This document shows positions 1-64,000 of a DNA stretch of 64,000 nt, piece after piece. The stretch is from Raillietiella orientalis (lineage: Eukaryota), in assembly GCA_036172245.1 (NCBI GenBank), contig JAYWIR010000042.1:806001-870000 (forward strand), written 5' to 3'. Both the position numbers and the translations under genes were made by a program. The notes beneath the pieces were generated by a model. It ran no database searches, was not told the DNA's origin, and saw only the letters and a program-made list of their open reading frames with translations. Numbering within the stretch: the first letter of the stretch is position 1; each line of letters starts with the position of its first letter.

Positions 1-42
1 TGTGGGTGAAGCAGCAGTCTTCTTCTGGTTCGTTTCTCGCAG

Positions 43-250
43 ATCGCTTGGTACCACGTCGATTCTGGGACCGTGCTCAGCGTCAACAACCACTTGCTCA
101 CCCAGGATCCGCGGATCCGCATCCATCACGATAAGCGCCGCACCTGGACCCTGGAGATCACCAACGTGAGCCTTCAGGACAATGGGGAATACATGTGTCA
201 ACTGAACACTCCAGCGGCTGAAAGCCAGTATGCATACGTGAAGGTGGTAG
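43..250 (+). CDS. Gene A (DIP/lachesin-family IgSF), exon for the C-terminal part of Ig1
   Basis: ttctcgcAG acceptor at 41-42 and GTAAG donor at 251. Translates to IAWYHVDSGTVLSVNNHLLTQDPRIRI...TWTLEITNVSLQDNGEYMCQLNTPAAESQYAYVKVV, matching the DIP Ig1 pattern VAW...VIT.NPR...D.G.YMCQ.NT. 208 nt. Confidence 0.93.
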
Positions 251-1202
251 GTAAGAACGGAGTGCTCGCTTTGTCCCTGATTCTTTGGGAATCCTGATTT
301 CCTATGCCCGGAGCCTGTGCTTTCGCGCACCCATGAAACGCAACAAATCGAGCGCGTGTTCTCTGAGAATGAAGTTTTTATTATTTAGATTTACAATTAG
401 ATGGCATATTACAGGGGAGGCTCTTGACAATCTTCCGGAATTCCTACTCTGTTAATCTGGGGAGCTCGTCGCCCCTCAGCATGTCGCTTCATCGCCTTCG
501 TGTTTTTCGTCTTGCTAGAGTTGACCGCTGGGGTTCTGCTGCATCTGTTTGTGGGTACTTCGTGTGACGTGGGCAGCATATAAGTCGCTGGAGTACCGGA
601 TGCACAAAGTCACCATCCGGTATCATCGCCCCAGAGTGTTTTTCTGAAATTCCAAGGTCCTGTAGTACTTCCTCGTTACCTGGATCCCCGGCTTCCAGAG
701 TGCTAATGATGAAAGCATGCATCCTGCACTGCTTTTTCCCCTCTCTGCCTGACAGGAGGGCTACCTAGTATTTTTCCTGTTTGTTCTTCTGGTTGCGCTG
801 AACGCCTATCTTCCACCCTCTTACTGGCAGCAGATGACCAGCACTATCAACCAGTTTCCTTTTTCCATCATTAAGTTCAATCTTAGTAGTTCGTAGGGGT
901 AGTTCGTTCCTGGAGCTCTCTGGATTGTGGTCGCTAGGGTCTACTTTGGTTCACCACTGCGGCCTTGATGATCATCTCTTGAATCGCGTCGTGCCGCACA
1001 ATGGATAGGTGAAAGTTTCTCCTGCATCTGTTCAGTACGTGAGATAACGTTTCGTGTTCTGTCCGGAAGCACCGACAGGCGCGTTCTTCTGCTTTCATCC
1101 TGAAGCTGCTTCTCTACATGCTCGTTCTCACAAGAGACGTGCATGCTCCCATCATTTCCTGGTCAAATAACGCTCAAACCGTCTTCTTCACTGACTCTGC
1201 AG

Positions 1203-1361
1203 ATCCTCCGGATATTGTGGACCGCAAATCCAGCTCAGAGGTCGTCGCTCAGGAGAACGGGAGTGCCAGATTGTTCTGCCGAGCTAGAGGTCACCCGGAA
1301 CCTGTTCTTCATTGGAAGAGAGAGGACGGCAATCAAATCAGGATCAACAGGTCCCATGCAG
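1203..1361 (+). CDS. Gene A exon, Ig2 first half
   Basis: ctctgcAG acceptor, phase-1 join giving DPPDIVDRKSSSEVVAQENGSARLFCRARGHPEPVLHWKREDGNQIRINRSHA, GTGAG donor at 1362. 159 nt. Confidence 0.93.
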
Positions 1362-1949
1362 GTGAGGACCACCAGCACCCCTGGAGCCCCGAAGCTGATA
1401 ACTGCGAGGTCCATTCTCGCAACTTCTTGAGTGGAAGGAAGGTTGCTTCGATAACGACCTTCTTTTTCTCTCGACGGGACATGGGTAGCAAAGTGCAGAG
1501 GGAGTGCAGGGGATCAGGGGAGATACAAAAAAAGTATGCGTGGAGGTATGGGGGACTTCTGTTGAATTGACCAGGAATTCTTGCCGGGAACGCGAGGTGC
1601 CTCTATACTGCTGTTGCCTGTTGCCCACCGCAACCTCTCACGTGAACACCCAATCCTTTCCGCAGCTCGAGTATTCAGGAGTGCATTCGACCTTCTACGT
1701 TCGTCAGTCGTCAGACTCTCCAGGGAAGAAGATTCCCACTATCCTCAAAGAGACGGGGCAAAGGGAAGTGAAAGAAGAGAGAAAAGAAGGATGGGATACT
1801 CTTTCCTATGAGGAAGAAGACAGATAAAAAAGGAAAGGTTCTCCGGATATCCTCATCCTTGCAGCATCCGTCTACTATACCAGTATACCTCCGGCGACTA
1901 AGACAGCTGTCCAACATGAGGATCACTGCATACTCCTCCCTTCGTGAGG

Positions 1950-2990
1950 GACGAAAGGAAACCCTATCAGGGTACATTTGTTTGCTATCGGCAACCTGAC
2001 CGAGACCCTCTGCCACGGACAATCTGGCATGCTGCTTCTTTGCTACACCTTCCGGCTCCCGCTCGGTGGCGAACACGCCCCGATGGACCACGACAGCAGA
2101 AACAGCGAGTGGAGTCCACGGACACTCCTTCTTCCTCGAAAAAGACCTGGAGAGAAATTGAAGGTCTCCCGTTGCTTTTCTCTTTTAGGGAAGAACAGCT
2201 CCAGCCGGAGATGGTCAAGGCGATTGACCCGATGGATGACCAAAGTTGTTCTGAGGAAGGAAGATCTGGGAAGGGTAGATCCCTCTGGTGCGTTTCGGAA
2301 GCAAGTCGATGCTGCCGTGCACCTCCCCAGCCTGGGCTGTCCGAGTAGAAAAGGGTTCTGCCTGCGGTGCCGTGGCGCTCACGACGAGATCGCAAGGCCA
2401 TCTTGGGGAGCTGAGAAGAGGGTTCGCAAGCAGGTGGCGGGTAAACGAAGGTGGAGTGGGCTTGGACAGCGTTGCCTAGGGGACGCCGCCAGGATGCGTG
2501 GGGTGGGTTTTCGGGATGCCTCGCGTGGCGGAGCGCCAACGATACCGTCTCTTCTCTGAACCAGTTATCGGAAGTCACTTCTTCAGCGACTGCTTGACCA
2601 TCTTCGGTTCTCGGCTGTCTCAATCTTCATCATACTTCACTAAGGGACGGATAGCTCAGGCCGGAGCGGATAGCCTATACTGGAAATTATTTCTCAACGA
2701 CACTGAAAAACCGCCTCTTCCTTTTTCTGGAAGCAAAGTAGCGCTCGAAGAGGGTGCCTCCGGAAACTGTCCTCTCCTCTCGAAATCGCCAGAGAGCTCA
2801 TGGTCATGGTCCTCCCCCCTGTTCCCCTTGAGAAAGGGGTGAAGCGTAGTGTATTCCACTCCGCTCTGATGAATGCTCCTGGAAGGACGCTGCTTGAAAG
2901 GACCCTTTCCCTCCTCTTTATCAAGGGGCCCCACTATTTGCTCAGAAATTCCATATTGCTTGGGATGGCAAAAAAAAGTTTCTGCAGCAG
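1950..2990 (+). mobile_element. Possible decayed Ty3/gypsy gag-protease fragment in a gene A intron
   Basis: Degenerate zinc-knuckle-like RKGFCLRCRGAHDEIARP (~2345-2400) and protease-C-terminus-like SILLGM (~2950-2970). Motifs are weak and boundaries approximate. Confidence 0.3.
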
Positions 2991-3181
2991 AAGATGTTTC
3001 AGATGGTTGCCCTTTCTCGCCCGTAACTCCCTCGGCCTTTCTGCATCTTTTTCCTCCTTCCGCCATTCCCCACGTCGGGCCGCAGTACCCCTCTTAGCGT
3101 TCACGTGGGTTCAGATGCGCTCATTCACCTTTCCCTTCTCATCTGCTACTCTGAAGAGAGTTCATCCCTCCTTCCAATCAG

Positions 3182-3310
3182 CAAATGTGGTACATGGTGA
3201 GATGCTGATGCTGCAGGAGGTCAACCGAAAGGATGCTGGGATCTACCTTTGCGTGGCCACCAATGGAGTGCCACCTTCCGTCAGCAAGAGAGTGTTCCTG
3301 AAGGTGCTGG
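3182..3310 (+). CDS. Gene A exon, Ig2 second half
   Basis: AG at 3180-3181. Translates to ANVVHGEMLMLQEVNRKDAGIYLCVATNGVPPSVSKRVFLKVL, containing the DIP/lachesin hallmark YLC.A.NGVPP.VSKR. GTGAG donor at 3311. 129 nt. Confidence 0.95.
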
Positions 3311-3420
3311 GTGAGTATTTCAGCCAACGATCCCTTCCACTGCTCTTCTCCGCATATCTGAGGTCGCAGGAGCGAATGGAGACCGGTGGGAAGAGACGAC
3401 TCGTAACTGCAAGCTTCCAG

Positions 3421-3717
3421 TTCCTCTGACTGTGGCCGCACCGCACCGCATCGTGGGTGCCCCTCTGGGGTCGGATGTGACCCTGAGCTGTTTCGTGGAA
3501 GGGTGCCCCAGTCCTCTCACGCTGTGGATGAAGGATGGCCTCAGGGTGCCGGAAACCGAACTGCCGTATCGAGTCGACAGGACGGAGAACCCCTTGAATC
3601 CCTACCAGCTGTTGCTGTCGCTCTCCATCCAGACCATCCAGAAGCAACACTACGGAATCTACATCTGCGTGGCTCACGATACGCGCACGTGGGTCCAGGA
3701 GAGCGTCACTCTACATC
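3421..3717 (+). CDS. Gene A exon, Ig3
   Basis: cttccAG acceptor. Translates to VPLTVAAPHRIVGAPLGSDVTLSCFVEGCPSPLTLWMKDG...LSIQTIQKQHYGIYICVAHDTRTWVQESVTLH. GTAAGT donor at 3718. The terminal exon was not identified. Confidence 0.92.
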
Positions 3718-6499
3718 GTAAGTAAAGGGTGGTGATGGAAATGACATCTGCCCATCCTTGTCCCTCCCTTCTTCCTCATCTCCATCATCTTTGCTGCTAA
3801 CCAAAGGGTTCCAGACTCAGCAAGCCGCGTTTCAGTGTTCTCTCAAAAGCGAGAGGGAACGGCAGTGGCGCTCTCGCCGGAGGCGCTGACTGCACATTAC
3901 TTCTCCGTTAAGGGCATTTGTCTCATCCGTAGCGACGCCTACTCGATCCACACCGCCTTGCCTTGGCCTACATTTCAGCCATGGAGTGTCCCTCTCCGGT
4001 ACACTGGGAGCGATTGCCGAGGACGCAAGACACCCTTGCTTTCTTGTATGTTGCCTTGTGCAACCTTTCTCGTGAGCATTCGATCACGAGAAAGGATGAG
4101 CGAGAGTAGAGGGAGAAAGGGTGAGCCACTTCTTTACCTGAGGAGGAAAGAATGAGTGCTTGGCCCAGCCTTCTGCAGCTTCCAAGGCAACAGGTCTCGC
4201 CTTGATGCTCCAGAGTCACTGCCAAAAGAGCTGACTATCCCGGAAGCACAATAATTACAGATTTGCTGGAGCACCTAAATTTTTCCTGTTTGTCCTTCAG
4301 AGGATAGCCTTGGAAGATTCTGAGGAAGAGAGGTGGCAAAGCCTCTTTTCCAAGAAGGAAATGCCATTCTTCTGCAGCACGTCAGTGAGGATCCTATGTA
4401 ACGAAGGGAGAGACGATGGTCCCCGCTGGGTGGTCGCGCTCCGAAAACATTAGTCGCCTCAAAGAGCCCGAGAGGGGAAGACGGTTCTCTCGGGAGCTGC
4501 AGCCTCGAGAAAAACTCGCAATCGTCGGGGCATGCAGGACCCGCGAAAAACATTCTTGAAGACCATTAGAGTGACTTCTTTAGCTGAGGAAGAAAGAAGG
4601 GACGCAACCCAGAGCAGAGGCGTCCTTTCCCATAGGGGAAAAAAATGAAATCGGAGATCGTCCTTCACCACAGAGGACACTGGAATTCCCACTGGATACT
4701 AGGAAGACACAGAAAAAATTTCGGAGGAAGATGGTTCCTGGTCGTCGACTGTCTTCCTGCCTTCCTTATCCTTCTCTTTTTTTAGCTTTTTTAGCCTCGC
4801 TGCTAACTTCCTCCTGCTCCTCCTGGTTTCCTCCTCTGCCGCCTTTCCTTTTGCCGGCTGGCTATTTCGCTGCCTGAAGAACGCGACGGGGATTCATTTT
4901 GGGCGAGGAGCCAAGGGAAGCGTTGCATTATCATCGGCAGGAACATCTGCTCGGCTGGTGGGACAGGATATGTGAGGAATCATGGAGGCCCTAGCAGAAG
5001 CTTGATATTCAGAAACTGCCTTCAAAGGCAGCGGATGGTGCCATCAGACTGCAAGAAAAGACCCCTCACACTCCTTTTGAGAGTGGCGCCTGAAGGAGCG
5101 CCACAAAGTGTCAGTGTGACAGGAGCTCTCCTGGAAGCTGTCACATCGCCTGAGATCTCAGGATCAGCAAACGCTCTCGTAAAGGCGAGAAACTTGACCA
5201 CGGGAGCTCCTACCTAAAAAGTGAGATTTCGGTTCGCTGCATAGCGGATAGGACAGTGTCGAACTTATTAGGTAACAAACTCCCAATTTCTTGCCACTTT
5301 CTTAGGTTTTGCCTTCCCCTAAGACTCATTGTCATTGGCAGGAGGCGCTCAAGGTGCTCTCTCAGGGTATTCTTGTGTTTCATTTTCTTTCTGGAAGGAC
5401 CTCGCTTAGAATGGGCTTTCTTTCTCCCTAGGGGATTCAGTAGAGTAGAAATAAGGGATTTCTTGATTTTCCATGAGTGCAACATTGCTCAGCTGGTGCC
5501 TCTGTTTCTGGTCTAGAGGGATGGACCGCAGAGGCAACACTTCCTGGACGGCGTTAGGATCAAAAACTGAACTTCTATAGAGAGGGAGCCCGTCCAAGAC
5601 AACGGTTGTTGGGCAGAAGGAATCTGTGGTCTGAAAGCACTGCTGCATCAGCTCTTGTGCCTTTCTAGAATTCAAGGATAGCTGTTAATAAGTTCCAGTA
5701 AATTTACGATAGATCGTGACCTTCCTGGGATCCTGGATTACTTTTTGATCTCTTGGAAGCTTCATTCTCTTCTAAACTATTCCTCTGGGAAACTAGAAAG
5801 AAGAGATACTGGATGAGTCCATAAGATCTCAGTGAAACCGTCTCTCAAGTTAGCATCTTTCTTCAGCGCCACTGGAGCTCTGCAGACGGGGCGGTGCCCC
5901 GAAATTCATTTGCCCTCCGGCAGAAGCTTCCCATCGTGTCCTCAAATTCTCACATTAAGAATTCAGCAGTCTTCTTTGTAGAGGCTGAAAGCTTCTCTTG
6001 GCCTCTTCTGCCTTCTTCACTACGCTTGTGTTGTCCAGCAGAGGGCCAAACAATGCATCCCCTTCACTGCCCACTGCAGACGTAGAGCTGACTCGTGCAC
6101 TCCACACAGTGTTCTGTGAATGTTCACCTTGACCAGCATCACTTCGAGAGCTGAGCTTGTGGACTTCACTCCCTCCGGAGCCATTTTATGCTATGGCTCT
6201 TCTGGTACGGGGCACTCCTGGAATTGTCTCGCAGGGACTCTTCGGAGAGTCATTGCGTACGCTGGGATGCTTCTGATCTGTCACAAAAGGATCCTGGAAT
6301 AGAACATCACCGAGTACAGCTGCTCTTCTGGAGATCCTTTAGTTCTCTGACCCCTATTCGGCTCTCCCCTGTCCACTGTGATTCACGAGGCAGCGTTCCC
6401 TGGCGATGAATCGAGTTTTCAGAAGTGACTCTAGGAGAGTTCGTGCTTTGCAGGAAGAGAGAGCATCTCGGTCTAACCATCGGCAGGTTTCCTGCAGTG

Positions 6500-9350
6500 G
6501 CTCCGTCTGACTTTCTCTGGTGCTCACAGCTCCACACGCTGACCTAGCAACGCTCCCCAGTGCATCTCACACTGGACGCGGGATCACGACCAATCCCTCG
6601 CTCTAAGAGCTCAAGCACCGGAAGGAGCCGGCGTTTGTGCCAGATATGCACAGGTTCCGGAAGAAATCTTGCGGATTTCGTTTCTATGGAAGTCGAGGAA
6701 AGTTGGGAAATGTCGCAACCCGAACACCTCCTTGGGACGGCGCCTTCGATTCTCGAGGACCTGTGCCATTCAGAGGTCGCTTCTCATTCCGTGATGCGAG
6801 ACCTCAGTCAGGGGACTATCAGCACCGTATCCGCGGAAAGTATGAGCGTTCAGAAAAGACCTCTTCGGAAATTGGCTACTTTGGAACCTGGCAACCTGGC
6901 CCTTCCTACCACCCTCCTTCACGATGGGCAATGCACTTGGACACTCGCGACTGATCGTTGTGTTCATTCAGGGTACCATGAAAGCAAAGTCACAACCAGA
7001 GCCGTCTTCGCGCACTCGCGGAGCTTCCTAGTGCAGGAACACGACCTCCTTTTTACTAAGGACAGCGGTAAGTAGACGAATTGGGCTTTTCTCTTCCTCA
7101 ACCGGAAGCGTCTTCCTTCCTCTGTAGCCCAGGAGCCTTGGAACGTTGGCGTTCTCTTTCCAGTGGTCATTCTGCACGCTATCAATGCCTGAGGACCACG
7201 GTTTACGAACTCTCCAGCTTCCTCAGAACTTTCTACCACAGCTCTTCCGAAGAAGGAAGAAGAAGAGCTTTAGTGACGTTTCCTACCTTTCCCACCAGTG
7301 GCTTTGCTCTGAAGTGTGGTATGCCCCTGGAATTGAGTAGATTTCAAACAAGTGATGCTGGTGGTCGGTGAGAATGAAATTCAATAAACTTTTGGTGACT
7401 CCGTCGTCCGCAGATGCCCAAAGGGTAGGTATGGGTGCGCAAGAGTTTGTTCTCTCACTGACCCTGTTGAAATCTTGTTTTCTGCTTTTCTTTCAAAGAC
7501 CTCAGTCGCTCTGCCGTAGAGGTTCATGGGCGAGATTTTGTATCATGCTGCACCTACTGCCTCGCTTGGAACTTTGTCAATAATGTCGAGGAACAAGGGC
7601 AAAGGTCGTGGAAGGTCATCCTCACGATTATATGATCCTTCTGAATGAACAGGAAGGATTTCTGAGTGTTTCGCCTTCTAGGATGGTCCTCCCTTGGGTA
7701 AAAACAAGGTGCTAAACATGGATATGTCTACCCGTTGCTTGAACCGATGTGGGTGTTCTGACTTCCTGCTCTCACGTGTGAGAGACTCCATGCTGTGAAC
7801 TGACACTCTACATAAGGTCCCATCAGATGTCCTGCTAGCTGACCTCTTCGTTAAAACCACTCCCTTTGAGACGTGACCCCAGAGAGAGAATCTTCCAGAC
7901 ACAGGGAGAGAAGGAATAGGATTGCAATAGGAATCTCTTCTTCTTCGTAGATGTAGATTCTTCCAGGTTTTCGATTTCTTAGAACGTTGCTAGCCTCGCC
8001 CTTCAGCGGTGCCACAGCACTGGTGGTACACTAGGGTCTTCTCAGCTCCAATATGGAAGTTCCTCTAGATACCAGCGCAGGTGCGATAAGACAGATAAGA
8101 AAGAAGAGGAAAGGAGGGAGGAGGAAGCGAAAGGAGAAGCAGGAACCCCAGAGACTTCTTGTTCCACAATGGTCTTCGTACCCTCTGAGAGACGGAAAGG
8201 AAAGGAGGAACCTCAGCCTCCCTTTTCCTTCCTGTCTATGAAGTTACTGGAATTTGAGTTTAAGATGAAAGTCAATTCCAGAGACGAAGAGACAGCTTGG
8301 GGAGGAAATGAGACCTCGGTTCCCTACAGAGAGGATGTGCGAGCCCCACTTTCCGAGCTATAGACGAGGAAGGTAGGTAAATTACAAGAGAATAAGACAT
8401 GCAGGGTACCTTAAAAAGAATCGTTTCTTCTCTTCCTTCTGAAGACAAGGGGGTGCTACTGGGAATTTGCAAGACACGTTATTCATTACCGCAAGTAGGT
8501 AGCACAGGGTGGTGGTTAGGGTAGGAGGGAGTCTCCACTGCCCTGAGGCTTGCGTTGGGATGCTTCAACGATCGCTGAATATGAGCTCACAGTTCCCTTG
8601 TGCGCGCTCACCTTCCGGTGTTAAAGCTACGCTCCTTTTCCCAACTCCTCTGTACCCCAACAACACTGGAGCCATGGCCTCGGCGAAATCGGATGTCTTG
8701 AACGCTGACTTCCGCCTCGATGTGAACGCCCGTGAGCTGCTTCCGGTCATAGGAGACCGACCTTCATCGTAGACTTGAGCCGAAAGCCACAGCACCTCAG
8801 AATGAGGACCTGACCTGCGGTTTGACCGAAGGTTCCCGAACAGTGTGGGAGACAGGAACAGGAACATGTCGAGTGCTCACGCCATCTTTCATAGCGGTGG
8901 CTAACTTTTCAAGAGAGGTGATGAGCTGAGGCCGAAGGAAAGGTGGGAAGTGCATTTCTTTTTTGGATGGAGCGTGGTCGGCTGCTTGAGCTATCAGCGA
9001 GTAACAAATGGAGAATTCGTGGGCTGGCTTGGCGCCCGAGAACATGCTCACAGCTGACCCCGTCAGACAAGGGAAAGGGTGGAGGACTCTCACCTAGGTA
9101 TCGCGTGCGACCTCTCTCCAGCAATCGTGGAGGAAGGTCTTCCCACATTTTGCTGACTCCGTGTCAGACTCAGGTTCCTGGTAAGGAAGGTCACCCTCTC
9201 AGGTCCCAGACTTCAGAATGGGCCAGAGGTGTTCGTACTGAACACCCGAATGCATTCTCTGGGGAAACCTGACCATGAGTCCTATTCCCCGCAAGCGCAC
9301 AGCTCTTCCCGAGTTCCCTTTGCTGGGAAAGCTTCTCCCTCCGGACAGAA
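6500..9350 (-). mobile_element. Decayed Ty3/gypsy LTR retrotransposon gag-pol fossil
   Basis: Colinear, frameshifted motif remnants on the - strand in gypsy order: knuckle-like CACGE...REC (~9250-9300); protease LLLADSSSS..SI (~8990) and VLLG (~8660); RT GLAHP..EPRSHFLPK..RLW/IDF (~8270-8350), LPY/GA (~8055), LEE/IYIY (~7950) and FSLWGHVSKGV (~7860-7890); RNase H FILTDHQ (~7365) and GKVGNVTKAL (~7270-7295); integrase KT...WYP/MNTTI...CP (~6925-7010). No intact ORF and no LTR pair recognised. Confidence 0.68.
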
Positions 9351-10749
9351 GAAGCAGGCAACGCTAAGAGAAGCTCCTGCTTATCCTCCGAGCGGGAGGT
9401 AGACGGTTGTTGTGGGCAACCTCGACGACGACTCTGGAAGAGGGACAGGTCTCCTTCCTTTAGCTTCTTTCAGCCACGCGAATCCTTTTCGTGCCTATTG
9501 GAAGGACAGGGATGAATCTGAAAGGAATCCGCGAATGGTAGGCCTGTCTTCTGACACTGCCGCCCCATGTGGCAGCACGTGTGCACCACGAAGGAATGAC
9601 CTTTCTTCATTGATGCAGCGCGCACCACATGGAGCTTTCAAAACCGGTGAGGGGATGACTTGCTTTTATTGCAGGTTGCTACAGTTTAGTTAGAACAATG
9701 CTAACAAAAAGCATCATGAGCGAATGGTGCTGTTGCTAGCTGGAGAAAAACACATACTCCAGGGCTTCCACAGCCTCTTAAGACATCGAGGAATTTCAGA
9801 TCAGGGAACAGATCGGCGGTGGGGGAGAGGGCAGGCAGAGTAACTTCGTTTCGAAGAAGCTGACAGGGGAAAGCTTCAGTGACATCTGAATGTGCTGCAC
9901 TTCCTCAGTATCCGCCTGCTGGAGCACTTGCAAGAACGGTGAATAAAGATGCTCATTTTGAAGGCTCATCGAAAGGAAAAGTCCTCATTCATTCTGATTC
10001 AGTTATGATGACATGCACAGTGGCAACTAAGATGTTTGGTTATACTGAACGATGTTCAAGATTGTCCACGATACATTCTCCGCAGCATCGTGCCCTTCAT
10101 GAATTGAAGCGTGAGCTTTGTCGCAAAAGATGTTCGTTTTTCCACTCATCATTCGTTTTTAAAGGACTCTAGAGGACAAAAATAAAGGGAATGAGGAGGA
10201 GGGAGAAATGGTGTCCTTTTCTTATCTTCAGAACACTTTCGCTCTCAATGCAAAGATTGCAGTCAATGCTGGAACCAAAGGGGTACTTCCTCTGCAGCAG
10301 AAACTAATTGCTAAAATAAAGAAAGTTGCAGACTTTTGCACCGAGCTTGAAAATAGATCATCTCATGAAATCACAGCATAGTAGCAAGGATTTTGAGGAC
10401 CCGGCTAGAAGAGTGGAACAGCGACTCATTAGTGGAGGAAAGAGATCCTCCGTGGTGCAAAGATGAATCGTGAGGTGTCTCTGTCAAAGTCGGCTCATGC
10501 GCGCTCTCTGCTTAACTGCGTGCGCGCATTGAGCGCGCACGGGCTGTTTTGTAAATTAACCGACTTTCTCATCATTTATGAAATCCTCATGGCGATCCGT
10601 TCCGGTTGCCATGAACAACCAAACTGCGTACGTTTCGACCACGCCGAAACCAGAGGGCATCCCAAGCATTTCATCAACGCCTTCGGTTCTTTAAGATCAG
10701 CAGCGGGCGAACTCAGCCGAATTCACGCTCCCAACGCCGATGGGTGTTT

Positions 10750-10856
10750 CTATCGCTGCTCCTTTGGATAACACGCGATTCGCGCAGCTCTATTCACTCG
10801 TGGCACGAATGACCCCTGGCTCCTTTGCTTTAACGCGGCAAAAAGACAACCTGTTT
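10750..10856 (-). CDS. Gene B tentative terminal exon
   Basis: cactatAG acceptor gives a 65-nt intron and an in-phase reading ETGCLFAALKQRSQGSFVPRVNRAARIACYPKEQR* (TAG at 10750-10752). No homology support. Confidence 0.25.
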
Positions 10857-10921
10857 CTATAGTGCAAGATGCTTCCGCCTCTTCAGTTACGAGGAAGCTT
10901 CCGAACATTCCTTTTGCTTAC

Positions 10922-10978
10922 CTGAGGCGCTTCGTTGCCAGGAAACCAAACTTCCGGATTGGGAAGTTCGCTCGTGCA
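10922..10978 (-). CDS. Gene B tentative short post-Ig3 exon
   Basis: catttcAG acceptor after a 48-nt intron and CAG|GTAAG donor. 57 nt, phase 1-1, open reading (MHERTSQSGSLVSWQRSAS). Confidence 0.45.
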
Positions 10979-11026
10979 CTGAAATGCAGCATTTTACGAC
11001 AGTCGTTGTGTAAACAAACAGCTTAC

Positions 11027-11326
11027 TGTAGACGTTGATGCTGCCTTTTCCCACTCCTTGCACATTTTTGGCGATGCATTCATATGCACCGGAATCTCGC
11101 TCGCTAAATATGACTATCGTCAGCCTCAGATCCATGCGGTATGAGTATTTGGCTCCAGAAGTGAAAGATTTGACCGTGTACCTGCCGCTGCTCACTACGA
11201 CGTCGCCTTCCGGGTTCTTCCAGTAGTTCCGTGATAATGGGTAGGCTTCGATTTTGCACTCCAGGGTGACGTTGTCCCCGTTCTGCACAGCTACGAGCTG
11301 GTGAGTCGTGTACACGGAAGGAGCAA
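11027..11326 (-). CDS. Gene B (DIP/lachesin-family IgSF) exon, Ig3
   Basis: ttgtacAG acceptor. Translates to FAPSVYTTHQLVAVQNGDNVTLECKIEAYPLSRNYW...LTIVIFSERDSGAYECIAKNVQGVGKGSINVY, matching DIP Ig3 VTLEC..EAYP...NYW and Y.C.AKN..G...G.I..Y. GTAAG donor. Confidence 0.95.
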
Positions 11327-12499
11327 CTGTACAAGAACTCATAAGTGCACAAGTATGGCAAACAGTTTTTTTTTTTTTTTTTTTCTTCTTTCAAGTCAGT
11401 CAGTCAACTTTCGATTTCTTTTCCGCAGTCCGCTACGACAAATATGATTTCGACTCATCCAACAGATGCAATCCGGAAATGGAAAACTAGGATGCAAGAT
11501 GTTTGCAGAGGTGGATCTTCCCTTCATCATCATTTTCCCTTGGCCCGTGAAGTGTACACAAGGGTGCGTCACTACGAATTTCTTTCATCCTAGAGATCCC
11601 ATCCCCAGCATACTACTGTCATGAGGATATCATGTACTTCCACTTAATGAAAATATATGATGTTCCACTGTGATGGATCCGGTGTCAGTAGTCAAAACAG
11701 CTGCAGCGAGAGAAGAAACGAACATTCCCATCTCACCTTAAACACGTATTGATTGCATGCTGAAGTGTCGTATGCCTTCCTTATACTACACTTTGACTAA
11801 CATTTCGAGCAGAATCCTCGGCACCGCAAGAATCACAGGAATGCTGTGCACTCCGCCCACCGCATGTACATGCCACGTATCGATCATTCCAGAAATTGGA
11901 GAATTTCAAACGCAGGAAGAGGTACTCCGAGGGACGGTCTTCCGAGATGAAAAGAGCAACTTATAGAATGTGCTCGTCTTCAAGACTTCAACAGGCAAAG
12001 TCGGTGATGTTCTTTGCTTAACGCCGTTTTAGATGCTCTTGTCGTTTTCTTGCGGAGGTTACTTGTTTTTTGTCGTTGCTGTTCCTATAGTAAACTTCAG
12101 AACTTTGCTGTGGAGGATGAAAATTCATCCGCAGTAGCTGCAATTTGTGAACTGCTACAAACTCGCACTAGGTAGTTGAACAGGTGGCACCGCTGATAGA
12201 TAACTCGGGAGTCCACTTGGAAAATTCCTCCTTTTCAAGTTCCGCAACTCGAGCTCCATCTCTTGAGAGTTCCGGAATGCATTGCTGGCTCTTCCGACCA
12301 TTGCTGTTGCTCCTCATGCAGACGATAAAGTTCATTTTTCACTTCGCATTTGGATCCCCGCTGGAGATTTGCTTTCTCCTCTATTTTTCAACTGGCCATT
12401 TCTAGAAGCAGAATTGTACATGAGATCTTTGCATTCGGTGTTTTCTCCGTACGATGCGATACAGCAGCCTTTTTGATTTGCCATGTCTTCGAAACTGTT

Positions 12500-13150
12500 T
12501 TTTCCAGATCCTACTTCCTGGAAACAAGAAGATCGAAATGCAGCACTGTAGCTCTAAGCAATTAATGAACATTTTCATCGTCAATGAATTCTCAGGGCGC
12601 TCTTCTGCTGTCTCCTGTAGCCACTGGCTTTCAGGATTTTCATTTTGGTTTCATACATGCAAGGCATTTCGTATGAGGTAGAGGCTTTGGATTTTTGGAA
12701 AGCAGACGCATAAAAAACCACACACGATGTTCTGCGTGTGTGATCGGCTTGGTAGACATCCTCATTGGGTGGAATATCCGGAGGAAGGAATTGGATTCGC
12801 TCGGAAAGTATTCCTTTTATTTTTGGTATTAGCAAAATATTTCTCTTTACGGAAGTGTGATCGATTTTTTCTGAGATCTAATGCCACGAAAGGGTGCAGA
12901 TCTCAGCGATATTGGCCCCAGGTCCGACCTCTGAATCTTGAGATTGTCAAGTACCCTTGAATTCTTCAGTTGCTTTAAAAAATCCCGAGGTCTCCGGAAC
13001 CCGATTTCTCATTGAAAATTCCGAGTGCCAATATGGAAGAGTATGGAAGAGTGTTCTCAATAAATCAGCGATGATGAGCTCTTCTCGAGAAGAGAGTTCG
13101 AGGAAAAGTCACAAGAGTTTTCCTTACGGCGGTGTAAACACTGATTTGCT
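12500..13150 (-). mobile_element. Decayed non-LTR (LINE) reverse transcriptase fragment
   Basis: FVALDLRK-/DHT..RNILLI.KIKGI (LD..KAFD-like, ~12810-12890) followed by EFIDDEN (FADD-like, ~12575-12590). Frameshifted. Confidence 0.45.
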
Positions 13151-14269
13151 GAGTCAGCTTTGGATTTTCTTATGATTCCTTCACGAACTACTGATGTGTA
13201 TTCTGCCCTTGGCATTCCAAATGTATGTGCGAGCTATCCACAAATATCGGATGTAAAATTCATCCCGATGATATCGCATCGTCTACGGGAACTCCTCCTT
13301 GGATTTCGATTTTTCCCTTCCGTGTGCAAACTAACATTCATCATCATCTCTTCCTCATTTGAGAGTGAACTTTGAACAGTTTTCGTCTCTTTTCGCACTT
13401 CACTCGATTTTGCTGTTATCACCCAGAAGTTTTCTGCCTCTCCTTCAGAAAGGTGTGTTCATCGATTGCGACATTTCTTCCAGATTCCCTAGCTTCTTGA
13501 ATTCGGGAAGCGGAAGCAGAGAACTCGATCTCGTTGATCTCTTTGATTCTCCTTTGAACTGCTGGAAGCAACTGCTTCCCGAGGCACATTTCTGGCACTT
13601 GGTTCCCTGTTGCATCACTTCTTTTCCATACGAATTGCTGACGCAGCACGAATTTTTTCCGCTTGCATTCGTTGCTAAGCATGCAGAGTCGACTCGAATG
13701 AATCTTACCGCTGATTTCACAAACTTCTTTGTGCAGCAAAGGTGCCACGTTTTTAAGGACACCATGGATGAAATAAAAGAAAGCAGGGCACGTGGCATCA
13801 TGGAAACATCACGTCATCAGCACAGAAAAGCGCTTGGTGAACTGACTTGGTATGAAGAGGAGAAACGAGAAGTCTCCACCTTCATTGACAATCAAAAGGT
13901 CAGAACTGCTGCACTGGAACGGTATTTCAGGGATACTAAAAGATCCCAATGTCTCTAAGATGATGTGAAACTCTGCGGATTCTAGTTCACCAGGAAAGGG
14001 GTTGTAGCCCAAATCCACCCACTTTGTGCAACAAACGGGTTGATGCAGCCACAAGAGCCTCAGGGATGAAACTTTTCTTGCAATAAGAGGGCTGCCATGC
14101 TGCTTTCAACTTGATGGAAGTCATCTTGGGTTCTTTTCTGTTTCCCTATTTTCCTTCCAGCTCTCGTTTTTTGGTTCGCTGAGAGCTGAACGACCGTTCG
14201 CTCGAGGGTCCACGAAGCTCTTTGACTCTGTTCCACGCCACCTGGGGCGCCTATCAACTCTTAGATTTA

Positions 14270-14830
14270 GGGGGTACACCTGGAGGGGAGCACCTTGCGA
14301 ATCCAGGAAGGCTCTGGAGGAAGGAGTCCCGTTCCTCTTACGCGTGAGAGGAAATCATCGCCCTAGTTCTCTTTGAAGGAATCCCGGGAAATGGTCACTA
14401 TGTTATGTCTTTTAAGGGAACCCTGAAACAATCCGCTCTTGGAATTCTTCTCCGGAGAGAATCCGCAAGGGAACTCCTCCTCAGTACTCCTCTGAAGAGA
14501 ACTCCGAAGGGACGCTTCCCCATTTCCCTGAAGGGTCTCTCTCTGAAGGGAGGAGCGCACTTCCTCACACTGTTGAGTGGTGTCACAATCCACCAGCTCC
14601 ATGGAACGAGATGGGGGGTCCCTCCTGAAGAAGGATGGCGTCTCAATTCGCAAAACCGCAGGGGAACCCCAAAGGGAACCGGACTCCTTGGTTCAGTTTT
14701 CCGGAAGCACCCCGGAGGATCGACTCCCAATCCCGGCGCACTCATCAAGGGCATCCGGTTTTGTCAGCTGCCAGTGCCTCACCCGAATGTAAGCCAACCA
14801 GCGTCATCTTGCGGCGGGAACTCAAACTTA
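14270..14830. repeat. GC-rich dispersed repeat, copy 1 (similar to 53230-53900)
   Basis: Shared colinear blocks with 53.2-53.9 kb: gaatccaggaaggctc, gttcctct, ttcttctccggag.gaa.ccgcaagggaac, ctcctctgaagagaac, cgaagggacgcttcc, gccaaccagcg.catcttgc.g.gggaactc-like. Confidence 0.8.
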
Positions 14831-16354
14831 CGCAGCATACCCATTCCTCTGGCGTCGATTCTTTACGAGCATTCGAACCCGCCTTCCCTCTTGGTGTCCC
14901 GCGCGGAGGCTGCAGCCACGCTGCCGGCTTCTGGGCCACTAGAGAGCGTCCAAACAACATTTTTGTTCTCTGTGCACTTGATGGATCCATTTGCAACAAC
15001 AACCTCCCATCTATCACGCTGAGCTTAACCATGGCAACCCAGCTTGCAGTTCTAAGCAAAAACAGTTGATGCGGGTTGTAGGATATTTTTCGATATGATC
15101 AGACTATCAGGTTCCATTAGAGTAAGCAGGATTTGCGTGTCTTCATCCGTTGAGGCACAGTGAACTTTCAAGTAGCTGCTATTAAGAATCCGGCTTCAGA
15201 AGGGAGGAAACCTCAAGATTGGTCCCCCGCCATCAGAAATACCCTCACTAAATGATTTCCAAGACTTTTTACCATCCCCAATGGAGAAACAGATTAAGGG
15301 ATGTCTGGTACTGAACAACTCACTCATGCTTTGGTTTTTGACACCTTTGATGTACAGTTTGTACATCGGACAGTGCTTCTATTTATACAATGCTCTTTTA
15401 TGGATACGAGTTTCTTTGTTGTTAAGTTTGGAAGATTCTGCACCGTTCATGCCGTGGAGAGGCAATGCATTTCTTCTTCTGGTTCTTTCACGAAATGGAG
15501 AATGTCATCGAAGCGATCTCGCGGTGGGGAGAACCAGGCATTACGGAACCTGACTGCTGGATCAGAATTTTTCTGGGATTCAAGTCTGGATTGCGGATCA
15601 TCTGAGATTTGAGAGAATTTTTTGCAAGTTGGCACCTTTAGTTTGATCCACTGAACTCATTATGCGACACGAGTGCCTGCACCTTCCGGTTTCAAAACAC
15701 ACGATTTCTTCCAGCAGACGGGGTTGCCTTTAAAAGATTCTCCCAGATTGAAGTTTCAAGGGACACTTTTGCGTGCAAAGAATCTGCAAAGGTGGTCATC
15801 ATAGGAAACCATCCCTATTGACAGCAACGAGATATTGAGGTGACCACTCCTCCCAAGCGGTTCCGTAGAATGAAATTTGAAAATCGATGTGCACCTTTGA
15901 GATCTGTTTTATCCTGTTTTAACATTTAGTCTTTCGGACATGAAGAGAAGTCGTCCCGAGTGTGGTGACTTGCGCGATCGGTTCAGATGAGAACCAGATT
16001 AACCATTCCGTTTTCTATTCTGTTCTCTTTTCCAGTATTGTCTTTTGCAAAGGATGCAGATGAAACCGCATGATGTCTGCAGTAACCAAGTTTAATAACC
16101 GTGATGCTACTCGAGCAAACATATATGTCATTTTCCAAAACTCTCTGAATCTCCAAGGAAATTGCCATCCATTCATCTTAAGAATGTTGATCAGAGTGCT
16201 TACTCTCCGCCCCCATAGTCTCATTGAAGGACGGGCTTTTCATAAGAATGCCATTTTAGGCCATCTCATCTAAACCGGAAATCAAATCCAAAACGTCAGG
16301 TCTCAGATCATCTCACTCGACTCCATTCACTCAAACATTGACCTCTCTACTTAC

Positions 16355-16483
16355 AATGCACCTTCAGGGAGATTTCTTTGCTCACAGCAGGAGGCACCCC
16401 GTTGGAAGCGGTGCACAGGTAGATTCCCATGTCTCTCCTGAATGACTTCACCAGATACAGGCTCGTACCCTGGTAACGGCGCA
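16355..16483 (-). CDS. Gene B exon, Ig2 second half
   Basis: cttattgtAG acceptor. Translates to VRRYQGTSLYLVKSFRRDMGIYLCTASNGVPPAVSKEISLKVH. GTAAGT donor. 129 nt, same as the gene A equivalent. This frame is not in the ORF track. Confidence 0.95.
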
Positions 16484-16545
16484 CTACAATAAGCTATTCG
16501 ATTCTCACAAATCGTCACCCAACCTGCATCGTACAAAATGCTTAC

Positions 16546-16704
16546 CAAAAGTGGTCCTGTTAATTCGAATATCTGCATGATCCTGTCTTGTCCAGTGCAC
16601 TGCGGGTGTAGGGTAGCCGGAAGCTTCACATTTCATAACAACATCATCGAATTCGCAGACTGTGACGTCAGAACTGCTGTTCCTGTCAAGTATGTCAGGA
16701 GGAA
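16546..16704 (-). CDS. Gene B exon, Ig2 first half
   Basis: gtcgtttAG acceptor. Translates to VPPDILDRNSSSDVTVCEFDDVVMKCEASGYPTPAVHWTRQDHADIRINRTTF. GTAAG donor. 159 nt, same as the gene A equivalent. Confidence 0.95.
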
Positions 16705-16760
16705 CTAAACGACAAAGGGGATTCCAAGAGACCGTTACAATTACTCGAGAGATGAATTAC

Positions 16761-16968
16761 CCAGAACCTCCAAGTAGGAAACCAAGGACTTCGATTTGGC
16801 CGTGTTCAGCTGACACATGTATATCCCAGAGTCAGCTCGCTGTACGTTCTTGATGCGCAGATAATGAGTTTTGTGATTGTCTCTGGACACCGTGATTCTT
16901 GGATTTCTCGTGATAATATGACTGTTCACGGCAAGAATGGCAGATTGTTTGTACTTTATCCAGGCGAC
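16761..16968 (-). CDS. Gene B exon, Ig1 C-terminal part
   Basis: gttttcAG acceptor. Translates to VAWIKYKQSAILAVNSHIITRNPRITVSRDNHKTHYLRIKNVQRADSGIYMCQLNTAKSKSLVSYLEVL. GTAATT donor. 208 nt, same as the gene A equivalent. Confidence 0.95.
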
Positions 16969-19632
16969 CTGAAAACCCGTGAGACCATTACATGCATTCC
17001 CCTTCCAGGTAGACTTCCTGGTAGACCCACGCGGAAGACTGTGGGACGCGGCCACGGGAGTGCCGTACGCTTTGCGAAGGAGGGGCGCAATCTTATCGAT
17101 AACTCCCCCCTTTCCCCTCCACCTCCACGGGCGTGCTGACAGGGGCGATCGGTGCACGGCTTCGTCACACGCGTTCCCTGCACTAGGTACTTCTGTAGGC
17201 GGTAGAGCCGTCTGCCCATCCACTCCTGGCGCCTACGCGAACTCTCCAAACCAACCGCCGTCTCTTTGCTCAGGCGGCAGACGGCTTCGCCGAGACATCT
17301 TGCACCGAGAGCACACCAACATGCGAGAACATCTCCGTCTGTCCAACGAGAGCCCCTTTGAAACTGCGCCACTCACGTTCTCAAGGGGAAACGGACGGGT
17401 GGGCGCTCCCCCCAGTTGCCAGGAGACAGGTTCCGAGCACCACGCAGAGATTCGCGAGGAAACCGCAGCTCCCTTCCACGCACCCGCGAACTCGCAGACG
17501 AGATCCCGACTGTCGCGATGATGCCCGACAGATACGGACGTGCCATTTTCAAATCGAGGGCGAATCCTGAGGAGCCGTACCCCTCTGGAGGCAACCCGAT
17601 GAACGCGCACCCTTCGACGGTGCATGCCTCTCTCTTCCGCAGGTGGGAGCTTCGCCAATTCAGAAGCGTACGCCACGGTGCCAGAGCAGCCGGTCACCCT
17701 GAGGGACGCACTCTTCTGCCGCCTGCTGAGCTTCTTCGCCCTGACCCGTTGCAAGCGGGAGAGACCACTCGTGCTCACGCAGCGCCGTTGCTTGGGCGCC
17801 GTCACACCCTCCGTCTACCGCGAGCCATCCGCCTTCATGTCGCAGCTGCGTGCGCACCAGATTTCCGCGGGAGCAGGACTTCTCGTAGGCGATGGGAGCA
17901 ACGCCTTCCTTTTCGATCCTGCCGACGGCTGCTGCTCCTCTTCCCGTGGGTGCGTGCCCGACAGCCGATCGAAGGTCCTGAACGCACTGTCAGTCCATCT
18001 TGGTACGAGGCGGCGTCTCCTTTGCTTCCTTTGTCCGTCCCTTCCGCTCCATCGGAATCGTGAGGGACCTCCCACCCCACGTGACGCTGCATGCCGAGTC
18101 CACCGCACCAAGCCGACCGCCGCTGGCGCTCCGTGGCCGCGGGTCCACCAACTCGAACCTTTCACGTCGTTCCCCCGAGCTACGCGAACGGCCTCATGCC
18201 GATCCAGGACACACCCGGTCGACGGCTTCCTGCAGATTCGGCTGCCGGTGCTCCTTCGGTGGCCTTCGCGACGCTGTTCTATCGAGTGCGCTCCTCCGTG
18301 CTCTTGCCCTGGTCCAGAACTCCGGAACTATCCGGGGAGCATCTGGCTACCCACGAGCGATCCGGAATCGGCTGAAGAAAGTGGCGATACCGCCGAAGAC
18401 GCAGTCCACCTTGGGTCGAGGTTCGTCCTCCGCTCCCAGCACCCGCGTCCACCTTTCGGATGGGATGCTGGGGGAAACACCGCCCCGCGGGATCAGGGCG
18501 GATCCTTGAGCATGCGCGTCGGGCGGCGGCAAAAAGCAGTTCCGAGGCGGCGAGGGCGCACTCTTCCGGGAACGAAGGGAAGAGCGCGGACTCCCGCTGT
18601 CCCAGGAGCGGAGCAACAAACCTCCGTTGCTCCGATGCTGCCATACCGAGAAACAGGTAGCGAGGAGGGTCCTCCTTGAAGGCTGCTTAGCAGCAGACTT
18701 CGGGGGAGAGGAAAGAGTGGGACCGGAAACGGAGACCTTGGAGAATCGCCTTCTTTCGGAGGGTGGATTGCACGCGGTCGTCACTCCAAGTAGGAACGCG
18801 AGCCGCGCTCACGCGGGAACTCTTCTTCGAGGTGGACGAGCTTTTCTTCTTCTCCGCGAAAGGTTGCGGCGTGGATGGCGCGGGACCATCAGCGGAACGA
18901 GGTGCAACATGGAGCCGAGGCGAAGCAGTGCTGCTGCCGTGGGCGGAGGGAGAGGTGCGCCGTGACTCGCCACGAACCTGAACGCTCCTGGACCTGGGAT
19001 TTTGCATTCCGGGGAGCAGCACGGCGCGAAAATCGGAAGCGCCGGCATCGGGACCGCCATTTACGCAGGGAATCCCTCCGGTACCAGCCGGACGAAGAAA
19101 TCCCGGTGCCTGGCGTATGCAGGGAGGGTGTCCCAGGGAGATTCGGGGACGGGCCGCCAACGGGCCCGGTGAAGGACTGCGCTTCCCAGAGTGAAGGGCG
19201 AGGTGCACTCTTGAAGGGACTCTCGTCCCCCGGGATTCATCTGCGGAGAACGGGAAGCGAGGAGTCACCGTGCGGTGCGCACGCTAACACCCCTTGCGGG
19301 ATTCGGTGCGCGCCTCGTTGCCCATCTTCCCGTGGGGGGATGCGGAGCGAGTTCTCTCCGAAGCCGGAAGCTTGCAGCGTCTTTGGAGAGGTGGACGCGG
19401 TGGCTCCCGACGGAGCGCTGGGGTGCCTGCAGAGGAGGTGGGCGGTCACGGACGGCTGCGGTAGGGCGTGCGAGAGAAAGGATAGCCGCATGCCAACCCA
19501 TCGGGTTTGCGGGAAGGTCGGGCAGCTACACCCACGACGTGGTTCGGTTGCGCTTGCCTCAAGCAGATTTTTTTGCTTACAAAAGACTGCTCACATAAAG
19601 AGTGGCTCTGCAGTTTAGGAAAATCCTGTGGA
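16887..19632. repeat. Large inverted repeat, left arm (~2.7 kb, GC-rich)
   Basis: Reverse complement of ~33943-36688. Mirrored ORFs have a constant coordinate sum of 53575 (17416/36159, 17624/35951, 18679/34896, 18875/34700, 19275/34300, 19501/34074; exon start 16968/36607). Confidence 0.97.
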
Positions 19633-20749
19633 ACGGCTATAAGAAAAGCTCGAATCTTCCTTGTAATTTGAGAGAAGTGTGTTGGGCACATGGTTGCAGA
19701 AGCAGGCGACAATCAATAGGAAGTGCTGCGTTTATTGGACTGAATGATTGTGCATGCAAAAGATTAGCAAAGCGAAATGCCAACGTGTGTTTTTTTACTT
19801 TCTTAATGCTTCTCTTTCTTTATTTGATTTGGCAATGGACGGGCGTCTTCGTTCTCGGTTTTTTTTTCCTGATTCCTTGCAATTTTAGCTAAGATGTTTA
19901 CTCTGTGACGTTCCGTGACCGCAATATGAAGAGTCTGGACAGAGGGAGCTGAAGCTTCTTGAGGTGTTCACATCTGAATATTTTCTTTCCAACCTTTTTC
20001 AACTGGACCACAGTCCGTTTGCCTCTAAACAGTCGTTACTTCTTCCGAGATTCCTTCAACTGAAGAACTGGAAGATGGTCAACAGGAATAAACAGGCACT
20101 CCATTTTCTTTCTTTGTTAGCAATGCATGCTTTGACTTGCAGCCTAATGAAGACTTGGAAGGCGAACTGCTGAAGACTTTTGCAGCTCACTGTGATGTTT
20201 CCTCAGTACGGTTTCTTCTAATGGTACGCGACGCTGATGGTTTCCGGTAGGTTGATGGTAGGTTTCCTGGCTATGAATGGTAGATGTTAAAATGCCAGAA
20301 GGATTTTCATGTGCCATACGCAATTCGTTTTTCTTAAATGGCCTTCAAAAGGTAAAGGTGATGTCTTAAATGACCCTTGCTTGCTTTGTTACTCTTGGAA
20401 ATCAAGTTTATTGTGATGGGTCACATTGAACTCAATGCTGACATTTACTACTGTAGGTGAGCGTCACTGAATTATCAAAAATAAAATAATTTTTAATGTA
20501 AAGAAAGGGAAAATATGGAGCTCTTATTGTACGTTGCAGTTGACTGTCCATGGCAAAATAAAGCCAACTGAAAGATAGTAAAGAGATGATAAATTCATAC
20601 GTCTTTTTCCTTTAATGTATTGAAGCGAGAAATAAATCTCACTCTTCGAAGAAAGGTCCAATCCCTGAGCATTTGATTTTTGATCTCTATCCTAAGTCAT
20701 ATTCTTGGGAATGCACATCTATTTATTCGCTCTTGGATGTTCTCTATTC

Positions 20750-21950
20750 AAAGACTAATCCCTACTTCTTGCGGCAATTCGTGTTGATCTCATGAGAGAA
20801 TGAGTACAATGGCCAGATGTGAGGTTTAGAAATATGAATCTCCGGCCGTAGACCCGTTATTTGAACCACCGAAGGAGGTATCCACAACCACCGCATTGCT
20901 GAAAACCTTGAGTTACTTTTGCAGCACAGCTGAAGATTTTAAGGAACATGTCGAAAGAGTGACACCTTTTATCCCAAGCATTTTGGTTTCACGACAAAAT
21001 TCTCTCTAACTGAACCAGGAATTTTGATGATTCCATCACTCCTATCGTTGTCGGTTCATGGTACAGCCGATTCTGGTTACAGCACATTCAGCGGAATGGT
21101 AACGAGCTCTTTGAGGACTCGCCTTAAATAGAATTGAAACGAAGACAGGATAAACGTGCATTATTTTAGAGAATGCAGCAATCGTGGGAACTATGTCAAG
21201 GACTCTTATCATATGAGAAAGAAAAAAGGTATGAAGCTTCTAGAAATCCGTTTGCTACACGACAGACAGAACTCAATACCACAAAAACACAGAGATAGAA
21301 ATGTTGCTCTTTCTTTTTTTTATAGTCCCCTTTGTCAACGTCTGACCAAAGGAATTCGGCCGCAGAAAACATTGAGTTCTGCATCTTGTCAAGCAGGCTC
21401 AAGAACTCATGGTGCAGTGGCTTACGGATAAAACAACACCTTTTCAAAGAAATCTCTTTCTTCAATGTTTCGTTCAGGATGATGGCACAGGGCAAAACTG
21501 GCATCTTGCAACCTGTGATTGAGAACCAAGGATAGAAGATTCCACCCAAAATAATCCCTTCTTTGTTTTCAGCTCATCAGTGGGAGCATTTCATCTGTTC
21601 AAAACACGTGATGTGTTTCCCACTAAACGAATTCGATGTTATGCATATTTTGTCAGATGGAGCAATCAGACAGGCACAGAGTCCTCCAGGAAAACATTCT
21701 TCATTTGAACTGGCAGTTGCAAACTGCTATGGTAAAGTCAGTACGTGCATGAATCCTTCAGCTTTCACAGTGATTCATGAATGTGACGAAGTCTTAAGCA
21801 CCTTCTCTAGAGGACTTCCAAAGACGAGGGAAGCAAAGCACTTTCAAACTCTGAATATTTCAATTTAACTCCATCAAAGTATGAAATGCCAAGGGTTGAT
21901 TTTTTCTTCTACCCTTAAAAAGGAAATCAAGGTTGGAATCCATTCACCAA
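20750..21950 (-). mobile_element. Heavily decayed LINE RT fragment
   Basis: Weak colinear RT-like remnants: GVVLS (~21430), MFSAAEFLW (FADD region, ~21350-21373), KCLG..SLFRH (~20950-20985) and LRPEIHISKPHIW (IRP.LEY...W-like, ~20812-20852). Confidence 0.3.
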
Positions 21951-22455
21951 GCATATATTCCAATTCCTCTCGCCTCTAGACAGGAATTCGCTCTTCCTGA
22001 GGAAGTTGGATTCCACATTCGATCTTCAAACGATATCTTTTATAGAACCGCAAAAACTATAGAAATCTCGAAAAGAGCACATTTCTGCATCCGGTAATTT
22101 CCGAAGAGGAGTCTCATTTTGTTCGACCATCGAGAACGACGAGCCGAGAACACGAAATCAAACATCTGCACAAGATTGGGAGGCAAAGTTTCTCAGAGAC
22201 CTTGCCAAGACCGAACCACTCGATGGGGGTAGTTTCACGACGAGATGGTAAGTGCGGCACTCGACGAATTGGACCAAACAAAATACGAATCTCGTGAGCC
22301 TAAAGTTCGAAAATTAAATATTCACCATTGGAGACGTCATTGCGAAAGCACCGAGACCACAAAAAATGCAATACGCGGTAAAACGCACTCATCAGTGAAG
22401 CTAGCGGTTTCTTCGTGGGTAGTCAATTAATGAGGTGGAAAAAAGAAATACAAAC

Positions 22456-22568
22456 CTCGTATTTCCCCAAGTTGTTAATCACACAGGAGAATTTGACGTC
22501 TCTACCAATTGGCACAGTAATGTTGACCATGGGCTCCAGAAACTGGGGCTCACTGTCATCTGAGTATC
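22456..22568 (-). CDS. Gene B exon 2, start of Ig1
   Basis: ccttttt-AG acceptor. Translates to (G)YSDDSEPQFLEPMVNITVPIGRDVKFSCVINNLGKYE, the DIP P.F.EP..N.TV..GR...F.C...LG.Y pattern. The GTTTGT phase-0 donor joins directly to VAW at 16968. An alternative acceptor at 22559 is possible. Confidence 0.9.
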
Positions 22569-25500
22569 CTAAAAAGGCATGTAAAAATTGTTGCATGTGA
22601 TAGGCTTCCTTTAGCAAAAATCTTTCGAGGCCATCAATTTTAGTTTCCCTGTCCCCGCCCGAAAACAAAAAACTTCAGTGAAGATCTTCGACTACACTGA
22701 TGCACGTCGCATTTTCAGCTTCATGCCGAAACGCTCACGAAATCGCATTACCACCGCAAGTCTTCAAAAACTGTCTCCACTAGCCACTTTTCACAAGAAT
22801 GTATTCGGAGTTTGCCACTAGAAAGGTGGCCAAGGGTGGGAGAGCAGCACAAGCAGAGGATCCACAAGTAGCGCAAGGAGTCCCCTAAATAACAACCACA
22901 ACATCAGCTCTGCAAACGAAGCCATCTTTTCTCAAAAAGGGAAAGCAAAACGGGCCGCAGGTCTAGCAGACGAGAATGCGTGCACGAGGTCAGCCCTCGG
23001 ATGCACACAAAACGCGAATTCGAATTCCCGAGGACAGTTCTCCCTTGCGTCCGTTCGTCCTTTCTGTCCTTCTCCCACGTGTCTCCATCGGTGCACCAAT
23101 CGAACGGGTGGTGTGGCTCGGGCGGTCTCCAAGGAATGCAAAGAGGAGCACTTCATTCACGAAACAGGAGGGAGAACTCTTGCGGAGTGACAGGTCAAAG
23201 GTTAGAAGGGGAACTCGGCACTCCGTCACATTTCTCGATCGAATCGGAAGCAGTCTTCCCGAATTCCCGTGCTCGCGCCTGGCTTCTCGATTAGACCGGA
23301 CACGTGACTCGTGCTCGGATAGAAAGTCGCAACGGTCTATCTGCGAAACGATTCCACGAAGCATAGCAACGTCATCGATCTGCTCCGGGACATTCTTCAC
23401 CTCTCTCCTGTATGACCCATACGCCAATACAGTGCTCCTGCAGCCGAAGGGAGGAGAATGCCGAACTGAATGCTCCTCATTATGGACGATTCCAGATGCG
23501 TCCTCCTGAGATTTCCGTGCTTGCCTCGACCTCGTGCGGGCATCTTTGATAGCCGGACAGGATTGCGAGTCGAAGGGGTTGCCAAGAGCTTCACTTGGGC
23601 GTGTTCCCCTGCTTTTGCAACGTGCGACGGTGCCTTCTTCTGAGGGGAAACCGCTCGCACCGGTAGGCGGTTGCGCACATTTGGGAACGACACTTTTCTA
23701 CGGGAACGCAGGGACATTTCACGTGGTAGAGAGATGCGAATGGCCGTTCTGCGCCGATCGATGGTGGCTCAAGCTGAGAAGAGTGAAACGGTGACACCGT
23801 GGATCGCGGGGGATCGGTTTGAACGCGGTTGATGTTTTGTTTCCAAGGCAACGGTGTCGGACGTGGACGGGAAGCTGCTTTGCTGCGCACGATCCAGGTG
23901 TCGTGAACTAAGTGGTGGAAATGAAAAGGTCTCTCCCATTTTAGGCACCGGACTGCACCATTCCTGACCGCAGACAACTTCCGTCTTCTGGGAGTTCCAG
24001 AAACAACGCTTTAGCATTTCACTTTTGCTGAGCCGCTCGACTGGACATGGGAAGAAGACTCGCATCCTGCCTCGAGTTCCGATCAAAATGGCGCGCCCGG
24101 AGGGCGGCGACGACCGCGATGTTGCATGAAATCTTCCACTCGGTTACCACGGTTCATTTTGGAGGGCAGAGGGCGCAAGGACGCTGCTGATGCATGGTGC
24201 AGTGGCAGAACCGTCGACCACGATTCTCTCTTTCGGCGATGCCATCAGGAGACTGCGTGCGTTCGCGGAAGTGCATCTGCGTTCGGGATGTACGCGTTTT
24301 CCGCGTGCCAATGCTCCCTTCATTTCTCTGGATAAGTGTTTTCCTCGGACCGCAATGAACGCGCGTGCTTTTGTACGTTGCTGTAATAAGAATTGGCGAG
24401 CGAGTTGTATTTGTGAGGTGGTTCGCCTCATCAGGAGCCGATCGGAAGAAATGAAAATGGTAGCACCTCTCTGGTGCAACCTCGATGGAATGCGCCGTCG
24501 TCTCGTCTCTTCTTCCGGTTGCAGTGCTACCGCTCATAGAGACCTTTCGGATAACTCAACCGTGTTCGTGATGATGATGCCGGCGGCTGTCGCATGAGAT
24601 CCGTGAAAAAAGATTGTACCTCGATACGTAAAGGTTTTTTTGAAGTTTTCAGCGTCTGACTTTCCACCCGAGATTGGGGTTATTTCAACCTAAGTTTTCC
24701 CGAGCTGCGTCGTTTCACCGCTTGCACAAGGTTTGTGGCCAACTAAAGGTATGGCTTGTAGGATGAAGAGTCCTGTGCAGTCCTCTCCGGTGCTAGTGGC
24801 ACAAATTCTGTTTCTTCTTACCGCTAAGGTTGGCAAATTAGCGAAGCATCGTTTATACAAATTTCAGACGTATTTGATTTTAAATTTCTCTCCTGTCTTT
24901 TGCACTTTTCGTCCTCGTGTCCTTTGGATTTCATATTAACCCCAGGTGGTCCTTCCTATTTTCCCATTGTGTGAAGCTGTGGGGACCTGCAGTGTTTTAA
25001 CATGATGGATTCGGACAGTGATGTCTGATTTGAACAAGGATATGGTAGAGCCTTGTTAAGTTTTCGTTGTGAGATCGAGGCAGCGGTCAAACTAACAGGA
25101 TGCTCGTTCCAGCTCTGCCAGGATTTCCTTTCTCATCCAGCCGTGATCCTCCATTCAGATCTGAAAAAGCTCCAGCCTGAAAAGCAGCTGCACCTCGCTC
25201 CGTCTGAAGAGATTCGAAGTTCCCTGACGGCGTCCTCAATCTCTTGAGAACTTGAACCCGGTCGTAGCAAACCGCAACTTCTTCCCGAACCGCAAGGTGG
25301 CATGGAGGAAACCAATTCCCTCGCATCTTCTACTCTCATTGCCCACGAGTTTCTTGGAGTCTGCCGCTGGTATCCGGATCTCATCCAAATCAGCCTCCGC
25401 CTGTTTTCACTGCTGCTTCGTGATGCCTTGTGCTCCTTCAGGACGCAACGGGCTCGACTCTTGGAGCGACGCAGAACCACGCTTCTCAGCGCCTTGGCCG

Positions 25501-28500
25501 GCTCTTTCCTGGTACTCGGGTCGACACGTTCAGAATGTCCTTGCAGCGCCTCGTTCCTATGCGTGCACGCGCCACCGTCCACGCCTTGGCGCGGATGCAG
25601 GGGGGCGCGCACATCGCCATCACGTTCCCTTCTTCCGAGCCATCCAAGTGCATCTTGCAATCTCGTGGGATATCGCCCTCTCCCGTTTCCCTCCGTGCAA
25701 CTCGTTCTGCAGATGACTGTGGCTTCTGTGTAAGCGGAAGCCAAACTCTGCATCTCGTAGAGGTTCTCCAGAAGCTCGCAATGGTAAGCTGCTGGCGACC
25801 GTCTCCTGACTGCCTGCTCCCGGAGGTGAGACGATGGCTGTTGCCGTGGAGCCTTCAAGTTTTGCAGTAATCGCCGCCCTCAGGAATGTGTGCCAATTTT
25901 TCATCTCATGCAAACCTGACACCGCGTGGTTTCCTTGCCACTGGATGTAATGTTTTTCGTTCAAAACTGGCTGTAGGAAATGGGAGGAAAGTATCTGTCT
26001 TCGAGGATGGCAAGGATAAAAATCCGGTGAGGCGTCTTTGAGTTTTCAAGTTCTGTGACTGAGCTCCATCGTTTGTCTCTGATTCGGAAAGAGCTTCATT
26101 TTGCGAACGGGAACTTTTGTTTGAAAACAAAATATTCATTTGTGGTGATGCAATTTCGGGATTTTCCTTGTGAATTCATCGACGCCTCGCCTAGTTCTCC
26201 TAGGTGTCAGATATAGTGGACATCATGGTCGAAAATAGGTAACTGCACTCCATGCAGTCCTTGTTGCATCGCTGCATCCTGCGACTATAGAAAAGTGCAC
26301 GTAAGAAGGCGTAAGTAGCAGAAATGCTTTTGCTTGTCGAGCGCTCAGCTCTTGTGATATCGATCACGAATTTAAAGGTTTCAACCTTAATAATCCACTT
26401 TCTCCCTTTTCCTCCATGGTGCGGTCGATTGCTTCCAAGCACGAACTGATCCCTCGGTCTTTGAATGCAACTTACAAAATGAAGGATGCATAAGGAAGCT
26501 CTGTTTCTATTTTTTTTTCAATGGCCGAGATGCCTGGCCTTGTGTGACCTGGTATCTATTTCTCCTGATATTTCTTTCTTCGGTACAAGCATGGCCGCTT
26601 CACTACGCGTTGTTTCTTGGCATCCCGATTGTGGAGGATGGCGTTACCTGGCATCTGGCTCGATTTTTTTGTTGATCGGAGCAATACTTCACCCGCAGCT
26701 AGTGTTCGACTTCTGGAAGCGCTCTCTTAATGTGTCTGTCATAGAGATAAAAACTGCTTTGCTTGTCCTTTGATGTTTAAATGGTCTTGAATTCTTTTGC
26801 TCTGGAAAATTCTTCGCAGTCGTTAGACTTTGGGGATTCATCACCTGAGGACCAATGATTTTGTGTTTGACGGTCATCTTTTCTAAGGTATTCGATAGTC
26901 TTCTCATTTTATTCTCAGATTTTTTTTTCGTTTTGCTTTATTTTTTCCATTTCTCGGAAAAATGTTTTCAGCTCTGCAGCTCCTGCTTATGGGAGCTCTC
27001 TTAATCGGAACACTTCTTGTTTTTTCCATCACCTCTCCTCCCAGCAGCAGGCTCCTCCTCAAGGAAGTTTCACCTTGTTTCACGAATCTTCAGCTGAGTG
27101 CCATAAAGCAGCATGAGGAACGCGCATGAAGGACTGCCGCGATCTGTTCCAAAACCAGCTCCTCCAAGTGAAGCAAATCTTGAGCCAGTGAGACCGGAAG
27201 AAGTTATTGTGCGATGTCAGTTATCATCCTGGTCTGATTAGGGGACTACCGCGAATGGTAATCAATAGAACTAAAGCGCAAGACTCACAGGTGATGGTGG
27301 GCACAACGAAGAGGATCTTCGTGGGAACAAATCAGCGAAGGGGCACGGACGAGTAAAATTATTAGAAGAGAAAGAAATGCATTGGAATTTAACGTCGCTT
27401 CGTAGCCTCCACTTCAACGCACCCTTGGATCCCCCTTGAAAGGGTCTTCTTTGCTTCTCTTATATCGGCAGAGTCGTTATGTTGGTTCTATTGTCCTGAT
27501 GAGGAGCAAGCAGGAGAAAATCCTCCTCCTGGAGTCTCTTCTGTCTGATCGCTCAGCGAGCAACTCGTGTCAGTATGGATTTCTGCTGCTCCCAAAGTGC
27601 GAAGCAATTCGTAACGATTCCAAACTGAGTCCGGTGGAGTGTCGCCGTGGGAAACAGTAGCATTTCTCAAGTGATCCCTCGCAGATCGTCAACCAGTCCA
27701 TGTTCCGTGTAGAAGAGAGAGGGCAGCAAGGTGGTGTCCAGAAAACGAACACGGAAAAGGGAGAGGATATGTCATTCAGTGCTCTTTTAGTCTTTGATGA
27801 AGATCGACTTGAGTCCCCGAATTCGGTTGTCCTGTGGTCGTACGGAAATCAGGTCGGAGTCATCCAAACAGTTGTTACATCATCTCCATTTTATGCTCCT
27901 CTACTCTAAGAACTGAGAACTCCGAGTCGGAATAACGTCTTACATTGCAATGGTAAACAGAGGTTCAGCATCGCTCACCGATGAAACCTTTTCTCTGTGA
28001 TGAAGAATATCTACTTTTTCTGAGGATTTTAGAGAAAAGCTGAAAGACGAATTAATGAGATCTGATGCCTATGATTTTTCGCAATGAATAATAGAGATTC
28101 TGTTTGCCAATCTGTATGTTCAGGTTTTCTTATGTATGAATCGATGGGTTTCGTTACGGGATCACGTGGACTCTTAGCTGAATAGTACGATGTTTAGTAA
28201 TTGGAAGACAGCGTGGGAAGAATAAGGAACACGTGTGAGTAACGATGAAGCTTTGGTTTTCCTCATACGAAGAAGTTTGTGAAAGATGGGGTCTCCACGA
28301 GATGAGAAGGAAGAAATGATGCAATGGTGCGAAGAGCCCAGTTAATTATGTCACGAGCAGCGCCTGCTTCATTTTACTACTGGTACCTGAACATAATTTC
28401 AGATTCATTTTAGGTCTTGGACTTTAGATTTCATTTAGATCGCAGAGGTTGTATGGATCCTTGACTTCCTGCTCCAGCCAGAAGGTCCTCTTATGGTTCC

Positions 28501-29329
28501 AGTGAAATTGCCACTGGCGTAAAAAGGCGTAATCAAGGATGGTTGGATTCACTGGCAGGAAGTATGAACATGGTGTGGCTTCTCCCAATTTCTCGACCAC
28601 GGCCAACTACGATTTTGATTACTGGCGCAAACGATTGTTCCTCCGCGCTTCCGAAAAACTCTTAGATCAAGTGGAATGGAAGAGAATGTGGCAGTCGCGC
28701 AGATGGCACTGAATCCATGGAATGGTATCTTGTTGCCCGCTTTCGCGAGAGGATCACTCGAAGGTTTGCTCCTTACGGTTGGAGTGAGAAAAAAAATGAA
28801 AAATTCTCATCCCTCCAGGAATCCAAGATTGCTCGACCCCATGTATCTTCAGGCTCTCAGTTTGGGATTTGGGAGGATCACACGAACTCTGACGCCTGCA
28901 TTCAATCAGATGTCATAGAGGGATTTTTGCAGTCTCCAGATACGAAACTGAACACCGGTGAGCTTTCACTTTCAGTTTACCGAGCTGCTCTCAAGCATTT
29001 TTTTTTCCTCCCGATGACCTCCAATTCCGCTGAAATTCATTGTAATTGCAATTTGATTAGAGGTTATCTCTGAAGAGCACTTTTTGATAAACGGACAAAT
29101 AACCAGGAGGAAGTGTCAAGAAATTTCTGTGCTCTGCGAGTAATCAGAACTTGCTGAATTCGGACTGCAAACAAGAAGAGTGGATTCTCAGCCTTGGCTC
29201 TGATAAACGCATGTCCATCACGATCCCTGCTGTTGCTAAGAGGCAAAGAAATTGTCCTCTATTTAGAAATTTTTCTGAGCGTTTCAAACATGGCCCTGCT
29301 AAAAATCGAATGAGCATAAACCCTTTGGT

Positions 29330-30415
29330 TGCTCTTCAGGGCAGTCCTCTTTGTATCCCAGCAGAATTTCAAAATAAATTCTGAGCCACTCGACGTTTGG
29401 GATGCGAACTTGCTCCAGGTTTTTGTGTCATTTAGGAAATTGCGAGCTGCTCCTCAGAATAATAAGAAAGCAGAAGATATTCTGTGGAGGCTAATCGAAA
29501 ATCTCCTTTGGCGATTAACTCTTGTGGGCCTGAAAACCACAGCTGAGTTCCATACCGAGAACAGAAGGGAATGTTAGCGAATAAGAAACTGCGTTTTGGA
29601 GAGCACACTTTTCTAATTTTGAAAAGCTTCGAGATTTTCGCACTGCGGCGCCGATCCTTTCGCATCGGATGCCAATCGGTGCGAATCGGTGACTCGCAGG
29701 ACTCTTCCTGACCACTGCCTCTTCGTCTGCTGCACTTTCTGTTTTCCATAATGCCTGTGGAAGACTGTGTTCCTTTATAAACAACATTTCTTGCGTTTCC
29801 TGGAAGTGTGGTCACAATCCGGGGCGGATTCAGTGCGAGCAATGCGTATCTATGAACCTCGTCTTGTTCCAGATGATTTGGCGCGAAAGAAGCCCTACTG
29901 ATCGTGAACGGTTACTGTTAGGAACAAAAGGTGGCGAGGACTTCAGCGTGTATATCCTTCCTTGAGTCTAAAGCAACTAGTGATACGTTCTCGAAGGCCT
30001 ATTCGTTAAAAAGCCAGTGAAACGTGAAACGAGAGCTATGAGAGGACATAACTAACGAGTGTAAAATCACTGGACGCAAGAGATTCTCGTCCGAGTTCAT
30101 TGACTGAAGCCACCGATTGCTTTAATAAGAGATGGCTGCTGCAATTTTCCACATTGAGCGAGAAATTAGATGGAAAGTTTCGTGAGAGACTCCGCGATCA
30201 CGAACGAACAAATATCACGAAACTGGGAATCTTGGTCCAGACCGTTCAGCTTCATGGAGCCCCAAGGGAACAAGCACTTCTGGCTCCTCTTCAGAACAAG
30301 CGGCTTAAAACCTGGAAACAGATTCTCACTGACTAGATGCTCGGGATGCAAGCACTTGCTCCAGGGTAGGTTCTTTGGTCATTTAAAGAATTGCGAGCTG
30401 CTCCTCGGAATAATG
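29330..30415. repeat. Pair of diverged ~135-bp direct repeats (29330-29465 and 30280-30415), possibly gag remnants
   Basis: Shared gggatgc..acttgctccagg..gtcattta..aattgcgagctgctcctc.gaataat. The - strand reads EEQLAIL.MTKEPTLEQVLASRA, loosely gypsy-gag-like. Confidence 0.65.
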
Positions 30416-31581
30416 ACACGTGAAATTTTACTGGGTGGATCATCTGGAGCTGGTACAACAGAAAGAACTGATAGGCATCGGGGAACTCATCACCTTCTCA
30501 AGATTTCTTCATACGAAGTAGAGTTCCTCGGAACACTTCTTCGGTTTCAGTGACCGGGTGAATTAATTTTCACGAACACCTTCCGAATAACTTATCTGGG
30601 TCTCCATCATCTCAAAGAACACGGGAAGGAAGCACCGGAGTGAGCCATCATCGACTTGTTGGAGGGGCAAATAAAATCGTTTTCTCTAGGCATTGCAAGT
30701 GTGATGGCAAAATTCCAGTTTCCAGCTATGGACGGTGGATCGAACCCTTTTTCTGAACTACTTGCATCCTTGTCCTCTCAAGATCATTAGCACTGGAGAG
30801 TAAACTGACTATAGCTCCGACTCGTGGATGAGCACTTCATATCGGTAACAAGGGTTAGCAACTCTGCAAAGCCTTCCTCTCTGAACCCTAATTTTCAAGA
30901 ATCAGCAGTTGTTTTAGTAGATAAATAAAGCTGAAACTGAGCTGTGAGTTCCGTACGGTTCCGAAGCGCTGAAGTCTCACCATGAAAAGTCCACTCTTCG
31001 GCGATACTGTTTCCAGGATTTTTTTTTTTTTTTTTTTTTTTACTCTGTGTGCGTTTGCAGCACACGGTAATCACGTTAAGAGGGCAGAATAATTCGGCGT
31101 GCTTCGCCGCACCTAACGCGGTCAGCTTTCGTGTTTTACGTGCACATTCGACGCGTGACCTTAGCCCCAAAGACTCTCCAGCGAGCAGCCTGCCCACTTT
31201 CGTGAAACCTCCCTTATCTCGTGAGCGAGCGATTTCCAGTTTCTTAATCTGCATCTCCAAGACCGAGATCCTCTTCTCCTTAACGAGAACAAGTGGCCCG
31301 AAACGAACTTTATGACCTTGATGCCAGCGGCGGTCTTCGTTGAACGTCATAATTAAATTATACGAATGGTTGGCAGCTTCCCTCCCATGCAAACAACCAA
31401 ACCACGGTGCCTGCTTCAATCGTCTCGAGGGGAAAACTGGGATAAATAATTTCCGAAGCGACTCCCTCCAGCATCTGAGATTCCCCCCACTTAGTTCTCC
31501 GATCTCAAGGATTTTATCCAACGAATGCCGGCAGTGCGGAAGGGCCAGAAGCGATTAGAAAAAGGAGATCCCGTGACTCAC

Positions 31582-31636
31582 CGCTAGACAGAAGAAAGAG
31601 CTGCATAGCAGTGGTGAGGTACGTCAGTGTGTCCAT
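31582..31636 (-). CDS. Gene B probable exon 1 (signal peptide)
   Basis: Encodes MDTLTYLTTAMQLFLLSS and ends at a consensus G|GTGAGT phase-1 donor that fits exon 2 (...LFLLSSGYSDDSEPQF). In-frame upstream ATGs exist at 31669 and 31747. Confidence 0.65.
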
Positions 31637-32799
31637 CGTCTTGCGTCCGTCGCAGCTTCCTACAACCATCACGGCACACGAGCATGCATTCCCGGGAGCA
31701 AGGAGTTCAGTGAGTCCTTCGGGATGCAACTTGCTACTCGGAATCATGGTTTCCCTGTTTCTCTTCGCATTTTTATTTGTTTCAGGAACGGGGGGGAGGG
31801 AGGGGAGAAAAAGAGAAAAAAAAAGAAGAAGCCGTGTTTATCAGCGAAGGGCACACGCTTGCGCGCACGTTCGACACGAGTTGCCAGGATAGTACGAGAG
31901 AGGTGTGCTCCTGTGAATCTTCCTTGAATCCGCGAAATCAAGTATTCATAATCGATAATTATGAAGGTCCTTCAATTGTCCTCATCTCGGCGGTGCTGCA
32001 AGCAACCGTGGTCATGTCCTCGGAAGTCCTGAAGGATAAGCAAGTTAAAAGCGGGCGTCCCGAAAATCGAGGACATCAGCAAAACGCAAATTCAACCAGA
32101 CGGTCGGCGTGTGAGGATGAGCTGCGACACGCATATCTTGTACACGTTGCACGAGGCAGGTAGTTGAGTTGGTGTTTGCCGATCCGAGCAGCCTGTTCGA
32201 TCAGCAGGCCGTCGGCATTCGGGAATTCCTCGGTTTGCTCCGGAATCGCCGGCAGAGGGAAAGCGATGGTTTTGTGACTTCCGTTCGTGATCCGAGGGAT
32301 CCACTGCGTCCATTCCCAGGAAGCAAGGCGCTCTGCGCGAGCTAATTTAGGGAAACCTCATCAGCGTCGAAGACTGGCTGTCTCAGATCCTCATGAGCTC
32401 AAGTACGGCAGCTCCGTCCGAGAGCGGAGGATGCTGATAACGAACCCATGTGGGCTTACCGTCTGCGTGTTACCGCCAACTCGTCATGTTGAGGGTGTTT
32501 GCATTCCTCGAGCCATCACTCGTTCTTACACAGCGTGACTTCGAGGGTGTCGGAAAACCAGAAGACGAGACGGGCAGATAGGAAACAGAAATCCGCCGAA
32601 CCTTCCAGAGCTGCATGCTGAATCGCTCCATCCACTCCTAAGAAACGACAACTGATGGAATGTAGCTTCAGTTGCCCACACGCTCACTCTTAGTCCACGA
32701 ACCAAAGACTAGTCTTAAGGCTACTCAGGAGGGATTCTGGGGAATTTTTCACGGGCAGTTAGTGTTGGCTGTTGGCACCAACGCTAAATTCTTCTACAT

Positions 32800-33150
32800 T
32801 GGCAAAGTTGATTCTCTGGAGAAACTTTGTTTCTGGCATCACTTTCTCTGAGGAGCTTTACTTCCATGTTGACTACTATTCCCGTTGTAAGGCCTACGCC
32901 TGCGGTGACCACTGTGCTCTCTCCATTAGCGGTTGACCATATCGTCGTGAGTTTTTGCCCATGTGATTTACTAAATATTCTCCAGAAAGACTCCGAGAAC
33001 ACTCCTTGCTTTATCCGTGTGCTCAGCATTGCTCCATCTGAGACGGTCGTTTCGTGTAGGGCAACTAAGGTATGGAGAACAGCACTTTTCTTGAATGGTG
33101 AGGAATGCAACCGCCGAGTCCAGAGGTGCTCAGGATGCGCAGTGACCTAT
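32800..33150 (+). mobile_element. Possible LINE RT C-terminal remnant
   Basis: GITFSEELYFHVDYYSRCKA (LG..FD..L.F..H....KA-like) followed by KVW...RRVQR (VW.P...LE.VQR-like). Confidence 0.35.
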
Positions 33151-33942
33151 TTAAAAGGCTCAAAATTTGAAACTGCAATTTCACTAACCAGTCATCTACC
33201 CACACTTCGAGGATGAGAAATAGGGTAATCCAATTGTAAGTTACATTCATCCGTCACCGCAGATTGATTTTAGCAGTAACCGTAACTTAAACTCAGAATA
33301 ACTAATAGGAATTGAATTAATGACCTTCTACAGCAGAGGTGTGTTGAATGCTAATTTGGATAAGTGACTCCCGTCCTGTGTTCAGGGATGGTTTCACCAC
33401 TCGACACATGAAGCATCAATCTCCATACGTGCTGTTATAAACTTGAAAAAAGACTTCCACTTTCAAAGTGAAAATAGATAATCACGTTAGAATAAAAACA
33501 CCCACATCCTTATTTCTAGTTTCTCCTTCTGGAGTCTTCCCTACACCATCTTAGAAAGAACAATCATTCTGCATTGATGTGTTCTCATGACGAACAGGAG
33601 CCACGGCCACTTAGAAACTGAGGTCTCACATCTTAGCATCGACTCCTATCTCACATTCCATTTCAAGTTATTAAGAGAGGAGACCGCCATATCGTAAAAC
33701 GGAGCGGAAGCCATCATAGCGGTATCCTAACAGGAAAGAGCCAAGTACCCTAAGAGTTGACCCAAGCATAAATAAATGCAAGAATCGTGCATGCCTAAAC
33801 ATTCTCAAGCCATTGGGTATTCCAACTGCGGATGCAACAACTTCTACTCCCATAAATATATTTCTTCTATAAGAGCAAATGCAAATGCTGCCCTCGGGGC
33901 AACATTTACTTCTCCTATGGTATCTCCCTCTTCAGTTCCTAA

Positions 33943-36688
33943 TTCCCCTGGATTTCCCTGAGAGTTGCAGAACCACTCTTTATGGGCGTATTCTCTAAGC
34001 AGGAAAATCTGCTTGAGGCAAGCGCAACCGAACCACGTCGTGGGTGTAGCTGCCCGACCTTCCCGCAAACCCGATGGGTTGGCACGCGGCTATCCTTTCT
34101 CTCGCACGCCCTACCGCAGCCGTCCGTGACCGCCCACCTCCTCTGCAGGCACCCCAGCGCTCCGTCGGGAGCCACCGCGTCCACCTCTCCAAAGACGCTG
34201 CAAGCTTCCGGCTTCGGAGAGAACTCGCTCCGCATCCCCCCACGGGAAGATGGGCAATGAGGCGCGCACCGAATCCCGCAAGGGGTGTTAGCGTGCGCAC
34301 CGCACGGTGACTCCTCGCTTCCCGTTCTCCGCAGATGAATCCCGGGGGACGAGAGTCCCTTCAAGAGTGCACCTCGCCCTTCACTCTGGGAAGCGCAGTC
34401 CTTCACCGGGCCCGTTGGCGGCCCGTCCCCGAATCTCCCTGGGACACCCTCCCTGCATACGCCAGGCACCGGGATTTTTTCGTCCGGCTGGTACCGGAGG
34501 GATTCCCTGCGTAAATGGCGGTCCCGATGCCGGCGCTTCCAATTTTCGCGCCGTGCTGCTCCCCGGAATGCAGAATCCCAGGTCCAGGAGCGTTCAGGTT
34601 CGTGGCGAGTCACGGCGCACCTCTCCCTCCGCCCACGGCAGCAGCACTGCTTCGCCTCGGCTCCATGTTGCACCTCGTTCCGCTGATGGTCCCGCGCCAT
34701 CCACGCCGCAACCTTTCGCGGAGAAGAAGGAAAGCTCGTCCACCTCGAAGAAGAGTTCCCGCGTGAGCGCGGCTCGCGTTCCTACTTGGAGTGACGACCG
34801 CGTGCAATCCACCCTCCGAAAGAAGGCGATTCTCCGAGGTCTCCGTTTCCGGTCCCACTCTTTCCTCTCCCCCGAAGTCTGCTGCTAAGCAGCCTTCAAG
34901 GAGGACCCTCCTCGCTACCTGTTTCTCGGTATGGCAGCATCGGAGCAACGGAGGTTTGTCGCTCCGCTCCTGGGACAGCGGGAGTCCGCGCTCTTCCCTT
35001 CGTTCCCGGAAGAGTGCGCCCTCGCCGCCTCGGAACTGCTTTTTGCCGCCGCCCGACGCGCATGCTCAAGGATCCGCCCTGATCCCGCGGGGCGGTGTTT
35101 CCCCCAGCATCCCATCCGAAAGGTGGACGCGGGTGCTGGGAGCGGAGGACGAACCTCGACCCAAGCTGGACTGCGTCTTCGGCGGTATCGCCACTTTCTT
35201 CAGCCGATTCCGGATCGCTCGTGGGTAGCCAGATGCTCCCCGGATAGTTCCGGAGTTCTGGACCAGGGCAAGAGCACGGAGGAGCGCACTCGATAGAACA
35301 GCGTCGCGAAGGCCGCCGAAGGAGCACCGGCAGCCGAATCTGCAGGAAGCCGTCGACCGGGTGTGTTCTGGATAGGCATGCGGCCGTTCGCGTAGCTCGG
35401 GGGAACGACGTGAAAGGTTCGAGTTGGTGGACCCGCGGCCACGGAGCGCCAGCGGCGGTCGGCTTGGTGCGGTGGACTCGGCATGCAGCGTCACGTGGGG
35501 TGGGAGGTCCCTCACGATTCCGATGGAGCGGAAGGGACGGACAAAGGAAGCAAAGGAGACGCCGCCTCGTACCAAGATGGACTGACAGTGCGTTCAGGAC
35601 CTTCGATCGGCTGTCGGGCACGCACCCACGGGAAGAGGAGCAGCAGCCGTCGGCAGGATCGAAAAGGAAGGCGTTGCTCCCATCGCCTACGAGAAGTCCT
35701 GCTCCCGCGGAAATCTGGTGCGCACGCAGCTGCGACATGAAGGCGGATGGCTCGCGGTAGACGGAGGGTGTAACGGCGCCCAAGCAACGGCGCTGCGTGA
35801 GCACGAGTGGTCTCTCCCGCTTGCAACGGGTCAGGGCGAGGAAGCTCAGCAGGCGGCAGAAGAGTGCGTCCCTCGGGGTGACCGGCTGCTCTGGCACCGT
35901 GGCGTACGCTTCTGAATCGGCGAAGCTCCCACCTGCGGAAGAGAGAGGCATGCACCGTCGAAGGGTGCGCGTTCATCGGATTGCCTCCAGAGGGGTACTG
36001 CTCCTCAGTATTCGCCCTCGATTTGAAAATGGCACGTCCGTATCTGTCGGGCATCATCGCGACAGTCGGGATCTCGTCTGCGAGTTCGCGGGTGCGTGGA
36101 AGGGAGCAGCGGTTTCCTCGCGAATCTCTGCGTGGTGCTCGGAACCTGTCTCCTGGCAACTGGGGGGAGCGCCCGCCCGTCCGTTTCCCCTTGAGAACGT
36201 GAGTGGCGCAGTTTCAAAGGGGCTCTCGTTGGACAGACGGAGATGTTCTCGCATGTTGGTGTGCTCTCGGTGCAAGATGTCTCGGCGAAGCCGTCTGCCG
36301 CCTGCGCACAGAGACGGCGGTTGGTTTGGAGAGTTTGCGTGGGAGCCAGGAGTGGAAGGGCAGACGGCTCTACCGCCTACAGAAGTACCTAGTGCAGGGA
36401 ACGCGTGTGACGAAGCCGTGCACCGATCGCCCCTGTCAGCACGCCCGTGGAGGTGGAGGGGAAAGGGAGGAGTGATCGATAAGATTGCGCCCCTCCTTCG
36501 CAAAGCGTACGGCACTCCCGTGGTCGCGTCCCATAGTCTTCCGCGCGGGTCTACCAGGAAGTCTACCAGGAAGGGGAACGCATGTAATGGGCTCACGGGT
36601 TTCCAGGTCGCCTGGATAATGTACAAACAATCTGCCATTCTTGCCGTGAACAGTCACGTCTTCACGATAAATCCCAGAGTCATGGTAT
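33943..36688. repeat. Large inverted repeat, right arm
   Basis: Reverse complement of ~16887-19632. The core (~34005-36656) is near identical and both edges decay gradually. Confidence 0.97.
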
Positions 36689-36816
36689 CTAAAATCAATC
36701 TGATGACCCCTTACCATCACATGAAAATATACAGAGTGACACTGGGATTCATAATGGAAGTCAAATCGAAATGGCAATGGCAGCGGTCATGTTCCTTAAT
36801 TTCATGGTCGTTATGA
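36607..36816 (+). pseudogene. Degenerate DIP Ig1 exon, mirror copy of gene B exon 16761-16968
   Basis: Intact tttccAG acceptor, then VAWIMYKQSAILAVNSHVFTINPRVMVS. A frameshift near 36725 moves the homologous IQSDTGIH...FMVV into another frame. The YMC cysteine is lost, no GT donor sits at the mirrored position, and there is an in-frame TGA at 36814-36816. No downstream Ig2/Ig3 exons were found. Confidence 0.85.
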
Positions 36817-39800
36817 TGTGGCTGTTTTCCTTGGACGGGAACGCTTGTTGCCAAGTTTGGCTGCAGCTCTTCATTTTACAAGAGCGTTTTACAGCATTCT
36901 ACATACCTCGTTGAACTGGAGCGAATGTCTTTTTTGGAAGATCGCTTTCTGCCTTGGAATCAAACATCTTAACGAAATTCTCCTAACCCTATGAAGTATT
37001 TTTCGTTGTTTTCATTCCAGTTGAGGATGTCTCATATTGTCATTATTTTAGGCAGACCCTTTTTGAATCTGGAAACGTTCCGATGAGAATGATTTCGAGC
37101 CTTAGAGTTTGGGGTTGTATGAATTGGCATGGATGGTATGCACTATGCGGAGCAATGCATGAGGGTGTGTTGATCAGTGAAGTTTAATTCAATTCCTAAG
37201 ATATGTGCCTTTTATTATATTTAGGAAGCCATCGTAGGAAACATTTTCAGTTTATCGAAAGGCCGATGCATAGTGTTGCAGTCGATGCACTGATTCGAGC
37301 CATTCCTCAGCTGATGTTGCACAGCAAGGCTCCATTGAGTGACCTGAGGATCTCGAGGACTTTGCGGGAAGTGGTCTCCAAGACAGATAACAAAAGAGAA
37401 TAAGATTTTCGCTCAGCTATCTCATGAGGTAATTGCGTTGGTTTCCAGAAATTCACACCAGACACATATCTGCATAAGTTAAACGCTGTGATGCGAATGG
37501 GCTGCCTGTGATGGATTTGAGTCATGATTCCAGCGTCCACCTACTTCGCTATCCAAACACATTTATTTCTCCCTTCTTCATTTCGCATGGGTTGCATCAT
37601 GCTGCCCAGCGTCATCTGAAGCAAAAGTCTTCATTTGCTGCATGGAATGCGAGACAGCAAAACATTCGTTTTTGAAAACAGGATGCGAGCAAAAGGTTAA
37701 TTTTGATTACGTATTCCGCTGCGAATTTGAAACAAGCATGCGATTAGCAGCTAGTTCGGAATGTTCTATAAAGTGTTTCTAAAAGCTTTCTAAGAGCTGA
37801 GAATTTTCAGAAGAAATAGGCACTCTTCGATATACGGATAAATTTTCTAGCTGTATGAACAGTTTGGAAAACATCTGGCTATAATCTTGAAACGCTGATC
37901 ATTTATCAATCACTATGTAGGTGATCTGCCATAAATCACATTTCTACAGAATAAAGTCAGATTGCTTTATGCTCAGATTATGAGAAGAAGAATAAGTTTC
38001 TTCAGAAATAAAGCTAACTTGATAATCACTTGAGAGATGTCACCTTTGATATAGCATTTTTATCACGGATGAAGCATTAACTGTCTACCGAATGAACACG
38101 GTTTCTTCTTCATATGCTTTATTTATTTGCGGAGGGAATGCGCATCGTCTATCGTCGAATATGTGACCACCTGGACGTATGCCTAGTGTATCAGCAGTGT
38201 GGTAAGATGACTAAATTTAGAGGTCTCGTGATGGGTCCACATCACATTCGACCATTCGATTCGTCGCCCAAGAAGAACGATACCGATATGCCCTGCAGGA
38301 ACAATTTTCATATTCCCGTTCCTTGCCTTGAGGATGACACGTCTTTTATTTGTCCCTCAGTATACGAAACGCCACCATGGGGACACGTGGACTCAAACAA
38401 GCCGAAGTGAATTGCTTCCACTGTCTCATTAGTCTGTCATTCGAAAATGATTCTGTAGATTGTTTGCTATCAAAACAAAGATGATTTTTCTAAGCGAGCT
38501 AAAATTTTCAGCCCACTATTGTCGTATGCGATCTTTGCTTATGGGCAGATGAGTATGCATGTCTTCACGGGTCATGCTGGGTCTGGCAGACCCTGAGAGT
38601 TCCGACTCACATGAAAAGGAAATTGGTGATGCTGAAAATTGTGAAGCATTACGGATCTTGGATCCCAGTCGATCGTGGATGCTCAATGCACAAATCGGGA
38701 GGGGATTATTTACTGGGAAAAGCCTCCAGAAGTTCTGTAAGTGTTTTGGAAATCTGGGTTCCTTGTAGTAGTTCAATCTGCACTCTATTCCACTCTTTCA
38801 GGGACGGGATCACTGTATGTCTCTTCGTTCTCTCAAACTCTGCAGCAGCTGCAGAGTGTTTGGAAGAAAGTTTCGCAATTTCCAGAGTTGTCGTCGGCCT
38901 TATTTTTTGTTGAAATTCATCGCTTCTCCCACGAGAGTTAATTTTTATAGTAGCACTGTAAGTGTGCTGTTGCTGCAGGTGACCCAAGCATCTTCGGCAA
39001 TTGAGAGGTTTTCAGAAGGAGCATCTGATATTTCGAAATGAGCTTGATCAACAAAACCGGAAAACCTCAATAAGCGAAGACGGCAAAAGGACTTCTTTGG
39101 GTAAGTAATCACTTTGCTTTGTCACTATTTGGCATTGCATCACAGATTAAAGCCGATAACATCTCAAAGCCATTTTGAGAAATCGTGACAGGGAAAGGAG
39201 AACTTTAGAGCACGTGCTTTCGGAAGTTCCAGGGGAAGGCGTCTAAATCTAACTCCACGCTCATTCAAAGAAGGCTTCTCTGAATGTACTTTTTCCTTCG
39301 ATCCATCAATCAGATAAGAAATCTCGAGTGTTCTTGTGACGCCTTAGTATTCTCCAGGAATACCGAAAACTCCGCTCTCTCTTGCCGGTTGATGCTTGCA
39401 TCTGAGTTACCAGGAGCAGTTCCTAGAAAGCAAGAGTGTCCACTGAATGAGCCGAAATCGCATTGAATTCAGACAATCCTGCCATGCCCTCTGCTGCCAC
39501 CCAATGGCCTGCTCCAAACCAAAGACCTCCTTTGCACTCCTCCATAAAACTCGGATCGTTATCATGTTTTCCTTAGGCGAAATGATCTGAACCTTGTGTA
39601 AGCGTGTGCTTGCGGTCGTTCTGTTTCCAAAGTAATGCGGCGAAATTTCTGCCCAGGACGGGAACCAAATGTGACCTTTAATTACCAGGCGCACCACCAC
39701 GTGATTACACACGGTCAACACCAGAGTACTGAAAAGCGTCGCACTTTTTGCTGCCGCCGTGGGATTCCGCGGACAAGCAAACGCCTTTTCCAGATGCTGG

Positions 39801-40799
39801 AAGTTCTCACCTTCGGCAGCTTAGAACGATCAGATTTCTTGGACTCACCTCCAGCTCGTAGAGTCAACTTGTCTTCAGATGCATGCGTCTGTAATGCTTG
39901 GCCTGAATTACTTTATCGTATGAAAACTTATAAATGGAAAGCCCCGTTTTGAGCAATACATGCAGCTGCGGAGCTCTGGACATGCTGAAGAATTCCTTCA
40001 GCGGAAAGCAAAAACCAGTGGCAGTGTTGCAGCCTGAACCGGAAAGGGTGTTTTTTTCCTGCTTTCTAGAGGTACATCAGGCTGTTCTATACGAAATACC
40101 TTTGAGAAAGAGAAATAGCCCTAAGTTCGCATGTTTTGAAGCTTCACGAGCATTTGACATTCTTTTGAAGCCACCTCGAACGCTAGGTGGCTTCTCGGGT
40201 TTCCATGGCATTGAGGGAAGCAGGGAAACCTACGACTGTCCTCCACTCTCTTAGTGTGCAGTGTTTCGACTCTTCCAGTTTCATCAGTCCTTTGATCGGG
40301 TCGGCTGATCTTCCCGTATTTCTGTGACTACCCTCTTACATCCATCTTGAATAGAATGGCGTCTCAGGACTAGGTGTGATGACGTCGCCTCCAGATCTCA
40401 GCAAATGCGGAAAGTCCTGGTGTGACGAGTCCTCGTTTCCGATCTCTCGAGAAAGCTGCATATCGTAATCCATTAAACCCTCAGGCGAAATCGCATCCCT
40501 AATGGTATTTGAGGGTAGTGAAGCTGCGAATGGGAACAGTATTTCGTGAAGTTGGATTCTTTCATTCGTATATTCCTTCCCTCCTTTTTTTCCTTCTCCC
40601 CCTTTCTGGCACCACTTGCCTGAGGGAAAGCCTGTCCTCGAACTGAGACAGATGTGAAGCAGTCGGATCGTTCCTACAGCTGCTGAAAAACTAGGGTGCC
40701 GTCCACAGTATGGACCAGAATATGGCAACGATGGTGCTCGGTCTGGACTTCCTCAGTCCTTGGTGCGGGACTGCCTCCCGTCTGTCTCTGCGATCATGC

Positions 40800-42565
40800 G
40801 CAGCGCTGTGACGTCATGCCACGAATCGCGGCACCGACAGCAACGATGGGAGGCGCGCTGGTGGTCTCACCTGGGTAAAGTCGACGGGAAAATCGCCTGC
40901 ATCTTTCTTGGGCTGCAGAAGACACAGGGCTTCCGAATCCAATGCTCATACCTCTGCTTCCCTTCTCTTTTAGCGTCTTCACTCTCGCTTCCTCCTCTTG
41001 ACAGTCGATCTGAGAGCTGGCGTTCCATTCCAAACAAGTGCCGTCTCATAGTGTGAACTTGGTTTGTGCTCTTTTCTTATTCGTAAGCACCCAGGTCCAT
41101 TTGAAAGGCTTATGAATGCTGTATCAGCTGAAGAGATGAAGAGCATGGAGCATCAGCTCCAGTTCACAAGATTAGCCCTAGCAGCAAAGTTCAGGACCAC
41201 CTATTGGTGAGTTCCAGCCAGATTCCTGGCCAGTCGAGCAGCCGAAACCCAGGGACTCGGTAGTTCCTCGCGTATTGCCACTGAGTTGTTCGATGCGGGT
41301 TCCAGCTCCGGCAAATGGTTGCCTTGGTGCAGGAAGACAGATGGATTTCCTGCCGTCCCACCAACTGTAGTGCCTGGAAACAGCAAACAGCTCAGGCGTG
41401 GGCGGAAAGAAACGTCATGAGCCTGGGGGGATCTCGACGCCTGCGATTTTCGAATTACTCTTGCTGCTCGTTGCAAGAAATCATGAGTTGCCCAAGAAAC
41501 GCCACCTGGAGATTCAACACCCCACTTGCAGCCACGCTCAACAGAATCCAATGGAGATGCGTATGCAAGAAGGGAAGCATCCTGCGAGATCACAGAAAAG
41601 CAGAAGCAGCTGAGATGCTGGACGGAGTATCAATTAGCTGAAGCATGTACTCTCTTCCCTCCCCCTCCCCCTCAAAGAAATTCGTCGCTCAGTGGAACTC
41701 CTGAACCTTCCTCCTGAAGAAAAAGCAGAAATTTTCCCAGTGTTTGTAGGCATCTCCACGCTTCCCTTGAAGTGGCAGTACTCGACATTGAAGTTGTTGC
41801 CCTGGGCGATCCCGTGCAACGCGCGAGTTCACCAGTGGACGAGGGAGAGTGCGGTCTCAGACTGTGCCAGGTGTGGGGAACTGGAAACTTTCCCGCACCC
41901 ATTGCTGGATAGTGTTGCCCTCCTGAGCGTCCGGGAACGCTTCTCTGCGACCCTTCCACTCCCGATGGACGACGGGAGGGAGGTCTTGAGACGTCTCTTC
42001 ACGCGCTACTCGACGTCGCCTGCGGCTTCCCTGGTAGCTCCGTTCTGTCTTGTGGGATCATGGAAGCCAGAAGCCGCACCGAAAGAGGCCAGCCGAACGG
42101 TGAGGTCATGCCAATCGTCTTCTCCTTCATGAGGAAGGCAAGAAGATGGTCACATCTCTACCAGCAAGAGGAAGAAGTACCAACATCCTTTGGAGGACGC
42201 TGAGAACGCCAGGAAGAAATCTGTGATCCCTTCCCTTCTTCCCTCCAACATATTTTAAAACTGAACTTTTGTTTGTGTGTGTTTTTTTTAGGTTTTTGCC
42301 TACCCCTTCCCCACTTCTGAGCGGAGCTCATCTGGCATTGGGGTTGCTGCTCACGAGAAGCAGTGCCTCCGGGGCATTTCCGTTTTTGTTTATCCCTTCC
42401 CGCACTTTTCCTGAGCGGACCTCATCGCGGTTGCTGCTCACGAGTAGCAGCGCCTTCGGGGCATTCCCCTTCGTAATGGTGATGTGAAACCACTACGAAG
42501 AATGACATTTTTATCTTTTATATAACTGGATTTTTTTTTTGAAACTATTTTTTTACAATAAATGC
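40800..42565 (+). mobile_element. 3' portion of a decayed L1/Tx1-like LINE (post-RT region, zf-RVT, 3' UTR)
   Basis: WSHLGKVDGKI...GFRI (~40860-40940) and LYQLKR...RLALAAKF (~41115-41195). zf-RVT-like IPCNARVHQW...CARCGELETFPHPLLD (~41810-41910). Ends in a T-rich tail with AATAAA at ~42557. Confidence 0.7.
42296..42470 (+). repeat. Two imperfect tandem copies of a ~85-90 bp unit
   Basis: cccttccc..ctgagcgga.ctcatc...ggttgctgctcacgag.agcag.gcct.cggggcatt occurs twice in succession. Confidence 0.85.
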
Positions 42566-43299
42566 CCCTGTGTAACCGGGTGAAAACAAAGGCAAACACT
42601 CGAGACGATCTTCTCACTCCGGATAGTCGATCTATTTATTCGAAATAAAGGAATGAATAAAGTTTGTCCAAATTTTTAGAGAAGGATGCACGCGTCCCGT
42701 CCCGAAACCAAACGGACTATCTCGCTGGGGGCAGAACTAAGGAGGAGTGGAAGGAGTGAGGGAGAGCCAATAAATGAATAAATAGTGAATGCGATGGACC
42801 CCTCTCACGGGATTGCGTATGATCCCTCACATTCTGAGTAGGACAGGGAAGGGATCGATCCGTCAGCAGATACTTTCACGGATATGGGATTAGCCTCTTC
42901 ACAATTGCCCAAAGGTCTCCTTGTGCCTCTCATCCCGCATCGAGCTATTTCATTGCCCTTCACATGTTGATGGCCACACTCCACACCCTCCTCTGGCAAT
43001 GGAAGCCAAAGAAAATTGCCAATGAGGAGGGGGATAAGCCTAGAGGATCGAACATTCTACTTGGCAGGCCCTGTAGGCAGCATGGGGGAACTGGGATCCC
43101 TCAACGATCAGTGAGCCGAAGATCTTGAAGTTTGCGAAAGGAACTATGCGGTACAACCAAGTGAGGGTCCTCTATTATCTGTGAAATGATCATTCCATTC
43201 TTCATCCTTTTGAATGTTGCTCCAGATGATGAGCGGCGTGCCATATACGCAAGGCTGAGCGCCCCTTTTTGTTGAAGATTCATCTGCTTCGGATGAAAA

Positions 43300-45060
43300 T
43301 TGCAGCTTTGGTTCAAGCTCTGATCTCCGTTTACAAGAAGCACCTCTTCCGTCTGCTAAAGACACTCGTTTCTTGCAATCCAACATCTTTTTTTTCCCCT
43401 ACATTGTTCCAAAATCAATCATTTAACCTGATCATCTGACCGATCAAATGGAGCGTCACTTGAAGGTCACCATGGAGCTGGCTGGATGGGACTCAACAGA
43501 TGGAAATAGCTTCTCAGGTTAAGTGTGAAGCCACAGATGCTTCACCCCACGCTTTGTCCCGGAATGTGGCAGGAAGCTCGAAATAATGAGGATCCCGGTG
43601 CCTGTATGAAGCAGACAAGTAGGAATTTGTACGCTTTGCTCTCCTTAGAAGGAGAGAAAGTGTACCCAAGTTCATTGGATTTCTCAATGGAACCAAAACT
43701 TGAATCCTCGAGACGGTGAGCGCCTACCAGTCTCTCACATCAGCTTCCCTTTTGAGATCTTTGGCCTGAGCTCATAGAGAGTATTTGCAAACACTTATGA
43801 GGAACACGCGTTATCCCCTTCAGCCCGAAGGACTTTAGCAGTTGGATTCGTCAGTGGCATCCGTCTTTCTCAGTGGTTCATTTATGAGTTTTTGTACCAT
43901 TATTCGACTGAAAATTCACGAGGAGCGCTGCTGCTCCATATTCATTCGAGATGCTCCTTTGCTGCGCTTCCTCTGTTTCCTGAATCATTCTGCGTTAAGG
44001 CGACTGCAGATCTCAGAGAGCTCCCAACTGCAGAATGTTTGTACTTGACGAGGATGTTTGTATAGGATAGCAGAATGAGCAAGTAGCCGAGCCTTGCTTT
44101 CTGGTTCCTTCCACTCTCTTCCAGCAGTACTCGCTTCTCTCTGCAGATCATAGGACGAGTCCCTTGGTCTTGCAGGATATGAGCGCTAAGGCATTCGAGC
44201 TCTGCATCAAAAACCCGCGTTTGAGGACCACGTGGGGCGTGGTTTTCACTTCGGTTCCGCTCGAGCTCCCACCCTCGATTCTCTCGGGAGTGAGAGCACC
44301 TTCATTTTGCGACGCCACCCATTGCAGAGCAACAACGTTCCTTGTTCTGCAGTTTGGTGCATCTCCTCTTCATCTACAAAATGTTTGTTGCTTTAAGCAC
44401 CTCCTGCCCTGCTTGAAAGAAACTCCCCAGACTTCTAAGCCATCTGCTGGTGCACTTTCCTTGAATAGAAAACCTGGAGCATCCAAGAGAGAATCAATGG
44501 TCTTCCCCAAAGACAAAGATGTGCAGTGCTCGGTTGCTCGCAAGTTTCCTTTTCTTCTACTGAAGAAACAGAGTGGAACTTTCGGGATGGCGAGCGCATA
44601 TTCGCGAGGGTTAGGACTCAGGAAGGAATGGCACATGAAGCATACCTATTTTGCACCATCAACTCGGTAAGAGCCTGTCAAAAAAATTCGGCTTTGCTAT
44701 TCTTCCGAGCCGGACATTGCCAAGTTTTGTTTTGAGGAGCCCCTGTCTCTCTGTGAATCACAAACAACCGATACTTGGTTAGAGTTGAGGAGGAAAAGAC
44801 TTCTCGGAGAAGAAATCTTCAGAAAATTCAAATCTGTTCCGTAGCTTTACCATCATCAGCCGTTCTAGATTTCACATGCAGCAGATCAAGTGCGAAGGAG
44901 TGACTTGCAAAGGAGGTTTGCCACATTGTATGCTGCATCCTTCTTGGATGACTGGATTGAAAAATTTTGTGCTGGTATGGCAACAAAGAAGGGATTTTAA
45001 AGGAGGCTCTTCACAATTCCTTCTTGAAAGGGAGGTTGAGAAGGAAGGATAAAGGAAGAA
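43300..45060 (+). mobile_element. Decayed APE-RT LINE fossil
   Basis: Colinear weak motifs: LISVYK (~43320, APE-like), KEW (~44625), VLDF (~44865), DWIEKF...QQR...GGSS (~44950-45015). Confidence 0.4.
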
Positions 45061-47149
45061 CAGCTTCTTAGCTTTAGCCGGTTGAGACTCTGTTTCCTGA
45101 AATGATGGAAAGCTCTGAAACATTCGCATTTTGATATTCCGAGAGTACGAGCACCTAGGGACGAGTGTCGCCCCTCTGCGAAAACCCATGTTGATAGGTG
45201 CGAGTTCCTTGTATTTTCCCCAAGGTTTTCTCTTACGGCACAGCGTAATGAACCGATGTAGGATGGAACTGGGAAAAGCAATATACTTCACGCACAAAGC
45301 CCTACTAGTGAAGAGTCTCAACTCGGAAAGTTCTAAAAGACTCCGTTTGTTTTTCTCCCTTTCAGAAGCCATCGCAGCAGCGGTGACCCTTATCCGGAGC
45401 TAAGGTAGCTCTTGCTCTTTCTAAGAGACTTTCCAAATTCCAAATTCAGAGAAGAACACTTTGGAATGAAACCGGATGATGTGACGGATGAGTTTACCCG
45501 CCGTTCACGACAGACGCTTGGTTCCTCAACAGTCCAAAGGAGCATCCACCCAGACGATCGATAGATCTTTCCGCTGTATCCGAGTGTCTCAAAGTGAGGA
45601 GGTAGGCCTCAATTTTGATGTAACGTTCGAGTTGCTCCCAAAGTGCTCCACACCGGGAGACTTTGACGCTGGCATCCCCAAGTCAGAAGAAGTATCAATT
45701 GAAAGCCAACATCCTCTACAGGGAAGCACACTGAAGCTTTCGACATCTCAAACTTGATGAACTTGACGGTTCGGTTATTTCTGTTGAATCGATCCCAACC
45801 AAAACGCATAAATAAGGCTGAAAAGTTTGCATTCTACAGCCGCCACCATCAACGAGCCGTTGCTATGTGTGGCAAAGGTATGAAACAGAAGAATCAAGAG
45901 AGCTTAAATCTGAATCCAAGAAAGATCTTGGATTCAGATTTGACTTTTTTTGATTCGGATGCTGCACAAATACTGCTAACAGAGCTGTGTCATCTGCACA
46001 AAAAAAAAAAAAAAAAGAAGATTTAGGATCCAAGTGCTGTAATGGATTTCCACTCCCTGAGCGAGAGTCATGACACTCTTTGTCATGGCAAGCAGAAACG
46101 GTGCTTTTCTATCAGATGATCTCTGTGACTCTCATGCTTGTTTATTCGTTTCGAAGGATCTCGTGGACCTGGCAGCAGTGCTTTCTTGGTCCTTGACCGA
46201 AGATCAGAACCTGGTACTGAGATGAAAGCTCTGTCTAAGTTCTGTTTGAGGAAGCATGCAGTTCAGTAAAATCTTTGCCAGCATTCCCGGACTTTTTTTT
46301 AATTGGTTCCTACGAGACTCCTGAAAGGTTCCCAGAAAATCACCAACATCCACCTCCGGTCTACAGAAGAAAAGATGTCCCAGTTTCCATAAACATCATG
46401 CCTTTACGAAAATCCACCATTAAGATAATCCGTGAGAGCACGGGAAGTCGTTGCCATATCTACAGTTGCCGAAGCGTTCCCTAGTCCGTGATATAATACT
46501 TCGCCATCAGGAGACGATCAAATAAGGTGCTCGATAAAAGAACTTTCCGTTTGAATTCCATGGCAAAATGGTCATTCTAAATTAAACACAAGGCGTTACC
46601 CGCTAAATAAGAAAGGGGTAATCGATTCTTTGAGCTGTGCTTCCTCGCCGTATTGCTTCCAGAGCATCCTACGTAAAATTGGAACTTTATCCTCATCTAA
46701 ATGTACTTTCTGCTTATCTGCAAGAAGCCAAAAGACACTCAAGTTTAACGATGTGCTTGCATTTGAAGCTGCAGACCCTTAATGACATAAATCTACTGAT
46801 TCATCGACTGTTACTGGATTTTATATTGAATTTGAGATGTTTGATGTCTGCATCCCCCGATTTATGGAAACTTCCTGTAATCAGGGTGATGCCAATGATT
46901 GCATCAGCTTCATGAGGGTTGATTTAACAGTCAGTTTTTTTTCCTAACAATTTTCCACTTGGATGCTTACTCTAATTACAAGAAAGGATCAACTCGCTTA
47001 CTATCGACGAAGCTGAGGAATTTTCGCCTCGTAAAGCAATTCTGTAGTTCACAGATGATCGAAATCGTTTACCCCCTTTTCTCACATCTTGCAGCCATTC
47101 TACTCTGACGAATTGCTTTAGGAAAGATTTATAGTGCTTGAATTTGGCT

Positions 47150-47450
47150 TCTATTCAACAGATACTTCTTTTAGAAACCTTCATGAACCTTTCAGGTGCA
47201 TGGAAAAAGGTTCATAGTACTTCAGGAAGAAAGTCTGCCTGCATTTTCTATGGGGTTTAGTTGCATCACTCTATTAAAGGATCCGAGCGTGCGCAGTCGA
47301 GATGGACAGCTTTCAACTATGAGAACTGCTAGTGTAATACAACAAGGGATACAGTTGCCAGGCAGGAAATGCATCTGGCTGCGTATGCTGTTCATTTTCT
47401 CTGTCTTTCACTGCAGACCACCAGCTTCGAAAATCGCGCCTCTCGCCATA
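47150..47450 (+). mobile_element. LINE RT fragment
   Basis: TFMNLSGAWKKVH (FLDLS.AFD.V.H-like) followed by DGQLS....VIQQGIQL (G..S....GVPQG..L-like). Confidence 0.45.
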
Positions 47451-48929
47451 GAGAAATGCCAAACCGGGGATAAGCAACGATTTCTTAAGAGCTCGTAGGG
47501 AGTGGTTATAAACGATGGACTCTTTCTTATCAGGCACGACAGATCAGCATTTCAGACTGAAAGCTGACGTGAAATTCGAACATCACAGGGGAAGTTGTGC
47601 TGAGATTGCTGAAACTGGCAGTCCACATCACCTCCTTCCAAGCATTTCTAAAACATCAGTAAGTCTTTAGAGGTTACCCGTTACCATTCCACAATTGTAA
47701 GTGCATTCCTTTTCTCCTTCTGAGAAAAATGAAGCACCACAAGTGAACATGCATTTGTCGCCAGACACGAGGGGCACACTTGCAATTAATATATTCTGTA
47801 TTATTCCCACCATGTACTGGCACCATTGCTACCGATATGCCTTAAAAGTTTCTGACCCTGTTTCCACGCTTATCTTCGTCACCCTCACTTTTCTGGCAGA
47901 ATTACTTGGGAAAATAGATCACGCGATTGATGGTAGTAGAGATAAAACTTTATCCGAATTGCAAGAGCAATCAGCGCGGGGAAAATTCATCTTCTCTTGA
48001 AAAAGTGAGGAGAAAAAAGATCAAACGAGGAAATCAAAGCAGAAGGCAAAATTCACGCAACTTTCGTTTTAGGTGTTGTTCTTCTGGCGAGCGAGCAGCC
48101 GAGATGCTCGTATGTCCCAGGGAAAAATTTCCTGAACCCAAACCAGCTCAATGCCTTCTGTATAGTCATAGAAGACGTTCACTTGCAACCATACGAGTTC
48201 AGAGGATCAGAAGCTGTGGAACAGGGTGTGGACTGACTGGTCCATAAAGCGTCCAATGGGAAAAACGAACGAATGGGGCGTCAGAAAGTGTGAAAAGAAA
48301 AGTTGAGACGTGAAGTCGACTCGAGAATCCTTTGAGAGAAGATGGCAGAAATCTGAAAGCTAGTTGAAGAACCCCATCTGCAATTTGCATGCGTACACGT
48401 CAGTGCAGATGCATGCAGCTGTGCCGATAAAATTGGGAAGAAGACAATGAGAAAATGCTTTGAAGTGAATAAGAAGCAGAGCGATTCTACAGAAACACAG
48501 ATGTGATCCAAGAGTTTTCTCAGTGGTCTCAGAATCAGTCGGAAATCACTCGGAAATACCACAGCTTGCATTCTTAGCACGGAATGGAACCCGTAGGAGC
48601 TGCACATTCCATCATTTTCTTAGTCTCCCTGTGAGAAAGCAAAGACACCCGATAGACTGACTAGAAGGGATTAAACGGGGTTAAAGTTCCTGAAGCTTGG
48701 ATGGAAGCACCAAACTAATTGAATGAGAAAATAACACATTCTATACAAGTAGAATCTCTCCTCGGATCATAAAGAGGCTGAGGCAGAGTGTTGCACACTT
48801 CCAGTACAGAGAACCAAAATCTTGTAAGGCAAGATGGGTAAAACAAACCAACTCACTTCCTGCATTTAATTTGTCGAGCGTGAGATGTAGAGAAACATGG
48901 GGGACGCCTTGCTCCACAAACGAAAGGAT

Positions 48930-49032
48930 GTTTGTCAGAGACGGTGGTACCTGTTCATGAGGATTCTGTCTACATCTGGTGAAGTGTTTTGCCTCGACAG
49001 CTCATGAACAGGTACCACCGTCCCTGACAAAC
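48930..49032. repeat. Hairpin with 32-bp arms (1 mismatch) and a 39-nt loop
   Basis: gtttgtcagagacggtggtacctgttcatgag (48930-48961) pairs with ctcatgaacaggtaccaccgtccctgacaaac (49001-49032). Confidence 0.95.
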
Positions 49033-49169
49033 GAAGATACCGATACGGTACGTTAGATTCTTTCATCTTCCAACTGCTCGTTAGTTACGTAATTACGAAG
49101 TGATTTTATTCCTGAGATGAATCTCTGACCAGCCTACGGCCAAAAATAAACAAGGAAGACTGTAGTTGA

Positions 49170-49400
49170 ACACGGAAGACGAGAAAAAATTTTTGTTCAA
49201 GGTGCTCCCTATGAGTAATTTCACCTGTTGTTCCACAAGGGTGATCTGTACTACTTGTTTATGGTATAAGGTTAGTTCATTTATGCTGGATAAGTTTAAA
49301 CTGGTCAGCATCAAGGATAATGGGTTGCTTCCGGTTGTGCTAAGATTGCTGAAACTGGTAGTCCACATCACCTCTCCTCATATTGCTTTGTAAGGAAAAA
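49170..49400 (-). mobile_element. Possible BEL/Pao integrase N-terminal remnant
   Basis: RKQPIILD...TNLI...H.CG...HLEQKFF with in-frame stops resembles BEL/Pao KHPIILP...T.LI...H.G...LR..FW. Confidence 0.4.
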
Positions 49401-52249
49401 TTCGTCTGACATCATGAAGGTCATTGCATTTGATCTTCAATGATTCACAAACCAAAGCACCGTCGGCCGTGACGCAAAAGAAACAACTTTAGATTTCCCA
49501 GATAAACTGTTGCCGACGCACTGATTCCTCTAGCTAGAAAATTCAGGATTGCAAAGTTCTTTTGGAACATTTGAATGCACTCTTCCATATTGCTAAGGAA
49601 AGGTCCACGGCACCCGGTTCTCGGAAGCTCCATGCTGGCTACCTAACGCATCTTAGCCAGCCAACACTTGAGGTCAGCGGCTCACATTTCTTGAATGTTT
49701 TCCAAAAACAAAAGGGCAAAGCCAGGAAGACTTTGTCTGTCCCGAGTCTTCATTTGCACATGACTTTTTTCCTAGATGACTTTTACATGAGGCTGAGTAC
49801 CACATTAGATCTGAACTCACATTAGGTATAATCACACGGACTGCTCCATAGATTTGGTGGAACAAACGAAACGAACCATGAATAGGAGCCCAAGCTGTGG
49901 AGTAGTTGCAGAAACAGCATCATAAATAGCTCCTGATCTCTGAGGAGGTCTTTATCCCGCTTACCCTATGAATTTCAGATCATTCGTTCGTAAAAGATTG
50001 GGAATTGCATTCGGATGGTGCTCAGCAGTTTCATCCTATGCTTCCGCTTAGTGATGACTATCAAAAATATCTAAATGCAAGGCGAACTTTTTGAACATTT
50101 TTCTAAGGGTCACTCATCGAAAGATGGGAGAGAATGAGGGCTCAGATGAAGGGTGAGGAAACGGAAGCCGTGATCGGAAACTTTGTTAAATCAGGTGTCT
50201 TCGCTGAAGTCTTGGTCTGCCGTACAGGAAGGTCTGCACACAATCCCTCCTGCTGTTTATCCATCTTAAGATTCTCAGTGACGGCTACTACTGTTTTTGA
50301 AAAGTCAGCATTTGGGCATAGTTTAGCTGAATAAATGTTCTAATCTCTGCTTTTGCTCATTTCTGCACGCACCACCTGAAAAAAAAAAAAAGAAAGAAAA
50401 TCTCTAACAAAGCGCATCTTTCAGCTTCTGGAAAGCTCGAAAAAAACTCCACACAAGAGCTGCATGCTCCGCATCCCTAATTGCCTAAAGAAAACAGCTT
50501 CCTTCATAGGCCTGTGTATTCCAGAAAGGATTTCTGAACAGGAAAAGCCCACCATCCTCATTTTGCACCGTGCTCGTATCCGAATTGCATCCAAGCGCAT
50601 GGATCCTGACCGAGGATCAGCATGTCCTTAAATCTTCAGAAAGGCGACACGAAAGCAAGTTTTGGACTACCTCTCCAGAGGAAAATACTCAAGAAAACTC
50701 ATCAGCAGGCAAAGGCAAAATTTGTTAGGAAGTGTCTGAATGGAAAGTGGATTCGATTTTAACATTTACTCAGTGTTTGGAGAAGCTGTGACTCGAGGGT
50801 GGTAGCTCTTACAAAAGCGTCGAACTTCAAGTAAACACCGCAAGACATGGTTTGATCCTGGAGGTCTAAAAGGTTCCAAATGATCTGCTGCGTGGGGCTG
50901 ACAAACGAAACACGATTTCGATAGACAGTTTTCCTTCTGGTGTGGAAACTGGATTTGAAACTGAATATTTCAGTCGTGAACGCCCCACATCCTTCGACTC
51001 TGCTGATGCTGCTATCACATGCCCTCATCATCATTCTTAAGCACTTATTGGAGCAGGAAGAAATACAATAGACACGAGTATCTTCTCTATGCTTATGCAA
51101 CATTCTCACGTGCCAATTCATGTGACGTCAAATGATGTTTCCCACATGAACTTCCGACAGTGCATTGCTTCAGCGCTCGCTTCCCTAACTCTCCTCATCC
51201 GCTCTGTTGTTATCGATATATGAAGCTCGAAAACCTAGTCCCTGCTTTTCTGGCTTTGCTAAGGTTTCATTCCCTATGCCGTCCATTGTCCCCTTGGGAT
51301 TTTGCTTCTTTCCCTGATTCTGACCTTCGTTCTGTAGAACGAGTGGAACTCCCAACACTTCGAGAATTCTCATTCCTGTTCGTTATCCAAGGTCTTCCTC
51401 CTATCTTTACGAAGACACCGTTGGACGCCCACAGCAGTTCTTTTCTACACGTAATTTACCGTGTCTCGAACACCATGAGAAAAAGGAAGAAGGGTTGCAT
51501 GATGGTGACACCGGAAATGGAGATCCTGCGATTCGATTAGTAAGGAAAGAAATAAAATGGAAAGTTTTAGAATGTGATGCTGTGAGACGGGCTGCCGACG
51601 TATCCCAAGCACAACTGAGCTGTCGCTGTTCTTTAAATCTCTCGAGTGGAACATCAGAGTCCTCGGATGGGATGGCACTATGAAAAAGTCCTTTTTTAGA
51701 TACCTCAAGAAAGTTTTGCTTTCCTTTTCTGCACGGATTTTTTTCGATTTTCCCGCGCTTTTTCACAAATGGTGCAGCTACTCATTCAAAGGTGATTTTT
51801 AAAAAAGGAAAAAAAAAAGGGTTTTGAAAGAAGCAGGAATGCAATTTTCATTTCCGCATTCAGGCGATTTTCTGATCCTTCTCTAGATCAGAACACAGTA
51901 AACGTGCCAATCCTTCATTTGATGTGAAGGAGCTTTTTGAGGCCAGGGTATCCATTTGGACCATCATCTTCGAGATCCGACACCTCAATAAACAATCCAT
52001 TCCCCTAGATAAGCTCAGAATCCCATCCAATCTAATCTTACTTGGCTCAGGCAACTGCGGAATGAATCGCAGACTTATACCATATAAGTTAACTGAATCA
52101 TGGCAAAAGTTCCTTTAAACTGATAAACAAACCAAGGTTTAGTTACGGAGCTGCGGAAACTCTTTAAAGACATAATTAGAGCAGTGAGTTCCACAATAGA
52201 GACCGATCAATCGCATATCTGTCTAATATCTGGAGACTGATCACTTCAC

Positions 52250-53095
52250 CTTTTGCCACTTGGAATCATCATCATCCGTTTACTGCTCCTTCTTCTAGCA
52301 TCCATAACCGCCCAATATATCTTCCTTAAACCACATACATCATTGGCATCTAAGATTTGCAGGGAGCGTGTCGTGACTTCCAAATTTGACGTGATGCCAA
52401 AAAGTGATGTCAGACAGCTCTTGGAATAAGCGGAAGCCAACTACTCAGCCTCAGTCGAGATCTTTGTGCCAAAGAGATGATTTCCTAATACCGATAGCAG
52501 ACCTGCAACCCTGGGGCCGGTCTGGCAACATTGAAGTACTTTGGGATATGGAATCCAAGCATCGCTAAAGACTGCATGGAAGGAATGCTTGACCTAGAAG
52601 GGTCCTGGAATCATTACTGTTTGCCTGTTGCTTTTAGCGTTAGCGAGCTCGAAAGGATTCCGTATCAGTCCTGAAAAGTTCCTTGGAGTGTTGGCTATTT
52701 CTTAAAACCTTGTGGCACTACGAAGGACATTCTGGAACTTGCGTTTCTCTACGTGTCGAAATAGTTTGAAAACTCGTAATTTGAGAGTGAACCAATGCTT
52801 GAACGTTACTGGAACCAATTCATCAAATTTGAAGACATTAAATCGTGGCAGCTTTGTGTCTTCTGTATCTTCCGAGGACCATTTCATCGAATAATCGAAA
52901 GGAGGAAACTTCTTCCTGGTTCTGAAGATTTATTTATAGACGATGCACGTTCTTGATACATGCAATCATCGATCACCAACTGATATCTGCCTGAAAAAGA
53001 CCACTCACTCAAAGGCCTGAAAATGGCAACTCGTTTCCAATTAAAGCATTGCTGAGTGACTGAATCCAATGTGTTCAATACAGAATAGCACATTT
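52250..53095 (-). mobile_element. Decayed CR1/Jockey-type LINE reverse transcriptase
   Basis: LDSVTQQCFNWK...LSEWSFSGRYQLV...PGRSFLL then DTEDTKL follow the FDSV.H..LL.K...W..SF..R.Q.V...GP.LF...ADDTKL order. The lower boundary is approximate. Confidence 0.6.
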
Positions 53096-53229
53096 ATAGA
53101 AGCTTCGCTAAGTACTTCAGAGCCGGTCGCGTGCCTCGCGGCGCACGTGGCTTTTTTGAACACACTGTTCTGTTTCCACGCCTCTCTCCTGCGACAACCC
53201 TGCAGGGGGGCGTGTAATTCTTCAGGATA

Positions 53230-53900
53230 GGGGGCACCCTGGGATGGGGGTCCGCCCGATGAATCCAGGAAGGCTCGGAGTCCGTTCCTCTCACGCTTGG
53301 GGAGGGGATGGCACCTCCCACCCTGGTTGTCTCCGAAGGGGGACCCAGAAGGGAATCCCTCATTCCTCATTCTCTCCTGAGGGACCTCCCCGGAAGGGGG
53401 GTAGTCCTCTCCATTTCAACTTCTCCGAAGGGAGCTCGGATAGGATCCGCTAGTAGGAATTTCTTCTCCGGAGGGAACCCGCAAGGGAACCGCTCCTTTT
53501 CACTCCTCTGAAGAGAACCCGAAGGGACGCTTCCGAAATTCGGGAAGGGCGCTGCAGCTTCCCGCAGGGGGATCGCACCCGCTTACTTCCTTGCACTCTG
53601 TGAAGAGGCGACGACTCGGAGGGTTCCCCCGCAACAGGGGGGGTTCCGCTCCTTTGAACAACTGGAGAGGTGGGGGCTCCTGCTCCATCTTGAAATCATA
53701 GGTGTCCTCCGGTGAAGGGGGTCCTTTCTCCGTTGCACCACAGAAGGGGAACTCCCCACTCCTTTTATTGCTGGAAGGACTCGAAGGTCTCCCATTGTTC
53801 CAGCCTTCATCGGGGGGGCCTCCGGCTTAATCCACTGCCGGTACCACTCCCGAATGATTAGGCCAACCAGCGCCATCTTGCAGGAGGAACTCGGAACCCA
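53230..53900. repeat. GC-rich dispersed repeat, copy 2 (similar to 14270-14830)
   Basis: Same orientation and colinear blocks as 14270-14830. It abuts the truncated LINE RT. Confidence 0.8.
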
Positions 53901-56336
53901 ACGACGCGGGCAGGAGGTGGCTCTTTCAGCTGCTGGCAGTATTCTGGTGTTTTTTTTAGAAGGTTTTGGAGCTGTCAAACAGATGAGCCATGCCCATCAT
54001 TCTTGGAACTCTAGAATGCCATGAAGATCTAATCTGGCGGGGTCACTAGCACGCGTAACATTTGCTGGCCAAGTTTGTAGTGAATACGACTTGTTGATTT
54101 GCGATAGCTAACTCCGTGACGTCATCATTCAATGAGGGATGGAATTTGAAATCTTCCACTGTCAGGTGTGAGGTTCCGGAACCACAGGCTGAGGGTTTTG
54201 CCAAAGAAGTACCTTCGTTAGGGGTGTACGCTGCCGTTGCTCCAGGAATGCACATTTTCGCGAGGGACTCGACGAAAATGACAAACCCTCAGTTGAGAAC
54301 AGCGTGTTCCAGACAGGTCTGAGGACCTCACTTTCAGCTCCAGACTTCTACGCAAAGGTCACTCCGAGCATGCACGTGGAGCTAGCAGCAGAGAAGCTCC
54401 CCTCTGCGTCACGTGTGATCTCCGCAGCCTCGTCCAGGAAGATGTCATGTGTCTGCTGGAGCGCGAGATCGCTACCTCGCAACCGTCTCGCTTGTGGCTC
54501 CCTGGCAACCCAATAGGACTGTGGGGAGCAAAGAGAGAAAGCAGTTCCGCTTCGTACTGCTATGAACTTGTAGGTGGGAAGGTTAAGGAGTCTGCAAGTC
54601 TCCAGTACAGACTTTCACCACCTTTCTCACATCTGTGGGACTCCGTTTTCTCTTCCTCTTCTGCTCGAAAGTCTCGTGTGACGGTCATAGACGAACTGCC
54701 TCTTGAACGCGGCGCAGCTTCCTTGCTCTGACAGTTCGGATAAGCTAGGTCTCTTCCCCGCAAAACCAGTGAGTGGACTCGCATCCACTACCCGGCTTGC
54801 TGGGACTGGGAGTCGCTGACTCTCTCGAGATGCCGGTGTTTCACGTTTTCGGTTTCAACAAGTGAGGGGCTAGTGTTTTCCTCTTGGTACGCAAAAATCC
54901 GTGAGAAAAAGAGTGAAGAAGGAGACAACGAAATGGCCCACCTTTGTTTTTTTTTTAATGCAACTTCTGATTTACTGGCTGTGGCATCAGTGCATAGCTG
55001 ATGTCCAGGAGTCCAAACAGTCTTCGGGGAATTGTAGACTCGTACGAATCCCGGAAGCAGCCTGGACCGAAAAAATGGAGCTCCCGGCTCGAAGAAGCAG
55101 AGTTTATGCTCATTTCCACTGAAAGAGAAGGAGATGAGAAAACGTCCGCTCGGACATGAACTCGTTTACTTTCAATATTTGCGTGCGGTCGCACACGTAC
55201 AAAACTGTTTTGTACCTTAGGATAACTAGGATACGTATACGCATTCGAGGGAGTTTCTGTGAGCCTGCAGGGGGAGAAATTTCCGAGTACTGTTGGCATT
55301 CTTCTGTCAGTGATGGAGGGATTTTTGTAACTCCTTTTCTTCTCCTTCTTCTTCTTCTCCAATGAATTGGTGTTCACTGAAGAAAACTGAAAACCTTGAA
55401 GGATCTTTCTGTTCAACGGGATCTGGAAATGATGGTAATTTAGGGTTAGAATTCCTTCGCAAGATGGGAACTATTGCTTGCATAGCATTACGGGGACTTC
55501 ATAGAAAGTCAGAATAAACAGATTGGGCACAGAATAGATTCTTGATTGGTGGATATTAATGGGTTTCGACTAGCGGGGTAGCATTAGGGATGACATTAGA
55601 CTGAGTTTAGAAGGCATAACTTGATGATCAGTAGGGACGAACCCATCATGATATGTTGCGTTGATTCATCGGGATTGCATGGAAAATGTAAGAGAAACAA
55701 AAAGAGCCTTTTCATTGAATCTGGACGTGGCGGGCTTAGTTGAGCAGGGGACAAGAAAGAAATTTGAACGATGCTGGCTCCTGATATCCCAGGAGTGGGA
55801 TTGATTAGATGATATTGCAACGCACAGATCCAGCGAAAGTTGGTCTGGCGAAGAGAAACAAGAAGCCACTGATGCCAAAGTTTAGTTGGTTGCTTAGAAA
55901 TCAAACTCATCATACAAACTCGAATCAGCACTCGGCGGTTCAACTCTGGAGCGATTTCAGCTCTTGAGATTGGAATTTTTCATCAAGGATCTAGTGCAGA
56001 ACTCGGGATGCTGCAAGATGCAAAGCAACTGCATCTTCTTTCGTGTGCCATTCACACTCCGTGAAGTCCAAGAGTGAAGTGCTGAAATGGAGCAATGGAA
56101 CTTTACTTTTTTCTGCCTTTTCTTATTTAAGAAACCACTAAACTCGAAAAGCATTTATCCTTTAGAACTCGTGATTAGGGAAGTTTTTTTGAGAGGAAAT
56201 ATCATGGAGAAGCCATTTCGCTTTTTAATAGCAAGGAGTAATAGTTACGATCTCGTTTTCCACAAATAAAAAAAGTAACTGCTGAGATATGTTAATTAGT
56301 TGGATGAACGTCAATGCTGGAATTTTCGAATGCCGA

Positions 56337-56381
56337 CTTTGTCCGGATTCGATCTAGAAGATGGATCGAATCCGGACAAAG
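56337..56381. repeat. Perfect 18-bp hairpin with a 9-nt loop
   Basis: ctttgtccggattcgatc, loop tagaagatg, gatcgaatccggacaaag. Confidence 0.95.
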
Positions 56382-58999
56382 CCACACAGCTGTTTTTAGC
56401 ACATGACTTCCAGGTAGCATGAATCCAGGTAAATTTAATAAAAGGGTATGCTGCAGTCCTTGCAAAAGAGAAGGAAGCGAGGGATAGATCCAGCCGATTG
56501 CACTCTACGAAGGAGTCCTCTCACCTTGGTAGGTGAACCGAAATCTTTTTGTTTTTTTTTCCCTGGCTACTCCTGGTTGTCCTCCTGGAAGCGTCCACGG
56601 TCCAGCGAGCGCATCTCCAACGCTGCGTTAGCACAAGGTCTCCATGAGCACTTTGCATCTCGTCGGATGCATCAGCAGGCAGTGAAGAACTCCTCACAAA
56701 GCCTCAGATGAACTCCAATTTGATGCATCATAGGTGCAATCGATCCATGGACGAAAGTGCAGCGAGGCCATCCCGCAGTGTTGCACATCAGTTTGGTGTG
56801 GTTGTGCTGCGCCAAGGATCACATCGGAAACTTTCAGGTTCCCGAGGATGCATGTAGTTGATGAGTTTGGCAAGTTATGGGAGGAATTCTGTACATAAAA
56901 CACAAATTTTGGAAACTTGGTGAACTGACTTCTAGTTTGGGAGGATCTAGAGGAAAGTTACACCTTTTCACATGTAGGGTTCCAAATTACCTGCAGGGTG
57001 GCTGCTAAGTTTTCTCCTTTGCATAGATTTGGTTTTCCAGCCAATTCGTGGAAAGAATAGAAAGAGGCGACAGAGATGTCCTTCACTAGAATCGATGTGG
57101 AAAATTTCAAGGTGAGCTAAGATCACCAAAGTAACGATGTAAGGTTTCCATGAGAGAAATCTGTATGCTACCTCATGGTTTGGTGTTTTACAGTTGAGTC
57201 AGAGCTGGAGCAGCTCTCCATGAGGCGAGTCTTCCGCTCTTCAGCTTTTGGGAGCCGTTTCGCAAAGCACGCGTGCTTTTCCATCGAGTGACGTCACAGC
57301 ATTACCTGCTGGAAAAAATTAGCGCTGTATGTCTTCGTGCTTCTTTGAAACCTTGAACCGACGAGATGAACAAGGCTGCTCTTCTGTAATCATGAGCTCT
57401 CAGCAAATGGACAATCCTTACCTTTCGAACAACTTCCCATTTTTCTGCTGCATATCTGAACTGCGTGCAAAGTGTTTTCTCCCTGCTGGAGACTAAAGCG
57501 AACACTGCTGAACGTGAAAAGGCGTGGTAAAGCACCCGTTTGGGAAGAAGACTCGTTTTGTAAGGTTCTCAACATCACCCGAGGAAGTGAAGGTTTAGGT
57601 GACAAGATCAGCTGGAATATGATGCTCTCTTGTAAACCAGGATATCTTCTTCCTTTTTCTCTGCCGGATGATAATTCTTGATGAGCTCACTGGACGGGCG
57701 CTTCCGAGGATACAGGCAGTCTCTTTTCTTGTAGCAAAGCATGTCTGCATCGAGAACATCAGGCGCTGGAGGGTGCGGTTGAGATCGCTCGCCAGTTTTT
57801 GCAAGACAGTGCTTCGAGGACATGTGAATCCCTCACCGCTGAATCGGACAACTGCAGCGGCCGACCTGCCCACATTCCCGTAAAGCACTCTCTAGTTAAC
57901 TGGGAAAAAAGGGCGCGACACTCACAGCATTCATCTTCAAGCAATAAAAAGATGAAGGAGCATTCTGTGGGCGTTTCTTGTTCTTGTTCTGCTGGCAGAC
58001 CAGTCGGAAACTGCCATGCAGATTCCATTCCAAAGCCTCCCCTTGGAAGAGAGAAGGTTCCATTTTGATATTCACTGTGGTCTTATCCACTGCAGATGCA
58101 GGTTGGCATGTCAAGAGTTGGCACCAACTGCTACGATAGGCAGACGATTCATAAACACCACTTCATGTTTTTGCGAACCGAAGACATTGCACGCTTCCAA
58201 TCAAAGCAGGATGCTGGAAACACAGGAATGTTTTCTTCTGCAAACACTCACACGTCTGTTGATTTGACTTCTCCAGTGAATCCATCGGCTTGGAGATTTC
58301 TGTAGCCCAACTGAAAGAAAATTCGTGGTGCTCAGGGCAAACAAGAGAACGGAAATAGCCGCAACGTTTTAGAAAATTTGGCGAAGAAATTTCATCTTCA
58401 AAAGATTGAATTGATTTTTTGGCATAGCATTTGCGATTGCTGGCGAGAGCTGCAAAAGACTTTTCGAAATTCCGGAGCAGACAAGGCAGAATTGAAAGTA
58501 GGGCTTCTCGGGTCAGCGAGGTCGAAACCTGACGATGTTCCCGAAACAGTGTTGGGGGCCCTTCGGATACACAGCTGCCGAAAACCCAGTCACTCGGCAG
58601 CAAAGGGTTTTTCCAGCGGCCGAAAGAGCATTTGCTCAATTGCATGGTTTCAGAAAAATCCCCTCCATCTGATCTGTCGAAGTGGGTTTTCCGCATTTCC
58701 CTGCGTTTCATTAGAGCGCAGCGTCGGTCCGGCCCGCATTCTTCGCGACCAGGTCCAAAATTCGAAATTCTTCCTCTTCCTTTCCATCCTTTCGTTTACT
58801 CACTTCCTCCAGCAACCAATACCCTGTTGGCAATTGAGAAAATCTGATTCCGCAGCTAAAGAGTATTTTCATCAATCCATCAATTCTTCTTCGGAGCGTT
58901 TCCTTTTTTTCTCCGAGGACGTTCTAATTTGATTCACAGAGAACATGGCGAGTCTCCTTTCTTCATGAGCAGTGCCCTGAGACCCCACTTCCTGCCTTC

Positions 59000-59035
59000 A
59001 ACTTACGGCTGCATACGACCTAATCCTCTTTTATA
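59000..59035 (-). promoter_or_regulatory. Candidate TATA + Inr core promoter
   Basis: TATAAAAG at 59035-59028 in a G-rich context, with Inr-like TAAGTT at 59005-59000, about 32 nt downstream. Confidence 0.3.
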
Positions 59036-62000
59036 GCCCTTCCTCCCCAGTTCCCCCTTTTAACTGCTTTTGGATTGAAAACCTCGCTATACGGATAGAA
59101 TATGAAACTTTTAATGCGTCGGTCCTCTTTAAGTTGCAAAGCGATGATTCAAGCAAAATCATTTCTTTACAAACTACGCTAACACTTCCGCTGGGAAGGA
59201 AGGGCAGGGGGGGAGGGGAGGGACTTTACGATCCAGATTCTGCTCAAAAGATCCATTATCGAGTTTGCCTCTTTCAGCCTGGTTCGTGCAAACCACCCTG
59301 GCGCAACCCTCCGCAAAGATGTGCTACCCCTTTCTCGCAAATGAAGCGAAAAATGACCCCTATTCGTACGTGAACACGAAAGGTTGCAAAGGTGCAAGAA
59401 AGCTTTTCACGTCCACCTGCTGCTCCCATGAACAAGATGGAGGCAAACCGAAATATTTATTTGCGTTCAGCTTCTCACTCGATAAGTGATCAATGCCCCA
59501 AGGAAATTCAAAATGGTGGAGGGGAGAGATGGTATATATGGTCAAAGACTGCCCTTGAACCTGCGCCCTCTGTCTTAGTGGTTTCCGGAATTCCACTGAG
59601 TCTTCTGGCTTTGGCTTGACTATTGAGGAACGCTCGTAGAGTTGCCTCCTTACAAGCATCGCCCAAGTGGTGGGGCGTGCACTTCATGTTTTCGATCACC
59701 AGTTGCAAACACATCTACTTTTGGCTGTAACATATCAAACACACGAAAGAAATTGTTTCAGGATCTTCTTCTAGGAGTGATTTTTTAAAAACATGGCCGT
59801 CTTCTCCAAAAAAGGGGTCTTTTTTTCTCTACAATCTTGTGTTTCGGTGAAATGTATTTTTCAAGAGTTTGCACAGTCAAATTCTTCTGCCAATACGAGA
59901 GAGCAAACTGTAGCATCGAGAATCTAAGATGCAAGCCATGGTCTCCACATCTTCCTGTTCCCTACCCGTGGGTGGATGAAAGAAGCAGAATGTGATTGCA
60001 TTCCATCCGAGCATTCCAGGATCCAGATGAAGCTGGCGTCTCTCAAAAGGGGAACCTCGTGCGAAGGCTACCCGTGGATCAACTTAGCCTTCTCCTAAGG
60101 CAGTGCAGCAGTTGCGAGCCCCATCTGAGACTTTCCTGTTAGAGGCATGGACGATGTGGAGCCATCTGGAAGCTCCAGTCCGTAAGATGTGTGTCCAGTA
60201 TCCATTGCACTCTCAAATCCCATACTTCAGAGAGGGAATTCAAAGGACCGTCGTTTTCTTGAAGGCATACGTCAGTCATGCGGGCATGTGCTGCTTAGCA
60301 ACTACGATGCCGTGGTCGAGAGGCAGACCTGGCATTCCTGGTTAGCTTCCTTTCTGAACGAACGAGATCAGAAACTCTCGGCTGTGATAGAGTGCGCCGC
60401 TTAGTGGATGTTTCCTACGCCTTCCGAAATGAAAGGGGACATGAGCAACACCGTTTCTCTCAGCAACTGCTAGAGAAGAACATCCCGGCGTTAGAAAAGG
60501 ATGCACGTGCTAGCTACAGCATGCCCTTTTTGTTGGTAGCCCCTCCAGGGAGTTCGAAAAGCATGCTCCTCTAGAGATGATGGAATCTGCAGTCAGTGGT
60601 ATCATCACCGCTGTGGAGCCAACTGGTGGCCTTCGTCCAGAAACTTTCCATGCTGGTCCGAGAGAACACCCGAGGTGCCTGCCTCGTGGGTCGGTCAGCT
60701 GCAGCACGTCTGCTTCCACAACGAGAAGTACGGGGCGTCAGGAATCAGGAGTCCTCTCATTTGGAGGAAATCCTGGTCCTGGAGCACTGTTCATCATCTC
60801 GAAAAAGATTTCTTGTGAGAAGTGAGAAAAGATCAGAACGGAGTCTGCGAAATCGCAACACTCTTGGACACAGCTTTAAGCATCCCTCAGAAGAGCGAAC
60901 AGGCAGGGCGGATTTTTTTTTTTTTTTCTTGTCATCAAAACACTGATGCTTTTATGAAAAAATTTTCCGTGGAGAGTACAGGAATTCCAACTCGAATCTC
61001 CAACAATTTTCGCAGCTTCACTCCACACTTCATTCCTGGATGCAACTGCATGGAGGAAAATTTCCTTTCTCTGTGGGATTCTGCTAGGAACGCAGCCTCT
61101 GTCCTGCACGCTTTTCTCTTCTGGGTGAGCGTCCCAGCAGAATCGGATGAGAAAAAGAAAAAGCTCCTTGTGAAGATCCGCTTTTCCAAACGCTCACTCC
61201 ATTGGTGGTGTCAGTGGACGACTCCTGCCCCCTTCTTCTCTCCAGAGGATAAACCACAAGGCTCAGCGTGGCATGTCGTGAAGGCACAAATCTTTGCCTG
61301 GAAAAACCAATGATCATCATCCGATGGTGTGAGCACTTCCTTACATGGGATGTTTCACACTCTCTGAATCAGGGTGGTTTCGATGTTCGTGTGCAGTGTC
61401 CACGCGGGACACTTGCTTTGCTCATTGGTCATGCTGTTTCAAATCCACACCTCGAGGAGCGAAACTTCAAAGTATAGCATCCGTCTGTTGTGCGTAAGAA
61501 CTGCCGAGCCGCGGAATACCCAAGTAGAAGGCCGTCGGATGTGACAGGTTGATTTTTGCTTGGATACAGCAGTCCTCCGTGAAGCCAAGAGCAGTTTCAT
61601 ACCTCTTTTTCTTTCATAATTCCTTCTGCTGTTTATCGATATTCCTCTTGAACTGCTAGGCATCCCAATGGCAAGTGGGGCACTATTTGTAATCCTTTGC
61701 AGGATTGCGACTTCCTCAAGTTTAAGCTAAAGGTATCAGCCATACTTGTTTAAGAAGAATGCAGTGGCCGAAGAGCACAGGCCTCATGCTTCTTTGCCAG
61801 GTGGACTGTACAAATTTCTTGAATTGCTAACAGCATGTGCATCGAGGAACCTGCTGCCCCTGTTATATTGCTAAGGGCGTACCGCTCTGCGTTCTCAAGA
61901 TGAAAATACCATATTGCAGCTGATCAGATGAATTACAACAGATTGTAAAAGCGATTTGAAGGAAGCGAAAGAAGAATCTGATTTTGAAGGGTGATTTTCA

Positions 62001-64000
62001 TCCGACTTTCTGAGATTGCAATCCAAAAGACTTGTACTATTGAACGGAACTATTCATGGAAAATCAAGAGGGAATGGTTGCAAGGTGCTTTGCCTTCTGA
62101 GGAAGGAATCCACGATCCACCATCCCAAGGCATACCTGTGGGGTCAACAAAAAAGGTGCATGAAAGGATCGGAAAGGAGCTGACCAGTATCCAAGTGACC
62201 TACGGATAGTCCTTTCCGGAATTTGTAAGACGCAGTATTTTTTTTCCATGCTATTCCTGGCTGCCTTTGATTCAGAAGCTCGGGTGCGGTCACCGAGTTC
62301 TATAGAGCTTTAAGGGAAAAAAGGGATGGAAGGTTCAGGAAAAAGAAATCAGAAAGAGCACACTGTGGAGAAAAACATGACAAATTCTTTAATGAATTTG
62401 TAAATGAGCAGGAGAGAGACCTAAAAGCATCTTTCCACGTTGAATGAATCGTTTTCTCAATAAGGTCTCCATCCTTGTTGCGAAGTCATGATGGATTGAT
62501 TTCAAAAGTCACAGTGGAAGTTGGCGGTTTAAAGTCGACTCTTCAAATGATGGACAATTCCCATCTGAAATGATGCAGGTGAGATTTATTTCTTGGGACG
62601 TTAGTTTCTTCTTTCAGAGCGCAAAAAGGAACCAAGAAGAGGATTCGTGCTTTTCCAGAGAAGTGAATAAACACGAAGATTATTGATGTCGAAAGAGTCC
62701 CCATGAACTTGTATGTTTCCGATGTATTCAGGAAAAACAAATTGTGAGCAAGTGGTATACAAACATCCTGATTTTCATGGATGCATTGCATTCCAAAATG
62801 ACGTTCAGTCAGTCCATCAAATTTCTAATTCATCCCTTTCATAGTACTTCCAGAAGACGGATGTTGATTCGTATTCTTATAGATACAGATTACTCTATCA
62901 TCAGTTTTCAGAGGTGATAAGACCATTTGTAGCCTGGAAAGCTGCGAGCATTCTTCAATCCCGCAAGATGGATAGCTAACACGCCAATGCCGGTCAATGA
63001 GAAGTGCTGAATGAAGAAGTCTCCAGATTTTCTTGATTCTTCTTAGCCCCAAATACTGCAGCGTCACAAATCTTCTTGGATTAGGAGGGAAGCGAACGAT
63101 ATCGAGTGAAAGGACTTCACTGAGAGAGGAAACAAAGATTTCTATCCATCATCGCCAGCGTTGTCTTGCAGCGTTCTCCTTCCGGTCACTCCGAATTCGA
63201 GGACGAGTTCGATAGAAACAGCTGGATTGCGTTCTCTCCAGCCCAATTCTTCGTCATCACTGCCAGGATCAAGGTGAGGGATGAAGCATCAATTCTAAGA
63301 ATGTCAGTGTGGTGACTCCAGCTACAAGTGGCCAAACACTTGGAAATGAATCCTCAGTTCTGCCGCCATGCCGTGTTTGCTTCCGTGACCTCGAAAAAAT
63401 GAACATTCCAATCATCCGATATTCGAGCAAGTTAGAGATACACAAACATCCAAATCGAAATTAGAAAGATTAGAGGAAATTAGATCCACGTGGATCTCAT
63501 CAGCCACTGATGGCAGGTCTCAATAGCAAACATCCGGAGAAGAGACTGCTGCGTTTTTTTCGATTCAGTCCGATGCTGCTTTGGGGCTTTGTGTTTTTTG
63601 TCTTCTCCAAACGCATACACTTCCTACTTGCTTATTAGCTGTGCATGTCGTATACCAAAATTGAAGTTTTTTATAAAATTATGAAGACATCTATTGCATA
63701 TAAGGCAATCATTCAAGGAACAGATAGCATCTGTATCACATTAATTTTGTATTAAAGAAATGAAAGGCTTCTGTTCTCTTTGTCTTCTGTTCAGTGCTTC
63801 CTGAAGGACAAAATTGTGAACTGCACACTGATTCCGAGCACCACGAGGAACTTTTAAATAGGGTTTGGAAGTGCCTCAGGATCAGAGGGTCTCCTTCTAA
63901 TTATTTTCCTAAACAGAAAAACTCTAGTCAAATCCTTCTTAGGGAATGCAAGGAGTGTGGCTGGCAACAGGGACTCCTTAGGCATATTAAAACTCTACTT

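Follow-up and report, generated by a model that had tools for sequence, protein, structure and literature searches.

What does it mean for a gene when its 5′ exons lie between two long, near-identical inverted repeats, each ending on its outer side with the start of the same exon? Gene B, a predicted DIP-like gene with three Ig domains, raises this question in the 64-kb window, the whole stretch of DNA analysed here, which is free of any N or gap. The initial annotation proposed that the arrangement forms an ON/OFF switch for a neural recognition molecule or else represents a static relic of an inverted duplication. We consider it probable, on balance, that the arms stem from an old partial inverted duplication of Gene B and have been homogenised by GC-biased gene conversion. 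The arms were analysed in one genome sequence from one individual.

Structure of Gene B

Gene B lies on the minus strand, where tblastn searches with 12 relatives place Ig1a, Ig1b, Ig2a, Ig2b and Ig3 in order. These queries are three-Ig proteins of 382-512 aa, picked among the best 150 of the 1901 matches (E up to 0.001) returned by an exhaustive protein search with the Ig3 exon, the top matches being giant multi-Ig proteins. The probable exon 1 (31582..31636) opens with an ATG and a signal-peptide-like start, MDTLTYLTTAMQLFLLSS, and runs for 18 codons plus one nucleotide to a GT donor; its basis is the reading of the sequence itself, in phase with exon 2, rather than homology or RNA, and no convincing acceptor precedes it. 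Exon 2 (22456..22568) encodes the first half of Ig1, ending in EPQFLEPMVNITVPIGRDVKFSCVINNLGKYE, is bounded by an AG acceptor and a GT donor, and is matched by 10/12 relatives. Both exons had been placed between the repeats by the initial annotation; exon 2 is secured there by its splice sites and relatives, while exon 1 stays "probable".

The second half of Ig1 is encoded by exon 3 (16761..16968), which is intact, starts with ...ttttcag|GTCGCCTGG at the outer end of the first repeat (arm A) and ends at a GT donor; its frame is recognised by the Pfam families ig, V-set and I-set. Exon 4 (16546..16704), 56 nt further downstream, carries the first half of Ig2 (Pfam Ig_3; tblastn match 16708-16553) and is followed by an exon for the second half of Ig2 (16359..16487, limits taken from the tblastn matches) and by the Ig3 exon (11022..11324), located by tblastn from three-Ig relatives.

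Among proteins of solved structure, exon 3 comes closest to the Drosophila DIPs, namely DIP-eta (6e-17), DIP-alpha (5e-15), DIP-theta (1e-14) and DIP-gamma (3e-11), as against 3.5e-8 for Dpr2 and 3.8e-4 for NEGR1, so that Ig1, judged on one 69-aa exon, resembles DIPs more than it does either Dprs or the IgLONs of vertebrates. We therefore predict a DIP-like three-Ig gene, for which Dpr binding and neuronal expression are putative. Word-index protein searches with exon 3 and with the Ig3 exon returned no match, and a metagenome scan with exon 3 returned three distant loci (37-45% identity), none of them with similarity to the arms.

Anatomy and identity of the inverted arms

A repeat search of the window detected one inverted pair (16850-19587 and 33988-36725; 2738 nt, 98% complementary), and blastn of the window against itself aligned 16889-19633 with 36686-33943 over 2747 nt at 97.74% identity (57 mismatches, five gap openings, E = 0), this pair being the sole long self-match within the 64 kb. 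The near-identical inverted arms of the initial annotation are thus borne out. Arm A (16889..19633, blastn limits) lies inside intron 2 of Gene B and extends across the acceptor into exon 3, of which it holds the first 80 nt, and arm B (33943..36686, repeat search and blastn) lies ~2.3 kb upstream of the probable exon 1. The two arms enclose a unique spacer of 14,309 nt (19634..33942; 46% G+C) containing exon 2 and the probable exon 1, which together gives the layout of a palindrome, with two high-identity inverted arms around unique sequence.

Within the arms, a high-identity core (16919-19571 in arm A, 34004-36656 in arm B) aligns over 2653 nt with no gap or indel and with 38 substitutions (98.57% identity). 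The differences are graded, with 17 in the outer 500 nt versus 13 in the inner 1650 nt, and the longest difference-free run reaches 390 nt (17803-18194).

Both edges of the arms fade, in register, into 60-130 nt of significant homology at ~60-70% identity, beyond which the similarity is random. The outer eroded edge of arm A (16823..16888, minus strand) is a stretch of intact exon 3 that aligns at low identity with its decayed copy; sensitive blastn lengthens the outer match to 16823/36748, and the local score beyond the core (15, versus a shuffle mean of 8.9) was reached by 3/1000 shuffles. The inner eroded edge (19572..19640 in arm A, partner ~33936-34003) shows ~70% identity before becoming random, with a local score of 24 versus a shuffle mean of 9.2 (reached by 0/1000 shuffles). 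A core at 98.6% identity hence adjoins co-copied, short edges at ~60-70%, a profile that points to gene conversion.

One thin sequencing run yielded 10 contigs of 151-258 nt on 16785-36784, free of joints and of differences; one of them stops within exon 3 (16785-16915) and another falls on arm A (19367-19517) with zero mismatches. This run is too thin to bear on orientation, and it has no contig in 27457-36784, an absence that carries no weight as evidence. The two contigs that fall on arm A or close to it have depths of 2.1 and 2.7, versus 2-3.6 on unique sequence, at most a weak hint that the arm is no high-copy repeat.

The exon copy in arm B

Arm B ends on its outer side in a copy of the start of the Ig1 exon (36607..36816, plus strand), preceded by the same kind of acceptor as the intact exon, ...tttccag|GTCGCCTGG at 36607. 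The earlier claim that both outer ends carry the same acceptor and exon start, at 16968 (-) and 36607 (+), therefore holds. The copy reads VAWIMYKQSAILAVNSH... and then diverges: it is near-identical up to 36686 and decayed up to ~36748, its identity dropping from ~98% to ~60% over a few tens of nucleotides. The copy contains a frameshift, is devoid of the conserved Ig Cys and of the D-x-G-x-Y-M-C-Q motif kept by both Gene A and Gene B, matches the intact exon at 33/68 residues and meets a stop at 36814-36816, after 69 codons. No homology can be demonstrated beyond ~36748 (16823 in arm A), so that the degenerate Ig1 exon of the initial annotation stands as a frameshifted copy up to that point and not over the remainder of its length.

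Four of the 12 DIP-like relatives match the pseudo-exon, their matches ending at 36690-36741, and none of the 12 matches anything in 36.8-64 kb, where no Ig2 or Ig3 relic follows. A dead third gene arranged head-to-head with Gene B, which we had considered as a candidate, was rejected for this lack of any Ig2/Ig3 relic. By its predicted translation, the pseudo-exon is dead and without a product of its own; it represents an unprocessed partial copy in opposite orientation on the same molecule, as in gene/inverted-pseudogene pairs.

Composition and coding content of the arms

The arms differ sharply in composition from their surroundings, with 63.2% G+C in arm A and 63.4% in arm B versus 46.4% in the spacer and 45.7-49.4% in the flanks, and they are the only blocks in the 64 kb with at least 58% G+C over more than 500 nt. 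In extent, the G+C plateau (17001-19600 and 33901-36600) matches the zone of high identity, and the CpG observed/expected ratio of arm A is 1.03. Among the core differences, 33/38 oppose A/T to G/C, the direction of change being unpolarised. In primate X palindromes, PMC8981503 reports 46.3% G+C in the arms versus 41.2% in the flanks, equilibrium values under biased conversion of 60.9% versus 39.9%, and less than 20% of the arm-flank difference explained by biased conversion over 29 My. Given this small effect in primates, the 17-point excess of the Gene B arms would call for a very long history unless the block was G+C-rich at the outset; the block could already have been G+C-rich before it was copied.

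Pfam recognised no family in five arm ORFs (198-358 aa) or in the 351-aa frame that ends in the pseudo-exon, a protein search found no relative of the 358-aa arm ORF, and Rfam found no family anywhere in the window. The 358-aa ORF shows 10 arm-to-arm differences, distributed 4/3/3 over codon positions 1/2/3 and changing eight residues. The arms thus appear to be devoid of recognisable coding function. Stop trinucleotides are depleted on both arm strands beyond dinucleotide expectation, and arm ORFs of at least 100 aa total 3239 aa versus 1866 +/- 358 aa in shuffled sequences (0/500 shuffles reach 3239), a depletion which hints at a block with a separate history of its own. Neither a tandem array nor terminal repeats were found in the arms. 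A mobile element was rejected as the identity of the arms, since the outer end lies inside a conserved exon, the arms have no terminal repeats, no element protein appeared among the ORFs scanned and the window offers no further copy.

Origin of the arms

The duplication that we favour would have copied in reverse ~2.7 kb of intron 2 together with its acceptor and ~145 nt from the start of exon 3, and would have inserted this copy ~2.3 kb upstream of the first coding exon. The copies would then have exchanged sequence by intrachromosomal, arm-to-arm gene conversion, keeping the 2.65-kb core 98.6% alike, and the GC bias of the process would have driven the core to 63% G+C. The edges would have dropped out of the conversion zone and then decayed; how far outwards tracts from the dead copy are tolerated is probably set by purifying selection on the intact exon 3. 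Such exchange has a precedent in a well-studied palindrome, for which PMC3723533 reports 56 conversions versus three inversions. Compared with the static relic that the initial annotation offered as its alternative, which fits better than a switch, this reading adds an old age and active homogenisation.

A single recent inverted duplication, with no gene conversion at all, is distinctly less probable. According to it, a G+C-rich intronic block, for example an old insertion, was copied once together with the exon start, an event ~1.4-2% of divergence ago that left a young static relic. An arm difference of 1.4% in the core and 2.3% overall fits such an event, the block is compositionally foreign to its surroundings and the depletion of stop trinucleotides hints that it has its own history. 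However, a recent copy leaves unexplained the in-register homology of 60-70% at both edges, the drop of the exon copy from ~98% to ~60% identity and the gradient of divergence inside the arms; moreover, the window showed neither a protein of a mobile element nor terminal repeats nor any additional copy of the block. It is the identity profile, with its in-register low-identity edges and its gradient within the core, that argues against a single recent copy and for the old, homogenised duplication.

Possible inversion of the spacer

The core, 2653 nt at 98.57% identity with an identical run of 390 nt, provides a substrate for non-allelic homologous recombination (NAHR), for which a tract of this length and identity should suffice. 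The geometry predicted earlier is correct: a crossover between the arms would leave exons 1-2 facing the pseudo-exon and cut off from Ig2/Ig3, and the inversion would create a loss-of-function (null) allele. Instead of a regulated switch, NAHR between the arms would entail a mutational liability or, at the very most, a polymorphism.

A polymorphic germline inversion, in which recurrent crossovers between the arms let ON and OFF (null) alleles segregate, is in our opinion improbable. The substrate is adequate, with the 2.65-kb core at 98.6%, identical runs up to 390 nt and a 14.3-kb spacer. In humans, repeat-mediated inversions are polymorphic and often recurrent, PMC3961182 reporting recurrence for 11/16 inversions of 5-226 kb between inverted repeats. 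Inverted human gene/pseudogene pairs likewise carry inversions in healthy people: a screen described in PMC12632684 listed 411 such pairs, and no fewer than 3.6% of healthy people have an inversion at one or another of these. At Gene B, however, inversion would produce a null allele, which in a conserved gene ought to stay rare, and conversion outnumbers crossover in palindromes (PMC3723533). The broader proposition that both orientations coexist, in the population or somatically, with homologous inversion toggling the DIP gene between intact and truncated states, is slightly more doubtful still; under it, conversion and the G+C footprint would be by-products of frequent pairing of the arms.

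Remaining explanations

An assembly artefact, with arm B as a misplaced or folded-back arm A, for example from the other haplotype, has little to recommend it. Heterozygosity of ~2% occurs in many invertebrates, and the ~2% divergence of the arms falls within that range; the thin sequencing run placed no read on arm B, although missing cover is not evidence. Yet the sequences flanking arm B are only 60-70% homologous to those of arm A and then unrelated, as expected neither from allelic variation nor from a fold-back chimaera, and the junctions are graded rather than abrupt, with no N or gap.

Even less credible is a role at the RNA level, in which the arms would pair in the pre-mRNA to form a 2.7-kb duplex around exons 1-2, with back-splicing, RNA editing or a source of double-stranded RNA as possible outcomes. 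Inverted repeats that flank exons favour circular RNAs, and the disposition of the arms around the exons is the one point in favour of this role. It requires transcription to begin upstream of arm B, a region with no recognised exon or start site, and no convincing acceptor precedes the probable exon 1, which carries the ATG.

A regulated somatic switch, flipping the spacer in particular cells or tissues to toggle a recognition molecule, has only the geometry on its side and is extremely improbable, as the alternative exon has decayed to the point of yielding no product, scans of 11 + 40 ORFs (the 40 being a subset of the 88 ORFs of at least 110 aa outside the arms) detected no family of recombinases, integrases or transposases, and the resemblance of the arm B acceptor and exon start is explained passively by the position of both inside the homogenised zone. 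The ON/OFF switch of the initial annotation accordingly finds no support, and a working DNA switch at Gene B is unlikely. Animal nuclear genes offer, to our knowledge, no established case of a programmed switch mediated by such repeats.

The likeness to the Hin, Gin and Fim switches of bacteria and phages is that inverted repeats enclose a segment carrying the 5′ end of a gene. Those switches use short sites, a dedicated recombinase and a defined output in both orientations, whereas Gene B has long arms of homology for repeats, the ORFs scanned include no recombinase, and one orientation would give only a truncated product, stopped by the pseudo-exon after 69 codons of that exon, with no Ig exons downstream. 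Taken alone, the locus gives no reason to propose a novel mode of gene regulation.

Comparison with known systems

By analogy, the locus resembles gene/inverted-pseudogene pairs such as IDS/IDS2. In IDS/IDS2 (Hunter syndrome), F8 int22h (haemophilia A) and SORD/SORD2P, crossing over of the gene with its copy flips the intervening segment and disrupts the gene, as reported in PMC12632684, and the common feature is a partial, intron-containing copy nearby in opposite orientation. Gene B differs in that its copy lies upstream, that the interval holds the gene's own 5′ exons and that the copy comprises only 2.7 kb of intron and part of one exon; furthermore, those pairs belong to man, whereas at Gene B the inversion is a prediction, in an invertebrate-like genome.

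With human polymorphic inversions, the locus shares a segment flanked by inverted repeats, whose lengths range from a few kb into the tens of kb, the segments in PMC3961182 measuring 5-226 kb. There, NAHR leads to recurrent flipping; here, a flip would inactivate the gene. If our reading is right, the arms also mark a structural weak point in a putative synaptic-specificity gene, at which recurrent inversion would yield null alleles invisible to short reads.

The arms of primate palindromes range from roughly 10 kb to megabases, whereas those of Gene B measure 2.7 kb, are 98.6% identical rather than >99% and contain no gene copies, only intron and an exon fragment. What the primate sex-chromosome palindromes (Y P1-P8 and those of the X) have in common with them is the inverted arms, the unique spacer and the raised arm G+C, to which is added an arm identity far above the expectation from age; the G+C excess is +17 points here versus +4 to +5 there (PMC8981503). 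In the palindrome treated in PMC3723533, conversion is much more frequent than inversion. If our reading is true, Gene B harbours a compact, small palindrome outside sex chromosomes, combining an old origin, high identity and a very large G+C excess, and it would lend itself well, as a natural case, to measurements of GC-biased gene conversion in a genome of invertebrate type.

Gene content and exon structure

Genes were mapped by combining stop-to-stop frames carrying Ig signatures, Pfam and tblastn with 12 three-Ig proteins, themselves picked from the 150 best matches to the Ig3 exon when it was searched exhaustively. Two convergent (tail-to-tail) DIP-like paralogues were mapped in the window, Gene A on the plus strand and Gene B on the minus strand. 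Gene B gave tblastn matches at 22551-22453, 16968-16762, 16708-16553, 16472-16359 and 11324-11028 (-). Proper splice sites bound both exon 3 (16968-16761, -; AG acceptor, GT donor) and exon 2 (22568-22456, -), the latter also being backed by homology. A probable exon 1 (31636-31582, -), read from the sequence alone, has an ATG and hydrophobic codons ahead of a GT donor, and its phase fits that of exon 2. Among solved relatives, exon 3 matches Drosophila DIP-eta, -alpha, -theta and -gamma best (6e-17 to 3e-11), far better than Dprs and IgLONs, so that “DIP gene”, as proposed in the initial annotation, is a fair name as far as one exon can show.

Gene A, a second DIP-like three-Ig gene (40-3716, +) whose 5' exons lie beyond the window, has its Ig1b, Ig2a, Ig2b and Ig3 exons at 40-249, 1187-1354, 3190-3306 and 3441-3716 (tblastn); the Ig1b exons of the two genes are 41% identical. 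Homopolymer-like A/T and pyrimidine tracts flank the probable exon 1 of Gene B, upstream at 31798-31834 and downstream, within intron 1, at 31009-31054; both were treated as repeats and left out of read mapping.

A single inverted repeat with a near-identical core

Compared with itself by blastn, the 64,000-nt window, which is free of N, gave exactly one long self-match, the inverted pair 16889-19633 (arm A) and 36686-33943 (arm B), with 97.74% identity over 2747 nt, 57 mismatches and 5 gap openings. An ungapped repeat search retrieved the same pair as 16850-19587 / 33988-36725 (98%), and further arm copies were absent from the window, even with sensitive settings. A metagenome scan with exon 3 found no related locus bearing the arms. 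The initial description, with arms of 2.7 kb and a spacer of ~14.3 kb, is borne out by this self-match of the window.

The core of the arms (16919-19571 vs 36656-34004) extends over 2653 nt with 38 substitutions and no indels (98.57% identity), all five blastn gaps falling in the inner edge. Differences within the core are graded, 17 in the outer 500 nt vs 13 in the inner 1650 nt, and the longest difference-free run reaches 390 nt. At the inner edge, identity remains at ~70% for ~60 nt beyond 19571 before becoming random (score 24 vs a shuffle mean of 9.2, reached by none of 1000 shuffles). Two short direct repeats, 14431-14519 / 53445-53534 (91 nt, 86%) and 47594-47634 / 49334-49374 (41 nt, 95%), are probably dispersed-repeat fragments.

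Composition and coding content of the arms

The cores have a G+C content of 63.2% and 63.4% with a CpG o/e of ~1.0, vs 46.4% G+C in the spacer and 45.7-49.4% in the flanks. Across the 64 kb, in 300-nt windows, a G+C content of at least 58% is sustained over more than 500 nt only in the arms, and this plateau coincides with the high-identity zone. Among the 38 core differences, 33 oppose A/T to G/C, and 17 of the 38 occur in CpG contexts. Other patches of at least 58% G+C, of 300-800 nt, occur at 2201-2600, 25301-25800, 41801-42100 and 53101-53900; TpA is strongly depleted window-wide (o/e 0.39-0.51) and CpG mildly so outside the arms (0.73-0.92).

The arms match no Rfam family, are not bounded by terminal repeats, direct or inverted, and hold no notable tandem array. 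Their numerous long ORFs are a by-product of composition: the longest (358 aa) is equalled by 18 of 500 dinucleotide shuffles, has no Pfam family and no relative in a word-index search, and its 10 arm-to-arm differences are spread 4/3/3 over codon positions, altering 8 residues. As an oddity, ORFs of at least 100 aa total 3239 aa vs 1866 ± 358 in shuffles, a value reached by 0 of 500. Open frames on both strands of the cores (16919-19571, 34004-36656) are longer than dinucleotide content predicts, without coding sign.

A decayed exon fragment at the outer end of arm B

Outwards, arm A leaves intron 2, crosses the acceptor and takes in 80 nt at the start of exon 3; the same acceptor and exon start recur in arm B, at 36607. 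Beyond 36686, the copy continues in register at ~64% identity over ~60-100 nt, after which similarity vanishes; with the high-identity part excluded, this outer zone scores above 997 of 1000 shuffles. The copy is frameshifted, reaches a stop at 36814-36816 and has lost the D-x-G-x-Y-M-C-Q motif kept in both genes. The degenerate exon initially placed at 36607-36816 is thus indeed decayed, its homology being traceable to ~36748 and not as far as 36816.

Although only 56 nt separate exons 3 and 4 in Gene B, no exon-4-like sequence follows the copy and none of the 12 DIP-like tblastn queries matched between 36.8 and 64 kb, which identifies the copy as a fragment and not as what is left of a complete third gene.

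Origin of the repeat

The repeat probably arose as a partial inverted duplication, now old, whose arms GC-biased gene conversion has since homogenised; in this favored reading its present orientation is static, and it is a liability in that rare inversions would create null alleles. The interior would have kept exchanging sequence between arms while the edges decayed in register, a scenario suggested by the near-identical core lying within short, strongly decayed, in-register edges. GC-biased conversion would have left the G+C plateau over exactly the homogenised interior, and tracts carrying dead-copy sequence into exon 3 may have been selected against, which would explain why divergence rises towards the exon. 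Primate X palindromes offer a precedent, with a reported G+C of 46% in arms vs 41% in flanks and equilibrium values of 60.9% vs 39.9% (PMC8981503); the +17-point excess found here is close to that equilibrium gap and so fits a long history, although the same source indicates that conversion may account for only part of such an excess, the block possibly being rich from the start. A young copy without conversion is unlikely, since a lone recent copy predicts uniform divergence and abrupt ends, in contrast to the observed core and edges.

Predicted consequences of inversion

The initially proposed geometry is right: crossover between the arms would invert 19.6-33.9 kb, exons 1-2 then reading towards 36607, and exon 2, ending in phase 0, could join the conserved acceptor of arm B. 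The ON/OFF or allele-like switch built on this geometry loses its functional alternative output, the exon being decayed. The inverted form would be a null allele and not an alternative isoform, because translation is predicted to continue for only 69 more codons, missing the second cysteine of Ig1, and because exon 2 would still be turned the wrong way if transcription started beyond arm B. The good state of the arm B acceptor and exon start requires no function, as both lie inside the homogenised zone.

Inverted repeats are reported to mediate recurrent polymorphic inversions (PMC3961182), and an inversion segregating here is somewhat more doubtful than a young copy. The one sequencing run found for the locus was too thin to bear on orientation, with 10 short contigs and no bridging ones. 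Misassembly is very improbable, and an RNA-level role seems slightly less credible again. A regulated somatic switch is the least plausible reading, given the null inverted form and the lack of recombinase-like domains in the 51 frames scanned, which included 40 of the 88 ORFs of at least 110 aa outside the arms.

The known parallels are mutational, not regulatory. Documented cases include IDS/IDS2, F8 int22h and SORD/SORD2P, and a human screen listed 411 inverted gene-pseudogene pairs (PMC12632684). A literature search for inversions or inverted repeats in connection with Dpr-interacting proteins found nothing relevant among the eight papers listed. If our reading is true, arm crossover would expose a DIP-like gene to rare null inversions. 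For palindrome P6, 56 conversions vs 3 inversions are reported (PMC3723533).
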